From: Ginglymostoma cirratum
Taxonomy: Eukaryota
NCBI GenBank assembly: GCA_024137785.1
Contig: JAHRHZ010000040.1
Location: 9,184,418 to 9,248,417 of the forward strand
Direction: 5' to 3'
DNA length: 64,000 nucleotides
Program-made: the position numbers and the translations under genes
The notes under the pieces: generated by a model
Told to the model about the DNA's origin: nothing
Seen by the model: the letters and a program-made list of their open reading frames with translations, nothing else
The model's database searches: none
Part shown: piece by piece, positions 1 through 64,000 of the stretch
How the letters are laid out: each line of letters starts with the position of its first letter
Position numbering within the stretch: the first letter of the stretch is position 1

Positions 1-2099
1 TGACCCCTCGTTATTGAATCCCTCACCCTGGGAAAAAGCTTATCTCTATCAACCCTGTCTATACCCTTCATGATTTTGAAGACCTCAATCAGGTCCCCCC
101 TCAATCTCCTTTTTTCTAATGAAAACAATCCTAACCTACTCAACCTCTCTTCATAGCTAGCACCTTCCATACCAGGCAACATCCTCGTAAACCTTCTCTG
201 TACCCTCTCCAAAGCTTCCACATCCTTTTGGTAATGTGGCGACCAGAACTGTACACAGTATTCTAAATGCGGCCGAACCAAAGTCTTGTACAATTTTAAC
301 ATGACCTGCCAGCTCTTATACTCAATACCCCGTCCGATGAAGGCAAGCATACCATATGCCTTCTTGACCACTCTATCCACCTGTGCGGCCACCTTCAGGG
401 TACAATGGACCTGAACTCCCAGATCTCTCTGCTCATCAACTTTTCCCAAGGCTCTTCCGTTTACAGTATAGTTTGCTCTAGAATTAGACCTCCCAAAATG
501 CATCACCTCACACTTGACCGGATTGAACTCCATCTGCCACTTCTCCTCCCAACTCTCCAGTCTATCTATATTCTCCTGTATTCTTTGACAATCCCCTATG
601 CTTTCTGCTACTCCCCCAATCTTCGTGTCATCTGCAAACTTACTGATCAGACCACTTATGCCTTCTTCCAGATCATTTATGTATATCACAAACAACAGTG
701 GCCCCAGTACTGATCCCTGTGGAACACCACTGGTCACCTTTCTCCATTTCGAGAAACTTCCTTCAACTACTACTCTCTGTCTCATGTTGCTCAACCAGTT
801 CTTTATCCACCTAGCTAGAACACCCTGTACACCATGTGACTTCACTTTCTCCATTACGATGGGGAACCTTATCAAACGCCTTACTAAAGTCCATGTAGAT
901 GACATCTACAGCCCTTCCTTCATCTATCAACTTGGTCACTTCCTCAAAGAACTCTATTAAGTTAGTAAGGCATGATTTCCCCTGCACAAAACCATGTTGC
1001 ATATCACTGATAAGCCCATTCTTTTCCAAATATAAATAGATTCTATCCCTCAGTACCTTCTCCAGCAACTTTCCCACCACTGACATCAGGCTTACTGGTC
1101 TGTAGTTACCTGGAATATCCCTACTACCCTTCTTGTACAGGGGGACAACATTAGCAACTCTCCAGTCCTCCGGCACTTCACCTGTGTTTAAGGATGCTAC
1201 AAAGATATCTGTCAGGGCCCCAGCTATTTCCTCTCTCGCCTCCCTCAGCATCCTGGGATAGATCCCATCCAGTCCTGGGGATTTGTCCACCTTAATATCC
1301 TTTAGCCTACCCAACACATCTTCCCTCCTTATGTCAATGTGATCCAGAGTAAACAAACTTCTATCTCTAATCTCAACATTCATCATGTCCCTCTCCTCAG
1401 TGAACACTGATGCAAAGTAATCATTGAGAATCTCACCCATTTTCTCAGGTTCGACACAAAACCTTCCTTCCTTATCCTTTAGTGGACCAACCCTTTCTCT
1501 AGTTACCCTCCTGCTTCTTATATATGAATAAAAGGCCTTGGGATTCTCCTTAATTCTGTTGGCTAAAGTTATTTCATGACCCCTTTTAGCCCGCTTGATT
1601 CCTTGTTTAAGATTGGTCCTACTCTCCCGATATTCCTCCAAGGACCGTTCTGTTCTTAGCTGCCTGGACCTTATGTACGCTTCCCTTTTCTTCTTGGCTA
1701 GTCTCACGATTTCTCCTGTCATCCACGGTTCACGAATCTTATCTTTCCTTTCCTATCCCTTGTTTTCAAAGGGACATGCCTATCCTGCACTATCTTCAAC
1801 CTATCTTTGAAAGCCTCCCACATATCAAATGTGGACTTCCCTTCAAATAGCTGTCCCCAATCCACATTTCCCAGCTCCTGCCGAATTTTGATATAATTGG
1901 CCTTGGCCCAGTTTAGTATTCTTCCCTCAGGACCACTCTCATCTTTGTCTACGAGTATTCTAAAACTTACAGAATTGTGGTCACTATTCCCAAAGAAATC
2001 CCCCACTGTAACTTCTACCACCTGGCCTGGCTCATTCCCCAACACTAGGTCCAATATGGCCCCTTCCCTAGTTGGACTATTGACATACTGCTCTAGAAA
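1..2099 (-). mobile_element. CR1-clade LINE (HER1-like) ORF2 fragment, young, frameshifted, 5'-truncated in the endonuclease domain
   Basis: ORFs 1719..2306(-) and 811..1722(-) give FLEQYVNSPTREGAILDLVL, GNSDHN, KSPGLDGIYPR, NYRPVSL, QHGF, YMDFSKAFDKVPH; the element continues past the window start. Confidence 0.95.
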
Positions 2100-3075
2100 G
2101 GGCGTTCTCGACCACTGTGGGGGGGAAGTTGCGGTCCTTGAAGAATGAGGACATCTGAGCTGTATGGGAGTGGAATGTCTCATCCTGGGAGCAGATGCGG
2201 CGGAGGCGAAGGAATTGGGAATAGGGGATGGCATTTTTGCAGGAAGGTGGGTGGGAGGAGGTGTATTCCAGGTAGCTGTGGGAGTCAGTGGGCTTGAAAT
2301 GGACATCGGTTTCTAGGTGGTTACCCGAGATATACTGCATCCGCTGTACCTGTTGTGGCTTCCTCTACATCGGGGAAACCAAGCGGAGGCTTGGGGACCG
2401 CTTTGCAGAACACCTGCGCTCAGTTCGCAACAAACAACTGCACCTCCCAGTCGCGAACCATTTCAACTCCCCCTCCCATTCCTCAGACGACATGTCCATC
2501 CTGGGCCTCCTGCAATGCCACAGTGATGCCACCCGAAGGCTGCAGGAACAGCAAATCATATTCAGCCTGGGAACCCTGCAGCCCAATGGTATCAATGTGG
2601 ATTTCACAAGCTTCAAAATCTCCCCTTCCCCAACCGCATCCCAAAACCAGCCCAGCTCATCTCCACCTCCCTAACCTGTTTTTCCTCTCACCTATCCCCT
2701 CCTCCCACCTCAAGCCACACCCCCATCTCCTATTTACTAACATCATCCCGCCCCCTTGACCTGTCCGTCCTCCCTGGACTGACCTATCTCCTCCCTACCC
2801 CCCCCACCTACACTCACCTTTACTGGCTCCATCCCCGCCTCTTCGACTTGTCCGCCTCCTCTCCACCTATCCTCTCCTCTATCCATCCTCTATCCGCCTC
2901 CCCATCTCTCCCTATTTATTTCAGAACCCTCTTCCCCTCCCCCATTTCTGATGAAGGGTCTAGGCCCGAAACGTCAAGTTTTCCTGCTCCTATGATGCTG
3001 CTTGGCCTGCTGTGTTCATCCAGCCCCATGCTTGTTATCTCGGATTCTCCAGCATCTGCAGTACCTTTTATCTCT
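2100..3075. mobile_element. Penelope-like element with 5' inversion: RT C-terminal part on minus (2100-2331), GIY-YIG plus tail on plus (2331-3075)
   Basis: Minus: TDVHFKPTDSHSYLEYTSSHPPSCKNAIPYSQFLRLRRICS. Plus: IYCIRC...YIGETKRRLGDRFAEH...LGTLQPNGIN, then a pyrimidine-rich tract and the conserved tail. Confidence 0.92.
2944..2979 (+). ncRNA. Minimal type-I hammerhead ribozyme motif, intact core
   Basis: attt-CTGATGA-A-GGG(tctagg)CCC-GAA-ACGT-C-aagt: conserved core, 3-bp stem II, palindromic ACGT stem III, 4-bp stem I; predicted cleavage after C2975. Confidence 0.75.
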
Positions 3076-6059
3076 GATACAATTACTAAACTGTTTTTGG
3101 TTTTCTTCATTAGGCTGACCCAATGACAAGTCAGTGTTTTAAGTGTGTTGTATAACTTGTTCATTGCATTATGAGGTCATCTACTAATGAAAACAAATGT
3201 CATAGGTCTCCTGATATTTGGGTACAACTTGTGCCCAGATTTACAGCTGGTCGCATCGGGCTGCTCAAGATCCCATAAGGCACATTGAAAGCCTCTGAAG
3301 TGTGACCAATATGTTTTAGCACAGTAGGAGCCTACCATCAGACTGGGAAAACCAGGCATTTTTCTATAGCCCATAAGGGGGTCTCATATTTGATATTTGT
3401 CTGTGCTTGGATATTTGATCTCTGCGGGAACATTTGTGATGCAACTAGTTTCTGTTTCCTGAGGTTACAGAAAATAAAATTCAGCCAGGTTTCTCATTTG
3501 CGATTACTATGTCTTGATCCTAGCACGTTCAACATTCATAAAACTTATTCTTAAATTGCCTTTGGACAGAGAGTGATGAGGAGAAAAGATTGCCATCAAA
3601 ATCTCAGATCATTAGCTTTTTCCAAACTTGGCTGATCTCTCCTTAAAACGTTTGGTTTATTCAAACTGTCAGTTTGCATCCTGTCTCAAAGCAAGATCCA
3701 CTTGGCTAATGCCCCTGTCTTTGTCATTTGTTAATGGCTCCCTTCAGCCCTAAATGACCCTTACGGAAACTAGAAATAGGCAATAAATGGAGGCCTTGGT
3801 TAAGGAGCAGAAGATGCTAGTAATATGCAGTAGTTCTGAATTAAATGTCCAGGGCTAGTTAGAGAGTTCATTCAGGGTGGAACAAGGCTGTAGAGGTATG
3901 AAAACAAAGGTAAAGATTTCAAATTCAACATCATGGACATGGGAAGTCACTGGAGCTTGGGAAGGATGGATATGAAGATTGTATGTGATTTTGGATAGAA
4001 AGGAGCAGTAGCAATTTTGAATAGTTGAAGTATCTGTTGTGCAGGGCCAAAGACATATAAAGAATAGACACAAGAACTCACCTCACAAGATTATGAATCT
4101 GTGCCATATCTTTGGATTTCTTGCAGTGGGAAGAAGATCACCCATGAGTAACATTATGAAAGTGAAAATTTGGGCCTAGCAACAGACTGGTAATAGGGTA
4201 TTGTACAAGTTGGCAAATTGTATACCATATGGCAAGCCATGCAATAAGCTGTGCTTTGCATCTCCGCTATCATTCTCTAACCTTTCTGCTGTCGGTTCTC
4301 TGTCTTAAATGAGCTACGATTCTTTCCAGCTAAACAATCAACATCATTGGTTGGTTAATTTGGTAAACAGGTGAAAACAAGATCGAAATATGTGCAGTAT
4401 AAACATGTTTGTTTTAATAGCTGGTTTTAGCACATAAAGTTCTCCCTAATTGCTGATTATTATAATTTGAATTTGTCTGGGGATGTTCAAAGAGATTTCT
4501 GCAGGTTTAGCAATGAACTGCTGATCAGATCATTTTTTTCTATGGAGCGGTAAATGTGTGATCCCCACATTCACTTCCACTGACCGTGCAGCATCTGAAA
4601 TATTGTAGAAACTTTCAGGATTCCTTTCGGACTGAACAAGGGGGCGTAGTGGACATAGCACTATATATCCTGAGGATGACCTGACAAATGTCCTATCGAT
4701 GTGATGATGTGGGAAGGGGGAGAAGCAGTCCTCTTCACCCTCCTGCTCCTCCCCCTTGTAGCAGCTGGTGCTGATCCACCCATGGCCTCCTACCATTCCT
4801 CTTGCACAACAAGGGCGCCCTCTACAGCGAATTATAGGTGACTCCAATTAGTTAGAATAGTACGGCACTCATTCACTTCAGATTAAATCCTGAAAGTATT
4901 TTCAGAACAAAACTCATTAAAGTCTTTACAAAGTATTCCAGAACGTCTCCCAATCTCTTCCAAACATTTTGTTTTCCCAAACTCCAGCAGCAAAAGAATA
5001 GAAAGATCAAATATCTTGACATAATATTTGAAATTCTCAGAAGTTATTATTTTGCATGTGTTAAACTGGTTGCAGTGAAGAGAGATTAAGTGCTATCCAA
5101 ACAAGAAAATGGTGTGCCTTTTCTTGAATAAGCATTGGTAGGAAGTTAAATGTCAGTCAGCCCTTCAGCAAACCTTGGGGCCTCTATTGGTACCAGCTTC
5201 AACTTTCCCTACTAAGGCAGCAACTTTTGCCAAAACTGGGATTAACTGGTATTTCAGCAATCTACAATTTCTCAGACAGGAATTCAGCTGGTGTGAAATG
5301 TTAGCAAACTGCCATTTGTACCACTCCTTGACTGATTATAACGGTTTCAGATGTTGTGTTTCAGTTCCCATGGAATCAGAAATGAAGTTTGGTACATAAT
5401 TTGTATGGTCAAAAGGCAGATCGTTGAATTTCACTTGAATAAGCTGTAGTCTCACTAGAAAATTTGTACTTGCATTCAACAATATACTGTGTAGTATACA
5501 TTAGTTAATCTTATAGTTATTTTCAGCTGTGATTGGGTTTATCCTGATATAGTTTCAGCCTGACCTACTTTAAACAAAGGCAATTCTTTGAAAATTGTTT
5601 GGCTTATCTTGATGCCTAGAATGGCCACGGATTTAACAGAAGAAATAGATCTGTCGTTGAAGCATTAAATACAAAATTGAATTGTAATAATCATGAAATG
5701 TTGACAATCCTCCAGGTACAACAGGACTCCAATTTGCTGTACAACTGAGCACATAAAGAAACTGATTCCAGGAGTAGTTCTGAAGCAGAGAGATGGTGAG
5801 CACTCCATCTGGGCTACTGACATCCAATACCATACAGATGGCTTGGAAAATTCTTTTGGTGACTTGTAACTTATACCCCAAACAAAAAATTATTTTTGGA
5901 GGAGATGATGCACTGTTTTAAACCAAAAATGTTATTCATTCTCATTCTTCAAGTTGTTTTATATTTATTGGTACACAATTTTATATAAATAAATTACAAC
6001 ACACAAATACTCATAACTGTACTAACAATCTCAAAATCAAATTAGCTGAAAATTTCTAT

Positions 6060-6760
6060 GAGTAGAATTTAATATTTTTGGCCAATGTGAAGTTTGCTGG
6101 AGGAGGCATTTAACCAGGCAAAAGTCACAGGGATGGCTTTCCCACCCTACTGCCAATTGAATGCCTTAAGTGGGGATTTAATATTTTAATAAAGGGCTCC
6201 ATCCTGCCACTGGTGGTATTAAACCAAACAGCAAGAGGCCGACGCCATGGGAAATATGACAAAGGATACCTTACAGGGTTGTAGTCTTGTTCAAAGACAC
6301 TGTGTCTGACAGAGGGACCTGGCGTCAAGAAGTGGCGGTGGTGTAGGATCGGCGTGCCATTCCTTTGTCCTAGCTACTGAATCCTTCATTTCCAAGATAC
6401 CGACCTCATGATTCTCCTGTCATTATTACTGTGGCCTGGAGCATTGACACTGGGTCTTGAGTGAGTGTAGAACCAGCAGCAGCCACCATATACCTGGTGG
6501 CGCTGCTGTTCAACCCAAGCTGCCAGTCTCTGATTAGCTAACAGTTTTTGATGGGTAGAACTTCTGCCTTTGGTTCCTTGATCCTGGGAAAGATTTGCTG
6601 CTGACCAGTTAAGAGCCTGAATGGTACTTACTTGAGTAGACAGTTGCCAATGCTCTTCCACTGGTGGGTGAGATGACAGTTCCTTCTATTAGATCCAGCA
6701 CTGTATGATAAGGAGTCCATGCCCCTTCTGACAGGGGTACACTTTACTTCTCTAAGTCTA
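6060..6760. repeat. Degenerate interspersed repeat, probably a non-autonomous DNA transposon (Harbinger-like); related copies at about 7520-8200, 39170-39490 and 40110-40730
   Basis: Locally GC-richer blocks sharing recurrent motifs (ccaattgaNNccttaag, ctgccNNNctctgattgg); family assignment is from recall only. Confidence 0.35.
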
Positions 6761-7925
6761 ACAAGTTGAGGTACAAATTGGCAAGTGTGGAAAAGTTGGA
6801 TTTAGAGACACCTGTAAGTATACAGAATAGTACTAGAGTTTAACCTATTAAAACCATGAGACTTACTGGGTTCTGAATAATTATTTCAATGGCTACTCTT
6901 GAGATTTTCTCAAGAGCTACTTTTTAATTTTCAAGGACTACGTTTTTGTCTTTATTCTCACCAGCTGCTGTTTCAGACGATGCAGTTATACAGTACCATT
7001 ACTTTCTGCATTTGTGTTACTTTTTTGGGGGTGTTTCTTCCTTTGAAAGATAAGATAGCACAAATATTGAAGATTTCATACATACAATATATTTTAGTAA
7101 ATTTTTTAACTTGGGAATCTATAAATGTGTTTTGTTAATTCATTGTAAACGAGTCTTCCATCCTCTGGATCTTTCTGTGCATTCACCAAAATAGATAGTT
7201 GTTAAATTTATGTAAAAATGATGTAATATTAATCCTGATTTTCCACGAATCATGAAACTAGTAAAGATATAATTTGAAAATAGCTTCCTGAAAAAAAAAT
7301 TGTAAAAATTGAGTGTAGAATGCCAACTGTCATTTAGGGAATTGATTTGTAAATTATCTACAACTTTGTCTTCTGTGCCTCTACCCATAGAAAATATTTA
7401 AGACCCTGATTCCCTCCCATTTATGAAAAGTTATTTTGTGTGGCCTCTCCTCTCAGCCTATTGAGTAAAACAAGTGGTTATAAGTTCCAATAAATTTGGA
7501 CAGCAATGGATAAAGTTACATGATGAGCAAGCATTGAGGAACCTACTTTCCCAATCATTTGTGAAACAACAGATACCGGTGTCTGGCTGTTTGCTCATTC
7601 CTATCTCCACCCCTGGGCTCTGTGCCCCACCCCCCCACTCAGCCAACATTTGGACTCTGGTCCCTTCCTCACTCCCCCAAGGTGCAACTCAGTCTCGACC
7701 CCGATGGGTACTCAGCATGGTGAATAGCCACTGCTTCGCTGGCATGAAATTCTCCTGCAAAGTGGCCCATATCTCTGATACAATTACCAGAGTAGTTTCT
7801 CCAGCTATGTCTATTCTTTCTCCCCAGCTTTTTGCTTCTCCAATCACAGATTCTGTCTCCGCAAGATTCAGAGGGAGGGAATCTGTGATGGGTGGAGCTA
7901 GAGCAACCTGCATTGGAGAGATAGA

Positions 7926-8018
7926 AGAGATAATAGGAACTGCAGATGCTGGAGAATCTGAGATAACAAGGTGTGGAGCTGGATGAACACAGCAGGCCAA
8001 GCATCATCATAGGAGCAG
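7926..8018 (-). mobile_element. Short PLE tail fragment
   Basis: Reverse complement of the tail at about 2984-3075 (ctgcagatgctggagaatctgagataacaag...). Confidence 0.85.
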
Positions 8019-8859
8019 CTCTGATTGGACGGGCAGCTGCTTACAGATGTACATGAATGTCTTTTGTGGGCATTTTCAGGGGCAAATTCGTTTGCTGCCA
8101 CCATGCATTTTGAACTTTGCAGCTTACCCTGTAGTGCACCCATTCCTGCACAAACACCCAGCATCAGTCTGCCCATTAAGACATGGTTTATAACATGGTT
8201 ATCAACAACTATACGTAAAGAATCCCAACCGTAGTGACTGTACTGGCTGGTCATGGTCCTGGTCACAGTGATCTTTCCTGGCTCTCAGGTATCAGATTGG
8301 TGCACGTGTCAAAGAGAAATGAATTTCAGCCATGGCCTCTGGATATGTAGTTTTGCCTAGAGATCAAAAAAAGCCTTTTCAACTGTTTACTGTTTGCTAA
8401 GACCATTTCTGGGTGCAAAAGGGTCAGGTTCCACCTGAACAGGACTGGACAAGTATCACTACGGGGAGTTTCATTGGTGTTGTTTGGGATTGTCGGAATG
8501 GGGTATCATGAGAAGGGAGTTGTATCATATTACATAGAAATGGATTGAGAAGGATGATAAATACAAAGGCAAGTTCACAAGGCATGTGTGTAAATGCACA
8601 AGAGCATGGTGAATAAAGTTGTCAGTTAAATGCACAAACAGCCATGCTATCGTGGCAATGACAAAAATGTGGCTTAAAATGACGACAGCTGTGTGAAAAA
8701 ATATCAAAAAAAAAAGGCATGGGAAACTAGGAGGTGATTGAGCTTGGAGGGATTGATTAGGGAAGCCATTGCAATGTTGGAAAGAGAGATGTCCTTTTGG
8801 GGGCAAGGACAGAGTTTTTTTGGCTAGAGTTGCAAAGCAAAAAGTATATGATCACACTA

Positions 8860-9880
8860 TGAGGGATATTCTGTAGATCTCCATATCATGAAAGATGGAG
8901 GAGCATATCTGCAGGGAAATCACAGATGTGCAAAAGCAAAAATGTTTTGGGGACTTTAATTACCTGAATATTGCTTGGGATGATGCCATTTGAATAGTGT
9001 GTAAAGAGGAGGAGGAATTTTGTTCCTGGCCTAACAGTAAAGGAGGCATTGGAGATAACAAGCATGGGGCTGGATGAACACAGCAGGTCAAGCAGCATCA
9101 TAGGAGCAGGAAACCTTGACGTTTCGGGCCTAAACCCTTCATCAGAAATGGGGGAGGGGAAGAGGGTTCTGAAATAAATAGGGAGAGAGGGGGAGGCGGA
9201 TAGAGGAGGGATAGAGGAGAGGATAGGTGGAGAGGAGGCAGACAAGTCGAAGAGGCGGGGATGGAGCCAGTAAAGGTGAGTGTAGGTAGGGGGGTAGGGA
9301 GGAGATAGGTCAGTCCAGGGAGGACGGACAGGTCAAGGGGGCGGGATGATGTTAGGAGATGGGGGTGTGGCTTGAGGTGAGAGGAAAAACAGGTTAGGGA
9401 GGTGGAGATGAGCTGGGCTGGTTTTTGCTGGATCTGAAGCTGAAGAATGTCCAGGTGCTTGTAAGGGAACATTTGCTTCAAGTGATCAGTGAATTCTAAA
9501 ATTTAGATTATTAGGGGAGAAGAACACGGGTCAATCTAAATTAGAACATCTAAACTGGAAAAGGATCAACTTAAATGGTATGACAAAGGATCTGGCCAAA
9601 GCAAATGGAATCCAAGACCTACAGGAAGAACAGTAATGAAATAGTGTGAGCCTCAAGCTGGAGATGCTTAAGGTACATGTTAAATATATTGCAACAAGCA
9701 TGAAAGGCAAGGGAATCAATGTTTTGGGTGATGAGAAAAATAGAGAAAATTCTGAAGCACTTCGCATAAACTCTTCATGTTCGGACCAGGCCGAATACAA
9801 CAGGTTGAAAGTGGAAGTGAAGAGAAAAATAACACAGCAAAGAGATAACATGATAATAGGGTAAAACCCCCAAATCTTCT
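8860..9880 (+). mobile_element. Degenerate CR1-clade LINE fragment, interrupted by a PLE tail
   Basis: Remnant gggactttaattacc (GDFNY); aaggaggcattg|ctggatctg (EALLDL) is split by the insert at 9052-9427. Confidence 0.65.
9052..9427 (-). mobile_element. PLE 3' tail (pLTR-like) with intact hammerhead motif at 9114-9149
   Basis: Near-identical reverse complement of about 2640-3042; the minus strand reads catttCTGATGAAGGGtttaggCCCGAAACGTCaagg. Confidence 0.9.
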
Positions 9881-9889
9881 AGGAATGCA

Positions 9890-10767
9890 CAGTTCAGACA
9901 ACATCAGACAGAGTATTTGCGATACATGGACTCCCGGAAGTATTGTTCACAGATAACGGGCCATCGTTTACCAGCAGGGAATTTGAGTATTTTCTTAAGT
10001 TGAATAGTTTTTGACATATAAGGACAGATCCATACCATCCATCATCCAATGATGTGGCAGAGAGCACTCCAAACTTTGAAGGCTTAAAGAGATAGTCTGC
10101 AGCTTCACTAGATGCTGAACTGTCCTGGTTCCTATTTGATTATAGGACCACCCCTCATGCAACTACACAGTTGCTAACAGGCTACAAACACCACACCATC
10201 TGATCTTCACAGATGTGCAGGGGGAGGATGAAGCAGCATTAGGAACACCAATGGTGGACATAAGACTCTGCTAAGCAAGAGAGACAGATACTTCAGAGGA
10301 CAAAGTTTGGTGTAGGAACCACAGGAATGGCCCTGCATGGGTAAAAAGCATGGTCGACGTGAGGTCAGGTCCAGTGATGTATAAAGTTCAAGTAGGAGCG
10401 ACAATCCAGAACAAGCACATGGACCTAATGAAAGCTGCAAACTCACAAATGGTAAGGAAGCAAAACATGTCGAGCTCCTCAACAGCCCCTCTGACTGTTC
10501 TGAGTAGGTTCTCCCTCTCTGTCAAGCATTGAAGGTACCTCGGAATCTGAGATGGACACAGCAGATGTTGTTGCCTCGATGTCTTTGCCACCTGAAGAGA
10601 ATGAATTTCTTCTGAGATATTCCAGGCACAAGTGGTGAGCTACTGTATGTTACACACCACTTGTACCAGAGGCACAGTCGGTGGAAACTGACCCAGTGCT
10701 AAAACATCCCAGGAGAAGCTACAAAAAAGAGAACTGACCTATGTCTTTGGACCCACAGGAGAAAGGA
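9890..10767 (+). mobile_element. Ty3/Gypsy LTR retrotransposon remnant: integrase core and polypurine tract
   Basis: Reads RVFAIHGLPEVLFTDNGPSFTSREFEYFLK...HIRTDPYHPSSN with stops and frameshifts; purine tract aggagaaagga at 10757-10767. Confidence 0.85.
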
Positions 10768-10989
10768 TGTAGTGATTGTAATGAGATTAGCCAGGTCGAT
10801 CTCATAAATATGAGTTCCCTGATTGGGGCTGTTAATCTGGTCCAATCAGGGAGCCCTGGCTGACAGATAAAAGCAGGAATATTAGACATCCTATTCACTT
10901 TGAGGGAGCTAGATCAGTGTCAATGACTTTCCACGTGTAAATAAAAGGTGACTTGGTGATGGGAGACAGGCCTCTGTGGAGTTATTTCA
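10768..10989 (+). mobile_element. 3' LTR of the Gypsy element (222 bp)
   Basis: Starts TGT directly after the PPT and ends TCA; contains inverted CCAAT boxes, a TATA-like gataaaag and AATAAA. Confidence 0.75.
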
Positions 10990-11229
10990 TTTAGGATGGG
11001 CTGCAAATGCTACTCTAGCCAGCAACATCCACATCCTGTAAATTAATAACTTAAAACAGAAAATACTTTGTATCTATGCTTTTCAGGAATAGGATACTGA
11101 CAAAGTTATGGGGGTATAGACAAGGTGAATAGCAAGGGTTTTTTTCCCTTGGGTGAGGGAGTTTAAAACTAAGGGGCATATTTTTTAGGTGAGTATTGAA
11201 AGTTTTTGAAAGGACATGAGGGGCAAGAG

Positions 11230-12770
11230 TTGGCCCAGTAATCTTGGCAATCAGGGACACCATCCAAATGCAGAGGAAGGAACAGAAGCACCAATCAAGT
11301 CTGTGAGACCTAATGGCCCTCATTACCTTGAAGCTGCATCAGTGCAAAGAATTTTGCGTCTGTCTATCTTCATGGACAGGAGCATGTTGGCTGCTTTGGT
11401 AAGTCAGACCCAGTATCCTCAGGGCATGCTGAGGATGCTGATAGACTTGTACTCCATTGCACCACTCATTATTCCTCAGGACCGAAGGTATGGCAACAGG
11501 GTAGCGCGAAACATTGACCCCACTGCCGGTTCTCTTCCACATTCAAGGAGACAGTACAGTACTGGGAGGCACACATTGGTGGATGAACCACACACACCCG
11601 CCTGCAAAGTCTCCTCAGGACACTGCAGATGTGGCTAGGACTCCCACCTCCCTGCCCACCTCTGACTCGTGGACATTCAGGCTCAGGAGGATCAACTTGT
11701 CCGTCGAGATCCAAGCGTCCCTGGGGCCACCCGATCAAACTTGCAGGGCTATCAGGTTCTGTTGCCGAACAAGCTCCCTTCACTCCAGCTACGGAACAAG
11801 GGAGTACACCAGGATGAGGTAGGAGGGACTGGAAGAAGAAAACTTATTTAGGGCACTTGGGTGGCACAGGTGACAATGGTTTGTACATGTTTCTCAGGTT
11901 ATGGAGTGTAATACAGAAACAGAAGTTCAATACCGTATGATGTCCCTGGGTAAGGCAGTCTCCATGTCTGTGTCCTGTACAGAGCATCAATCTGAGATCA
12001 AAGTTCTTTCCCCTTTTAAAGCCCTGTGTTCAGAGTTAGCTGAATTTCCTTCCCTTGCAAGTTGAGTTACTTATCCCACTCACTGTATGTTCGCAGCCAT
12101 TTTCTTCACCATTTCACATTTTGAATTTGCATCACAATAGAAGGCAAGTGTGTGCTCCTGTGCCAGTGGTTTCCAGCCTCAGCCTGAATGTGTCACTGAG
12201 CCCCCAGACATTCACAATCCCTCCTTTAGGCTTCACATTATCCTGAGTCCCCACTCAATCCATTTAAACAGATCTATATCTGCTCACCTCCACCGCGCCC
12301 GCCCCCACCCGCAGCCCCGGTATATGAAGTGAGCCAGCCCACCATGGTCATTCACTGCCTCCCAGTTCCTTGAAGCCAGGGTTCTCCTGACCATGCAGGT
12401 TCCTCCCCCTCCTTTCTAAGCCATGTTTTACAATATGCCCTTAGCCCCTTGCAGATACTCTTCCCCCTTCACAATTGTACTCTACCCTTCACCAGACCCT
12501 GAAGACTCCAATCCCAAAGGTCAACCTGCCGAGAATCAATCCCATGGCTATGGTTGCCCTTGACGCCACCAAGTTCCCACTTTCCTCTTATTTTCTATGG
12601 ATGGAGCCAATGGATTGACCGTGTCCTACTCTGACCAACCTGACTTGATTGTCCTGACTCGTGTCTATATTTTGACACTCCTACCCCTCCCTCTGGACTG
12701 TCAGCTGTGAAGCCAAAGGAATGACCCTGACTCACTCTCTGGACTGCAGAGGCACACATAGCCATCCTGA
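11230..12770. mobile_element. Possible degenerate Harbinger-type DNA transposon remnant
   Basis: GC-elevated block with broken ORFs; the minus strand near 12410-12437 reads IL*NMA*KG, similar to the transposase C-terminal LHN motif. Weak. Confidence 0.3.
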
Positions 12771-12779
12771 GTGAAAATA

Positions 12780-13099
12780 AGCAGCAGTTATTGCCCATCC
12801 CTAATTGCCCAGAGGGCAGTTAAGTATCGACCACATTGCTCTGGGTCTGGAGTCACATGTAGGTCAGACCAGGTAAGGATGGCAGTTTCCTTCCCTAAAG
12901 AACATTAGTGAACCAGATGGGTTTTTCCAACAATTGACAATGGATTCATTAAAAAAATAGACTCTTAACTCCAGATTTTTTTTATTGATTTCAAATTTCA
13001 TCATCTGCTGTACTGGGATTCGAACCCAGGTCCACAGATCATTATCTGGATCTCAAGATTAACAGTCTAGCCTTAATACCACTAGACCATCACCTCCCT
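12780..13099 (-). mobile_element. tRNA-derived SINE (MER131/MetaSINE-like core, LINE-type 3' tail)
   Basis: B-box gggttcgaatccc on minus near 13015-13028; core catctggttcactaatgttctttagggaaggaaac...; tail gggcaattagggatgggcaataa. Related copies at about 22950-23100(-), 24830-25180(+), 51180-51270(-), 51540-51900(-), 54810-55030(-). Confidence 0.75.
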
Positions 13100-13500
13100 C
13101 AGAAAATTGTGAGGGGTGGAGATACAGAAGATAGGAGAAACCTGTTTCCCTTTGCAGAGAGTTAAAAAAAGAGTCATAGATTCAAGCTAAGTGGCAGAAG
13201 GATTGGAGAGGAAGTGAGGAAGAACTTTTTAATGCAGAGGGTCATGGGTGTCTGGAATACATTGCTTGAGATGGAGGCAGAGACCAAAGCTGTTCCAAAA
13301 AGTACCTAATTGTGCACCTTAAGTGCTGTAAGCTGCAGGTCCAAGTGCCATGTGCAAGAAGATGGGATTTTAAACTAATTCTTTGTGGGATGAGGGTGTC
13401 ACTGCCTAGGCCACAAAGGGCATCTGGTTGTCTTTGTGACGGCATGGACAAGATGGACTGAATGGATCCCTTCTCTGCTGTATCATTTCTACAGTTCTAC
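13100..13500 (+). mobile_element. CR1-clade LINE 3' end
   Basis: Remnant ORF2 C-terminus (aactttttaatgcagaggg...tggaatac) followed by the 3' UTR tail ggcatggacaagatggactgaatgg...ctgctgtatc. Confidence 0.8.
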
Positions 13501-14080
13501 GGTTTGGAGAGATAAGGTAACCCTATCAATGTGATTCTGGATAACATTTTGGAGTTAGGCACTCTTGGTGAGGGAAAAGTCCGTGCTGCTCCTGGTAGGG
13601 GGACTGGTAGAGTTAAGTAACCTGACAGGAGCAGCAGATATCCTAGGGTGATGGTAGTTATGTATTCTTTGGGATTATTAACAGTAGAGAAAGTTGTGTC
13701 TGAACACTTTGGAGCTGTAAAGCTGTGAAAGGCTTGTAAAACATATTAATAACTGTCAAGAAATGTCAAATCTATTAACAACTGTCAGTTTTTATTTCAT
13801 GAATGAAAGTGGTCTACTACACAGAACTTTAAAGAATAGTTTTCCTCCTGTGCACATGGTACCAGTAGATACAAGGTGAATTGGGACAGTAAATAAAGAG
13901 GAAAGGATGGTAGGTGGAAGTATGCACTAAGTTGGCATAGAGGGTAACAGGAATCATGGGGATGGATGGACGGCATTGGGTACTATGTCTTGGCATGGAT
14001 GAGCAGGGAGGAATGTCTAGGGGTGAAAGGCAGTGAGGAAATGTGAAGATAGAGAGCTGGAGAGATACTTTGTTTTATTA

Positions 14081-15608
14081 TAACAAGGTGTAGAGCTGGA
14101 TGAACACAACAGGCCAAGCAGCATCAGAGGAGCAGGAAAGCTGACATTTCAGGTCTGGACCCTTCTTCAGAAATGGGGAAGGGGAAGGGGACACAAATAA
14201 ATAGAGGGGGAGGTGATGATGGAAGGTGGATAGAGGAGCAGATAGGTGGAGAGAAGACAGACAGATGGGGATGGAGCCAGTAAAGGTGAGTGTAAGTAGG
14301 GAGTTGGGATGGGGTTGGTCAGTTGGGAGGGAGGGGTGGGCAGGAGGGAGGTAAGACGGACAGGTCAAGGAGGCAGGGATGAGGCTAGTAGGTAGGACGT
14401 GGGGGTGAATGGGGGTTGGTCAGTGAGGTGGGAAGAGCGGATAGGTGGGAGAAAAGATGGACAGGTCAAGGAGGCAAGGATGAGCTGTGCTGGTCTTGGG
14501 ATGGGGGTGGGGAGATTTTGAAGCTTGTGAAGTCCACATTGATACCATTGGGCTGCAGGGTTCCCAAGCGAAGTATGACGTGCTGTTTCTCCAGCCTTCA
14601 GGTGGCATCATTGTGGCACTGGAGGAGGCCTAGGATGGACATGTCGTCCAAAGAATGGGAGGGGGAGGTGAAGTGGTTTGCGACTGGGAGGTGCAGTCGT
14701 TTGTCACGAACCGAGTGTAGGTGTTCTACAAAGTGGTTTCCAAGCCTCCGCTTGGTTTCCCCGATGTAGGGGCCACATTGGGAACAGCGAATACAATATA
14801 CCACATTAGCAGATGTGCATGTGAACATCTGTTTAATGTGGAAGGTTTTCTTGGGGCCTGGGATGGGGGTGAGGGGTGAGGTGTAGCGGCACGTGTAGCA
14901 TTTCCTGCGGTTGCAGAGAAAGTGCCAGGGGTGGTGGGGCTAGTGGGGAGTGTCGAGTGGACAAGGGAGTCACGGAGAGAGTGGTCCCTCCGGAAGGCAG
15001 ATAAGGGTGGGGAGGGAAAACGTCCTTGGTAGTGGAGTCAGATTGCAGGTGGCGGAAGGGGCGGAGGATGATGTGTTGGATTCGGAGGTTGGTGGGGTGG
15101 TGTGTGAGGACGAGGGGGGTTCTGTCTTTGTTGTTATTGCGGGGATGGGGCGTGAGGGATGAGTTGCGGGAAATGCGTGAGATGCGGTCGAGGGTGTTTT
15201 CAACCACTGTGTAGGGGAAATTGCTGTGGTTGAAAAATGAGGACATCTGGGATGTGCGGGAGTGGAATGCCTCATCTTGGGAGCAGATGCGGTGGAGGCG
15301 AAGGCATTGGGAATACGGGAAGGCATTCTTGCAGGAAGGTGGGTGGGAGGAGGAGTATTCTAGGTAGCTGTGGGAGTCAGTAGGCTTGAAATAAGTATCA
15401 GTTTCCAGGTGGTTGCCAGAGATGGAAACAGAGAGGTCCAGGAAGGAGAGAGAGGTATCGGACATGGTCCAGGTGAACTTAAGGTTGGGGTGGAAGGTGT
15501 TAGTAAAGTGGATGAACTGTTCGAGCTCCTCGTGGGAGCACGAGGGGGTGCCGATATAGTCATCGATATAACGGAGGAAGAGGTGGGGGATGGGGGCAGT
15601 GTAGCTGC
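14081..15608 (-). mobile_element. Penelope-like element, 1.5 kb, 5'-truncated (RT C-terminus, GIY-YIG, tail), perfect 11-bp TSD
   Basis: FLRYIDDYIG...FLDLSV...YFKPTDSHSYL (14833..15696-); VVYCIRC...YIGETKRRLG (14598..14828-); TSD ttgttttatta at 14070-14080 and 15609-15619; decayed hammerhead at about 14139-14174. Confidence 0.95.
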
Positions 15609-16499
15609 TTGTTTTATTACTTTCTTTTAATTTTGCACACAGTACCCAGCCCTTCCTCAGCACTTCCTGGGTTGCTTGGCCTGACTTCCGATTCATCTTG
15701 GATCCCCAGATTAAAAATGAAAAGTGTGAGCGGCCATTTTAAAGTACTATTCTGTGGAGCTCACATTTCTCCCACCTCTACACACCTATGCCAGAAGTAA
15801 AAGTCAGAACCACTAAGCTACAGTGGTGGCACTAATAATCCCCTACACATACTTGTAAGAAGTCACCAAATTTTTATTATGTGATAGAAAAGGTAAATCA
15901 GAGCCCCAGATTTTCATTTATGTATATAAATAGATTAGAATGGTTAATATGGGAAGCATATTTTAGATTAATGCCAATAAGATAGTAAATACAATGGGTG
16001 AGAATGTAAATAATTGTAAAAGAGCTTAAAAAAAAACCAAAACAAGAGCAGATAATAATGTGTGCATAGTTCAATGTAATACATTCTGAACCTATGAATA
16101 CCAAATGTGTGAATTTCTTTAGTCAAATTTGCATCCCTTCCTGTTATAGTACCAAAACGCCTCTTACCAAAATCATAATTAAAATCCTGTGAGACTGTGA
16201 TAAAGAAGAACTATCTTGCATCACCCTGGCTGTAGCATTCCATGTAACTGATCACACAATTTTCTGTCAATGCCTCTCTCTTATTGTCTGGCTGGGCAGG
16301 AGTACCGTCACTTACATCATAGGAGCAGAAATCCTCATGTGTTGAAGAGAAATATTTGGGAGCTGAATATAAGAAGAGATCGAACTGTGGAGCCAAATGG
16401 AGTAAAAAGCTGTTTAAGATTCAGTATTGTGTGATGAGACAGAGAAATCATTCATCTCATAGTAAAAGATCCTCTGGGAAATAAGCAATGACACAATTT

Positions 16500-17390
16500 A
16501 ATTCCAAAAGACATTTGAGAGTGACATACACAAGTCTAAAACAAAAATCTTAAATTTAAATAATTAAGGTAGAGGTGGCTTAGGGCTAGTTGGGCAAATA
16601 AGCTAAAATGAAAGGTGATAAATAAGAAATTGGAAACATTTAAAGAATAGATTTTATGCTCAAGAAAATATATTCCATTAAGATTAAAAACTCACAAGAA
16701 AGATCTATCTGTAGCTTACTAAGAAAGCCGGGGACTGTAGTAGATTAAAGAAGGAGGTGTATAATATCACAAAGAATAGTGGGTTCGGATAGACTTAGTA
16801 ACCAGCAAAGGATGACTAAAGAATTGGTAAAAAGAGAAGAAATAGCAAGAGAATAACAGGTGAATATAGAATAGATTGTAAGAGTTTTCACATGGGTATG
16901 ACAGGGGAAGTAGCTAATGTAAATATAAGATGCAGAAACAGGTTAGCTGGTTAAGCATCACCTGTTGAGAAAGGAAAATAAAATTACATTTCAAGTCAAT
17001 AATCTTTCATCAAAAAAGTTCTGAGTGGTGATCATGTTAAAACATAGAAGATTCTGAAAGGCAGACACAGAGGGTTTGCTTTCTTTAACAAGGGAATCTA
17101 GAACATTGGCACAACGCCAGAATAAAGGGTCAATCAATCAAGATTGAGATGATTAGACATGTTACTTTACACAGACGGCTGTACATCTTTTGAAGTTTCT
17201 ACCCCAAAGTACTATGGATACTGCATCACTGAAAACAGTCAAGATTGAGATCAACAGATTTTCTTGGTCTCTCAGGAAATCAAAGGATTAGGGACACTTG
17301 GGACTGCAGAGTTAGGTAGATGATCAGTCACGTTTGTATTGAGCAGTAGAGCAGGCCAGAGGGGCCTCATGCTTCGATTTCTTATCACGT
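16500..17390 (+). mobile_element. Old CR1-clade LINE fragments
   Basis: Recognisable tether region and 3'-end motifs (agaataaagggtcaatca, gattgagatcaacagattt, gagcaggccagagggg). Confidence 0.6.
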
Positions 17391-18351
17391 TGAATTTAAA
17401 AGGCTATAAAAAATTTACAAAGATGTTGGATCAATAGAGTGAAAATTAAAGGACAGAAGGAAAGAAGAATTATTCATCTGTGTCATAAAATTGGTATGTG
17501 CAAATTATACTGCTCTAGACAACAGGTACATGATCGAAGCAATTGTAAGGCAGTAAAGCCCAGGTAAAGAGGCAATCTTGCACCCGAGGAGAAAACAAAA
17601 CAAGTTCCAGGCCTGAGACATAAGTAGGCAATTGCAAATATATGCTATTTTAGGAACACTGAATAACTGTAGGCAATTTTGAGTTTTAAATTTGAGAAAT
17701 GTCTCATTTTCCACACCTTTAAGAATTATAGCCATATGGAACATGCATTCCTCAGCAAATTTATATTGGGCCCAATATCTCACAAAAAGTCGAGGTGGCT
17801 CAACTGTGCAATAGACTTCCACGTGAACTAATCCCTGTGTGTCTGGAACTCAACGTTAGCTCTATGCAATGGAGCTTCACCCAGGACATTGGAACTCCAC
17901 AATTTGAATTGTTTCAAGGAAATTTCTCCCATGTCTTCCTGAATGCTACTGCACATTCTATGTTTTACCCCCCAGTGGCAAATATCCCCTGTGAAATGCC
18001 CTCTACAAAAGGGTCTTCCCCTTTTTCCTGAGGATTGGAGTTCTGGGGATGGAGAGTGCTACATGCAGCAGTCCCAAGTAAGCATCATTTAAATAAATTC
18101 ATGGCATGCTACTCCATATGTAGTTTATGTAGCCTGGATGAAAATGTTTCTCACATTTATGTTGAGTGTTTCAGTATGCAGCTCCTCTCGCATTTTTGAA
18201 CAGGCTGCTTCTCAGTTTCTGGTTGCACTTCAGGCCCATGCTCCTGATCTGTGGGTGCTCTTGGACCTGCCCTAAGTTACAATCCAGGCAGCAGTCTGTG
18301 GAGGAGGTTATTGTGTCTGACTGTCTGCACTTCTTTCCAAGTTGCATCTTT

Positions 18352-18522
18352 TCACAGAATCCCTACAGTGTGGAAACAGGCCCTTCGGCCCAACAAGTCC
18401 ACACCGAACCTCAGAGCATCCCACCCAGACCCACCACCCCCCCCCAACAACCCACCTAACCTACACCACCCTGAACACTACGGGCAATTTAGCATGGCCA
18501 ATCCACCTAACCTGCACATCTG
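18352..18522 (-). mobile_element. HE1-like V-SINE, 5'-truncated
   Basis: atccctacagtgtggaaacaggcccttcggccc...gggcaatttagcatggccaatccacctaacctgcacatc; same family as 52659-52990. Confidence 0.85.
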
Positions 18523-19299
18523 TGCTTGGCTGTCCATGGAGAGGGAGCATGTGGTATACCCCAGCATGATAGAGGCCTTTTGGGCACCACAGAGGCTGGG
18601 GTGCATCATCACCCCGGTTAATGTTCCCTTACATAAGTGTCTGCTAACTGTTAGTTTGTAGTTTTGTAACAGAGCCCCATTATAGGGGATGTTTAACCCA
18701 ATTTTGTAAATTTAAAGTTTAAAAGGTAGAAGTTTGCCTCGCTGCCTGGTCAATACATAAAAGATGCAGCGAATTGCTCCTGATGTTGAGATACTGGATA
18801 TCTCACACAATTCTGCCACAAATCTCATCATTGCCTGATGGTTCAGGCCCCTAAGACTCTGCCCATTGTTTCTGTTGGGATCTTTACAATTCTACGTTTC
18901 TCACATAAATCCATTCATTTTTTGTGAAAAAAATGTAAATAGAACTCCTTAGTAACAATTAATTGTTAAGAAGGTTGGACAACAAAAACAAGCCAGCAAA
19001 GCTCCAAATATGTCACCAATCTGGGTCAAGTTATCTGATCTCAGCCATTGCAGTTAGTTGGGTAATACAACCACACTCAGCATGGAGAGGGGATAAGTCA
19101 ACCAATGTGTCCATTTGTGACTGATATTGAAACGGAATTAGGCTAATTTAAGTACTCCAAAGTCTCAGTCTGAATCACAAACTGGCAGCCCAAATCTCCA
19201 TAGATCCATCACTTCCATTTGGTTCAAGTGTGCTGACCAACAAATGGGTATTTTTTCATCCCCACAATCTCTGAACTATGAATCTTATGTTCCCTTACC

Positions 19300-19695
19300 T
19301 TTCAAAAGTCGGTTTATCATGGTGTTCTGAGACTTTGTTGGATCCACCTGCACCAAAAACAAATGTCTGTGTTTTTCTCAAAGCTAGCTCTACAAGCATT
19401 CAGGCAAAACTTCTGCAAAATCAACCATGAAGGGCAGCTGAAAAACATCTGCTCTGCCAAATCCTGTAACTCAACCCTCAAATGGCCAGCGTTTTGGGGG
19501 GAGGAAGCATACAAAAACACACCAAAGACACAATGAAGTACTACTTGAATTATAACAGCATTGACATTAATGACTGGGTTGTGCTTTCTGCCATTGATTC
19601 AAAATGCCAACAACTTGCTTATCAATCTGCATCATGCTGAGTCTAAATGCCTTAATCATGAAGCAGGACAGCAGCAAAGAAGATAAGAAAGCAAA
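19300..19695 (+). mobile_element. RTE-clade LINE 3' remnant
   Basis: Decayed equivalents of SIQAKLLQNQ, LPNPV and KDTMKYYL...IDINDW, resembling an RTE ORF C-terminus. Confidence 0.5.
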
Positions 19696-19809
19696 TCTGA
19701 AGAAGTCATCTTGGAATCAAAACATTAATTCTATTTCTCTCTTTACTAATGCTGTTCGACTTGCTGAGTTTCTCCAGCATTTTGTTTTTATTTCAGATTA
19801 GAAATATTT

Positions 19810-21000
19810 TGGTTCAATTTTCTGATTGATACTGGTTTACTCATGGATTCTGATAGCCTGGAGAAGATCAGCAGTCATTGCAGATACATTGTTGCAGATT
19901 TGTTGGAAAAGAGAGAAGGAAGACTCCATCCTGTGTTCATTTTGTTCATTTGACCTTGGTTTTGTAGATGACTGTGGTGGCTTTAAAAAAACTTTGGATT
20001 TTATGACAGTGTACCATCCGATTTCTCTGACTTTCCCTTCTTGCCACTCACATTTACCTTACAGAATGTTCTTCAAGGTTCAGCTTTGAGCTGTTGGAAT
20101 GCTATCTTCTTCACAAGTGAACTTGGGTTGTTCTGCCAGATGATGTAATCTGCTGTATTTGTATTCCAGGAATTTCTGCATTGCTTTGATTGAACCAATC
20201 CTGGTGACGATAATGTTCAAATCTAGTGCTCTTGGCACAGGAGTCCAGTGCAATCGACTTTATTTAATCCCATTGTTCTGAAAGTAAGTTAGGTGTGTGA
20301 AGATCTTCCAGACTAGTGGTGAGCAGCTTTTGGAATTCCTCTTTGGTCAAGCTGCTTTTGGGCTAAGACTTTTTTGTGATGTTTTATGGTGGTGGAAGCT
20401 CATTACCAGTGAAACATGCCAATGATTTGCCCAATAGGCAACAGTCTCCTGCAAAGATCAATTGATATTGGCATCTCTTAGATCTATCACTGAACCAATG
20501 GCATAATTCAGAAGATGTGAACAATTTGGTCTGGAAGTCTCCACATGTTTTTGTATAGGTCTTTCTGGGGAAGGTAGTATTTGTTACGACGAGATCATGC
20601 TGTGTACTTTTATTTAAGCAGTAGAACACCCTTTGCCTTGACGTTTTCCCCAATGTTTCCTCTCCAGACATTGGGATCACAGCTGTGGCATTAAAGGAAT
20701 AGTTTCTTCTTTTGGGATAACAATGAGGAGTTCAAGGTCAGCACAGAACTTTTTCTTGACATCTCTACCATGATCAAGAGTCAGAGCATAACCATTGATG
20801 ACAATAGCATATTAGTTATGGCTGAGCCTTTCATTTGTATCACTGGGGAGTTCTAGCACTGCATCCAAGATCCTAGCCCAAAGGCAAGATCAATTTCAGG
20901 ATACTATGGTGCCTATGAGTCTTGTCTTTCCAATAGAAGGTGTATCCCCTACTAGTTCCAACAACTGACCCTGCCAAGGAAGGCAGATCACAGACGGTCC
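19810..21000 (-). mobile_element. RTE-clade LINE endonuclease-region remnant
   Basis: ORF 20384..20680(-) has LGK...QHDLVVTNTTF...KT, like the RTE APE domain; decayed ALVRSQE...VLxDLELL pattern near 20730-20790. Confidence 0.6.
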
Positions 21001-22235
21001 ATTACCTTCAGCTGTTTCATGGCATCACAGAGTGAATCAAACTGACATCTGTGATGCAGGAGACCTAAAGAGGATGAATTACAATAAGAAATGGATTTGT
21101 CTACTCACATTTCTGGTTGAAGATGACTGCAGAGTTTGGATCTGATCCATTAGTTTTGTGATTGCTTACTCCTATCTATTGCATGCTGTCTGCTGCTTAG
21201 CATGCAATTTGTCTTGTAACTCTGCTAGGGTAACACCTGATTTTTAGATATGCCTGGTGCTGCTCCTTGATACCTTCCTGCAAGCTTCATTAAACTAGGT
21301 CTAATCTCTTCAAAAAATATCTTGTGTGTACTTTTTTTAAAATTATGGACTGATTTAAGAAAGATCGGTTTCAAAACCAGTGTTTTTCTAGGATTGCTAC
21401 ATGTTTTGAAAAGCAGGTGTGGTGAGCATCGTTTAAACAGCTGCCTAATCAAACAGTAACTGAAATTTGCAGATGAACTGGCACTGAGGGGCTCTGTATT
21501 CAGATGGCACTTTGGTTGGCGACAAGAATTTGATTAGTCAATTATCAGTGACAAAAGCCTTTCACCCGCCAACAACTATATGGGTGGTTCTCAAGTAACT
21601 GGAGAGGTTGAGGCTAGGAATAAGATATCTAGATATCTTCCACCTCAGGAGCTGTTCCTGTTTTCTCCAGTAAGCCACTTTGAACCTGAAGAAAACTTGT
21701 TTATCATTCCTACGGCAGTTGCTGCAAGTTATGACTTTTCATTGACAAGTGAAGCGCCATGCTGTGCTCTTTGTAAACCAATAGAAGTATTTGGAAAAGG
21801 ATAAGAAGTATTCTGATCAGCTGAAAAAAAAAACCTCAAAAAATCTAGTAAACAAAGACAATTGAACTGCTTTCCTATTTTACCTCAATGTACTTTTCTT
21901 TCCCCTGCATCTGTCTGTGTGCACATAAGGCAGAGTCTTAAGAAGCTTTAATTAGTAATGTTATTTGCTGATGGTTTATAAGGGCTTACATGTAGCTAGG
22001 TTCCAATGACTTGTAAGAAAAACACTAATACTTGTTAAGTACAGAAACCTGCTTTGAATTTTCTAACAACCAGAGTTTGAAAATCAGTTAAGTTGGGGAA
22101 TTTTGCATGTTTTGGAATCATTAACTTTTGTGACAACTCCAGAAACTGCAGTGCACTACCTCAGTGAGTCATGTCATTGCTCAGTTCAATGGTAATGTTC
22201 CACTGGGGATTAAAAAGCCATAATGTTACAGATTG

Positions 22236-22382
22236 AAAAAAAAAAGTGGACGCTGAAAGACAGAAACAAAACCAGAAACTAGTAGGAAAACTCAGTAGGT
22301 CTGGCAGTGTTCCGAAGAAGGGTCACTAGACCTGAAAGGTTAACTCTGCTTTCTCTCCACAGATGCTGCCAGACCAGCTGAG
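22236..22382. mobile_element. Mini inverted PLE-tail element with decayed hammerhead, 11-bp TSD
   Basis: Minus-oriented tail 22236-22309 joined to a plus-oriented piece starting ttccgaagaagggtcactagacctgaaaggttaact; TSD gttacagattg/gttacaaattg at 22225-22235 and 22383-22393. Confidence 0.75.
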
Positions 22383-23564
22383 GTTACAAATTGTGTTGGC
22401 TGTACAATTCTGCTGCTGCTGTTGATTGCCCATGGTGGCTCATTCATGCTCAGTTTTGAACTGCTAGATCTATTCAAAGTCTGTCCCATTTAGCACAGGG
22501 ATAGTGCCAAAAACACACACAGTAAAAAAAAAGTGAATCCTGGTGAAGATGAAGTCAAGATTTTCTCCTTCTTGTTGATATTTCATTATCTGTTACAGAT
22601 CCAGTTTTAGTAGCTACATTCTTTGGGAGTTGGTCAGCAATGGTTTCACCAAGTTACTCTTGTGAAGGACATCCATAGTACATTCTGTGCCTTTCCCACC
22701 CTCAGTACATCCTCCAAGTGGGTTCAGCAAAGGGGGCTGGAAGGTTGCAATCAGCAGTTGATTAGCTGTAAGGTATGATTCTGTGAGAATGAGGGTATTA
22801 GGCTGCTTGACTACAGTGTGGGACATCTCTCAGATGTTGGGAAGGAGGACTTTGCAAAGATGACACGTTTGTATTTGCTGTTGGCCTTTGTGTTGCCAGG
22901 ATGGATGCTGGGTGGACTACACAACATCATTCCTTTGTAGCTGCTTGATACAACTGAGTGTCTTGCTAGACCATTTCTGACAGCAGTTAAGAACCAATCA
23001 CATTGCTTTGGGTCTGGAATCACATGTTGACATGACAAGCTAAAAATGGCAGATCTCCTTCCCTAAAGGACATTAATGAAACAGTTGTCAGTTTTTATAA
23101 TCAAATGAAAGCAAAATACTATGAGGTTTGAAGATCTGAAATTAAAACAAACTACTAAAGACTTAACAAGTCTGGCAGCATCTGTAGAGACATACAGAGT
23201 TAATGTTTCAAGACCAATATAGTTTTTCTTTGGAATTCACAGGTTTCTCTGTCATTTCCTGTTTTAAATAATGGGCCATACTTGTTTGATTAGTAAGCGG
23301 AAACATTTCTGCACATCTTTCCTCTAAGATTTTTACAAAACAAATAGCTTGAAACTTGAGTACCTAATAGTTGAAATAGCACCTGATTATTATTGATTTT
23401 AACTTGTGAAAACTTTTGAAATGAAACGACACCTCCAAGAACCAATAATAAAAAATAAATGTTTGCAGACCTCTCATGGCAAGTTTCACACCCAGTATGC
23501 CCTTTCAATGCTGACATTTTTGTGCTTCACTGCTGACAGACACTGCATACAGGACAAAATAACT

Positions 23565-23670
23565 CACATGGGCCAAGAGCAGGCAGGTGGGATGCGTTTA
23601 GTTGGGAATTACGTTCAGCATGAACTACTTGGGCTGAAGGGTCTTTTTCCATGTTGTACGACTGTATGAC
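23565..23670 (+). mobile_element. 106-bp CR1/HER1 3' tail insertion with 7-bp TSD
   Basis: atgggccaa...gggctgaagggtctttttccatgttgtacgactgtatgac matches the other CR1 tails in the window; TSD aataact at 23558-23564 and 23671-23677. Confidence 0.8.
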
Positions 23671-24829
23671 AATAACTATATTAATTCAAAATCACAGCAA
23701 AGGATTCTCTTTACTGTGCAAAAGCCCAGATACTCCACAATAGTAATGCTAAACTCAACTGCAGTTCTGCCGCAGCCCAGAACATGCCAGTTCTGTAAGA
23801 TCCGAAAATTATTTTCCTGCAGTTAAAATACCTCTCTTCCTTTCAGTACAGCTAAATACTAAAACCCCAAACATTTTGGCCAAGGGAGGGCAGAATAAAA
23901 CAGGAAAAGGGAATGTTAGAAATCACAGTGAAAAGGAAAAGTGTATCTTATGCTAGCAATTTTCTATCCTTACACAATAGAAAGAGATAGGACAAAAAAA
24001 AGGGTAAATTCCTCACTGTAACCAACTTCTTCCCAAACCCACTTGTCCGAATGAGCAATCCTACCAGTTCTAATTTCACTGCAACCAACTCTCATTTGCA
24101 CAAAGCATATCTATCAAGCATTAACAAGGTGCAACTATTAAATGGAGTAACTCTCCCTGTCTCCCAAAAATTCAATCATAAGTGACTTACCATGTCCCTT
24201 CTCTCTAAACACTACCCTTTCAGTTTTTCTCACCTCCCAATGGACACATGTGCTGAAAGTATCACAAAGATCACAGGTGCCCCAACCCACTGTATCGATT
24301 CTATTCCCTGAAACTGCTATGGGAATACCCGGCTGCATCTAGGTGGCTGCAAGACCTGTCCTGCTACACTTCCAGCAGCACAGTGAGGCTCAAGGAATCT
24401 TGAATTTCCTCTGATATCCAACTACATCTTGCATGTCCCCCACTAAACATTTTCAGCTGAAAACTGGTAGCAATCAATTAACATGAAGAACATAAATAAC
24501 ATGGGAGATGAGCACTTCCACAGAATTAGCGGCTGTGCAATCCAATCCCAAATCACCAGCATGCTATTAATTAGTAATTGTAATTGATTTATTCAACACA
24601 TTACACATTAGTGGCTCTCATGTTATCCCTGACAAAATAATTCCAGAAATTCACAATTCTGGCCACTAACCCAAATGTAGTAGAGTACAACGTTCAGATA
24701 CAGCTAAGTTCTAAATTATAATGGCAAGGGTTATTTAAAATTCCTAGCTTTCATCATGTAACTGTTTTGCTATCTCTAACCTCAGGAATATCAGAGTGTG
24801 TATCCTTCAATTCATAGAATCAACATTAG

Positions 24830-25180
24830 GATGAACAGTAATTTTGTGGTAAAGTCACTGGATTAGCAATCCAGAGGCTAATGCTCTGTGGACATTCCAC
24901 CATGGTAATTTAACTACTAAATCTAAAACAGAAAAAAGTCTTAGTAAAGTGTGACCTCGAAAATTATCATTGATCATCATAAAGAACAGATTTGGCACAG
25001 TGAGGTTCTTTACGGAAGGAAATCTGTCATCTTTACCTGGTCTGGTCAAGTGGTTCCAGACCCAGTAATTGACTCTTAACTGCTCTCTGAAAGGGTGTAG
25101 CAAGCCACTCAGTTCAAGGATGATTAGGGATCGGAAACAAAGTTAGCCTTCCCAGAATCCTATGAAAGAAAAAAAAAAGG
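24830..25180 (+). mobile_element. tRNA-derived SINE, same family as 12780-13099
   Basis: Core ggaaggaaatctgtcatctttacctggtctgg...gactcttaactgctctctgaaa...caagccactcagttcaagg, followed by an A-rich tail. Confidence 0.75.
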
Positions 25181-28169
25181 GTGATCTCTAAAACTAAATA
25201 AAAAATTGTACGCAATTCTTTTTTTTAAAATCAAAAAGGTCGGCTATGCAATGACATACCTTCTGGCCCAGAGGTAGGAACACTACCGCTGCTCTAGGAG
25301 ACCCCTTTACATGCAATCTTGAAAACCTTTTATATGTTGTAATAGTTTTGGCATACCTGCATCATCTCTTCCCATTACATTTACTGACGCTAAAATCTTG
25401 ATTCTGCCACACTGTTCCACCTTGAAAATCTTTCATTTGAGGGTTATATGGTCTTGAATGCTCATGTGCAAGCCAGAAAAATAGCCTGAATAAAAGTACA
25501 CAACTGGAAATTGGTTATTTGCCAAAATGTTGTACTCCCCTTCAAAATAATCATGTATTGCTTTTACAATGTGCTTGACTGAATCTGAGCAGCTGTCAGA
25601 GATAATTCAGTAATGTTAATTCCACTAACCTGGAAATGAGATTCATTTACTAGGCTACTCAAGTATTGTACGTGCTCAAGAATGACATTGGAATCAATTT
25701 CTGCCTCAATCAGCTAACTTCTAATTTGAAACAAGCCTAAAAATGTCTTTAGCTCACCAATATTATTTGTACATTGAGTATCACTTATATGGAAATACGT
25801 TATTCAGAATTCCATTTATACTTTTCCTTTTGCAGATAGCCTCCAATACCATAATCACATACATGTCTAGGGAAAAATTAATTCACGAATTTCCATTGAA
25901 TCTGGAAATCTTGCAGATGACAGTGCACTAAACTTGAACTATGATCTATCATTACTCAAAAAATAAGCTTATGACATTTATCTGTGCAGTGCTGCGTTAT
26001 CTTATGGCATTCTAAATGCATGCTCATCACAATTCCATACAGTACTCTGCAACTGTCAATGCTAATTTTGTTTCCTCATTACAGATCGCTTATTTTGGCT
26101 TTCACTGGCCCATTATTTAAAATTCACTCAATGAAACACACTTTCTGGGATTTCCGTCTTCAACAGTGAAGTGCTCACGCATGTCAAGCCAACAGTGTAG
26201 CCTTGTTACTGAAAATTTTAAAAGCAAACCAAAACACATTTTTCTACAAATAGTAGCTTTTGAAGTTTTTTTTCCTGAATTTACAGTTTTACATATGAAA
26301 GTTACATATTTCTATGAAAAAGTATACCATCTTAACTACATCTTATCAACACAAACATAGAGCTTTTGCAATACATAATTGTCCTTGCAACTCAAATACA
26401 ACAGTAGAGGCGATTTGAAAGGTCTGGTAGAAAAGCAATACAATATTCCAGCTTTTCGCAATTGGAATGAAGACATAACATCTATGCAACAATGCTGACA
26501 TATACTGAAGTAGACTATTTACATGACAGATGCACTCTGTCGTTCAACATAACCCTTTGAGAATAAGGAAGCATTGCTACGTCAAATAAGCAACTACTAC
26601 ATAATCAGGTCTACATTTATTGTGTGAATATTTGAAATTGATATGTTACAGTTGCATACATCCACCTACAATTTTGTTCAGGATTGGAAATTTACAGAAA
26701 ACATGTATAACAATAAAAAAGGGTTATTCAGAAGTGCTATCTATTACTCAAAGGATTATGTTTTATGTGAATTTTGATGTTAATTTAAATGAAGTAACAT
26801 TCAATTGAATTTTTTGTTTGTGAATTACCTTACAATCGCAATGATAAAGTATTATTTGAAATTCAATTGTATTCTTATATCAAACAGATGCTACTTGCAC
26901 TGCTCGTGAGGATGGACATGCAACCTGAGGAATAAATATTCAGATGGGAGAAGCGGAGCCAAATCAAGAACAAGTTCACTGCTATACTGCAGTTTGCATT
27001 CTACAGCATAAAGTCAAGAGTTTCAAGCTTTGTAATTTGCAGAAAGGAAGCTTTGTTTTCATTATAAATCATTAAATCTAATGGAATACTGGCAATATCA
27101 AATGTTTATTATACAGGCAAACCATAACCACAGACTTATCCCTTTGGAAATGGTGAAGGGTCAATACCTTTTTTCAAGTAATGTAAATAATTTCTTGTGA
27201 ATAGGTACATTACAAATTTCAAATCAAATTTGCGCATCATAAACACTTTTTTGCAATTCAGTATTTATTAAAACAATAGACAAAATAATCTGGGTTTAGA
27301 GAATAAATCTCACTGGTGGTGGTAGTCACTTGCTTTCTTTCTGGAGTATGAAATATTCATAACTCAAAAGGTACACCGATCAAAGTTGACAGCAAACACA
27401 AATGAAAAATAAAACACTGGAACTCACCAACATTAGTGAGATTCTCTTTATTCCGTGGTGGGGTTGCGGGGTTGAGGCTCCTGTTTAAATTCACCATCTG
27501 CAGCATTATGGGCTATTTAGTTCTAGTCCCATGAAATATTTTTTTCAAATACAGAAATGTTTCCCAAGGGACTGGCTTAGAATATTAATGTAACACTTGT
27601 TACTATGTTTTGACATATTTCCAATGGTTATGATAAATGGTATGATCTTGGCATTTAAATATTTTAATGAAACAACTTCACACTGCCTTTTTGATCCTTT
27701 AGATGGTGCTGTATATGAAGTTCTTAGCTTAGTTGATCAGTTCTAAAATGTAAGATCAACAAGCAATCATGCAAATATTTAAATATTTTTTTCAGTTTGA
27801 TGCACTAGATTTTTAAAAAAATTAATAGAATGTGATTTGACTCTAATTTTTAGGAACCCTCAATTTTTAATTCTCTCACAAAATATTAATTTAAAAAAAA
27901 TGAATGCTCAGTCCATGTCTACCTAAAATTTTAATCACTACGAAATGGGGATTTAATTTCAAGCACAACTATTACTTGCAAGGATGTGTTGGTCAAAACT
28001 CATTGCCCAAGTAATGTTTTGGGTTTATTCTTGAGTACTAAATTGGTTACTCTATTTATACATTTAAAAAAATATGACTGATGGCAGGGTTCTTGCCTAA
28101 AATTAAATACACATCTATTAATTTTATTTAAGCACTTTAACCAAATGAACAGTGATATTGGTGGCATCT

Positions 28170-28533
28170 TTGGTTTTCATATACAGCATAAAATTTATTT
28201 TTTAAAAAAGACCTCACAATAAAACAATAAGCTCAACCAGAAAAAAAAGTTCAACTTTAAATGTAGTGCACATTTTACAATCTTGTTCCCCTTACTGCAC
28301 AGACTAAAAGAGCTCTCCCAAGAAAAACAGCAGCATCATGTCATGTAAACAGTTCACAATAAAACAATATTAACATCCTAATATGAATACATTTGCATTG
28401 TGTTCATACATTGTTATAAGCATCTCACAGTCTCTCATTTACTGTATGTCCATTCCAGGAATTATTATATGGTAAAATTTGTCCTTGTAATCATCCATTC
28501 AATAACCAAAGGATGGTCCCAGAATAGGAATGG
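28170..28533 (-). other. TBPL1: TBPL1 proximal 3' UTR, first AATAAA at 28199-28194 (may extend further)
   Basis: AT-rich, repeat-free sequence after the stop; further minus-strand AATAAA at about 28128, 28029, 27269 and 27110. The true 3' end cannot be fixed from sequence alone. Confidence 0.55.
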
Positions 28534-28613
28534 TTATTTGATCATCTTTCGGGATTCAAAGATTAAAGGATAAGTTTGCTCGACTGCAGTCGCAACACAC
28601 TGTATACTGGGTG
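28534..28613 (-). CDS. TBPL1: TBPL1 last coding exon (A-PSIQCVATAVEQTYPLIFESRKMIK*), 80 nt
   Basis: Acceptor ttttctatctctaccttag|CA; VATAVEQxYPxxFESRK motif; TAA stop at 28536-28534. Confidence 0.95.
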
Positions 28614-29359
28614 CTAAGGTAGAGATAGAAAAAAAATACACAAATTACAAATCACACTTAATTGGTTTATTCTACAGTATGAAATTAACATTTTGAAATG
28701 GAACTCTTAAATCTATTAATTTAGTTTCGCTAATTTTTGACACATTGTAGAACTTTCATCAATTTGAACCCATTATAAGCTTAGGTTTTACTACTCATTC
28801 CCTTGGGTACTACAAATATAGTCATTCCCAAAAGTGGCAGAGTGTCTTAGATACAAAGACATTTAAATACTGTACAAAGCAGTGTGCAAATATGCAATAA
28901 TGAAACTCAAGTGTGCAACAAAACTTGACCATCACATCTTTCATACATGTTCTTACTTATAGCTTTGCAATAAGGCAATTGACTGGAGAGGAGCAGATAT
29001 TATTTCTTGAGTTGCGAGATTTAGTAAGTGAACATGAAATGGGGACAATGGTTATCGGAAATACTTTATTTAATCCATAAAACTTGTTTCATTTTTAAAT
29101 AAGACTAAATATCAATTCTGCTCCATTTTTCCATATCTATGTGAATAGTGAAACAAAAACCTAACCTTTTAACATTTTTTTGGTTTGAATCAGATGGCGG
29201 TGTGGACCTGATTCCAAAACTATAGGGCAATAAAGTTGGTGACTTAACTACACAAGGATCAACTGGGAGACAGTGTGAATGGACAGAAGGCATAATTCTT
29301 GAACTACATTTAAAAGAACATTTTTCAACCAGCATTTAACAAGCTTGATGAGAGAGGAT

Positions 29360-30790
29360 GCAATTCAAGATTTAGTCTCAGGAAATGAAGCTGGGCAGGT
29401 GGACAAAGTGACAGTGAGTTTTTAGGAGACAGCGATCATAATACAGCTAGATTTAGCATCAATGTGAAAAAGACAAAAGATAAAACACGAGTAAAAGTGT
29501 GAAGTTCACCTTCATCAAATTTAGAAAAGTTGATAGATGATCTGGCAAAAATGGACTGATTACAGTCACCTGAAGAAAAGTCAATGGTAAAACAGTGGGA
29601 GGCATTAAAAAGTGAAATTCTGAGGCACAGCGTAGATATGTCTCCACCAAGATAAAGGATGGTACTGCTAAGTCTAGAGTCCCCTGGCAAGATTAGGTAG
29701 GAAAATTGAGCTTATGACAACTTCAGAAAAGTAACACTTCGGGAAACTTAGAGGAACATGGAAAGTATAGGATTAATGTGGAAAAGGAAATTAGGGAAGC
29801 AAAGAGAAGACATGGGAAAATACAGGCCTGTAAATTTAAGGAAATTCCGAAGAAGTTTTATCAGCTTAAGAGCAAGAAGATGATCAAGGAACAAAACAAA
29901 TACAGAAACTTCTGGAAAAGCTCAGGAGATCCGACAGCATCTGTGGAGAAAAATCAGAGTTAACGTTTCGGGGAGTGTGGTAAGTTGGATCCAAAATTGG
30001 TTCAGTTAAAGGTTGATATTTCTTTTTTGACTGGAAACTTATTGTCAGTGCTATTCCACAGGGCTCAAAGTTGGGTATCCTGCTGTTTATTAACAATATA
30101 GACTTAGATGTAGGAGGCAAGTCTAGAAAATTTGCAGACAACACTAAAATTGCCTGGATAGTTGGCAGTGAGAAAGATGCTGTCGAATGTTGAAGATGAT
30201 TTAAGTATTAATAATTTTGTTGAGCAGGCAGAAAAGTGGCAAATGGAATACAACCTGAAAAAGTCCCACTTTCTGGGGAGGAATACACAACAAATGTTAG
30301 AGTATTAACAGAGGTAGAGATAGTGAGAGATCTAGGTTCCTGAAGAGGGCAGGACAGGTGGATAAGTTGGTAGAGAACGTAATTGGGATTGTTTCCTTAA
30401 TTGGTCAAAGTATTGAATACTAAAGCATGAATATAGTGCCAGAATTAAACAAGAGGCACTGGTTAAACCCTAAGTGGAGTTGTGTGTGGAGTTCTACATT
30501 ACAGGAAAAACTTAATTGCTTTAGAGAGAGTGCAAAGGACATTGACAAGACTGTAGCCTGGGCTTTAAAAACTGCAGATGTGAGGAAAGAACTCAGAGAA
30601 TCACAGAGTCCCTGCTGTGTGCAAGCAGGCCATCAAGTCAACACCAATGCTCCAAAGAGCATCCCACCCAGACTCGGCCCCCCTACCCTATTACTGTAAC
30701 ACTGCATGTCCCATAGCTAATCCACTTAATCTGCACATCTTTGGACTGGATAGAGTAGGGTTGCTTTCCTTAGAACAGAAGAAGCTGAGG
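29360..30790 (+). mobile_element. Degenerate CR1-clade LINE with nested PLE-tail (about 29890-29972, -) and HE1-like (about 30595-30750, -) inserts
   Basis: Remnants GDSDH, QWEALKSEI, IPQGSKLG and KFADNTKI. Confidence 0.75.
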
Positions 30791-31193
30791 GTGAATGGTG
30801 GGGCTGATTCGGGTTGGCGGGGGGGGGGGGGGGGGCGGACGACAAAATTACCTACTCCTATCTCTTCTAGCCTTGTTCCAAAATCTCAAGTGGCAATTTT
30901 AATTTGATGCATGCCCCATGTATGCATTTTAATTTGCTCTCACAGTGAAATGATATCTGCACAAACACTAACTTAAAAACAAATCTCTTGTGTATGGACT
31001 ATATTACTAATGTAAACTTTTAATATATGCAATTACAAAATGAAAACTAAGTAATGTTATTGTTAATTAACCCGATCTACTTTGTCCATTATTAAGATCC
31101 TGTTTTACAGCCAAATATTTAAAATCCTTTCCCTGTTAAAAACCCATAACATCTTCCTCATTATGGAACCAACAAATCAATGCCATGCCTCAA

Positions 31194-32577
31194 TTGATGT
31201 GAAGGTGCCAGTGTTTGACTGGCATGGACAAGGTCAGAAGGCATACAACACCACGTTATAGTCCAACAGGTTTATTTGAAATCATAAGCTTTCGGAGCAC
31301 TGTTCCTATCTCAGGTGGAGTGAAGAGAAACACACAAGTACATAGTTTATAGGCAGAGGGATCAAAAGATCATACAAATGGTGTGAGTGGAGTGTCAACA
31401 GGCTGAATAGCAAATGAAGGGATGACCTATAATCCAATTAACTGAGGCAGAAAGACAATTACAAAACATTAAAAATTAAAAATAAGGTGGCTTTAGAAAT
31501 AAACCAAATGGCTAGAATAACATGATAGGTATAAGAGTCACATGCTGAGGGTCTAACCAAAGTAACAAGCAACCCAAACTGTACAAACTAATTAAGGTGG
31601 AGAGATCACAACAAGTTATCAAGGTGATAGTGTCAAGATTTCACAGATACAAAACAGTATGGTGAGGTTACATATATTGTGACATGAACCCCAGATCACG
31701 GTAGAGGCCATTTTCATGGGTACGGAACTAGGCTATCAATTTCTGCATGGCAATTCTGCATTGATGTATATCTCCAGGGCTGCCTTGGAGGATGCTTAGC
31801 CGAAAATCAGACGCTGAATGTCTTTGACCGCTGAAGTGTCCCCCAACTGGGAGGGAACATTCTTGTTTGGCGATTCTTGTGCAGTGTTCATTCATCCATT
31901 GCTGTACTGTCTGCATGGTCCCGCCAATATACCATGCCTTGGGGCATCATTGCTTGCAGCATATAAGGTAGACGATATTGGCCGAGTCGCATGAGTATCT
32001 GTCATGTACGTGGTGGGTGGTGTTCTCACATGTGATGGTAGTATCCACGTTGATGATCTGGAATGTCATAGCAAGGTTGTGTGGTGTTGTGGTCCATGTT
32101 ATCCTGAAGGCTGGGTAGTTGCTATGAACAATGGTCTGTTTAAGGTTTGGCAGTTGTTTGAAGGTGAGAAGTGGAGATGTACAGATGATCTTGGCGAAAT
32201 GTTCGCCGTCATCAATGACATTTTGAAGGTTGTGAAGAAAATGGCGTAGTTTCTCTGCCCCGGGGAGAATTTTAACTTTTAACTTTTTTTTTTGTAATTA
32301 TTTCACTGCTTCAATTAGTTGGATTATAGGTCATCCCTGCACTGGTTATTCAGCTGTTGACACCCTACTGACACTTTTGATCACCTGCAGAGTCTTATTA
32401 TTCAGCCTGCTGATACTCCACTGACACCATCTGTATGATTGTTTGATCTCTCTGCCTATAAATTACGTTGCTGTGTGCTTCTCTTCACTCCACCTGATGA
32501 AGGAGCCGTGCTCCAAAAGCTTGTGATTTCAAGTAAACCTGTTGGACTGTAACCTGGTGTCATGTGACTTCTGACCT
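31194..32577 (-). mobile_element. Second Penelope-like family: GIY-YIG-containing body on minus, inverted copy of the tail at about 32270-32577
   Basis: Minus strand reads CDSANIVYLICCKQ*CPKAWYIGGTMQT...H...LPVGGHF; 31230-31330 is the reverse complement of 32480-32577; hammerhead motifs at 31283-31317(-) and 32491-32525(+). Confidence 0.88.
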
Positions 32578-33420
32578 CATACTTCAAATAAGTATTTGAT
32601 TCCCTAAGGAAATAGTGTATTTTCAGCCGATGTAAAATTATTATGACAAATTACAATTTGTCATTCATAAGGGGTAAAACCAAGCAAGTGGCCAATCCAA
32701 ACTTTTGATTCCATTCTCCTTTGTTGCAAAGATACTTTCAAGGAATTAAATACAAAGATCATAAGTTAAGAAAGTTGCCTATGCTGATGACCACTGACAT
32801 TTAGGACTGAGAAAGACAGAAAGTGAAGTATATTAACTGTCGGTCAAGAACAGGGGAACAGTAGAACTAAAGACATAACACAAATGAATTTATTAATAAT
32901 TGTGCAGTTCCCAGCAACTACATATATTTCCTCACTAGTACCCAGAACATCTGGTTGGCAGCATCAACTTGTTAATCAATTTCTATAATCAGTTAACATT
33001 ACTTGACTGGCTATTAAACATCATCTTCAGAAACAGTTATGAGTTTCTTTGACAACAGCAAATTTATAATTTTTTCAAGCTAATATTTTAGGAATATCTC
33101 TGATCTGAAAAAGTAATTTGGCTAGTGTGAAAGAGCAACTACATTTCTGAAAATGTACATTAAACATTTTAATGGACAATGAACAGTACAGTACATTGCA
33201 GATATGACAGACAGTATTCTTAATGTTAACAAGAAATCACGCACAGCACCATAATAATGATCTCATGCCATCCAACGAAATTTCTTTAAAAAGGCAGCTA
33301 CAAGCTCTTTTCTCATATAAAATACTTATTTTTAGAAAACTTATGAAATATAGAGAAATGTAAAAAAGAAGAAATTTGTGGCCACTACCATTGATTTTAA
33401 ATTGAGGTCTACAAACATAC

Positions 33421-33515
33421 CTGTTATTGTTATACTGCCGGTGGAAAAAATTTGAAGTGTGGCTTTTAACGCTTTAACTCTATAAGATGCTGCAGGATGC
33501 AGTTCTGGCTCGTAG
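33421..33515 (-). CDS. TBPL1: TBPL1 coding exon 5 (YEPELHPAASYRVKALKATLQIFSTGSITIT), 95 nt
   Basis: Acceptor ttctctcttgcag|C, donor G|gtatgt; YEPELHP and IFSTGS motifs of the second TBP repeat. Confidence 0.97.
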
Positions 33516-33800
33516 CTGCAAGAGAGAAAAAAAACAGTGGAATTTCAGTAACTAAGTAAAATAATAAAAAAAAGCACAACTACTTACAATGTAGTTTGAG
33601 ATTATTTTAAAAAAAAACGAGGGACAGAAAAGAGTCGCTTCAGTGAAATAAATCAAAATTCTGAACATACACAGCAGGTCCGTCATTATCTATAAGGAAA
33701 AATTGTGAGCTTATATTTGGGATAGTGACTCCTTATCTATTCTGGTCTTTTTCATTTGCATTAGCAGCATAGTTATTGTCAATAATTTCCAAGTTCATAC

Positions 33801-33904
33801 CTTGCAATTGGCCGATTTCTTTTTGTGAATTCTGGTAGCCTTATTTCAAATGGCATTGTGCATACAGCCAGGACATTGACAACTTTATAGCCAGCAAATT
33901 TTAC
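33801..33904 (-). CDS. TBPL1: TBPL1 coding exon 4 (VKFAGYKVVNVLAVCTMPFEIRLPEFTKRNRPIA-S), 104 nt
   Basis: Acceptor gttttaaag|GTA, donor AG|gtatga; KVVNVLAVC and MPFEIRLPEF motifs. Confidence 0.96.
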
Positions 33905-34149
33905 CTTTAAAACATCAAAAAAAAAGTTGTTTTAAAAACATGATCTAACAATGTTCTACAATGTAGCTAAATATCTGCCCAGTATTAGATTCATAGTTGA
34001 CAGTGAAAATACTCAAATATGAAAATATTCAAACATCTGGCACATGTAATATTTAGAAAATGCCTTCCTCTCTTTGGCACCAAAGTTATTATTCAAAACA
34101 TGCTGATGGCATATACATCTTCCCTGTACTGGTTGTAATTATTTGATAT

Positions 34150-35240
34150 ATATTTGTAGCAATCTAATTATTTATCACTAGGGGGAAGACAAATGGATAG
34201 CACAAAACTATCTTAAATTATATAGTTGCAGAACTGACAGGCTGTAGCAAATACTGCAAAGATCAATGTATGGGCCGAAGTCAATTACAATCCGTATTCA
34301 CAACTTAGGTGACAGGAGACAGCGCTGTTTACAAGTGAGGGAAATTCAAAGTGGCTACAAAATGAACCAATAGACGTGGCCGGGCCAAAGACTTGCAAGA
34401 TGGAATTATTATGTGGGAAAATGTGAAGATGTCCATGATGGTGGGAAAAGTAGAAAGCAGAGTATTCTTAAATGATCTTGGGAAAGTGTTCATATTCACA
34501 AAGAGGAATTAAACGTGAATTACACAGAGTTAACAGGTAGATACAGCAAGCAAATAGGAAAGCAAATGGTATTTTAATCTCTATTGCAAAGTGATTAGAA
34601 TAAAGGATTACATAAGTCTAAACTGCAGTTACGCAGTACTTCTATGGTCTCACCAAGGCCCTGTGTACAGTTTGCTTTCATTACTTGCCTTAGAGTAAGT
34701 GTACCAAATGCTCACCAAACTAATTTCGGAGATAAGTAGCAAACAAAAACAAAGTTGCTAGAAAAGCTCAGCAGTTCGGACAGCATCTCTGTGAAAAAAG
34801 AATCAGAGCTAATGTTTCAGGTCTGGTGACCCTTCCTCAGAACTCAGAACACAGAACACAGTTGTGAGGAAGTGTCACTGGACCTGAAACGTTAATTCTG
34901 ATTTTTTTCTTCACAGATGCTGCCAAACCTGCTGAGCTTTTCCAGCAACTTCTGCTTTTGTTCCTGATTTCCAGCATCCACAGCTCTGTCGGTTTTGAGA
35001 TAGGTAGATTGCCCTCTGAGGAAAGATGGGAGTAAATTAGGCCGAATATATTAATTCCCTCAAGTTTAGAAGAATGAAAGGTGATCTCATTGAAACATAT
35101 AAAATTCTTTAGTGATTTGACAGGGTACGTAATGGTGGGTGTTTCCCTGGCTAGAGAACCATTGCCTCAGAATAAGAGGTCAACCATTTCAGACTGAATT
35201 GAGGGAAAATTTCTTTAGAAGGTTGATAACCTCTTGAATT
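34150..35240 (+). mobile_element. Degenerate CR1-clade LINE (RT to 3' region), interrupted at 34740-34996
   Basis: Remnants aaatgtgaagatgtccat, aagcaaatggtatttta, agaagaatgaaaggtgatctcattgaaacatataaaattc. Confidence 0.7.
34740..34996. mobile_element. Palindromic mini-element made of two head-to-head PLE-type tails, each with a hammerhead motif; 11-bp TSD
   Basis: 34741-34844 is the reverse complement of about 34860-34962; TSD gagataagtag/gagataggtag at 34729-34739 and 34997-35007. Confidence 0.85.
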
Positions 35241-36237
35241 TAGGTCATCCCTCATTGTTACACTAATAGCACCTTTAATTAAAAGAGCCACCCCTCCATT
35301 CTTCCCTTTGTTTCCTGTCCTTTCTAAATGTCAGATACCTTTCAATATTCTGATTCCAATCCAGGCTATCCTGCAGTCAAGGCTCAGTTATGGCCACTAG
35401 ACTGTACTTATTTATCTCAATTTGTACAACCACCTGATCACTATTTTTTGATTAGTTTGCGATGCAGTAATGCCATCAGCATGGTTTTGTTCCCACAATG
35501 GCTGAGGCTACCATGGAGTACTCTCCTTTTCAGCCATTCATCTCCTGTTAAACCATCATCAGTTCTCTCTCTCTCTCTCTATAATGAGAACAGCCCTATA
35601 GTGTGTTAAGATTTTGGTGACTTTACCTTTACTGTAATTCATACTGAATTGCCACACTCAAAGAAATGGATCGGAATAAGCTAGAAAAATTGGCATTGCA
35701 ATTTTTTTGGTCAGAAAATATTATCCATAATTAGAGGTAAAGGTAAAATAGATAATCAAACAGAAGCAGCTATTATCAATTTATTTCAAGATTTAAGGAA
35801 TAATACAGAAAAGCCAAAACTAACCTACTTTGAGAAAGTGAAATATGTACTTAAGGGACTTCAGTTACTTTTTGTTCTGTTATTATTATTTCGATTATAT
35901 TGGCTATTTTGGAATTCAGTTATACTGTTAATTTTGCAAAGCAGCTTCAGAAAAGCTATCTCACACCACTGTATTTAACAATGTATGAAACATAACTTAA
36001 GGTAGTGTAAGATTTGGTTCAAAAAAATGCTCCATTTTAATTTCTCACACTGTAATCACACTGAGTTGTTTAGCATGTTTGGAATATGCAGACACGAAAG
36101 GGAACTCACTTGGTAGTAATTAAGACTTAAACTAAAACATTAAATAGACAATCCTTGACCCCTTCTGGTATACTTATTTGGTAACCAATGGATTAAGTAC
36201 TACAACTTCACAGCATTCACATACTATATTTGAATTA

Positions 36238-36430
36238 CAGGTAGTCCTCCTTTAACGCAATAGTTGCATTCTTGTGTGACCTTGCACCATAGAAAATCAC
36301 GTTATAGGGAGATCACTACAGAAAATCGCTATACCTGAAAATTCGTGTTATCCAAACAGTGTCCACTATTCATCAATCACGACACAGCCAATTCGCGTTA
36401 ACGAAACAAGCACAATAGCAGAACTACCTG
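36238..36430. mobile_element. Tc1/mariner-pogo (Tigger-like) MITE, 193 bp
   Basis: Terminal inverted repeats CAGGTAGTcCT.../...AGaACTACCTG; TA on the left flank, AA on the right. Confidence 0.75.
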
Positions 36431-36789
36431 AACATGGTTCACAGCAAGATGCTGTTCCAGAAAAATTCCTGAAGGAGCAGGGAACTTTGGCGATAATTTC
36501 CTGACTTCCAAGTTTATATGCACATGTGCAGAACCAAGAAATTTGTGTCTGATTTATTCCTCAGCCATAGCAATAGCTGACAGTTTCATTTTAACATTTA
36601 GTGCAAAGTTCAGATCATAAAACTATGCATGTACAACAGCTTCTTCTGGTTCTTAAGAGCTTTATTTGGAATCAGAAAGTGTAAGTGAGCTACTACGTTG
36701 CTGGTATTAATTTCATAACTCCTTGTTCTGCATGTTAACTATAGTATGAAGACAATATTTGATTAGCACAAATTATAAATTATACAAGA

Positions 36790-38300
36790 TATCGAGGAAG
36801 GCAAGGGAGGAGATTGCTGGGGCCTTGACAGGGATCTTTGCATTCTTTTTAGCCTTACGTGAGATCTCAGAAGACTCAGAATTGCCAAGGTCATTCGTTT
36901 GTTTAAGGAGGGCAACAGGGATAATCTAGGAAATTATAGACAAGTGAGCCTTACATCAATAAAGTTATTGCAAAATATTTTTAGGGACAGGATTTACTTG
37001 CATGTGGAAAGAATGGACTTACTAAGGATAGTCAGCGTGGCTTTGTGTGGGGTAGTCTTGTTTCAAAAATTTGAGTTTTCTGAGGAAGTAACAAAGATGA
37101 GGGTAGGGCAATGGATTTTGTCTACATGGACTTTAAAGCTTTTGATAACGTTCCTCATGGTATGCTGGTCTGGAAGGTTAAGTCATATGGGATCCGTGCT
37201 GAGTTGCCAAGTTGGATACAAAATTTGGCCTAGTCATGGAAGATAGAGGATATTGTGGAGGGATATTTTTCTGACTAGAGGTCTGTGACAAGTGGTGTTC
37301 TGTAAGGATTGGTACTGGGATCTCTGTTGCTTGCAATATATATATAAATGACCTGGATGAAAACATAGGCGGTCTGAATAGTAAGTTTACAGATGACACA
37401 AAAATTGGAGAATTTGTACTTAATAAGGAAGGTTGTCAAAGGATCCAGAGGACATCCTTGCTCGAAAGGTTGACAGAGAAATGGCTGATGTCATTTAATC
37501 AGGGAAAGCGTGAGGTGATGCATTTGACCTTGCAAAATGTAAGACGAAAGTATACGGTAAATGACAGGACCCCTTTCATTGATATACAGAGGGATCTTGG
37601 GGTGCAAGTCCATTGAGCCCTGAAAGTGGCAGCACAAAAAATGGTTAAGACAGTAAAGAAGGCATCTGGCACAGATGCCTTCATCAATCAGGCCACCGAG
37701 TGTAAAAATTGGTAAGTTATGTTGCAGCTCAATATAGCTTCAGTTAGGCCACATTTGGAATATCGTGTCCAGTTCTGATCATCACATTATAGGAAGGACG
37801 TGGAGGCTTTGGAGAGTGCAAAGAGGTTTAACTGGATTTTGTCTAGTTTGGAATGTGTTAGCTGTAAGGAGAGGTGGGACAATATTGGATTGTTTTCACT
37901 AGAGCATCAGAGGTTGAGGGGTAACCTGATAAAAGTATATAAAATTATGAGAGGCATGGATAGGGTGGATAGTCAGACTGCTCTTCCCAAGGTGGAAACG
38001 TCAAATATTAGGAGGCAAAGGTTAAGGTGAGAAGGGGTAAGTTTAAAAGACATGTGCAAGGCAAGTCTTTTTTTTTACACTGAGAGTGATAGGTGCCGAG
38101 AACACGTTGCTAGGGGAGGTAGTAGAAGCAAGTACAATAGCAACATTTAAGAGGCATTTGGACAGACACATGAACAGGTAAGGGATAGAGGGATCCAGAC
38201 AATGTGTAGGAAGATGGGATTAGTTTAGAATGGCACCATGATTGGCATGAACATAGTGGGTGAAGGGTCTGTTCCTGCGCTGTATTGTTCTATGTTCTAT
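36790..38300 (+). mobile_element. CR1-clade LINE, RT domain to 3' tail
   Basis: FKEGNRDNLGNYRQVSLTS, SKFTDDTKIG, RPHLEYRVQF, GLFSLEHQRLRGNLIKVYKIM; ends tgttctatgttctat. Confidence 0.92.
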
Positions 38301-39918
38301 TAGTTACACATTGTTAAGCACCTCAGGTGAAACTCAGCTGCTCCACTACCTGGCCCTCACTGTACCTGGTAATATTCAATCACATCAAAAGGTTATCTGC
38401 AAAGCCATCATCTTTTTTATATCTGCTTGAGAGATGTGGGCATTGCTGGCCCAGCCAGCAATTATTGCCAGTCCCTAACTGCCCTTGAGAAGGTGGTGGT
38501 GGTGAGCTGCCTTTTAAATCGCTGTAGTCCATGTGTATTACTTCTGAACCTTTATTGCTGAAATTCTAAGTCGCTAACGTTTTGTAAATAGTCTCCTCCA
38601 AGGTGGTCCTGTTGATTTTTCCACTTGTGCAATCCACAAGCCGTAAAAGACATGAATTACCGAGTTCTGTGTACTCATAACACCCACATTTTCATCACTC
38701 CTGGTCCCAGCAACATCCAATGGCTTACCGTGTTCTAGAATTCTTCGTCTTAACTTTCACATCCCTCCAAGATTTTAGTCCTGCCTATTTCTGCTGTTTC
38801 CTCTAGCACTATATTGTTATATAAAAACTTATGTGACACTTTACAAAGTTACCCCATCACATTCCTTTCATCTTATCAACAGCAGTTGCAATTTTAAACT
38901 TTCTCTTTGATTTCAAAAGTTCTCAGTCTTTTTTGATCCGCTTTCCTTTAAAAATTGTTCTGTAACACTTTCCATAAGGTAATCAGCATGATAAAACTGT
39001 TAATAATAGGCCTTGTATTGTTGTGCATATGCTTAGGAATTAAGAGGAAGAAAGCCTCTTTAAAGTAGTATCACATTATAAATATCCACCAATTTTTTTT
39101 TTGCTGGAATGTAAATTCTCCTAGAGTCACCCCATTCTAGGCTGCATAGGTGACAACTGTAATATCATTGGGCTCAATTTTATGGGATAGGAGATGTGAG
39201 GGGCAAAATAATCAGGGAGGTTGTGCCAAGGCTTTAGTGTCCATCACCTACGCGCCACCATAGTATTTTGCCAGTGGCAGAGGAAGTTGGGGAAAGTCCT
39301 TGCTGTCCAGAAAGTGATTGTGTCACCAACGTAGCTCCTTCCTTCTAGAGTAGCATACACTAGGTTGTGCGGCTCATGTAGGTCCCTTTCTGGGTGGCTG
39401 TGCTCCTTTCCCTTATCAATCACCACCCTCCCCTTTATAAAAACTCGCCTGACACTCCGAGGCTTCTTGTTGACGCAAGAAAATCTATTAAACATCAAAG
39501 CAATATTTCACATTCATGTCCTCTTAACAAAAATCCTTACCTAGACCTTACTAGTCTTTTAAGTAAGACAGAATAGTGATGCTAAGGAACGGAATTATAA
39601 AATATTAGCGTATTTGGCCAGCTCAATTTAACACCACAGGTTTGCACTTGAAGGTAAGATAAATTTAATAAGCTGGGTAGAATTTAAACAAAGTAAGACA
39701 TACAAATGAAATCAAACCTCTCTCTCACCAGAGTTCAAAATTTAAACTTTAGCAGAGTATAATAGCAAATGAGTGCAAAACTTATAGAGAAAAGGACAAA
39801 TTGTGTAAAAACTAGACACCAAGAATTTAAATCATTAGTTAAAACTTATGTGATCTGAGTGATTTCAACAGTTTGATATTTAGACTTACTATACAAATAT
39901 AATGTACAAGTGAATTAC

Positions 39919-39982
39919 CTGAAAACCCAGTTTCTGCAGAAGGCGGGCTAATCTTCGAGCACCAGTTTTTGCATCTTCTTCA
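39919..39982 (-). CDS. TBPL1: TBPL1 coding exon 3 (EEDAKTGARRLARLLQKLGFQ), 64 nt
   Basis: Acceptor catttag|T, donor CAG|gtaatt; phase fits both neighbouring exons. Confidence 0.96.
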
Positions 39983-40829
39983 CTAAATGGCATTTGAAAA
40001 TATTCTCTTAGCGTTATACAAAAAGATATTGTGACACATACTTTACTTCATCTGAAATATAATAAAAACTATTGCACAGATTTTAAATACTACATTACAA
40101 GTGAGATTATCCCCTCCCTGGAGGCAGAGAGGGATATTTTGAGAAAGCCAAATAACAGGGTATATTGGTCCTACAGAAATACTCGCAGACCCTCTTGCCA
40201 CCTCAACAATTAAGTGCTGGGCAAGAAGTTTCACTGGGGACTGTCTCAACCTGCTATCAATTAAGGCCTTTTTAAGAGTTCAAATCATTGCTACCCAAGG
40301 CCTCAACTCACCATCAGCCCAATTACCTGTTTTTCTAGTCGGTAATAAAAGAAACTTGCTAACATGGTTTGGGTTGGAAGGATCTCCATTGTCCCAATAT
40401 ACTACAGGAATGAGGAAGCAAGGAGGTGGCTGCTGAAGATATACCCCCTACCCTTGCCTCTGACCCTGCCGCTCTCAAAGTAAACAACATACCTTCCTAC
40501 CATTCGAAACTCTGAAGTCTGTACCTCCAGATACAATATCTAGGAGAAAGAAGCAGACAGCTGGTTTGTTGACAGCTTCTGGTAGGGGCGGGATTTCACT
40601 ATCAAGGCTCATGATTTGCAGAGAAGCCCACCAATCAGATCTTTAGCTGTGAGCTCTCTTATTAGTGGGGAGTCAGTCTCTCCAGAAGACGATTACCCCT
40701 ATAGAAATCTCGACCTAAAATTTATCTTTGGATTAGGGAGTGTTTTTAATAAAATTAAAAAAAATACATAATAGCTAGTTGACATCGTAATAGACTACTT
40801 TGCATTTTTGATTAATGTAATTGAATAGA

Positions 40830-41045
40830 GAATCATAGAATAATAAAATCCCTACAGTGTGGAAGCAGGCCATTTGGCCCATCAGGTCTACATTGCCCCT
40901 CCAAAGAGCACCCCACCCAGATCCATCCCTCTACTCTATCCCTGTAACCCTGCATTTCCCATGGCTAATCCACCTAGCCTGCACATCTCTGGAGACCATG
41001 GGCAATTTAGCATGACCTAATCCACCTAACCTGCACATCTTTGGA
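40830..41045 (-). mobile_element. HE1-like V-SINE, truncated, with an internal duplication
   Basis: atccctacagtgtggaagcaggcc... and two copies of aatccacctaNcctgcacatct. Confidence 0.85.
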
Positions 41046-41612
41046 GGACAAACATCTGAGTCAATTTGACCTTACTGGGGTCAAAAACAAATGATTGCAG
41101 TTTAGTATCCTAATGTACACCCTGATCAAATGTTCCTTTCTATTGGTTCAATTACACATGATTCATAAAAGGCGGCCAATATACAACTTCCTACATACTT
41201 CCTCATACCACCCCTATCAAAAATGCCATATTTCCTGTGCAAGGTTGTCCACATATTGATTACTGAAATGTGATTAGAACTCCTGAATTGTGATTATACA
41301 CTCCCAGAGCTTTAGCTCAGAACTCAACAGTTAGACTAAAATTTGTTTTGCAAATCCTGTTGAGCCTCTAATGCTAATGCTTTTTTACCTCCACTACAAT
41401 AGTATTTATCCTTGCAAGCAGAAAATAATCACTAATTTGTTTATGATTATATACTCCACCCCTAATCATATAAACATGGATAGAATTTTTTGCACTTATT
41501 TGGAAAAGCACAGGTCAACATTCGTAAAAGTTAGGTTCATAAGATGAAGTATGTCAACACTCTGTGTCAATAGTAGAAAAAAAAGCTTTTAGAAAGAAAA
41601 TGAAGTTCTTAC

Positions 41613-41695
41613 CTCGTAGCTCCAGTGCATATAATTTTCCCTGAGGACCAGATTGTGGCTGTTATCCTAGGCTTCCTCAGTTTCATTAATACCTT
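41613..41695 (-). CDS. TBPL1: TBPL1 coding exon 2 (KVLMKLRKPRITATIWSSGKIICTGAT-S), 83 nt
   Basis: Acceptor tttttgcag|AAG, donor AG|gtaaga; translation matches vertebrate TBPL1. Confidence 0.97.
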
Positions 41696-42999
41696 CTGCA
41701 AAAATACATAAGAAAATATCGCAGTGTCTTAGTCACAGAACTCCTGCTACATTCACTATGAATGTAACATTTATACTTTAATTGAATTCTGAATCATGTT
41801 ATATGTAAATTATGAAGAGGTTATTTTTGTTATATGTTTAGGTAAACGGACTCACATATAACATGCGCCTAAAGTTTGAAGTGTTTGTGAATGTAAAATA
41901 TGCTCTCTTTACAGCTATACAGCCTGTCATTTTATATTATATCAATGCGGCAATAAGATGCTAGCGATCATTTTCACCACTTTGCTTTACCTTATCCATA
42001 ATATGATTAGAATTTTACATACATGCTCTCTCTGTATTATTCCCTGGATGCAAGTCTAACCTAATATTGATCAAGGATCGGCTTACTACTTTATTGATTT
42101 TTTTAGGCTAATGCAATCAAAGTATGATTGTTAATTTATCAATACTTCACACATAAAAATCAAGTTATTATATACAAGACACTTACTATAACAGTGAAAA
42201 GTGTACATAAACTTTTAAAAAGCATTTAAGATCTCTGTTCCTGTAAACTAAAATAATGTTTCTGTGTGAGCAGGTGGATATTTGAGTCATTCGAACATTC
42301 AATTGGAACACAGGATCAGAATTACACTTTTCAGCCCTTCAATCTTATTGGTCATTCAATTCAATTAAATCATGACTAATCTAAACCCAAAACTCTCATT
42401 GCCCATTTTTAATTCATATACCTTGGTGCCTAATAAAAAACTTTATTATGGTGTTGAAAATTTCAATTCACTCACCAATCAGAATGTTTGGGAGAGTTAC
42501 AGACTCTCACTACACATTGGAAAAAGATTTTCCTGTATTTATCACATTGAACACCTTTATTATTAAACAATTCAATTGAATCACTTGCCAAAACTCTAAA
42601 CTCCACAGAATACGAACCATGTATTCCATTACTTCTAGCTGTTTTTGCTCCAAGATTATACTGCTAAATCTACAATGTACCCTTCCAAAGATCCATCTGT
42701 TTCTCCAGCAACATACTGTCCAAAATGAAATGCAATAGTGCATTACGTTCTGCATCTGTGGGGATAGATGCTCTCAATTATTAGTTTAAAAGATGTGCTA
42801 TGAAATATAAGGGTCAATCTCCAAGATGTGCAACCATTATGCAGCTAGTCGGGCACATATCAGGAATCACAAGCATGCACTCCATAATTTTCTAATTTAC
42901 CCTTTACTAAATTTACTCTTTCACATTGTGTTGTAGCAATTCCAACTTCATATACAGGACTACATTAAATTAGTCTATTACAGATGTCAAATGTAATTT

Positions 43000-44340
43000 T
43001 TAAAAAAATTTTTCTTACTTTTCTAAAACTCTTCCTACTTAAAAGCTAAACAAGGCCCCTGTAGATTTTTTTAATATAAAGTTCAGCAGGACCTGCAGAC
43101 TTGTCAGTATGTAGTGCCAATAAATTACTCAGTCCTACTCCTGGTGATCGTAATTTTCTTTACTTCCTTCTTCCTTTCCACTTCAATTTCCTGGTCTACA
43201 AATATCTTTCAGATGTTACTTGTGTTCTCTGCAAGGAAGATCGGTGCAAACACCTGTTTAATTAAGTCCTTATTTTCCATAATTAATTCGCCAGACTCTG
43301 GGGAATTATTATCTCGGGCTGATGTTCATTTTGTTAACTCTTTTCCTTTTTAAATACCTGTGGAAAATTTTACCATCTATTTGTATATTTCTGGCTAGCT
43401 TTCTCTTGCACTTTAATTTTTCTTATTCGTCTTTTAGTCATTCTTTGCATACTGTGCAATTTTCTGATACACAACACATCTTTGCTCAATTAAATTCTTA
43501 TTGTGGGTGCACCCCCTAGAATTTTTCTTTCTCATTGCAATGTATTCATTTAGTGCAATTTAAAATGCCCTTTTTATTTAATTTCAACAAGAAAATTCAA
43601 CAATGTGTCCTTGACAGATCCCTGAAGTTGGCTCGACAGGTAGACAGAAGTGGCACAGAGGCACATGGGATACCTTCCTTCATTGGTGAGATACTGGGTA
43701 CAAAAGGAGGACTGTAATGCTGGACCTTTGTAAGATACTGGATAGGCCACAGCTGGAGATGTTTATGTATGTCTGGTTACACACATTACAGGAAAGACAT
43801 AATTGCATTAGAGAGAGTATAGAGGCGATTTAGAAGAATGTTGCCAGGGCTTTAAAGTTGCAGCTCTTATGACAAATGTAATAGACTAGGGTTCTTTTCA
43901 TTAGAACAGAGAAGGCTCAAGGGTGACTTAACTGAGGTGTACAACATTATGAGGGACTTGGATAAAGTGTATAAGGTTGACTTACTTCCCATCTTGGAGA
44001 GGTCAACTATTAGGCCATAGTTTAAAGGTGATTTGTAGAAGCATTAAAGGAGACAAGTACCTGACAGCAGTGAGTGTCTGGAATTCAATACCCACTTTAA
44101 TTGCATGCTACTAGATAACAAGGGGTTCTACATATGGTAAATTCACCCTCTTGTCTTTGCGAGGACATGTTTTCACTGCGTTCAGTAAATCTCACATTTG
44201 ATTGGCTCTCTCAGATTTGTCAATAATTTTTCTTCAAGTAGCTACATTCAGCCCACTTTTGCCGAATCATCTCTCAATATCCTAAGTTTGCCTTCCATAA
44301 TTTGGAACTTTAGACTCATTCTCATGTTGTCCTTTTCCAC
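43000..44340. mobile_element. Mosaic of old CR1-clade LINE fragments in both orientations
   Basis: Plus 43610-44100 has the ORF2 C-terminus (ggataggccacagctggag, agaacagagaaggctcaagggtgac); the flanking pieces are minus-oriented. Confidence 0.6.
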
Positions 44341-44429
44341 CCCTCCTGCCATTCTTATTGTGTTTCTTTATTTTGTTCAATTATTCATTTCCTTTTTCAT
44401 AATTTATGCTAAAGGATAGTTTAACCAGC

Positions 44430-44555
44430 TTCTGAAGAAGGGTCCAGACCAAAAATGTCAGCTTTCCTGCTCCTCTGATGCTGCCTGGCCGGATGTGTTC
44501 ATCGAGTTCTACACCTTGTTATCTCAGACTCCAGCATCGGCAGTTCCTACTATTT
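44430..44555 (+). mobile_element. Short PLE tail starting at a decayed hammerhead
   Basis: ttCTGAAGAAGGGtccagaccaaaaatgtcagctttcctgctcctctgatgctgc...cagttcctactat. Confidence 0.85.
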
Positions 44556-45449
44556 CATACATACTTTGTTTCGTTGGAAGACACATTTGTCTTCACGGTT
44601 TGCAATCTATTGTTTTCCCTGAGCATGTCTTAAACTGGATATCTCTGCAATGTAATGCACATCACTAGCTCAATCCCTTGCGCCCAGTTCCAAGGTAAAA
44701 TATGCATTTGTGAGGAAAACTTTGTAGTTAGCACTAGTCAACCTCAATGTTGATACTTACGTGGATTACACTCACTGAACCCTTTCATATCAAGTTCTTT
44801 CCTATTCATGAGAAACATCCTTAACCCTGGCACCAAAAAGGCATCCCTGGCAACCAATGAAGTTCTCAATGCAGGGAACCATATTTTCAACTATACTATG
44901 CCCTATTTGCTTCTCCCTTTCAAAAAGCCTCCTTCAGCATTACCATAATTAGTTTGCTCAAATAGCCACCCAAAGAGCATCTCATATACAAGTAGGGAGC
45001 ATTTTGAATTTTTTGGGTGAAGTCGAAGGACAAGGCTCCTCCAGCACAGGAGGCGGACCCCCCTAACCGCTTCATTCATAGTAACCTATCCTCAATTGTT
45101 AACCAGAAACATACCTTACCCAAGTGGTAAAAAACATCCTCCTGAATAAAAAGTGTTCAAGAAACTCTCCTGATGCCCTGCGGCTTAAAATTTTGCCCCA
45201 ACAATTCTAAGTTGAAATTCTTTAATATGGAAGATATTTACTGCAAATATGGCTATCCTGGATGACAACGATTTTGACAACACCCTGGAGCTGCTGTCTC
45301 TACCTAACATTCTGTTATTTAATCACTGTAGATCGAGGAAAAAGTCAATTCCATTTTTACAGACTTAAAAATCATGTTTTGGGTATACTTGCCAGAAAAA
45401 TTAAACAATAACCCCACCAACTTTCAGCCATGGCATGCTAGGCTTGCAT

Positions 45450-46720
45450 TACTAGTGAATGTCAAATTTACCCCAACAAATGCACATTGCACCTTGGAAC
45501 TGGGTGCAAGAGATCAAGCTAGTGATGGGTGTTACATTGCAGAGATATTCAGGACTTCCAACGCGCTCAGGGAAGACAATGGATGGCAAACAGTGAAGAC
45601 CAATGTGTCTTCAAACAAAACAATGTATGTATGAAGCTGGCTAAGCTAAAAGTCATAATATTTGCTAACTTGACAGATTACTGTGGCAAAAAGGAATTTA
45701 ATGTTTGTGAACATCTGGTATCTCAATGGGAAGAGGAATCCACCCTGAAGGGGGTCAATACACCACGAGAACAGGAATTAGCCACTGCCCTAATCATGAG
45801 AAGCAGATATCAGAATGGGTCCACAAAAACTGAGTGGTATAATCATTATCAGAAATGCAACATGTGTATATATATTTAAATAGGCCTAATCAAATCGCAA
45901 GCCCATCAAACATTTCAGAGCAACAGGTAGTTCATGTGGCTGCTTAACAGAACAAAAAATGTCAAATGTCGTGGTTGAAAACCAAGATTACTCAGCGATT
46001 ACTAAAATACCTGTGCCGAAGTTACTAGTTACCAAAAGTTCATCATCAGAATGACAAATCATGAGCAGCCATGATACATTAGCAACATGAAGGAGTCATG
46101 AATTTCAATATGCCCAGTAATTAATCTGTGGAATGGGAACATTTGATAATTGTTTTAGCAATAACCAAACCACGTAAGAAAAGATGGAATGAGGTTATGG
46201 ATCAATGACGCGTGGTACGTGTATCCTGGCGGCCAATATAAAGAATGCAGTGTATTGGTCTGGTGCACATTCAGATACCATGTAATTGACGAAATGAAGA
46301 CGTGCCTATGAAGCAAATATACACTCATTGCAGTAATTCCTGGGGGTCCAACAGCTGTGATTCAACCTTTGGATGTGTGCCTCAACAAAATAATCAAGGA
46401 CCATGTTCACACTAAATGAAATTGGCAGATGGTTGTTACAGAAAAACCTTCACAAAAAATGGAAATATGCACACTATTGTTTTGCGTAGTTTTGTCCTTA
46501 AATTGTGGGATGCTGTTTTTCTACAAAGTGCAAAGATATCATTTGGAGATGTGCAATTTTCAATGGATGGAGAGGAGAATGACTTGTTGTGGAAGGATAG
46601 TGCCAAAATCTGATCCAGACTGCAATCTCTCTGATGATGCCATAGATAAGGTGACTCAAGTGAACCTGATGACCTCTCTACACCAAAGACAAAGAATTTG
46701 ACAAGTTTAAAAATGTTTGC
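45450..46720 (+). mobile_element. pogo/Tigger DNA transposon remnant (POGK-like: Brinker-type DBD + DDE_1), pseudogenised
   Basis: N-terminal KLKVIIFA...KEFNVCEHLVSQW; DDE region MRLWINDAW, LVWCTFRYH and LIAVIPGGPTAVIQPLDVCLNKIIKDH at about 46190-46405. Confidence 0.85.
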
Positions 46721-47169
46721 ATTATAGCTAAAGGAATCTTTCTACAATGAATTTATTCAATAAACTGTGCAACATTAACTTATGAACTTTTTCTCCATTT
46801 TAAAATGGTAACCTAATGGAAATAAGCGCTCCGAAATTTATAGTAACCATCTGCTTTGTCACTAAGTTTAAATTTGCTATATCCACTTATCTCCTTTTAA
46901 AACAAAGTACTGATACTCACATTTATCAAAATCATACAGTGTACATTAAGTAAGATACGTGTTAAAAAGATATGCCTTTACTAAAACTGAAGGCCAGTGA
47001 GCCACTTTGAAATTTCCATATTAAAGGTGTTAACTAAATATAACAGAAAATATTAACCTACTGCTTGTTGAATAATTGAGCAATCACAGCTGTCCACCAT
47101 AGATCACATCAGAGTTTACTGCAAATAATGTAACAATGCAGAAGCGATGACATGAACAGATGAACTTAC

Positions 47170-47304
47170 TCCAACATCTCTTTTGTAGATCACATTCGTT
47201 CCTTCCAGTGCAATCTTCCGGAGATTTAAATGGCATCTTGTTTTAAAGACACAGACTACGTTTGTTATCAAAATATCCAGTGCAATATCATTGTCGGGTT
47301 CCAT
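47170..47304 (-). CDS. TBPL1: TBPL1 coding exon 1 (MEPD...KRDVG), 135 nt
   Basis: ORF 47116..47304(-) starts with the TBPL1 N-terminus; donor GGA|gtaagt at 47170/47169; upstream acceptor ttttgttcttctaatctag at 47363 (alternative AG at 47348). Confidence 0.97.
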
Positions 47305-48071
47305 GGGTATGGCTTGTTATCCAACTGACCAACAGACAGCATACCATCTAGATAGTGCTATACTAGATTAGAAGAACAAAATGTTAACTTGATATGTGGT
47401 GCTCTCTTTATAACAATAAATCTACTGTTATTCAGTATCTGGAGTACCTTATTAAAATTGCATCCATGAAACAAGTCAAAGAAATTTACATGTTACTACA
47501 AGTATGATACTGCACAGGAGTACAGTGCTGTACAGACTCAAAATTTTTTGGTTATGCTCTTGACAGCCAGGAATCTAAAAGTACTTGCCATAGTCAGCTG
47601 GGGAGCCAATTCTAGAGTGTCAGTAAAGGCAGATATAAACAAAGTCTAGCAGAAAGGACACCAGTGAACCTACAAGTGAAATAAAAAAATGGTATCTCAG
47701 TTTTAATATCAACTTGTTTTATAGCTTAACGCTCTAGAAATTGCTGCATGTAGTGTAATAATAACCACAAAAAAGAAACTGGCGTTCACAAAAACCCAAT
47801 ATAATCACAAAATAACTGCAATGGATGTTCTGCTCCTGAACTTTAAAAGCCAAACTTGGGAACATTGTTAAAAAGAAAATGAGTTAGATATAATGTTTAT
47901 GTGACAGATTGATAGTTATGCTTGTTCTTTGTTCATGCTCAATATCACAACTTAACTAGGAAGAATTTGCTGACAATTGAGCCCATTATTCCATACCACA
48001 AGCCATCACAAAATGGACAAATGTATAAGATCCAACTGAGACAACTAAAACAGCCAATTTCCCTACCTCAC

Positions 48072-49083
48072 TGTTACTCAAAATAAAAGCAATCCACACC
48101 AGGTTTCTCAGTCACAGGAAGAAACAACTATTTATTGCAACACATATCTTTTAATATAAGCAGTAAAAAGAATTATATTGATGCACATTAGCCATAACCC
48201 TTCAAAAAAATTGTATACACAATCACAATTAAAACAGACAAAAAAAAAAGATTTCACACATATTCTTTTTTCCACCTGTAGCATATGTACAAAATTTCAA
48301 AGATCAAAAGTCCAAACCAAAAGATGGAAAGTTATTTCCACTCAATTCTTTTGACTTTTGCAATTATGAATTGTATCCAAGTAACAGAATACCTCGGACG
48401 CAAAATGCTGAAAAATGTTCCCAGCCAACCAATCCCGGAGTGGATGTGGCTGAAAGCTGTGGGAGAAAGGGGCTGTTAGTTGATGCCGTGCATGATGGAA
48501 ATATGCTCCAAAGAATTTATTTTGAATATTCAATATATTCATTGTGAAGAATTTATAGTTCTAAATGTGGTGGTTACAGGATTGCTCAGTAGACAGTGGG
48601 TCCTGTTGAGAAACATTTTGAAGTGCATTTAGAAGGACTCTGTCTGTAAAGGTGATGTTTGTTCTTCAGCTTGATGTATGACAAGTGGACCATAAATCTC
48701 CACTTGTTAGAATTCTCTTTTAAGCTAATTTGATTTTCTGTGTTTTTCTCACATGGAGACAGAAAAAGAGTGAAGGGGGAGGAGCAGGAGGAGAAATAGA
48801 TGGTTTCTATCTGCAGGATCTGGAAGTTTTCTTCCTCTGATGCTCCTGGCACACACAACTTTTAACACGCTGCAGTTCAGTTGGAAGGTTGTTGTCAGGT
48901 AGAACCTTTAACTTGAAAGATTCTCGGCGCTGCTCAGTCTCAAATTCTTCAGCTTACTGCTTTAAAAAGCACAGCTCAACAATATGCAACGCTTAGTTTT
49001 CAAGTGCAAAACTCACCTGCTTTCTCAGTTACAGCATTCCAACTTCTATTCCAGTTCATAGTTCCAAAAAAAAAGGTCTAACA
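48072..49083 (-). repeat. Possible solo LTR, about 1 kb
   Basis: TGTTA...TAACA inverted termini and a minus-strand AATAAA about 60 nt from the left end; no TSD found, so tentative. Confidence 0.3.
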
Positions 49084-49219
49084 CGTAAATATAGATTAAA
49101 GTGAAACAGGAAAAATATCTATAATTAATAGCATATTGCTGTTTTCAATGTTCAAATATCAAAGAGTATATTTTTGTCAATGTTAGTTTTCTTTAAGCCT
49201 CAAAAGTACAGTTCAATGT

Positions 49220-50200
49220 TTCTTTTATTCATAAATGGGATGTGGACATCGCTGGTTTGCCCAGCGTTTATAACCGATTTCTAATTACCCTTAAGAATGT
49301 GCTGGTAAGCTGCCTTCTTGAACAAATGCAGTTCATTTTGTGCAGGTACACCCACAATGCTATTAAGGAGAGAATTCCAGGATTTTGATCCAACAACACT
49401 GAAGGGACAGCAATATATTTCCATACCAGGAATGGTTTGCAGGGAAATTGACTGGGCAAATCTATTGCCCATGCCCTTCTAGCTGGAGTTATACTTGACA
49501 TTGGAAAGTATGACTCTAACCAGAGAGATTTTGCCTGTTACCATGGACTCCAGTTTTGCTGGGATTCCTTGATGTTTCACTGTCAAACATGGCCATGATG
49601 CCACAAACAGTCACTTTCACCTCTCAACTGAAGTTGAGCTCTTTCATCGATCTTCAAACCTAGATTGTAATCAAATCAGGAACTGAAGTGGCCTCTGGTG
49701 TAACACAAACCTATCGGATTATTGCTAAGCAAATGCCACTTGAAAACACCAATAATTACCCCCTCCATCATCTTACTGATAAGATCGTGACTGTCCAGGT
49801 TAGATATGTATTGCTGTTAGCATGTCCAAGACATAACTTGGAAATTTTCCACATTGTCAGACATTGTGTAGTAGCTGTGCTGGCACAGCTTGGATAGAGG
49901 CGCTGCAAGTTCTGGAGCACAACTATTCAGGGCTATTGCTGAAATGTTGTCAGAGCCCATTGCCTTGTGATTTCTTAATGTCCCACAAAGTGAATCAAAT
50001 TGGCTGAAGAATAGTATCTGTCATCCTGAGGACAAGTGGAAGAAAGTAAGGCAGATCATCCACTTGGCACTTGTCGTCGATAATTGTTGCAAATGCTTCA
50101 GCCATATATAGACTCACCCATCATTGGGGATGATGGGGTTATTTGTTGAGTCTCTTCTAGGTAGTTATTCAGTTCTTCACCATTCATGACTGGATGCAAC
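49220..50200 (-). mobile_element. CR1/L2-clade LINE remnant sharing its 3' tail with the tRNA-SINE family; related pieces at about 21000-21290, 22400-22950, 52060-52340, 53440-53940, 56960-57560
   Basis: Minus strand reads ...WKYIAVPSV, SKSWNSLLNSIVGVP...LHLFKKAAYQHILKGN, then the tail ...gcgatgtccacatccc. Confidence 0.7.
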
Positions 50201-52339
50201 AGGACTGCAGTGCTCAGAATTCCTGTCTCCACCAGTAACAGCTCCACATTTATCCGGGCTAATCTTTTGCTCTTCATATACTTCAAAAGGCTTTTATTGT
50301 GTATCTCTATGTTTCTTGCGTGCTTGCATTCATGTTTTCTTTTCCTTTTTCTTTTACCAGTTTCTTGGTGATACCTCTACTGTGTTCTAATTGCTTGCAA
50401 TCCTCAGGCTTACCACCTGCCATCGTTATAAGTCTCTTTCTTTGATCTCATGCAATCCTTAATATCTTTTATTAGCCGTGGTTTACTCACCTTTCCCATT
50501 ACTGTTTTTTCCTCAGAGGACTGTACGTTGTATAAATCACGTAATACTTCAAATATTAGCTATTGCCTGCCAATGGTCAAACCTTTCTGTATATTTTCCC
50601 AATTCACCATAGGCAATGTGTCCTTCATATCTTTACAGTTTCCTTTGCTCAGACTTACGATCTAAGTTTCAAAATGACCAATGTCCCATTCAAATTTAAT
50701 GTATCATTCTACTGTATCGTGGTCACAAAGGCCTAAAGTGCCTTTACAGCAAGGTTCAACTCAGGTTAATATTTGTCTCAACTGGCATATACACTTCCCA
50801 TAAATTCCAATGGTTGGTCAGAGCTAGACGTAAATTTTCTCAAATGTACAGTGGTGGAATTAGAATTGGGCCACTCTAGCAAAAAAATGGGCACAGACTT
50901 CAGGAGTCAAACGGGCTCAAAAAGAAAATCTGCTTCATTCTTTGCCACTAAGCAGTCCAAACTTCAATTATCCAGTTATTGCAGTGTGATAAAATAGAAT
51001 TAAAGTTAATTGCTTTAAGCAAAGCACCAGCACTTGTACCTACTGAAATTCTAGACTCTACAGTCCTACCAGACCTTAGGGCTGCTTTCTCATTCAAAAT
51101 AGAGTCCTTCATGGTAACTTCAGCCAGTGTGGGAACTGAACCCATGCTGTCTGCATCACAAACTGTGTGCTGAAGTAAAAGCAATGTGGAGTCACATATT
51201 GGCCAGACTATGTAAAAAGGGCAGATTACATTCCCTGATGAATATTAGTAAACCAAATGGTTACATTTTTATTTACAACAATTCAGTAGTTTGATATCCA
51301 GTAATGGGCTCTGGTGATGCAATGGTAGTGGTCCTACTGCTGAGCCAGGAGGGAGGGCTCAAATTCCACTTGCTGCAGAGATGTGTAATAGCATCTCTGA
51401 ACAGGTTGATTGGAAAATACCTAATTTCATGGCCACCAGTGCTACCACACAACAACTTTTATTCCCGATTCATTTAATTTAAAAGAAACTTAAATTCCCA
51501 ACTATCATTGTTAAATGTGAACTTATATTTTTTTAAATTTGTTCTTGTGATATAGCAATACTCACTAGACCAGCATTTACTAACGATCCCTAATTGTCCC
51601 AAAATTGAGCAGCCTTCTTGGCTATTTCAAAAGGCAGTTAACAGTCAACTATGTCAATCTGTGTTGGTGCCACTTGCAAGCCAGACAAAGATGACCTTCC
51701 CTAAATAGTATGAGTGAATCAGATGGGTTTTTACGACAATTGACAGTGTTCATATGCTTACATTAGACTAGTTTTTAAATTCCAGATTTTATTGGATTCA
51801 AATTTTTAACATTTGCCACGGTGGAATTCAAGTCCATGTTCTGAGAACAAAAGCCTAAAATCTAGATTTAACTAATACAGTAACATAACCATTCCAGTCT
51901 CTCAGAAATCTCGTTGCTGCCTAACTACTGTCTAGAATGGATGAGCAAACTGCATCATGACGCAGCTCGGTATCACTCTCCCAAGGTCATTTTGGGACTG
52001 AGCAATAAATCCTAGTCTTACCAATGATGGCCACATCCTGCGAATGATGTAAGACAAATAAAAGCAATTGCACCTTCCATACCACATCTTAAACAACACC
52101 ATTAGCTTCCCTGGGTAAGTCTTCTTCCACTGGTAGGACAGACCCAGCCGAGGTGGCAGCATAATGGTATACAGTTGGGAGGAAGTTATCCTGAGATTCT
52201 TCATCAGTGGCCCTGAATTGCACGAAGTCTCATGGCATAAGGTCAAACATGAGCAAGGAAACCAGCTGTGGAATTACACATAGCAATACCAGCTGATGAA
52301 CCAGTACTCCACCATGTTAAGCACCATTTGAAGCAAGCA

Positions 52340-53440
52340 GTGAGTCACATAATCATACAATTTTTACAGCACAAAAGGCGATCATTTGGCCCATGGTGCT
52401 TGCGCCAGTTCTATTAGCTAGTGTCAATCTCATGCCCTTTCCCCATATCCATGCACACCATTTCTCTCCAAATAACCATCCGATACCCTCTTGAATGCCT
52501 CAATCGAACCTGCCTCTACCACATTTCCAGACACAGCATTCCATACCCTATATATTCAGCGTGTGAAAAAGGTTTTTCTTACATCATCCTTGCTTTGCTT
52601 CCAAATTACTTTAAATCTACACTTTCTCATTCTTTTTTACTTTTACCAGCAGGAATAAAATCAGAGAGTCCCTACAATGTGGAAACAGGCCATTCGGCCC
52701 AAGTCCACACCGACCCTCCGAAGGGCATCACACATAGACCCATTCCCCCACCAAATATTTCCCACGACTAACACATCAAACCTACACATTCCTGGCCATT
52801 ATGGGGCAACTCAGCATGGCCAATCCACCTAACTTTCACATCTTTGGACTGTGGGAGGAAACCGGAGCACCTAGGGGAAACCTGCACAGACACTGGGAGA
52901 ATGCAAACTCCACACAGTCACCCAAGGGTGGAATCAAACACATGTCCCTGGCACTGTGAGGCAGCAGTGCTAACCAGAGCCACCGTGCTCGCTATCTAAC
53001 TAACCCACTCGGGATTTTAAAACCTTCTATCAAAGCTCTTTGCAACCAATTTCTCTCCAAAGACAACAGTCCCAACTTCTTCAACAGTACTCAATACTTT
53101 AGAAGAGGTCGAGCAAGTGTCTTATACATTTTTGCAAGTTCAACACCACCTCCCTGCTCTTGTACTTCATGTCCCTATTAATAGACCCAAGATCACTGTA
53201 TGCTTTGTCCTGTCACCTTCAATGATCTGTGCACACATATACTCAGGTCCCTCTGCTCCTGCACCTCCTTTAGAATTTTATATTACCTTTGAATGCTTTT
53301 CTGATTAAAGTGATTTATCTCACAGTCCTCTGCATTGAGCCTCATCTGCCACCTACCTTCCCACTCCACCAAGTTGACAATGTCCTTTTGGAGTTCCACA
53401 CTGCCCTCCTTAAAGTATACATTTCTTCCAAAGTTTAGTT
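52340..53440 (-). mobile_element. CR1-clade LINE 3' part, interrupted by a HE1-like SINE
   Basis: ELQKDIVNLVEWEGRWQMRLNAEDCEINHF (53283..53486-); 3' tail at about 52345-52410. Confidence 0.75.
52659..52990 (-). mobile_element. HE1-like V-SINE, near full length
   Basis: tRNA-like head gagcacggtggctctggttagcactgctgcctcacagtgccaggg with B-box gtttgattcc, central domain and LINE-derived tail. Confidence 0.9.
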
Positions 53441-53949
53441 TCACAGCATGAGAAAAAAAAAATGTATTCCAGTTGGCAGAATTCAATGCCCATCACCAAC
53501 AGCAGCTCAGCAACACAGCTACTGAATGAGTTTCTAGAGTTCACAAGGTCACAGATGCTAAATTGAGTCTGCGACAGGTGACTAAGGAACCATAAAGAGG
53601 AAATAAACAGACTTGACCTCATCCTCACCAGGCTGCATGTTGCACTTGTGTCTGTAAAAGATAATATCAGCAGAAGTCCCGTTTTCACATTGAAGATACC
53701 CTCCATGATGATACGTGGCACTATCACCATGGTAGATGGAACAGATATGGAGCAGATCTAGCAACCCAAGACAAGAAATCCTTAAAGTGCTATGGGCCAC
53801 CAACACCAATTGTACTCCAACATAATCTGCACCCTCCCATTCTACCTTTAGTGTCAAGCCAAGGAATCAACCCTGCAGAAGAGCATATCAGCAGCACCAC
53901 TAAAGATACTTAAGAATAGGCATCAACCTGGTGAAGCTACGTACCATGT

Positions 53950-54570
53950 TAAAGGACAACTAAAGGATCAAATCTAAGTTTAAAGATGGGAGCATTTACT
54001 GTAATGAACAGGTAAATGACATAGAAACTAAACAATTAGTTTGCTTCTGTCTTCTCAGAAGAATATACAGAGAATCTCCCTAGAAATATGAGGGAACCAA
54101 ATAACTTGTGATATTGAGAAACTAAAAGACATTATGAATAAAGAAGTTGTATTAAAAAAATTAACCTGATTCAAAATTGGTAAATCCCCTGAATGAGATG
54201 AGCAATAACACACTTTCAATAGTGTTAAAGGAAATAGTTTTGAAATAGAGGATTCATTGGTGATTATCTTTCAAAATTCCAAATATTCTGGAAAGCTTCT
54301 GGAAAGCTCCTGGAAAGTAGCAAACGTATCCTATTAAAAATCCTATTATTTAATAAGGGAGGGAGAGGGAGAATAGAGAACTACAGGCCTGTTGGTTTGA
54401 CATTGGTAGTAGGAATGTTAGAATTTATTATAAAAAATGTCTTAATTCGACACTTTGAATATAATGGTTGAATTGGGCACAATCAACACATATTTATGAT
54501 AGAGAAATAATGTTTGATAAAATTTGTTGGAGCTTTGAGGATGTTATTTGCAATATCGATAAAGCAGAAC
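53950..54570 (+). mobile_element. Degenerate CR1-clade LINE fragment
   Basis: Remnants FASVFS, KSPE, IIFQNS and ENYRPVGLTLVVG. Confidence 0.7.
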
Positions 54571-55139
54571 CAGAGAGATTAGAACCAGGGACAATTTTTT
54601 TGAAAATGTATTCACATTTACATTTTGGCCACCATGTTTTCAGGGGCAGTTAAGTTGCCTTCTTGCACTACTGTGGTCCCTTTGATGTAGGTACATTTGT
54701 AGTGCTATTAGGAAATGGGTTCCAGAATTTTTGATCCAACAAGAGTGAAGGAACAGATATACTTCCAAGTTACATTTTTCCACTATTCTTCCATTGGATG
54801 TCCATGTTTCTAGAAAGCCAACATTTATTGCCCACCCTTAACTACCCTGAGTAGTTTGATAGGTTGTTTTAGAAAGTAGTTAAGAGTCAACTCCATTGAT
54901 CTGAGTGTTTAGTCACTTGTAGGCCAGACTAGAAAAGGAAAGCTGTCATCCTTATCCAAGGGACATGAGTCAACCAGATGGTTTTGATCTTACAATAGCT
55001 GCAGGGTCACCATTACTGAGACTAATTTGCAACACTACTTACACTTTGCTGCAGCAGTGGTATCACTCTAGGTCCTCAATCTGCACCTCTCAGCAACACA
55101 GAAAAAATGCTGCGCCTCAAACAAGTTCTCAGATTGATC

Positions 55140-55660
55140 CCGAAGGTTGCAGGAACAGCACCTCATATTTCGCTTGGGAACCCTGCAGCCCAATGGTCTC
55201 AATGTGGACTTCACAAGCTTCAAAATCTCCTTAACCCCAACCTCATCCCAAAACCAGCCCAGCTCGACCCACCTCCTTGACCTGTCCGTCTTTTCTCCCA
55301 CCTATCCACTCCTCTCACCTCACTGACCTACACCACTCCCAGCCCCTACCTACCAGCCTCATCCCCGCCTCCTCGACCTGTCAGTCTTCCCTTGAATGAC
55401 CAACCCCCATCCTAACTCCCCACCTACACTCACCTTTACTGGCTCCATTCCCGCCTCCTTGACCTGTCCATCTCCTCTCCACCTATCTGCTCCTTCATTC
55501 ACCTTCCATCCGCCTTTCCCCCCCTCTCTATTTATTTCAGAATCCCCTTCCCCTCCCCCATTTCTGAAGAAGGGTCCACGCCCAAAACGTCAGCTTTCCT
55601 GCTCCTCTGATGCTGCTTGGCCTGCTGTGTTCATCCAGCTCCACACCTTGATATCTCAGA
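55140..55660 (+). mobile_element. PLE 3' fragment (GIY-YIG end + tail), 13-bp TSD
   Basis: RRLQEQHLIFRLGTLQPNGLNVDF; hammerhead with G12>A at about 55560-55595; TSD tctcagattgatc/tctcagactgatc at 55127-55139 and 55654-55666. Confidence 0.92.
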
Positions 55661-58039
55661 CTGATCTATGTTTTATGATTAATTGTAGATATTATAAAAA
55701 GAACAAAATTTAATTTTAAAAAAGGGACTTGATTACCAGTTTAGATCCTGCTCCAATTCTGTTTTGCTGGAAGTCCAGTTAGCCCAGAGTCCTAGCAAGC
55801 AATATTGTGGAAGATCAACTCATTAGCTCAATAATTATTATAGTTTGGATCTAGAACAGCATTTTTCAGCAATCTTATTTCAAATATCAAAAGTACGTTA
55901 CAGTACAAGAGCCAGTATGCCAGGTGATTTCCCAATCTTGATAACATGATCTGAAGCTACGGGCAAAAACTGAACATTCATAAGCTGATGGCAATTTCAA
56001 CTCTACCAACAATTAGTCCCAAATTAATTTCAACATGTATTCACTCAGACCATTTCCTCACAGAGAACATCACAACAATGCCTTTAAAAAATGGGCCAGA
56101 TTAACTTTTTGGCAACGAACCATCACAGTTATTATCATTCCTGATATCTTATAAGTAATGCTAGCAGAACCAAGATAAAATAAATATAAAATTCCAAACA
56201 TTGTGCTGGCATCTGTAGATTTGTTTGCAATTGCAGGGTTATTCAGCAAATTCTTCTGCAGCAAGAAAACTGGGTTTGCAAATATTGCGACTTGGAAGGG
56301 GCACCTTCTTTTATTTTTGAAAAGATGAAGTGTGTAAATTGCCATTTTTGTTTATTCTTGATTACAGGTATCAAGCAACCTGCATGCTTTTTTTTGACTA
56401 GATAAGATCAAAACCCAAGATGGCCCAGGCCTATTCTTGAAACATCATGCTCTCCTCATGGGTTGCGGTATTATTATATGAGCATGATATACATCTGAAT
56501 ATTAACAAGCCCACATCTGCAAACAAAGCTAAAGTAACAACATCTATGAACATTCACGGATAATACAATGTCTGGTAAGTTTCACACGTTTTCAATGTTT
56601 GGAACATTTTAAAGAATTTTATGCGGGACAAGGGTGGAGGTGAAGACCACATTTAGCTAAAGTACAGTGCAGACACAAGGTTCTCCAATGATGCTGTTAG
56701 TCAGATCGTTCATAATTGCAAAGCGTAAAGATTACAGATTTATAACACAGCAAACTATTTGTAGCTAGTTTTGATTGAGCCCTGATATAAAAAAATTAGC
56801 CAACGTCATCACGTCTTGTTACAGTGCGATAACATGAAGCTGGACACATGTCCATGCCAGACTGGTATGATGATGTATGACTTGGGGCTAGAGAAGAAGC
56901 AAATATAAGATTTTGAAAACTAGGAGAAAGAGTAAGCAATTCAGCCCCTACAGCCTGCTGGAGGTTATGATCTGGTAATGCACCTGTTGCCTTCGTCCTT
57001 CAAAGTGCTGTAGAACACAAATTAGTGAGGTATTTCTAAAGAAGTTTTGGCAATCCATGAATAGTACAGACTACAGCCATACCACAAAGGCAACTGATAA
57101 ATAGGTGCCAATCAAGCAGACCATACCTGGGAGATGTTGAGCTTTTCAAGTGTAACTTCAGTTGCATCCACCCTGACGAGTCAAGAGTACTCCATCACAC
57201 TTCTGGCTTGTGCCTTACGGTGGTGGAGAGGATTTCTGGACCCTAGTGTTTGATGTGTTGATGGTGTGAACATGGCAGTGCTGATGCTGCTGAATGTCAA
57301 TTAGTGGTAAGGTGCTTAATCTGAAGATGGTCACTGCCTGGTAATTCTGCAATACAACAATTATTTAAAGATTTAACAGCCCAAACCAGGGCTGTCCATG
57401 TCTTACTGTTTGCAGACATGGACTACAGAATTATTGGCGGAATTGCAAATAGAGCTGACCGCTATGATGTCATCAGAAGTCAGCTCCATTTCTAACTGTA
57501 TAATGAAGGAAAGATCACCAATAAACCAGTAAGGGCTAGGAATGAGAATAATGTCCTGGGGCTTAGGCGTGGCTAGACTAATTAAAAGGGGGATGATTAA
57601 GAACTGAATTAGAAAGGATTTGGAATTAGAAGGGTTGTGAAGTTTGGACAGTGAGTTTGAGGAGAATTGTCAGAGTGTAGGATGGGGAGTGCTGAGGAAG
57701 ATGACAGAAGGCCTGGCTAAGTTCACTGCTTTGTTTTTCGCACACTACTGTGATGCTATTACTCAATGTAGCTGTCAGATAGCTTGATACAAATATTTCA
57801 GAAGGTAAACTTCCAAGTTTTGACCTCAAAACGTCTCAAAGTATATCACAGCCAATACTATTTTGGAAATGCATTTATTGTTATATTTATAATCATGCCT
57901 TTAATCTCAAAGTGATTCAGAGAAGTAAAATCTGACAGAACTGGATGCCAAAACAAAGAAAACATTAAGGCAGGTGCCAAAGCAGAGGGGAATGAGCACA
58001 CTGGTTCAGCGTCAACTGAACTGAAAGATCCCATCCAAT

Positions 58040-58610
58040 TGTGAGGACCGTGCTTTAGGAAGGATGTGAAGACATTACAGATGATGATGCAGAAAAGATT
58101 TTACAACTGTAATTTCTGAAATTAAAGACTTCAGTTAAGTGGATAGTTTGGAGAAGGTTGCCAGAAGATTTGATAAAGTTGTTCAAAAACACAATCAGAC
58201 TAGATAGAGTGGGTAGGAAGATGTTCCTACTGACAGAAGGACTGAGAACTGGTAGACAATAATTTAAGGTAAACAGTAAAAGAACCCAGAGGAATGAGGA
58301 TCATTTTGTGCAACAAGTGGTTAGGATTTGGAATTCACTGATGGATAGTATGATGGAGGCAGGTTCAACCACGGCTTTCAAAGGCGCATTGGATGATTAT
58401 TTCAAAAGAAAAAAAATTGGATTGCTGCAAGCAGCAATTCTTATTCTTTTTTTCTTCAGTGCAGACCTCCAAAGATCATGTGCCACAGCGACTCCAGGAC
58501 CAGAAATCAATGCAGCGAATTGTACTGGCACAGACATGCATCTAACTGAGTTGTTCTTATAGACAGCAGACATACACAAGATGGGCCAAATACCCTCCTT
58601 CTATAAGGAT
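58040..58610 (+). mobile_element. Old CR1-clade LINE 3' part
   Basis: QQVVRIWNSL...TAFKGALDDYF and the tail gatgggccaaataccctccttct. Confidence 0.75.
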
Positions 58611-59029
58611 TCTATAATTAGACATTTTAGACAGGAAACGAATACTTGGAAGGGTGGGAGAACCGTTTACAAGGTGAGAGAGGTCCAGATTCAATAAAAT
58701 GTATTTTGAAATAGACAGTGATAAGTTATTTTGAGAGAGGACTACCTGAGGGGCTGGAACCATTTGCCAAGTCAGCTAACATGAAGAATCCAAGAAAGAA
58801 GGGTAGGCTGGTCAGCTTAAACGGCAAAGAAGAGAAGACAGCAAAAGGGGAGTCAGACAGACAAGAACTTCAGATGAGAAACCAGACACAAAGGACTTAA
58901 GCGAGAGAAAAACTAGGGTGACAACAGTATAGGTATAACTATCAGGAAGGAGGAGTGAAATTATAGGAGACAACTAAATGAATGTTCTCAATCTTAGTGC
59001 ACATTAAGTCTTCAAACTCTATGCATGTT

Positions 59030-61300
59030 GACCACAGTATGATTGAATTCTAAATTCAGTTTGGGGATGAGAAAGTGAAGTCCAACAGCAGTGTTCTGGA
59101 ATTAAACAAAGGTAATTATGTAGGCATGAGGTTAGATTTGGCCTGAGTAGATTGGGCAGGAAGGCTGAAACATAAGATAGCTGGTGAGCAGTGGCAATTG
59201 TTCAACGAGCTACTCAATTCCTCGCAACTAAAATATTTCCCAGTCAAGAAGAAAGATAGTAAGCAGGGTAAAAAAAAATCCATGACTGAATAAGGAGGTC
59301 AAGAACAATATAAAGTCAAAAACTAAGGCATACCATATTACAAAGGCCAGTGGCAGGCTGGAAGATTGGGAAACTTTCAAACATAAACAAAGGGAAACTA
59401 AAAAATTAATAAAAAAGAAGTTAAGATAAATTACAAAACAAAACTAGCACAAAATATAGAAAAGGATAGCAGAAGCTTCTATAAGTAAATAAAAGGGAAG
59501 AGAGTTGCTAAGATGGATATTGGTCCCTTAGAAGATAAAACCAGAGAGTTAATAATGTTAACCAGACAGTTAATGGCAGAGATGCAAAATCAATATTTTG
59601 CCTCAGTTTTCACGGTGGAGGACAATAGTACCATTCCTATTGGAACGGGCAATTCAGAGGCAATAGAAGGGGTAGAACTTAGAACAATCAACATCGATAG
59701 GGAAAAGGTACTCGGCAAACTATTAGGATTGAGGGCTGACAAGTCCCCTGGGCCTTATGGCCTACATCCTAGGGTATTAAAGGAAGTCGCAGCAGAGACA
59801 GTAGATCTATTGGTTACAATATTCCAAAATTCCCTGGACAGGGAAAGTGGATTGGAAAAATGCTAATGTAATGCCCCTATTCAAAAAGGGAGGGAGGCAA
59901 TAATGTGGGAAATTACAGATCTGTTTGCTTAACATCTGTTGTTGGGAAAATGTTAGAATCAATTATCAAGGAAGCAATATCAGGACATTTAGAAAGTCAA
60001 AACGCTGTATATCAGAGTCAGCATGGTTTTATGAAGGGCAAATCATGTTTGACTAATTTGCTACAGCTCTTCAAAGGTGTAACAAGCAAAGTGGATAATG
60101 GAGATCCTGTAGATATAAAGATCTGGACTTCCAGGAGGCATTTGATAAAGTGCTGCACAAAAGGTTAAATTCACAAGGTTGCATCAAATGGAATTTGGGG
60201 TAATTTATTACCTTGGATAGGTGACTGGCTGATGGACTGAAAACAAAGAGTTGGGATTTTTTTTTCTGGATGGCAAGACGTAACAAGTCGGGCACCACAG
60301 GGTTCAGTCCTTGGACCAGCTATTTACAATCTATATTAACGACTTGGATACAGTGATATTTGACTCCATAGTCAAACTTGCGAATGACATAAAAATACGC
60401 GGGATGGTTAACAGCACTGAGGAAATAAAAATCTTACAAATGGATATAGATAGATTAGGAGAGTGGGCCAAAACATGGCAGATGCAGTTTAACGTGGATA
60501 AGTGTGAGGTCACGCATTTTGGTCGGAAAAACGAGAAGGCAACCTACCATCTAAATGGGGAGATGGGGAGGGGCTTCGGGGTACTCGGTGCAGAGAGATC
60601 TGAGTGTCCTCATTCATGAGTCACAGAAAACTGGCATTCAGGTACAGCAGATAATAAAGTAAACAAATGGAATGTTGGCTTTTGTAGCTAAAGGAATAGA
60701 ATATAAAGGTAAAGAAGTATTGTTGCAACTATACAAGGCATTGGTGAGACTACATCTGGAGTATTGTGCACAGTTTTGGTCTCCTTATTTGAGGAAGGAT
60801 GTGGTGGCATTGGAGGCAGTTTAGAGGAGGTTCACTACATTGATTCCAGAGCTGAAGAGTTAGTCATATGAAGACAGATTGAACCGTTTAGGCCCATACT
60901 CTCTGGAATTTACAAGAATGAGGGGAGATCAAATTGAGGTATTCAAGATGACTAAAGGTATAGATAAAATAGACGTGGAGCGGATGCTCCCTCTTGTGGA
61001 GTATTCTAGCACGAGAGGTCATAGTCTTAGGATAAAGGGTAGCAAATCTAAAACAGAATTAAGGAGAAACTACTTCTCCCAAAGAGTGGTGAATCTATAG
61101 AATTCGCTACCCTAAAGTGCAGTGGATGCTGGGACAGTGAGTAAATTTGAGGTGAAGTTAGACAGACTTTTAATTGGTAATGGGTTGAACAGTTATGGGG
61201 AGAAGGCAGGAAAATGGGGCGAGGAGCGTATTGGCCATGATCAAATGGCAGAGCAGACTCTATGGGCCGAATGGCCTAACCTGCCCATATGTCTTATGAA
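59030..61300 (+). mobile_element. CR1-clade LINE, 2.3 kb of ORF2 with stops and frameshifts, plus 3' tail
   Basis: YFASVFT, KSPGPYGLHPRVLKE, NYRSVCLTS, QHGFMKGKSCLTNL, LFTIYINDL, WQMQFNVDKC, YFSQRVVNL. Confidence 0.95.
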
Positions 61301-61399
61301 AGCGAGAGCTGTGGTTGGAAGCAGGGGATAGGGGTTTAAGGAGATAGTTGAACTGGAAAAATGTAGAACACTATTATTTTTCCATTCAAGAATGATCTT

Positions 61400-62020
61400 G
61401 GACGAGTGGGTATAGAAAAATGAGGCCAAATACTGCTTAGGTAGCTCAGTTTAATTTGGCAATTGACAACTTGTATGATTTATTAGTGCAAGTGTCCAGT
61501 TATGAGACTTAAAAGAGTGAAGATGAGGCCAGAATAGGAAAAATGACTGGCATGGAGGAAAGTCCCAGTTTTGACAGGCACAGTGTATGAAACATGTTGA
61601 AAAGATGTGGACAGCTGAATGTTAGCATGTAGTGTTGCAAGTAAACTTGTTAGGAGTGATGGAGTGGAAGGAAAATCTAATAGCAAGTTGCAGAAATATG
61701 TAAAGCTGGAAGGGAATAGGAGGAAATGCTGGTGGTGAATGATACTTGAGGGCTGGATGGAGATAGATATCTCTATGATTATGGTCGTTGGAGTACAGGC
61801 CATGGGGTTGACAACAGAACGTTGTGGCCTTTTCCAAGAAGAGCACATCAAACTAAGATGACCACAAGTATGTCTGAACATAGAGCATGGTTTTGAGAAG
61901 AGGTTGCAGTGGGGTGGTAAGCACAAGTGCTCAGGAGTGGAGAAATAAAATGTGGCACGATTGGGTCCATAGGAAAAAGAAGTAAGTGAAATGACAAGGC
62001 AGTGAAAAGGCAATGGTCGT
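61400..62020 (-). mobile_element. Probable L2-clade LINE remnant
   Basis: Strong purine skew on plus and a decayed endonuclease-like pattern on minus; no intact motif. Confidence 0.4.
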
Positions 62021-62229
62021 GTACAACAGTCAAAAACAGATACATGGGAATTTCAGGATTACATATATTACAAATACGAGGGGCAAATGAGCAGTAAATG
62101 CAAAGAAGAGAAATATTATGCATAGACAGGAACCATAAAAATATTAAATAACTGACCAAATGTACTTTCTTTATAATTAGTCAAATAATACATGCTTCTA
62201 CCAATTTAATCAGATCTTTCTGGACAGTA

Positions 62230-62405
62230 TCACGGTATCTTTTAGTCCTGCTGAGAAGGCTTTAGTTAAAAATCTCACCTAAAAGATTACACCTCAAATC
62301 ACACAGAACTCCCAATTTTGCAATGACATGTCAACTTCAATTATATTCTCATGTTTCTGAAACTACCATAAGAGGTAAAAATGCTACTGTAAGGCCACAG
62401 GACTC
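62230..62405 (-). mobile_element. Decayed DeuSINE-like fragment (another piece at about 57800-57890)
   Basis: ggctttagttaaaaatctcacctaaaagattacacctc...caatgacatgtcaacttcaattatattctca resembles the Deu domain read in reverse (from recall). Confidence 0.5.
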
Positions 62406-64000
62406 CCCACTTAATAGACATCTGCTACAATTACACGCACAAAAGCAAAAGACTACCCTCCAAATGAGAGTGCATTACATAAACTAAGTTGAAATTTCAA
62501 CACCATTCATCTGTATTACGACAATGAGTTGGAACCTCAAAATACTATAGATGTTTTCTATAATTTGACTTTAAAAAGAGAAATAGAATAATAGCTAGTG
62601 CAAAAAAAACTCTGCGTGGGTCTGATAGGAAGTAACATTGAAAGGTGTCAAAGAAAATTCTAACAGGACTGTGATCTCTTATGGCTCCAACAAAAATGAG
62701 AGGCTGACGATCTGCAAACCACCCCCAATGGATTATGCAGACACATGTTTTGTTTCTCCCCTTTGAAGAATACGCAAGCACAGGGTTAAAAGCCAGTGGG
62801 ACGGAACCTTCTCACGTATACCAGACCGAGTGTAATGGATGTGAGTAATCTCGTTCGGTGACTGACAGTCAAAAAACCATCCTCTAGTCGCTCCCTTGCT
62901 GCAGTTAAATACTCTCTTTCACTCAAGAGTGTTGCAAGTGAGTTAAAAAAGAAAAAAAAAAAGGATAATAAAAGCACTCTCTCACCCTAAATGCTGGGAT
63001 TCAGTCATGACCAAAAGGAATCAGAACTACAGTATCTCATCCACTCAGCAATAACTAAGGATCACGAAACGATTGTTTAACGACCGCTGCCGCTAACCCC
63101 CACTGTGATAGCTGCATCATTCAGCTCTCTGTTCTGCACAAAAAAAATGTGCAGACTGATCTATGTACTTTTTAAAAAAACTTTTATCTTTTCAGACTCA
63201 CCCCGTATTACTGATCTATGCAAATGTATTGCAATTCTAGTTCTTCTTGCATCTAGCAATTAAAAATGCACACTTTGTTAACTCAATGCCAAAAGTATTT
63301 ATTGACCATTCCCAACTGCTCTAAGTTGTTGGTGAGCCACCTATCTGAATGGCAACAAACACATAGTGTAGCTGAGAAGTGAGTCCCAAATTTTGGCACA
63401 CTTAAAGATCAATTTTAAACAAAAGTTTAAATAAAAGCACAGAGCACAGGAGATACTCTGGAGCTCTGGGAGCATGTGTGCTGACAGCGTGCGAGCAAGA
63501 GTGAAAGAATGAAAGGGTTCAAATCTAACTCTTCTACGTAACTAATTCAGGCCGAAGAAGTTATAACGACCAAAACTAAATGTTGTTCTCTCCACAGATG
63601 CTGCCACAATTACTTTCTGCTTGCATTTCAGATTTCCAGCATCTTCCAATACTTTTTTCTTACTTTAAATGATCTATTCTCAGCTCTTGCACATCAACAG
63701 CCTTTTATATGGTTGTCATCTAGATATTCCTAACAAGTTTCCATTGGGGCTCCTAAGCTTATTTCTAGGCATTCACATGCTGCATTTACGATTCAACAGA
63801 TCTTACCACCTCCTGTTTCTTCAAATGTTGAAGTTCATCTTCCTCCTGAGGCAAAACGATCAAGATTCAATTGTTGGCTGGAATTACCTGTGAAAACACG
63901 AAGTGAACATGACAAACTAAAACACTGTAGTGCATAACTCGGGAAATTATATTTTAATTCTTCTGATTACATCACAAGTTCAGAAAATGAGGACAAAGAA

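Follow-up and report, generated by a model that had tools for sequence, protein, structure and literature searches.

Minimal hammerhead motifs in PLE relics of a Ginglymostoma cirratum contig

The 64,000-nucleotide stretch of Ginglymostoma cirratum DNA analyzed here (hereafter the window) carries hammerhead motifs of three families, A, B, and C. We conclude with considerable confidence that these copies are minimal type-I hammerheads located in the pseudo-LTRs (pLTRs) of cartilaginous-fish Penelope-like retroelements (PLEs), that the truncated relics now present are likely inert, and that their parent elements likely cleaved only as protein-assisted dimers. This explanation is best supported because the motifs are enriched over shuffled sequence, fit a published consensus, accompany RT and GIY-YIG remnants, decay at CpG sites, and have kept their helix pairing. 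This motif has already been published together with the extra A and the palindrome; the window adds family members in a shark, mostly dead copies, and as a catalogue entry this matters little.

A strict descriptor (CUGANGA, 0–1 extra nucleotide, helix II of at least 3 bp, GAAA-NN-U-H, and helix I of at least 3 bp) matched three sites in the window, with C3 at 2948(+), 9145(−), and 34840(−), and gave a mean of 0.03 and a maximum of 1 in 200 dinucleotide shuffles. When one core mismatch was allowed, five sites were found vs 0.27 in 60 shuffles. Ten copies were then scored by core anchoring, with helix pairs read from the same anchoring, and every site listed in an earlier note on this DNA was recovered where that note had placed it. 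The probability that these are chance matches to a loose pattern is practically negligible. An Rfam scan of the window returned no hammerhead family among its seven matches at E≤10, and three metagenome hits to a similar pattern (L006, L008, and L012) resemble bacterial coding DNA, as chance would allow; however, three strict sites stand against 0.03 expected, their placement after PLE ORFs is fixed, and the published consensus is fitted. We consider chance refuted by the shuffle enrichment together with the PLE ORF remnants upstream.

The family A motif at 2944–2979(+) has an intact core (C3=2948, H17=C2975), helices I and II of 4 bp each, and the palindrome ACGT, and its cut is predicted between 2975 and 2976 from the descriptor and core scoring. 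It belongs to a 5'-truncated PLE copy at 2099–3085(+), with a tail end near 3075–3085, which includes an inverted RT-thumb piece (2099–2331) and a GIY-YIG remnant (2330–2620(+); PF01541, E 3e-5), then the pLTR; the motif lies ~330 nt downstream of the GIY-YIG remnant. A second intact core is found at 9114–9149, with a 3-bp helix I, in a pLTR copy at 9052–9425(−). The longest family A remnant (14080–15720(−)) is frameshifted and retains the C-terminal half of the RT, a C-x4-C-x2-C linker, and GIY-YIG, along with a decayed hammerhead at 14139–14174(−) (C11.1U, ATGT). The remaining family A copies are a short one at 44430–44561(+), where homology begins 2 nt before C3 (C11.1A, G12A, ATGT), a 3' end copy at 55139–55660(+) with a hammerhead at 55560–55595 carrying G12A, and a tail alone at 7926–8018(−), which begins 9 nt past the cut site. 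Family A ends fall into two classes 35–45 nt apart (3038–3044 vs 3075–3085 equivalents), resembling the optional PLE tail.

Family B is represented by short pieces, two of them head-to-head units, and none has an ORF remnant within the window. One unit (22246–22385) joins an inverted tail at 22246–22307(−) to the hammerhead copy 22309(+) (U4C, AGGT). The other (34742–34990) is a pair about 15 bp apart, 34840(−) (core intact, ACAT, helix I of 5 bp) and 34864(+) (C3G, ACGT), both starting 4–5 nt before C3. A partial copy at 29895–29972(−) comprises the 3' half of a hammerhead and the tail, and older, more decayed family B-like pieces lie at 19689–19799(+), 23157–23216(−), and 63583–63643. Family C consists of a 5'-truncated PLE remnant at 31231–32577(−), which has a GIY-YIG-like frame at 31740–32297(−) with one stop, a pLTR hammerhead at 31283–31317(−) with a broken 5' core, and an inverted pLTR copy at 32277–32577(+) whose hammerhead (32491–32525) carries G12A. 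Both family C pLTRs share the same end base.

Among the 48 protein matches of the 14080–15720 remnant, the best is from whale shark (82%), and the next, at 63–70%, are from other sharks (zebra shark and bamboo shark) and a ray. Family A has a CX2-5CxxC linker before its C-terminal GIY-YIG, read as CNRRKCYTC in frame 14598–14939(−) and also seen in P0001. According to the accessible part of PMC8557442, a C-x4-C-x2-C type linker is absent from Penelope/Poseidon and common to Neptune and Nematis, hence the family A protein sequence points to Neptune or Nematis and not to Poseidon; in the family C copy the linker region is decayed. The earlier note had assigned all three families to PLEs with minimal type-I hammerheads, which stands for families A and C, with their ORF remnants upstream, while family B is tied to PLEs only via its A-like tail. 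A full-length two-pLTR element was not found within the 64-kb window. The inverted 5' pieces and the two 3'-end classes agree with the inverted copies and optional tail of PLEs, as described in the same part of PMC8557442.

Decay is widespread among the ten scored copies. The full CUGANGA plus GAAA..UH core is found in three (2948(+), 9145(−), and 34840(−)), the remainder having one or two changes, and only 2948(+) and 9145(−) combine it with a 4-nt palindrome. As previously noted, all ten copies carry an additional A between A9 and G10.1, with an ambiguous register in 31314(−). The accompanying claim that stem III is always a palindrome did not hold: a palindrome is present in six of the ten, the others reading ATGT, ATGT, AGGT, and ACAT, and three of these four exceptions are CpG transitions. 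Where it occurs, the palindrome at 15.2–16.2 stands without a helix III stem. The consensus strings proposed for families B and C proved to be composites, as in no copy of either does an intact core occur together with the palindrome: 22312(+) carries U4C, 34864(+) C3G, 32494(+) G12A, and 31314(−) G8A/A9U, while 34840(−) has an intact core with ACAT in place of the palindrome. Helix I measures 2–5 bp over the scored copies, vs ~6 bp plus loop contacts in canonical type I, and is just 2 bp plus a mismatch in three of five family A copies. The G10.1-C11.1 pair is G-C in five copies, G-U in four, and mismatched in one, and the C11.1-G12 CpG is changed in seven of ten, in six of these via a single transition. 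In family A, differences fall in 0 of 55 core cells outside CpG and in 20 of 290 tail cells, a sample too small to separate selection from drift. This CpG-centred decay fits the decay of methylated repeats.

Helix pairing across families was evaluated next to the relatedness of their tails. The A and B tails are homologous (score 49, matched by 0 of 2000 shuffles) and helix II is nearly identical in these two families, so that double-sided changes are mainly those of family C vs A/B: helix I pairs 1–3 and helix II pairs 3–4, with a different palindrome as well. The earlier proposal that stems differ in sequence between families yet remain paired was thus partly borne out, since double-sided changes are present, although A and B are not independent. 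A covariance model (R1) built from seven A/B copies gave 22 window matches at E≤1, plus 14 metagenome loci, and did not recover family C at that threshold. In the R1 alignment of shark A/B and non-shark families, which is model-fitted, leaves out family C, and has two rows of doubtful standing (window 11604 and L009), 89.5% of 114 cells are paired, double changes occur in seven of eight pairs, and the covariation score is matched by 0 of 500 shuffles; slid controls all showed much lower pairing. Compensatory changes across families are present and supported by this alignment, but they come from few independent lineages. The A and B tails (2995–3057 and 34914–34978) share a beginning, GATGCTG, an ATG, and a conserved but weak hairpin (−3.9 kcal/mol); this shared tail could be an ORF start or an RT-binding element.

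Fourteen loci came from a pattern scan of metagenomes, and blastn showed no similarity between any of them and the window. Seven (L001, L003, L004, L007, L010, L011, and L013) form an unrelated PLE family, young and not from sharks, in which the minimal hammerhead is intact and its fold is the predicted minimum; a GIY-YIG remnant lies upstream in L011, and several head-to-head copies start at helix I. Another two (L002 and L005) are hammerhead-like, and the other five were set aside as probable chance. Within L005, positions 1519–1719 hold two differing minimal hammerheads, one on each strand and separated by 100 bp. A scan of viral contigs yielded two loci, in one of which (L015, 601–632) a hammerhead-like core is directly followed by a motif resembling a ribosome-binding site and an ATG.

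The closest published counterpart is the min-HHR consensus of metazoan PLE pLTRs (Cervera & De la Peña 2014, PMC4209133, Fig. S3), whose hallmarks, in the portion of that paper available, are an extra nucleotide, G10.1-C11.1, and the palindrome, and for which monomers are reported as uncleaved and dimers as weakly cleaved. The window copies resemble it in their core, extra nucleotide at 9/10.1, G10.1-C11.1 pair, palindrome without a helix III stem, and short helix I, as well as in their placement after RT-EN, many solo copies, and opposite-strand pairs. They differ in the weak helix I of family A (2–4 bp, A-U/G-U only) and its short helix II (4 bp). Cartilaginous fish are absent from the rows of Fig. 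S3 and Table S1 in the available material of that study. A second parallel is the Anolis Poseidon element PAc, for which the accessible sections of Frangieh et al. 2024 (PMC11167929) describe a protein needed for cleavage and cleavage as dispensable for insertion; shared features are the pLTR hammerhead, an uncut RNA that acts as template, the lack of RNA-seq ends at the cut, and an optional tail. Unlike Poseidon, family A has the C-x4-C-x2-C linker and is in this respect Neptune-like.

It had been suggested that the copies at 2944 and 9114 have intact cores and may still cleave. The cores are intact, but folding predictions leave the inference of cleavage weak. In both monomers the core is predicted to pair with the cleavage-site strand at −9.3 kcal/mol, whereas the hammerhead fold reaches −4.0 and −2.6 kcal/mol, respectively, in energy models that disregard core tertiary contacts, and the predicted probability of helix I is ~0.02 or less. 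The two intact copies are therefore predicted to misfold as monomers. For comparison, the predicted minimum is the hammerhead fold in 34840(−) and in the unrelated L011 motif. Partners for dimerization are distant: the two copies lie on opposite strands, and their nearest same-strand family A partners, both decayed, are 41.5 kb (2944) and 5.0 kb (9114) away.

Transcript evidence came from four RNA-seq runs of one species mapped to 2300–3200 at 88% likeness. One poly(A), unstranded run (X21) gave 62,696 reads from the whole of family A, in ~24% of the run. No pile-up of RNA ends, at the cut site or elsewhere, was listed in any of the four runs; as a test of cleavage this is weak, given a threshold of one fifth of local depth and a fragmented unstranded library in which decayed family A copies dilute any signal. 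No run has any depth past 3105, on the 3' flank of the 2944 copy. A read break at 2980–2981 was rejected as a cleavage boundary, as 4,671 loose ends carry the hammerhead of a sister subfamily and the break reflects an indel in the alignment. A strand-switch joint at 2949/2970 was likewise set aside as a possible library fold-back; it is formed by 486 X21 reads, is absent from the other three runs, and spans the predicted core-sequestering hairpin.

These data bear on whether the 2944 and 9114 copies are active in the host and cut passing transcripts by forming trans-dimers with abundant family A RNAs, which we regard as quite unlikely. Every conserved core base is present in both copies and partners exist, family A RNA being abundant in the poly(A) library. 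Against such activity, the core-sequestering fold is predicted to be favoured by 5–7 kcal/mol, the two-strand hammerhead is modelled at −5.1 vs −33.8 kcal/mol for the best mis-paired dimer, and neither the missing end pile-up nor the zero depth on the 3' flank of 2944 matches it. In addition, one of nine Xenopus dimer elements cleaved in vitro, according to the accessible part of a preprint (bioRxiv 10.64898/2026.07.22.740005).

We favour instead a model in which cleavage belonged to the parent elements. The pLTR would most likely drive transcription of the parent element. In an RNA carrying two pLTRs, helix III could form between the two ACGU (or AGCU) 4-mers and allow a cut after H17, probably aided by the element's protein. 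RNAs with one hammerhead would remain uncut and serve as templates for short and head-to-head insertions, the head-to-head pairs presumably arising through priming on both strands, as the Anolis protein extends both strands. Inserted copies would then decay.

Where copies begin offers a record of these templates. Short and head-to-head copies begin 2–7 nt before the core, ~30 nt past a TATA-like box; the window copies 44430(+), 22309(+), 34840(−), and 34864(+) have their first base no more than ~5 nt from C3, and the other six scored copies run far upstream. Among the pieces listed, no start falls on the cut site, and tail-only pieces begin at least 8–9 nt beyond it. These copies keep the hammerhead at their 5' end, and therefore their templates were uncut. 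In RNA, X21 depth climbs from 3,310 at 2930 to 13,720 at 2960, a step to which different upstream sequence in sister subfamilies could contribute, and a pile-up of RNA ends at 2944 was not seen either. Among the 12 opposite-strand X21 joints listed (with 278 further), seven, with 599 of 1,307 reads between them, have a side within 2941–2945, and among eight listed X17 contig rows (48 further) five join back to 2943–2947, two with a single G between. In the metagenome PLE family, whose loci were preselected for an intact core, four of seven are head-to-head with copy starts at −3 to −6, two extend further, and one is at a contig end; two of its junctions lie on a 6-bp palindrome, which alone could cause fold-back.

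Upstream of this boundary, putative promoter boxes lie at similar distances in families A and C: TATTTAT at 2913–2919(+) and TATAAAT at 32457–32463(+). An initiator-like A follows 31 nt later in the first case (2944, −4) and 30 nt later in the second (32487, 7 nt upstream of C3). TATA-like/initiator pairs at such spacing occur 19 times in 128,000 window positions, in a post hoc test on pyrimidine-rich sequence. The pattern is missed by 44432(+) and 31314(−), and the unrelated metagenome family has a TATA-like box at −37/−38 without an initiator match at the boundary. We tentatively suggest that the RNA of Neptune-like PLEs, driven by a TATA-type promoter, begins with the opening base of helix I, such that the hammerhead is transcribed first, which we consider possible though doubtful. 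A capped leader of ~32 nt would then be lost on cleavage, which would work as a decapping switch gated by protein and dimer formation. Short pLTR transcripts with a single hammerhead could not dimerize in cis and would stay capped and uncut; copied in trans, these RNAs would yield the very abundant SINE-like solo and head-to-head insertions. If true, this would give the PLE ribozyme a concrete, testable role, and the high copy number in sharks is a natural record of template 5' ends. Literature searches on a start site at the hammerhead and on shark PLE hammerheads, with most subscription journals outside their coverage, turned up no paper that describes the helix I boundary. In Drosophila virilis Penelope, the accessible part of Schostak et al. 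2008 (PMC2377424) describes an internal TATA-less promoter and an intron 46 bp past the start, ending at helix I. Transcription would similarly start in the pLTR upstream of the hammerhead here, but with a TATA-like box 30–31 nt before the inferred start, itself 4–7 nt upstream of C3.

Since copies begin at helix I with the site uncut, the motif might instead be kept for a non-catalytic role, as a structure at the 5' end of the RNA that is promoter-proximal or binds protein, with cleavage incidental. Two published systems, seen in the available parts of the reports, are compatible with this: the Anolis PLE inserts in vitro without need of cleavage (PMC11167929), and Naiad PLEs spread without canonical hammerheads (PMC8557442). 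We nevertheless judge such a role unlikely, given that unrelated families share all the catalytic bases as well as the dimer palindrome; the dimer model also leaves one-hammerhead RNAs uncut, so uncut 5' ends do not distinguish between the two. Another possibility is that the copies represent non-LTR retrozymes of the canonical type, in which tandem repeats are processed to circles. Both groups comprise non-autonomous pLTR-like units with type I hammerheads (accessible parts of PMC7229834 and bioRxiv 10.64898/2026.07.22.740005), the latter source includes retrozymes from one chondrichthyan, and the X17 contig joints run from tail positions back to 2943–2947, some of them in tandem. Yet these joints return to the start of helix I, whereas a ligated circle requires the cut site, and the copies lack a helix III stem or long helix I. 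Retrozymes are described in the same sources as tandem arrays, whereas window copies are minimal and solo or inverted, with no direct tandem array in the window, which makes a retrozyme origin very improbable.

Other repeats surround these PLE relics. The family A element at 2099 adjoins the upstream end of a non-LTR retrotransposon RT remnant (PF00078) at 1–2098(−), which we take to be CR1-like, and similar pieces lie at 36794–37972, 43620–43955, and 60444–60964. A dispersed short repeat is found at 12816–13090, 22952–23087, 24982–25114, 51187–51260, 51695–51805, and 54878–54985; a weak tRNA-like match in its sequence at 13012–13090(−) suggests a tRNA-derived SINE, and ARAGORN found no tRNA. 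A second dispersed repeat of ~190 bp, at 70–75% identity, occupies 18352–18524, 30588–30745, 40829–41045, and 52655–52848.

Follow-up and report, generated by a model that had tools for sequence, protein, structure and literature searches.

A palindromic insert in an intron of a TBP-family gene

At positions 34740-34996 of the window (the whole 64,000-nt stretch of Ginglymostoma cirratum DNA analysed here), a 257-bp palindromic insert interrupts an intron of a TBP-family gene; the 3' splice site of that intron is ~830 bp away (Table 1). The minus-strand exons were assigned to the TBP family with Pfam model PF00352, which scored above its cut-off in two of the four exon pieces tested, and the exon is clearly distinct from that of TBP itself; we take the gene to be TBPL1. 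A public contig (X2-9) splices 33421-33515 to 33801-33906.

Table 1. Positions of the insert, its surroundings and related elements in the window
Feature	Positions	Strand	Evidence or remark
Host intron, TBP-family gene (approximate limits)	33907..39915	-	exon matches, spliced contig
Older LINE fragment split by the insertion	34514..35126	+	flank alignment to window paralogue
Left TSD, 11 bp	34729..34739	+	sequence GAGATAAGTAG
Left arm: inverted tail-less PLE end repeat (pLTR fragment), 5' end at apex	34740..34844	-	
Minimal hammerhead motif, host-gene strand	34807..34844	-	sequence; predicted buried in hairpin
Apex: two extra 7-nt copies and one C	34845..34859	.	sequence repeats
Right arm: direct copy of PLE end repeat	34860..34962	+	alignment to family A end repeat
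Minimal hammerhead motif, C3>G at 34864, broken stem II	34860..34897	+	predicted inactive
One-sided 34-bp extension, the PLE "tail"	34963..34996	+	loose-end piles; optional homologous tail in family A
Right TSD, 11 bp, one mismatch to the left copy	34997..35007	+	sequence GAGATAGGTAG
Second two-armed family copy with 11-bp TSD and another junction	22225..22393	.	element 22236-22382
Probable third, decayed head-to-head pair	63427..63663	.	inverted arm, nhmmer E 7.9e-4
Sister PLE family A: GIY-YIG ORF, then homologous hammerhead end repeat with tail	2276..3075	+	
Family A copy: RT-like and endonuclease remnants, tail-less end repeat	14080..15738	-	
Copy of an unrelated PLE family (C): endonuclease-like remnant between long inverted arms, the focal layout plus a body	31195..32577	-	

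The insert is built of two arms of ~103 bp each (34742-34844 and 34860-34962), with 14 mismatches among 101 aligned pairs, 10 of them transitions, and 5 additional gap columns. Both arms stop at the 5' strand of stem I of a hammerhead motif. Between them, the apex reads CAGAACA CAGAACA C and is preceded by the CAGAACT that ends the left arm, so that the final 7 nt of this arm recur there twice, with a T>A change, and one C follows. The right arm carries a 34-bp unpaired extension for which the left arm has no partner. All six frames contain a stop codon, no ORF spans the element, and its plus strand folds at -133.4 kcal/mol (z = -15.9), a value that none of 200 shuffles equalled. A prior sequence-only reading of this DNA had described a palindrome of two ~105-bp arms, a 7-nt stutter in the loop and a unit devoid of coding capacity, all of which our analysis recovered; its account of a 257-bp unit was likewise accurate, except that it passed over the tail on the right arm.

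The same reading had proposed that an 11-bp TSD with one mismatch flanks the whole unit, which entered an older repeat in a single event, and both proposals hold. Sequences within one mismatch of the 11-mer occur at only 3 of 63,990 window positions, two of which are the TSD copies themselves, and a direct repeat of at least 11 nt with at most one mismatch turned up by chance in 2% of 300 random pairs of zones (30x30 nt). When the two flanks were aligned locally and separately to LINE paralogues, both matched in one of three. In this paralogue (60560-61100), the match to the left flank runs up to position 300 and that to the right flank starts at position 290, with alignment scores of 95.0 and 58.5 against shuffle maxima of 66.5 and 56.5, respectively. 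Both TSD copies therefore map to the same 11 paralogue positions, and the LINE, presumably a CR1, is collinear across the insertion site, which indicates one insertion into an older LINE.

Orthologous contigs of a related species (organism B) differ from the source at 63 of 1,347 bases, and divergence between the two arms is about three times this figure. In two runs, organism B contigs cross the left TSD and enter the left arm for 30-31 bases; the minimum set for a bridge, 31 bases, was reached among the organism B runs in X5 only, and none of the listed orthologous contigs of this species covers the apex or the right junction. Since the left junction is crossed, the insertion is likely older than the split between the two species.

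Hammerhead motifs and Penelope-like end repeats

The hammerhead motifs were called by manual matching to the features published for minimal hammerheads (PMC4209133), because Rfam gives no hammerhead match: in the 64-kb window no model reached its gathering score, and the hammerhead is absent from the nine matches at E<=10. We discarded these nine weak matches, which concern microRNA-, snoRNA- and other models and score far under their cut-offs. The motif on the minus strand keeps all the core bases (C3-A9, G12-A14, A15.1, U16.1 and H17), with a G10.1-U11.1 wobble and loss of the 15.2-16.2 palindrome (34813). The core of the plus-strand motif is incomplete owing to C3G. This substitution is described to abolish cleavage in an anole PLE (PMC11167929), and the 15.2-16.2 palindrome to be needed for the hammerhead dimer (PMC4209133). 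Neither copy has the G10.1-C11.1 pair, G.U standing in its place in both, whereas the pair and the palindromic 15.2-16.2 are present together in the loose-end majority of the family contigs.

Thus, judged by their bases, both motifs are damaged. Inside the hairpin, stems I and II of both motifs have a predicted pairing probability of 0.000, and stem II reaches ~0.5 when the left arm is folded alone; damaged bases and hairpin fold together predict that both motifs are inactive. Their location on opposite strands further means that no single RNA holds two of them in tandem. Of the two head-to-head ribozyme motifs that had been proposed, what stands is that each arm ends at stem I; as a pair of ribozymes they are compromised by their opposite orientation and the damage to both.

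The anatomy of the insert matches the one seen in Penelope-like elements (PLEs), whose insertions are described as an end repeat next to an inverted 5'-truncated copy, with a tail of 30-40 bp at one end and a TSD (PMC8557442); in rotifer PLEs the TSDs measure 8-10 bp and the tail 31 bp (PMC3846280). Indeed, the focal element combines an inverted 5'-truncated copy, a 34-bp tail on one side only and an 11-bp TSD. Moreover, its end repeat is homologous, although not identical, to one that lies behind a GIY-YIG ORF in a sister family (family A), downstream and on the same strand; this ORF scores 24.6 bits with PF01541, above the cut-off of 22.6. Arm plus tail align to the family A end repeat with a score of 91.5 (1000 shuffles: mean 36.1, maximum 56.5) and in reciprocal nhmmer searches at E 5.9e-08, and the left arm is recovered at E 5.2e-06. 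Two further family A copies scored 72.0, above all shuffles (maximum 59.0), and 55.0, below the shuffle maximum of 58.5. The PLE origin advanced in the sequence-only reading is hence supported by both the layout and the homology to an ORF-linked end repeat.

Six copies of family A lie in the window (2276-3075, 7926-8018, 9052-9425, 14080-15738, 44428-44556 and 55139-55662). The tail is whole in three of them, the other three stopping at or near the tail-less end, and the copy at 44428 begins exactly at hammerhead stem I. In the copy with RT-like and endonuclease remnants, Pfam matched neither remnant; the RT-like piece was grouped by Atlas with PF26215 clusters (0.96), a placement that is not proof of PLE identity by itself. 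Directly behind the copy at 44428 starts an inverted repeat of ~172 bp (44554-44724 and 45463-45635, 81.5% identity) around ~740 bp, possibly a non-autonomous DNA transposon. The family C copy has arms of ~250-300 bp with hammerhead-like motifs on both strands; Pfam and TSD searches of this copy were blank, and its end repeat does not align with the focal arm. PLEs are reported to have expanded in whale shark introns (10.1101/443036).

Other copies of the family and the origin of the palindrome

The window holds eight units of the focal family (six firm and two weak), five of them single arms. The second two-armed copy, 22236-22382, has arms that overlap by only ~17-20 nt: one comprises family positions 61-122 plus the tail, the other positions 2-80, with a run of A10 at the end of the arm that bears the tail. 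The repeat flanking the probable third pair is weak and AT-rich. A TSD search of eight units in the window, copies of families A and C among them, found none for four (31195, 29888, 23125 and 44428), and units 63427 and 19697 have only AT-rich flanking repeats of 9-10 nt. Two single arms are very decayed (33645-33721, nhmmer E 1.2e-4, and 16935-17011, 0.007), and the former sits in the next intron of the same TBP-family gene.

Public contigs were placed on the element at 85% likeness, and 24 of 1,989 loose ends and the best-supported 15 of 514 joints were listed. Among these loose ends, contigs pile up at 34962 (85 in run X1, 507 in X3 and 394 in X5), a pile that mixes true ends with divergent tails, and at 34996 (72 in X1 and 53 in X2); the loose ends at 34844 are forced, since the reference arm ends there. 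Nine of the 15 joints listed run from 34843-34847 to varied points within 34880-34927. Listed joints occur in both organisms and several display 1-4-nt overlaps, although some of them (to 34902-34905) may have arisen where the alignment restarted at differences specific to a copy. We read apparent joints between opposite strands near 34797-34912 as switches from one homologous arm to the other and set them aside. Contigs also extend beyond 34844, where their consensus is shared in part (agreement 0.35-0.40), which makes longer family members probable; a search of the window for this further sequence found no match. Runs X1 and X2 were taken as RNA by guess, and X2 includes the spliced contig. 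The contigs cannot show editing, RNA ends or circles, and A>G/T>C tallies were discarded as dominated by paralogues. In viral and metagenome contigs, a 25-nt arm pattern had no match, whereas an 18-nt pattern hit 120 metagenome loci that we dismissed as chance, none of the 120 aligning over more than 34 nt (best, 40.1 bits).

Further palindromic copies, whose absence would have counted against the sequence-only reading, are thus at hand in 22236-22382 and in the contig joints. Their junctions vary from copy to copy, which argues that the palindrome is not the replicating unit. With good confidence, we regard the 257-bp insert as a dead, extremely 5'-truncated PLE insertion consisting of two head-to-head pieces of the end repeat, which a PLE enzyme likely laid down in one event. 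In the sequence of steps that we propose, a GIY-YIG endonuclease would nick the two strands 11 nt apart, and each nick would prime one cDNA; the first of these would begin at the end of the 34-nt tail, the other at a start site before the tail. Both cDNAs would halt at the 5' edge of hammerhead stem I, their 3' ends would join after the 7-nt stutter via a 2-3-nt overlap, and fill-in would create the TSD. The hairpin would then be a by-product of insertion. In support of such steps, the tail of an anole PLE spans the interval from one start site of reverse transcription to another, and the protein of this element nicks and extends both strands (PMC11167929).

Taken alone, the focal copy fits fold-back too, because both of its arms start at the same base. 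In 22236-22382, however, each arm contains sequence that the other lacks, whereas after simple fold-back all of one arm should be contained in the other. Barring a later deletion that left the TSD intact, this copy thus speaks for two nicks, each of which primed its own cDNA. Mobilisation by a PLE RT/GIY-YIG protein via twin priming or fold-back, as put forward earlier, is thus backed by the PLE layout, with the second copy leaning towards twin priming. The origin of inverted PLE structures has been explained in more than one way, self-priming being invoked in PMC3846280 and extension of both strands in PMC11167929. Short two-armed copies such as the focal one and 22225-22393 provide countable natural experiments on twin priming versus fold-back, and can also reveal whether the hammerhead stops reverse transcription. 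As a single old example of an insertion layout already on record, the focal element has its value as a mechanistic fossil.

The sequence-only reading had instead cast the hairpin itself as a ribozyme-bearing micro-element. That the whole hairpin moves as a unit, retrozyme- or MITE-like, by means of its two ribozymes could be suspected from the clean palindrome, the TSD, the missing ORF and the existence of other palindromic copies, but the differing junctions largely refute this idea, which we hold to be very improbable. Retrozymes need two units of the same sense in succession, but the motifs of the hairpin occupy opposite strands; C3G in one, the lost palindrome in the other and the null stem pairing in the hairpin speak against their use, and the tail on one side makes the ends asymmetric, unlike terminal inverted repeats. 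No contig crosses the apex among the 32 pieces listed of ~131,700, a weak argument in the same direction. Assignment to the non-LTR retrozymes, which comprise two or more consecutive units in tandem whose hammerheads are complete and of the same sense, was accordingly rejected, as was that to MITEs or fixed palindromic elements on account of the one-sided tail and the variable junctions. Even less credit is due to two independent back-to-back insertions of an abundant repeat, or a later duplication of one arm. The apparently great abundance of the family, the 14% difference between the arms (~3x the species divergence) and the unseen right junction in organism B would be compatible with such a history. 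Nonetheless, the two arms share a single TSD and neither has one of its own, the LINE continues collinearly on the far side of the insert, and the same layout with an 11-bp TSD recurs at 22225-22393.

The alternative that deserves more weight, although we consider it unlikely, concerns the template rather than the event: a non-coding PLE end-repeat derivative of ~137 nt, from stem I to the end of the tail, would be copied in trans in the manner of a SINE, as the SINE-like half of the sequence-only reading would have it. Palindromes would still be rebuilt at each insertion. All eight family units in the window measure at most ~140 bp per arm and start at or after the hammerhead, and a PLE body accompanies none of them as compared with four of the six family A copies (Fisher p = 0.015, post hoc), a count that would miss a body present in one copy only. 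One arm stops at the stem I edge in the nine joints mentioned, of the 15 listed and 514 in total, and so does copy 22308. Summed depth in run X3, ~3.1 million on the arm against ~11 on the unique flank, hints at a very large family, without being a copy number, and non-coding PLE derivatives are on record, namely the non-autonomous Chlamys elements (PMC8557442) and those of bioRxiv 10.64898/2026.07.22.740005. On the other hand, contigs extend past 34844 with partly shared sequence, and stem I is likewise the exact starting point of copy 44428, a member of family A, even though family A has an ORF, so that a stop of reverse transcription at the hammerhead explains the preference with no need for a separate RNA. 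The preferred stop would thus reflect either a short RNA that starts at stem I or an enzyme that stalls there. At the loose ends at 34844 and 34996, most of the family has sequence that resembles pyrimidine-rich 3' splice sites, both immediately upstream of stem I and at the tail end, and in Drosophila virilis a PLE intron is reported to end at helix I (PMC4209133); a splice or start site might explain the preferred stop.

A bolder version, for which we see slim chances, makes the family a very high-copy non-coding PLE parasite with an RNA that begins at stem I, and has the telomerase-related RT add 7-nt repeats in telomerase fashion before the cDNAs are joined. The PLE RT would re-align on the first nine bases of the RNA, which are bounded by AG..AG. 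If so, the apex would be a fossil of repeat addition by a PLE enzyme, and shark introns would have been seeded with self-made dsRNA hairpins. Re-alignment, however, predicts CAGAACT units, whereas the two extra units read CAGAACA, and no second stutter appears among the 15 of 514 joints listed.

Predicted RNA structure and comparison with known systems

On the host-gene (minus) strand, the element is predicted to fold at -133.8 kcal/mol, in line with the earlier suggestion of a dsRNA hairpin in the pre-mRNA, which is thereby supported as a prediction. Such a hairpin in the host pre-mRNA could be an ADAR target, and its editing is plausible by analogy with a lizard Penelope and a palindromic frog Harbinger repeat, both described as heavily edited (PMC5625713). 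Palindromes of this kind are a potentially large source of intronic dsRNA. Of the transitions between the arms, 5 of 10 keep a G.U pair on the plus strand and 5 of 10 on the transcribed strand; as neither strand is favoured, the hairpin bears no mark of selection.

The main texts of the papers searched gave no description of shark PLE stubs that are short and palindromic, although the focal family may well be catalogued already in Repbase or Dfam and published consensus lists might name it. Dispersed minimal hammerheads related to truncated PLEs, and pairs of them on opposite strands 100-700 bp apart, have been reported in PMC4209133, which is not known to name sharks. The metazoan PLE hammerheads described there share with the focal motifs the CUGANGA and GAAA core, the extra base between positions 9 and 10.1 and the short stem I, and with the focal family the palindromic 15.2-16.2, whereas the two focal motifs have both decayed.

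With the non-LTR retrozymes of animals (PMC7761336; bioRxiv 10.64898/2026.07.22.740005), the focal element has in common its non-coding nature, the type I hammerhead, the relationship to PLEs and the scale of 150-300 bp. Those retrozymes are described, however, as head-to-tail tandems with same-sense ribozymes that form circles, whereas the focal element is a head-to-head pair with damaged motifs on opposite strands. The closer parallel is with EN+ PLE units (Arkhipova et al. 2013, PMC3846280; Craig et al. 2021, PMC8557442), which likewise have head-to-head end repeats, a tail at one end, a short TSD and a hammerhead in the end repeat. Compared with these units as described, the focal element has no ORF remnant, both of its arms stop at the same base, its TSD is 11 bp long rather than the 8-10 bp of rotifers, and it bears a 7-nt stutter at the junction. 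Finally, in the Poseidon PLE of Anolis carolinensis (Frangieh et al. 2024, PMC11167929), two end points bound the tail just as in the focal element. Species and sequence differ and we infer the enzyme of the focal family, yet the nicking and extension of both strands described for Poseidon would yield the layout found in the shark intron.
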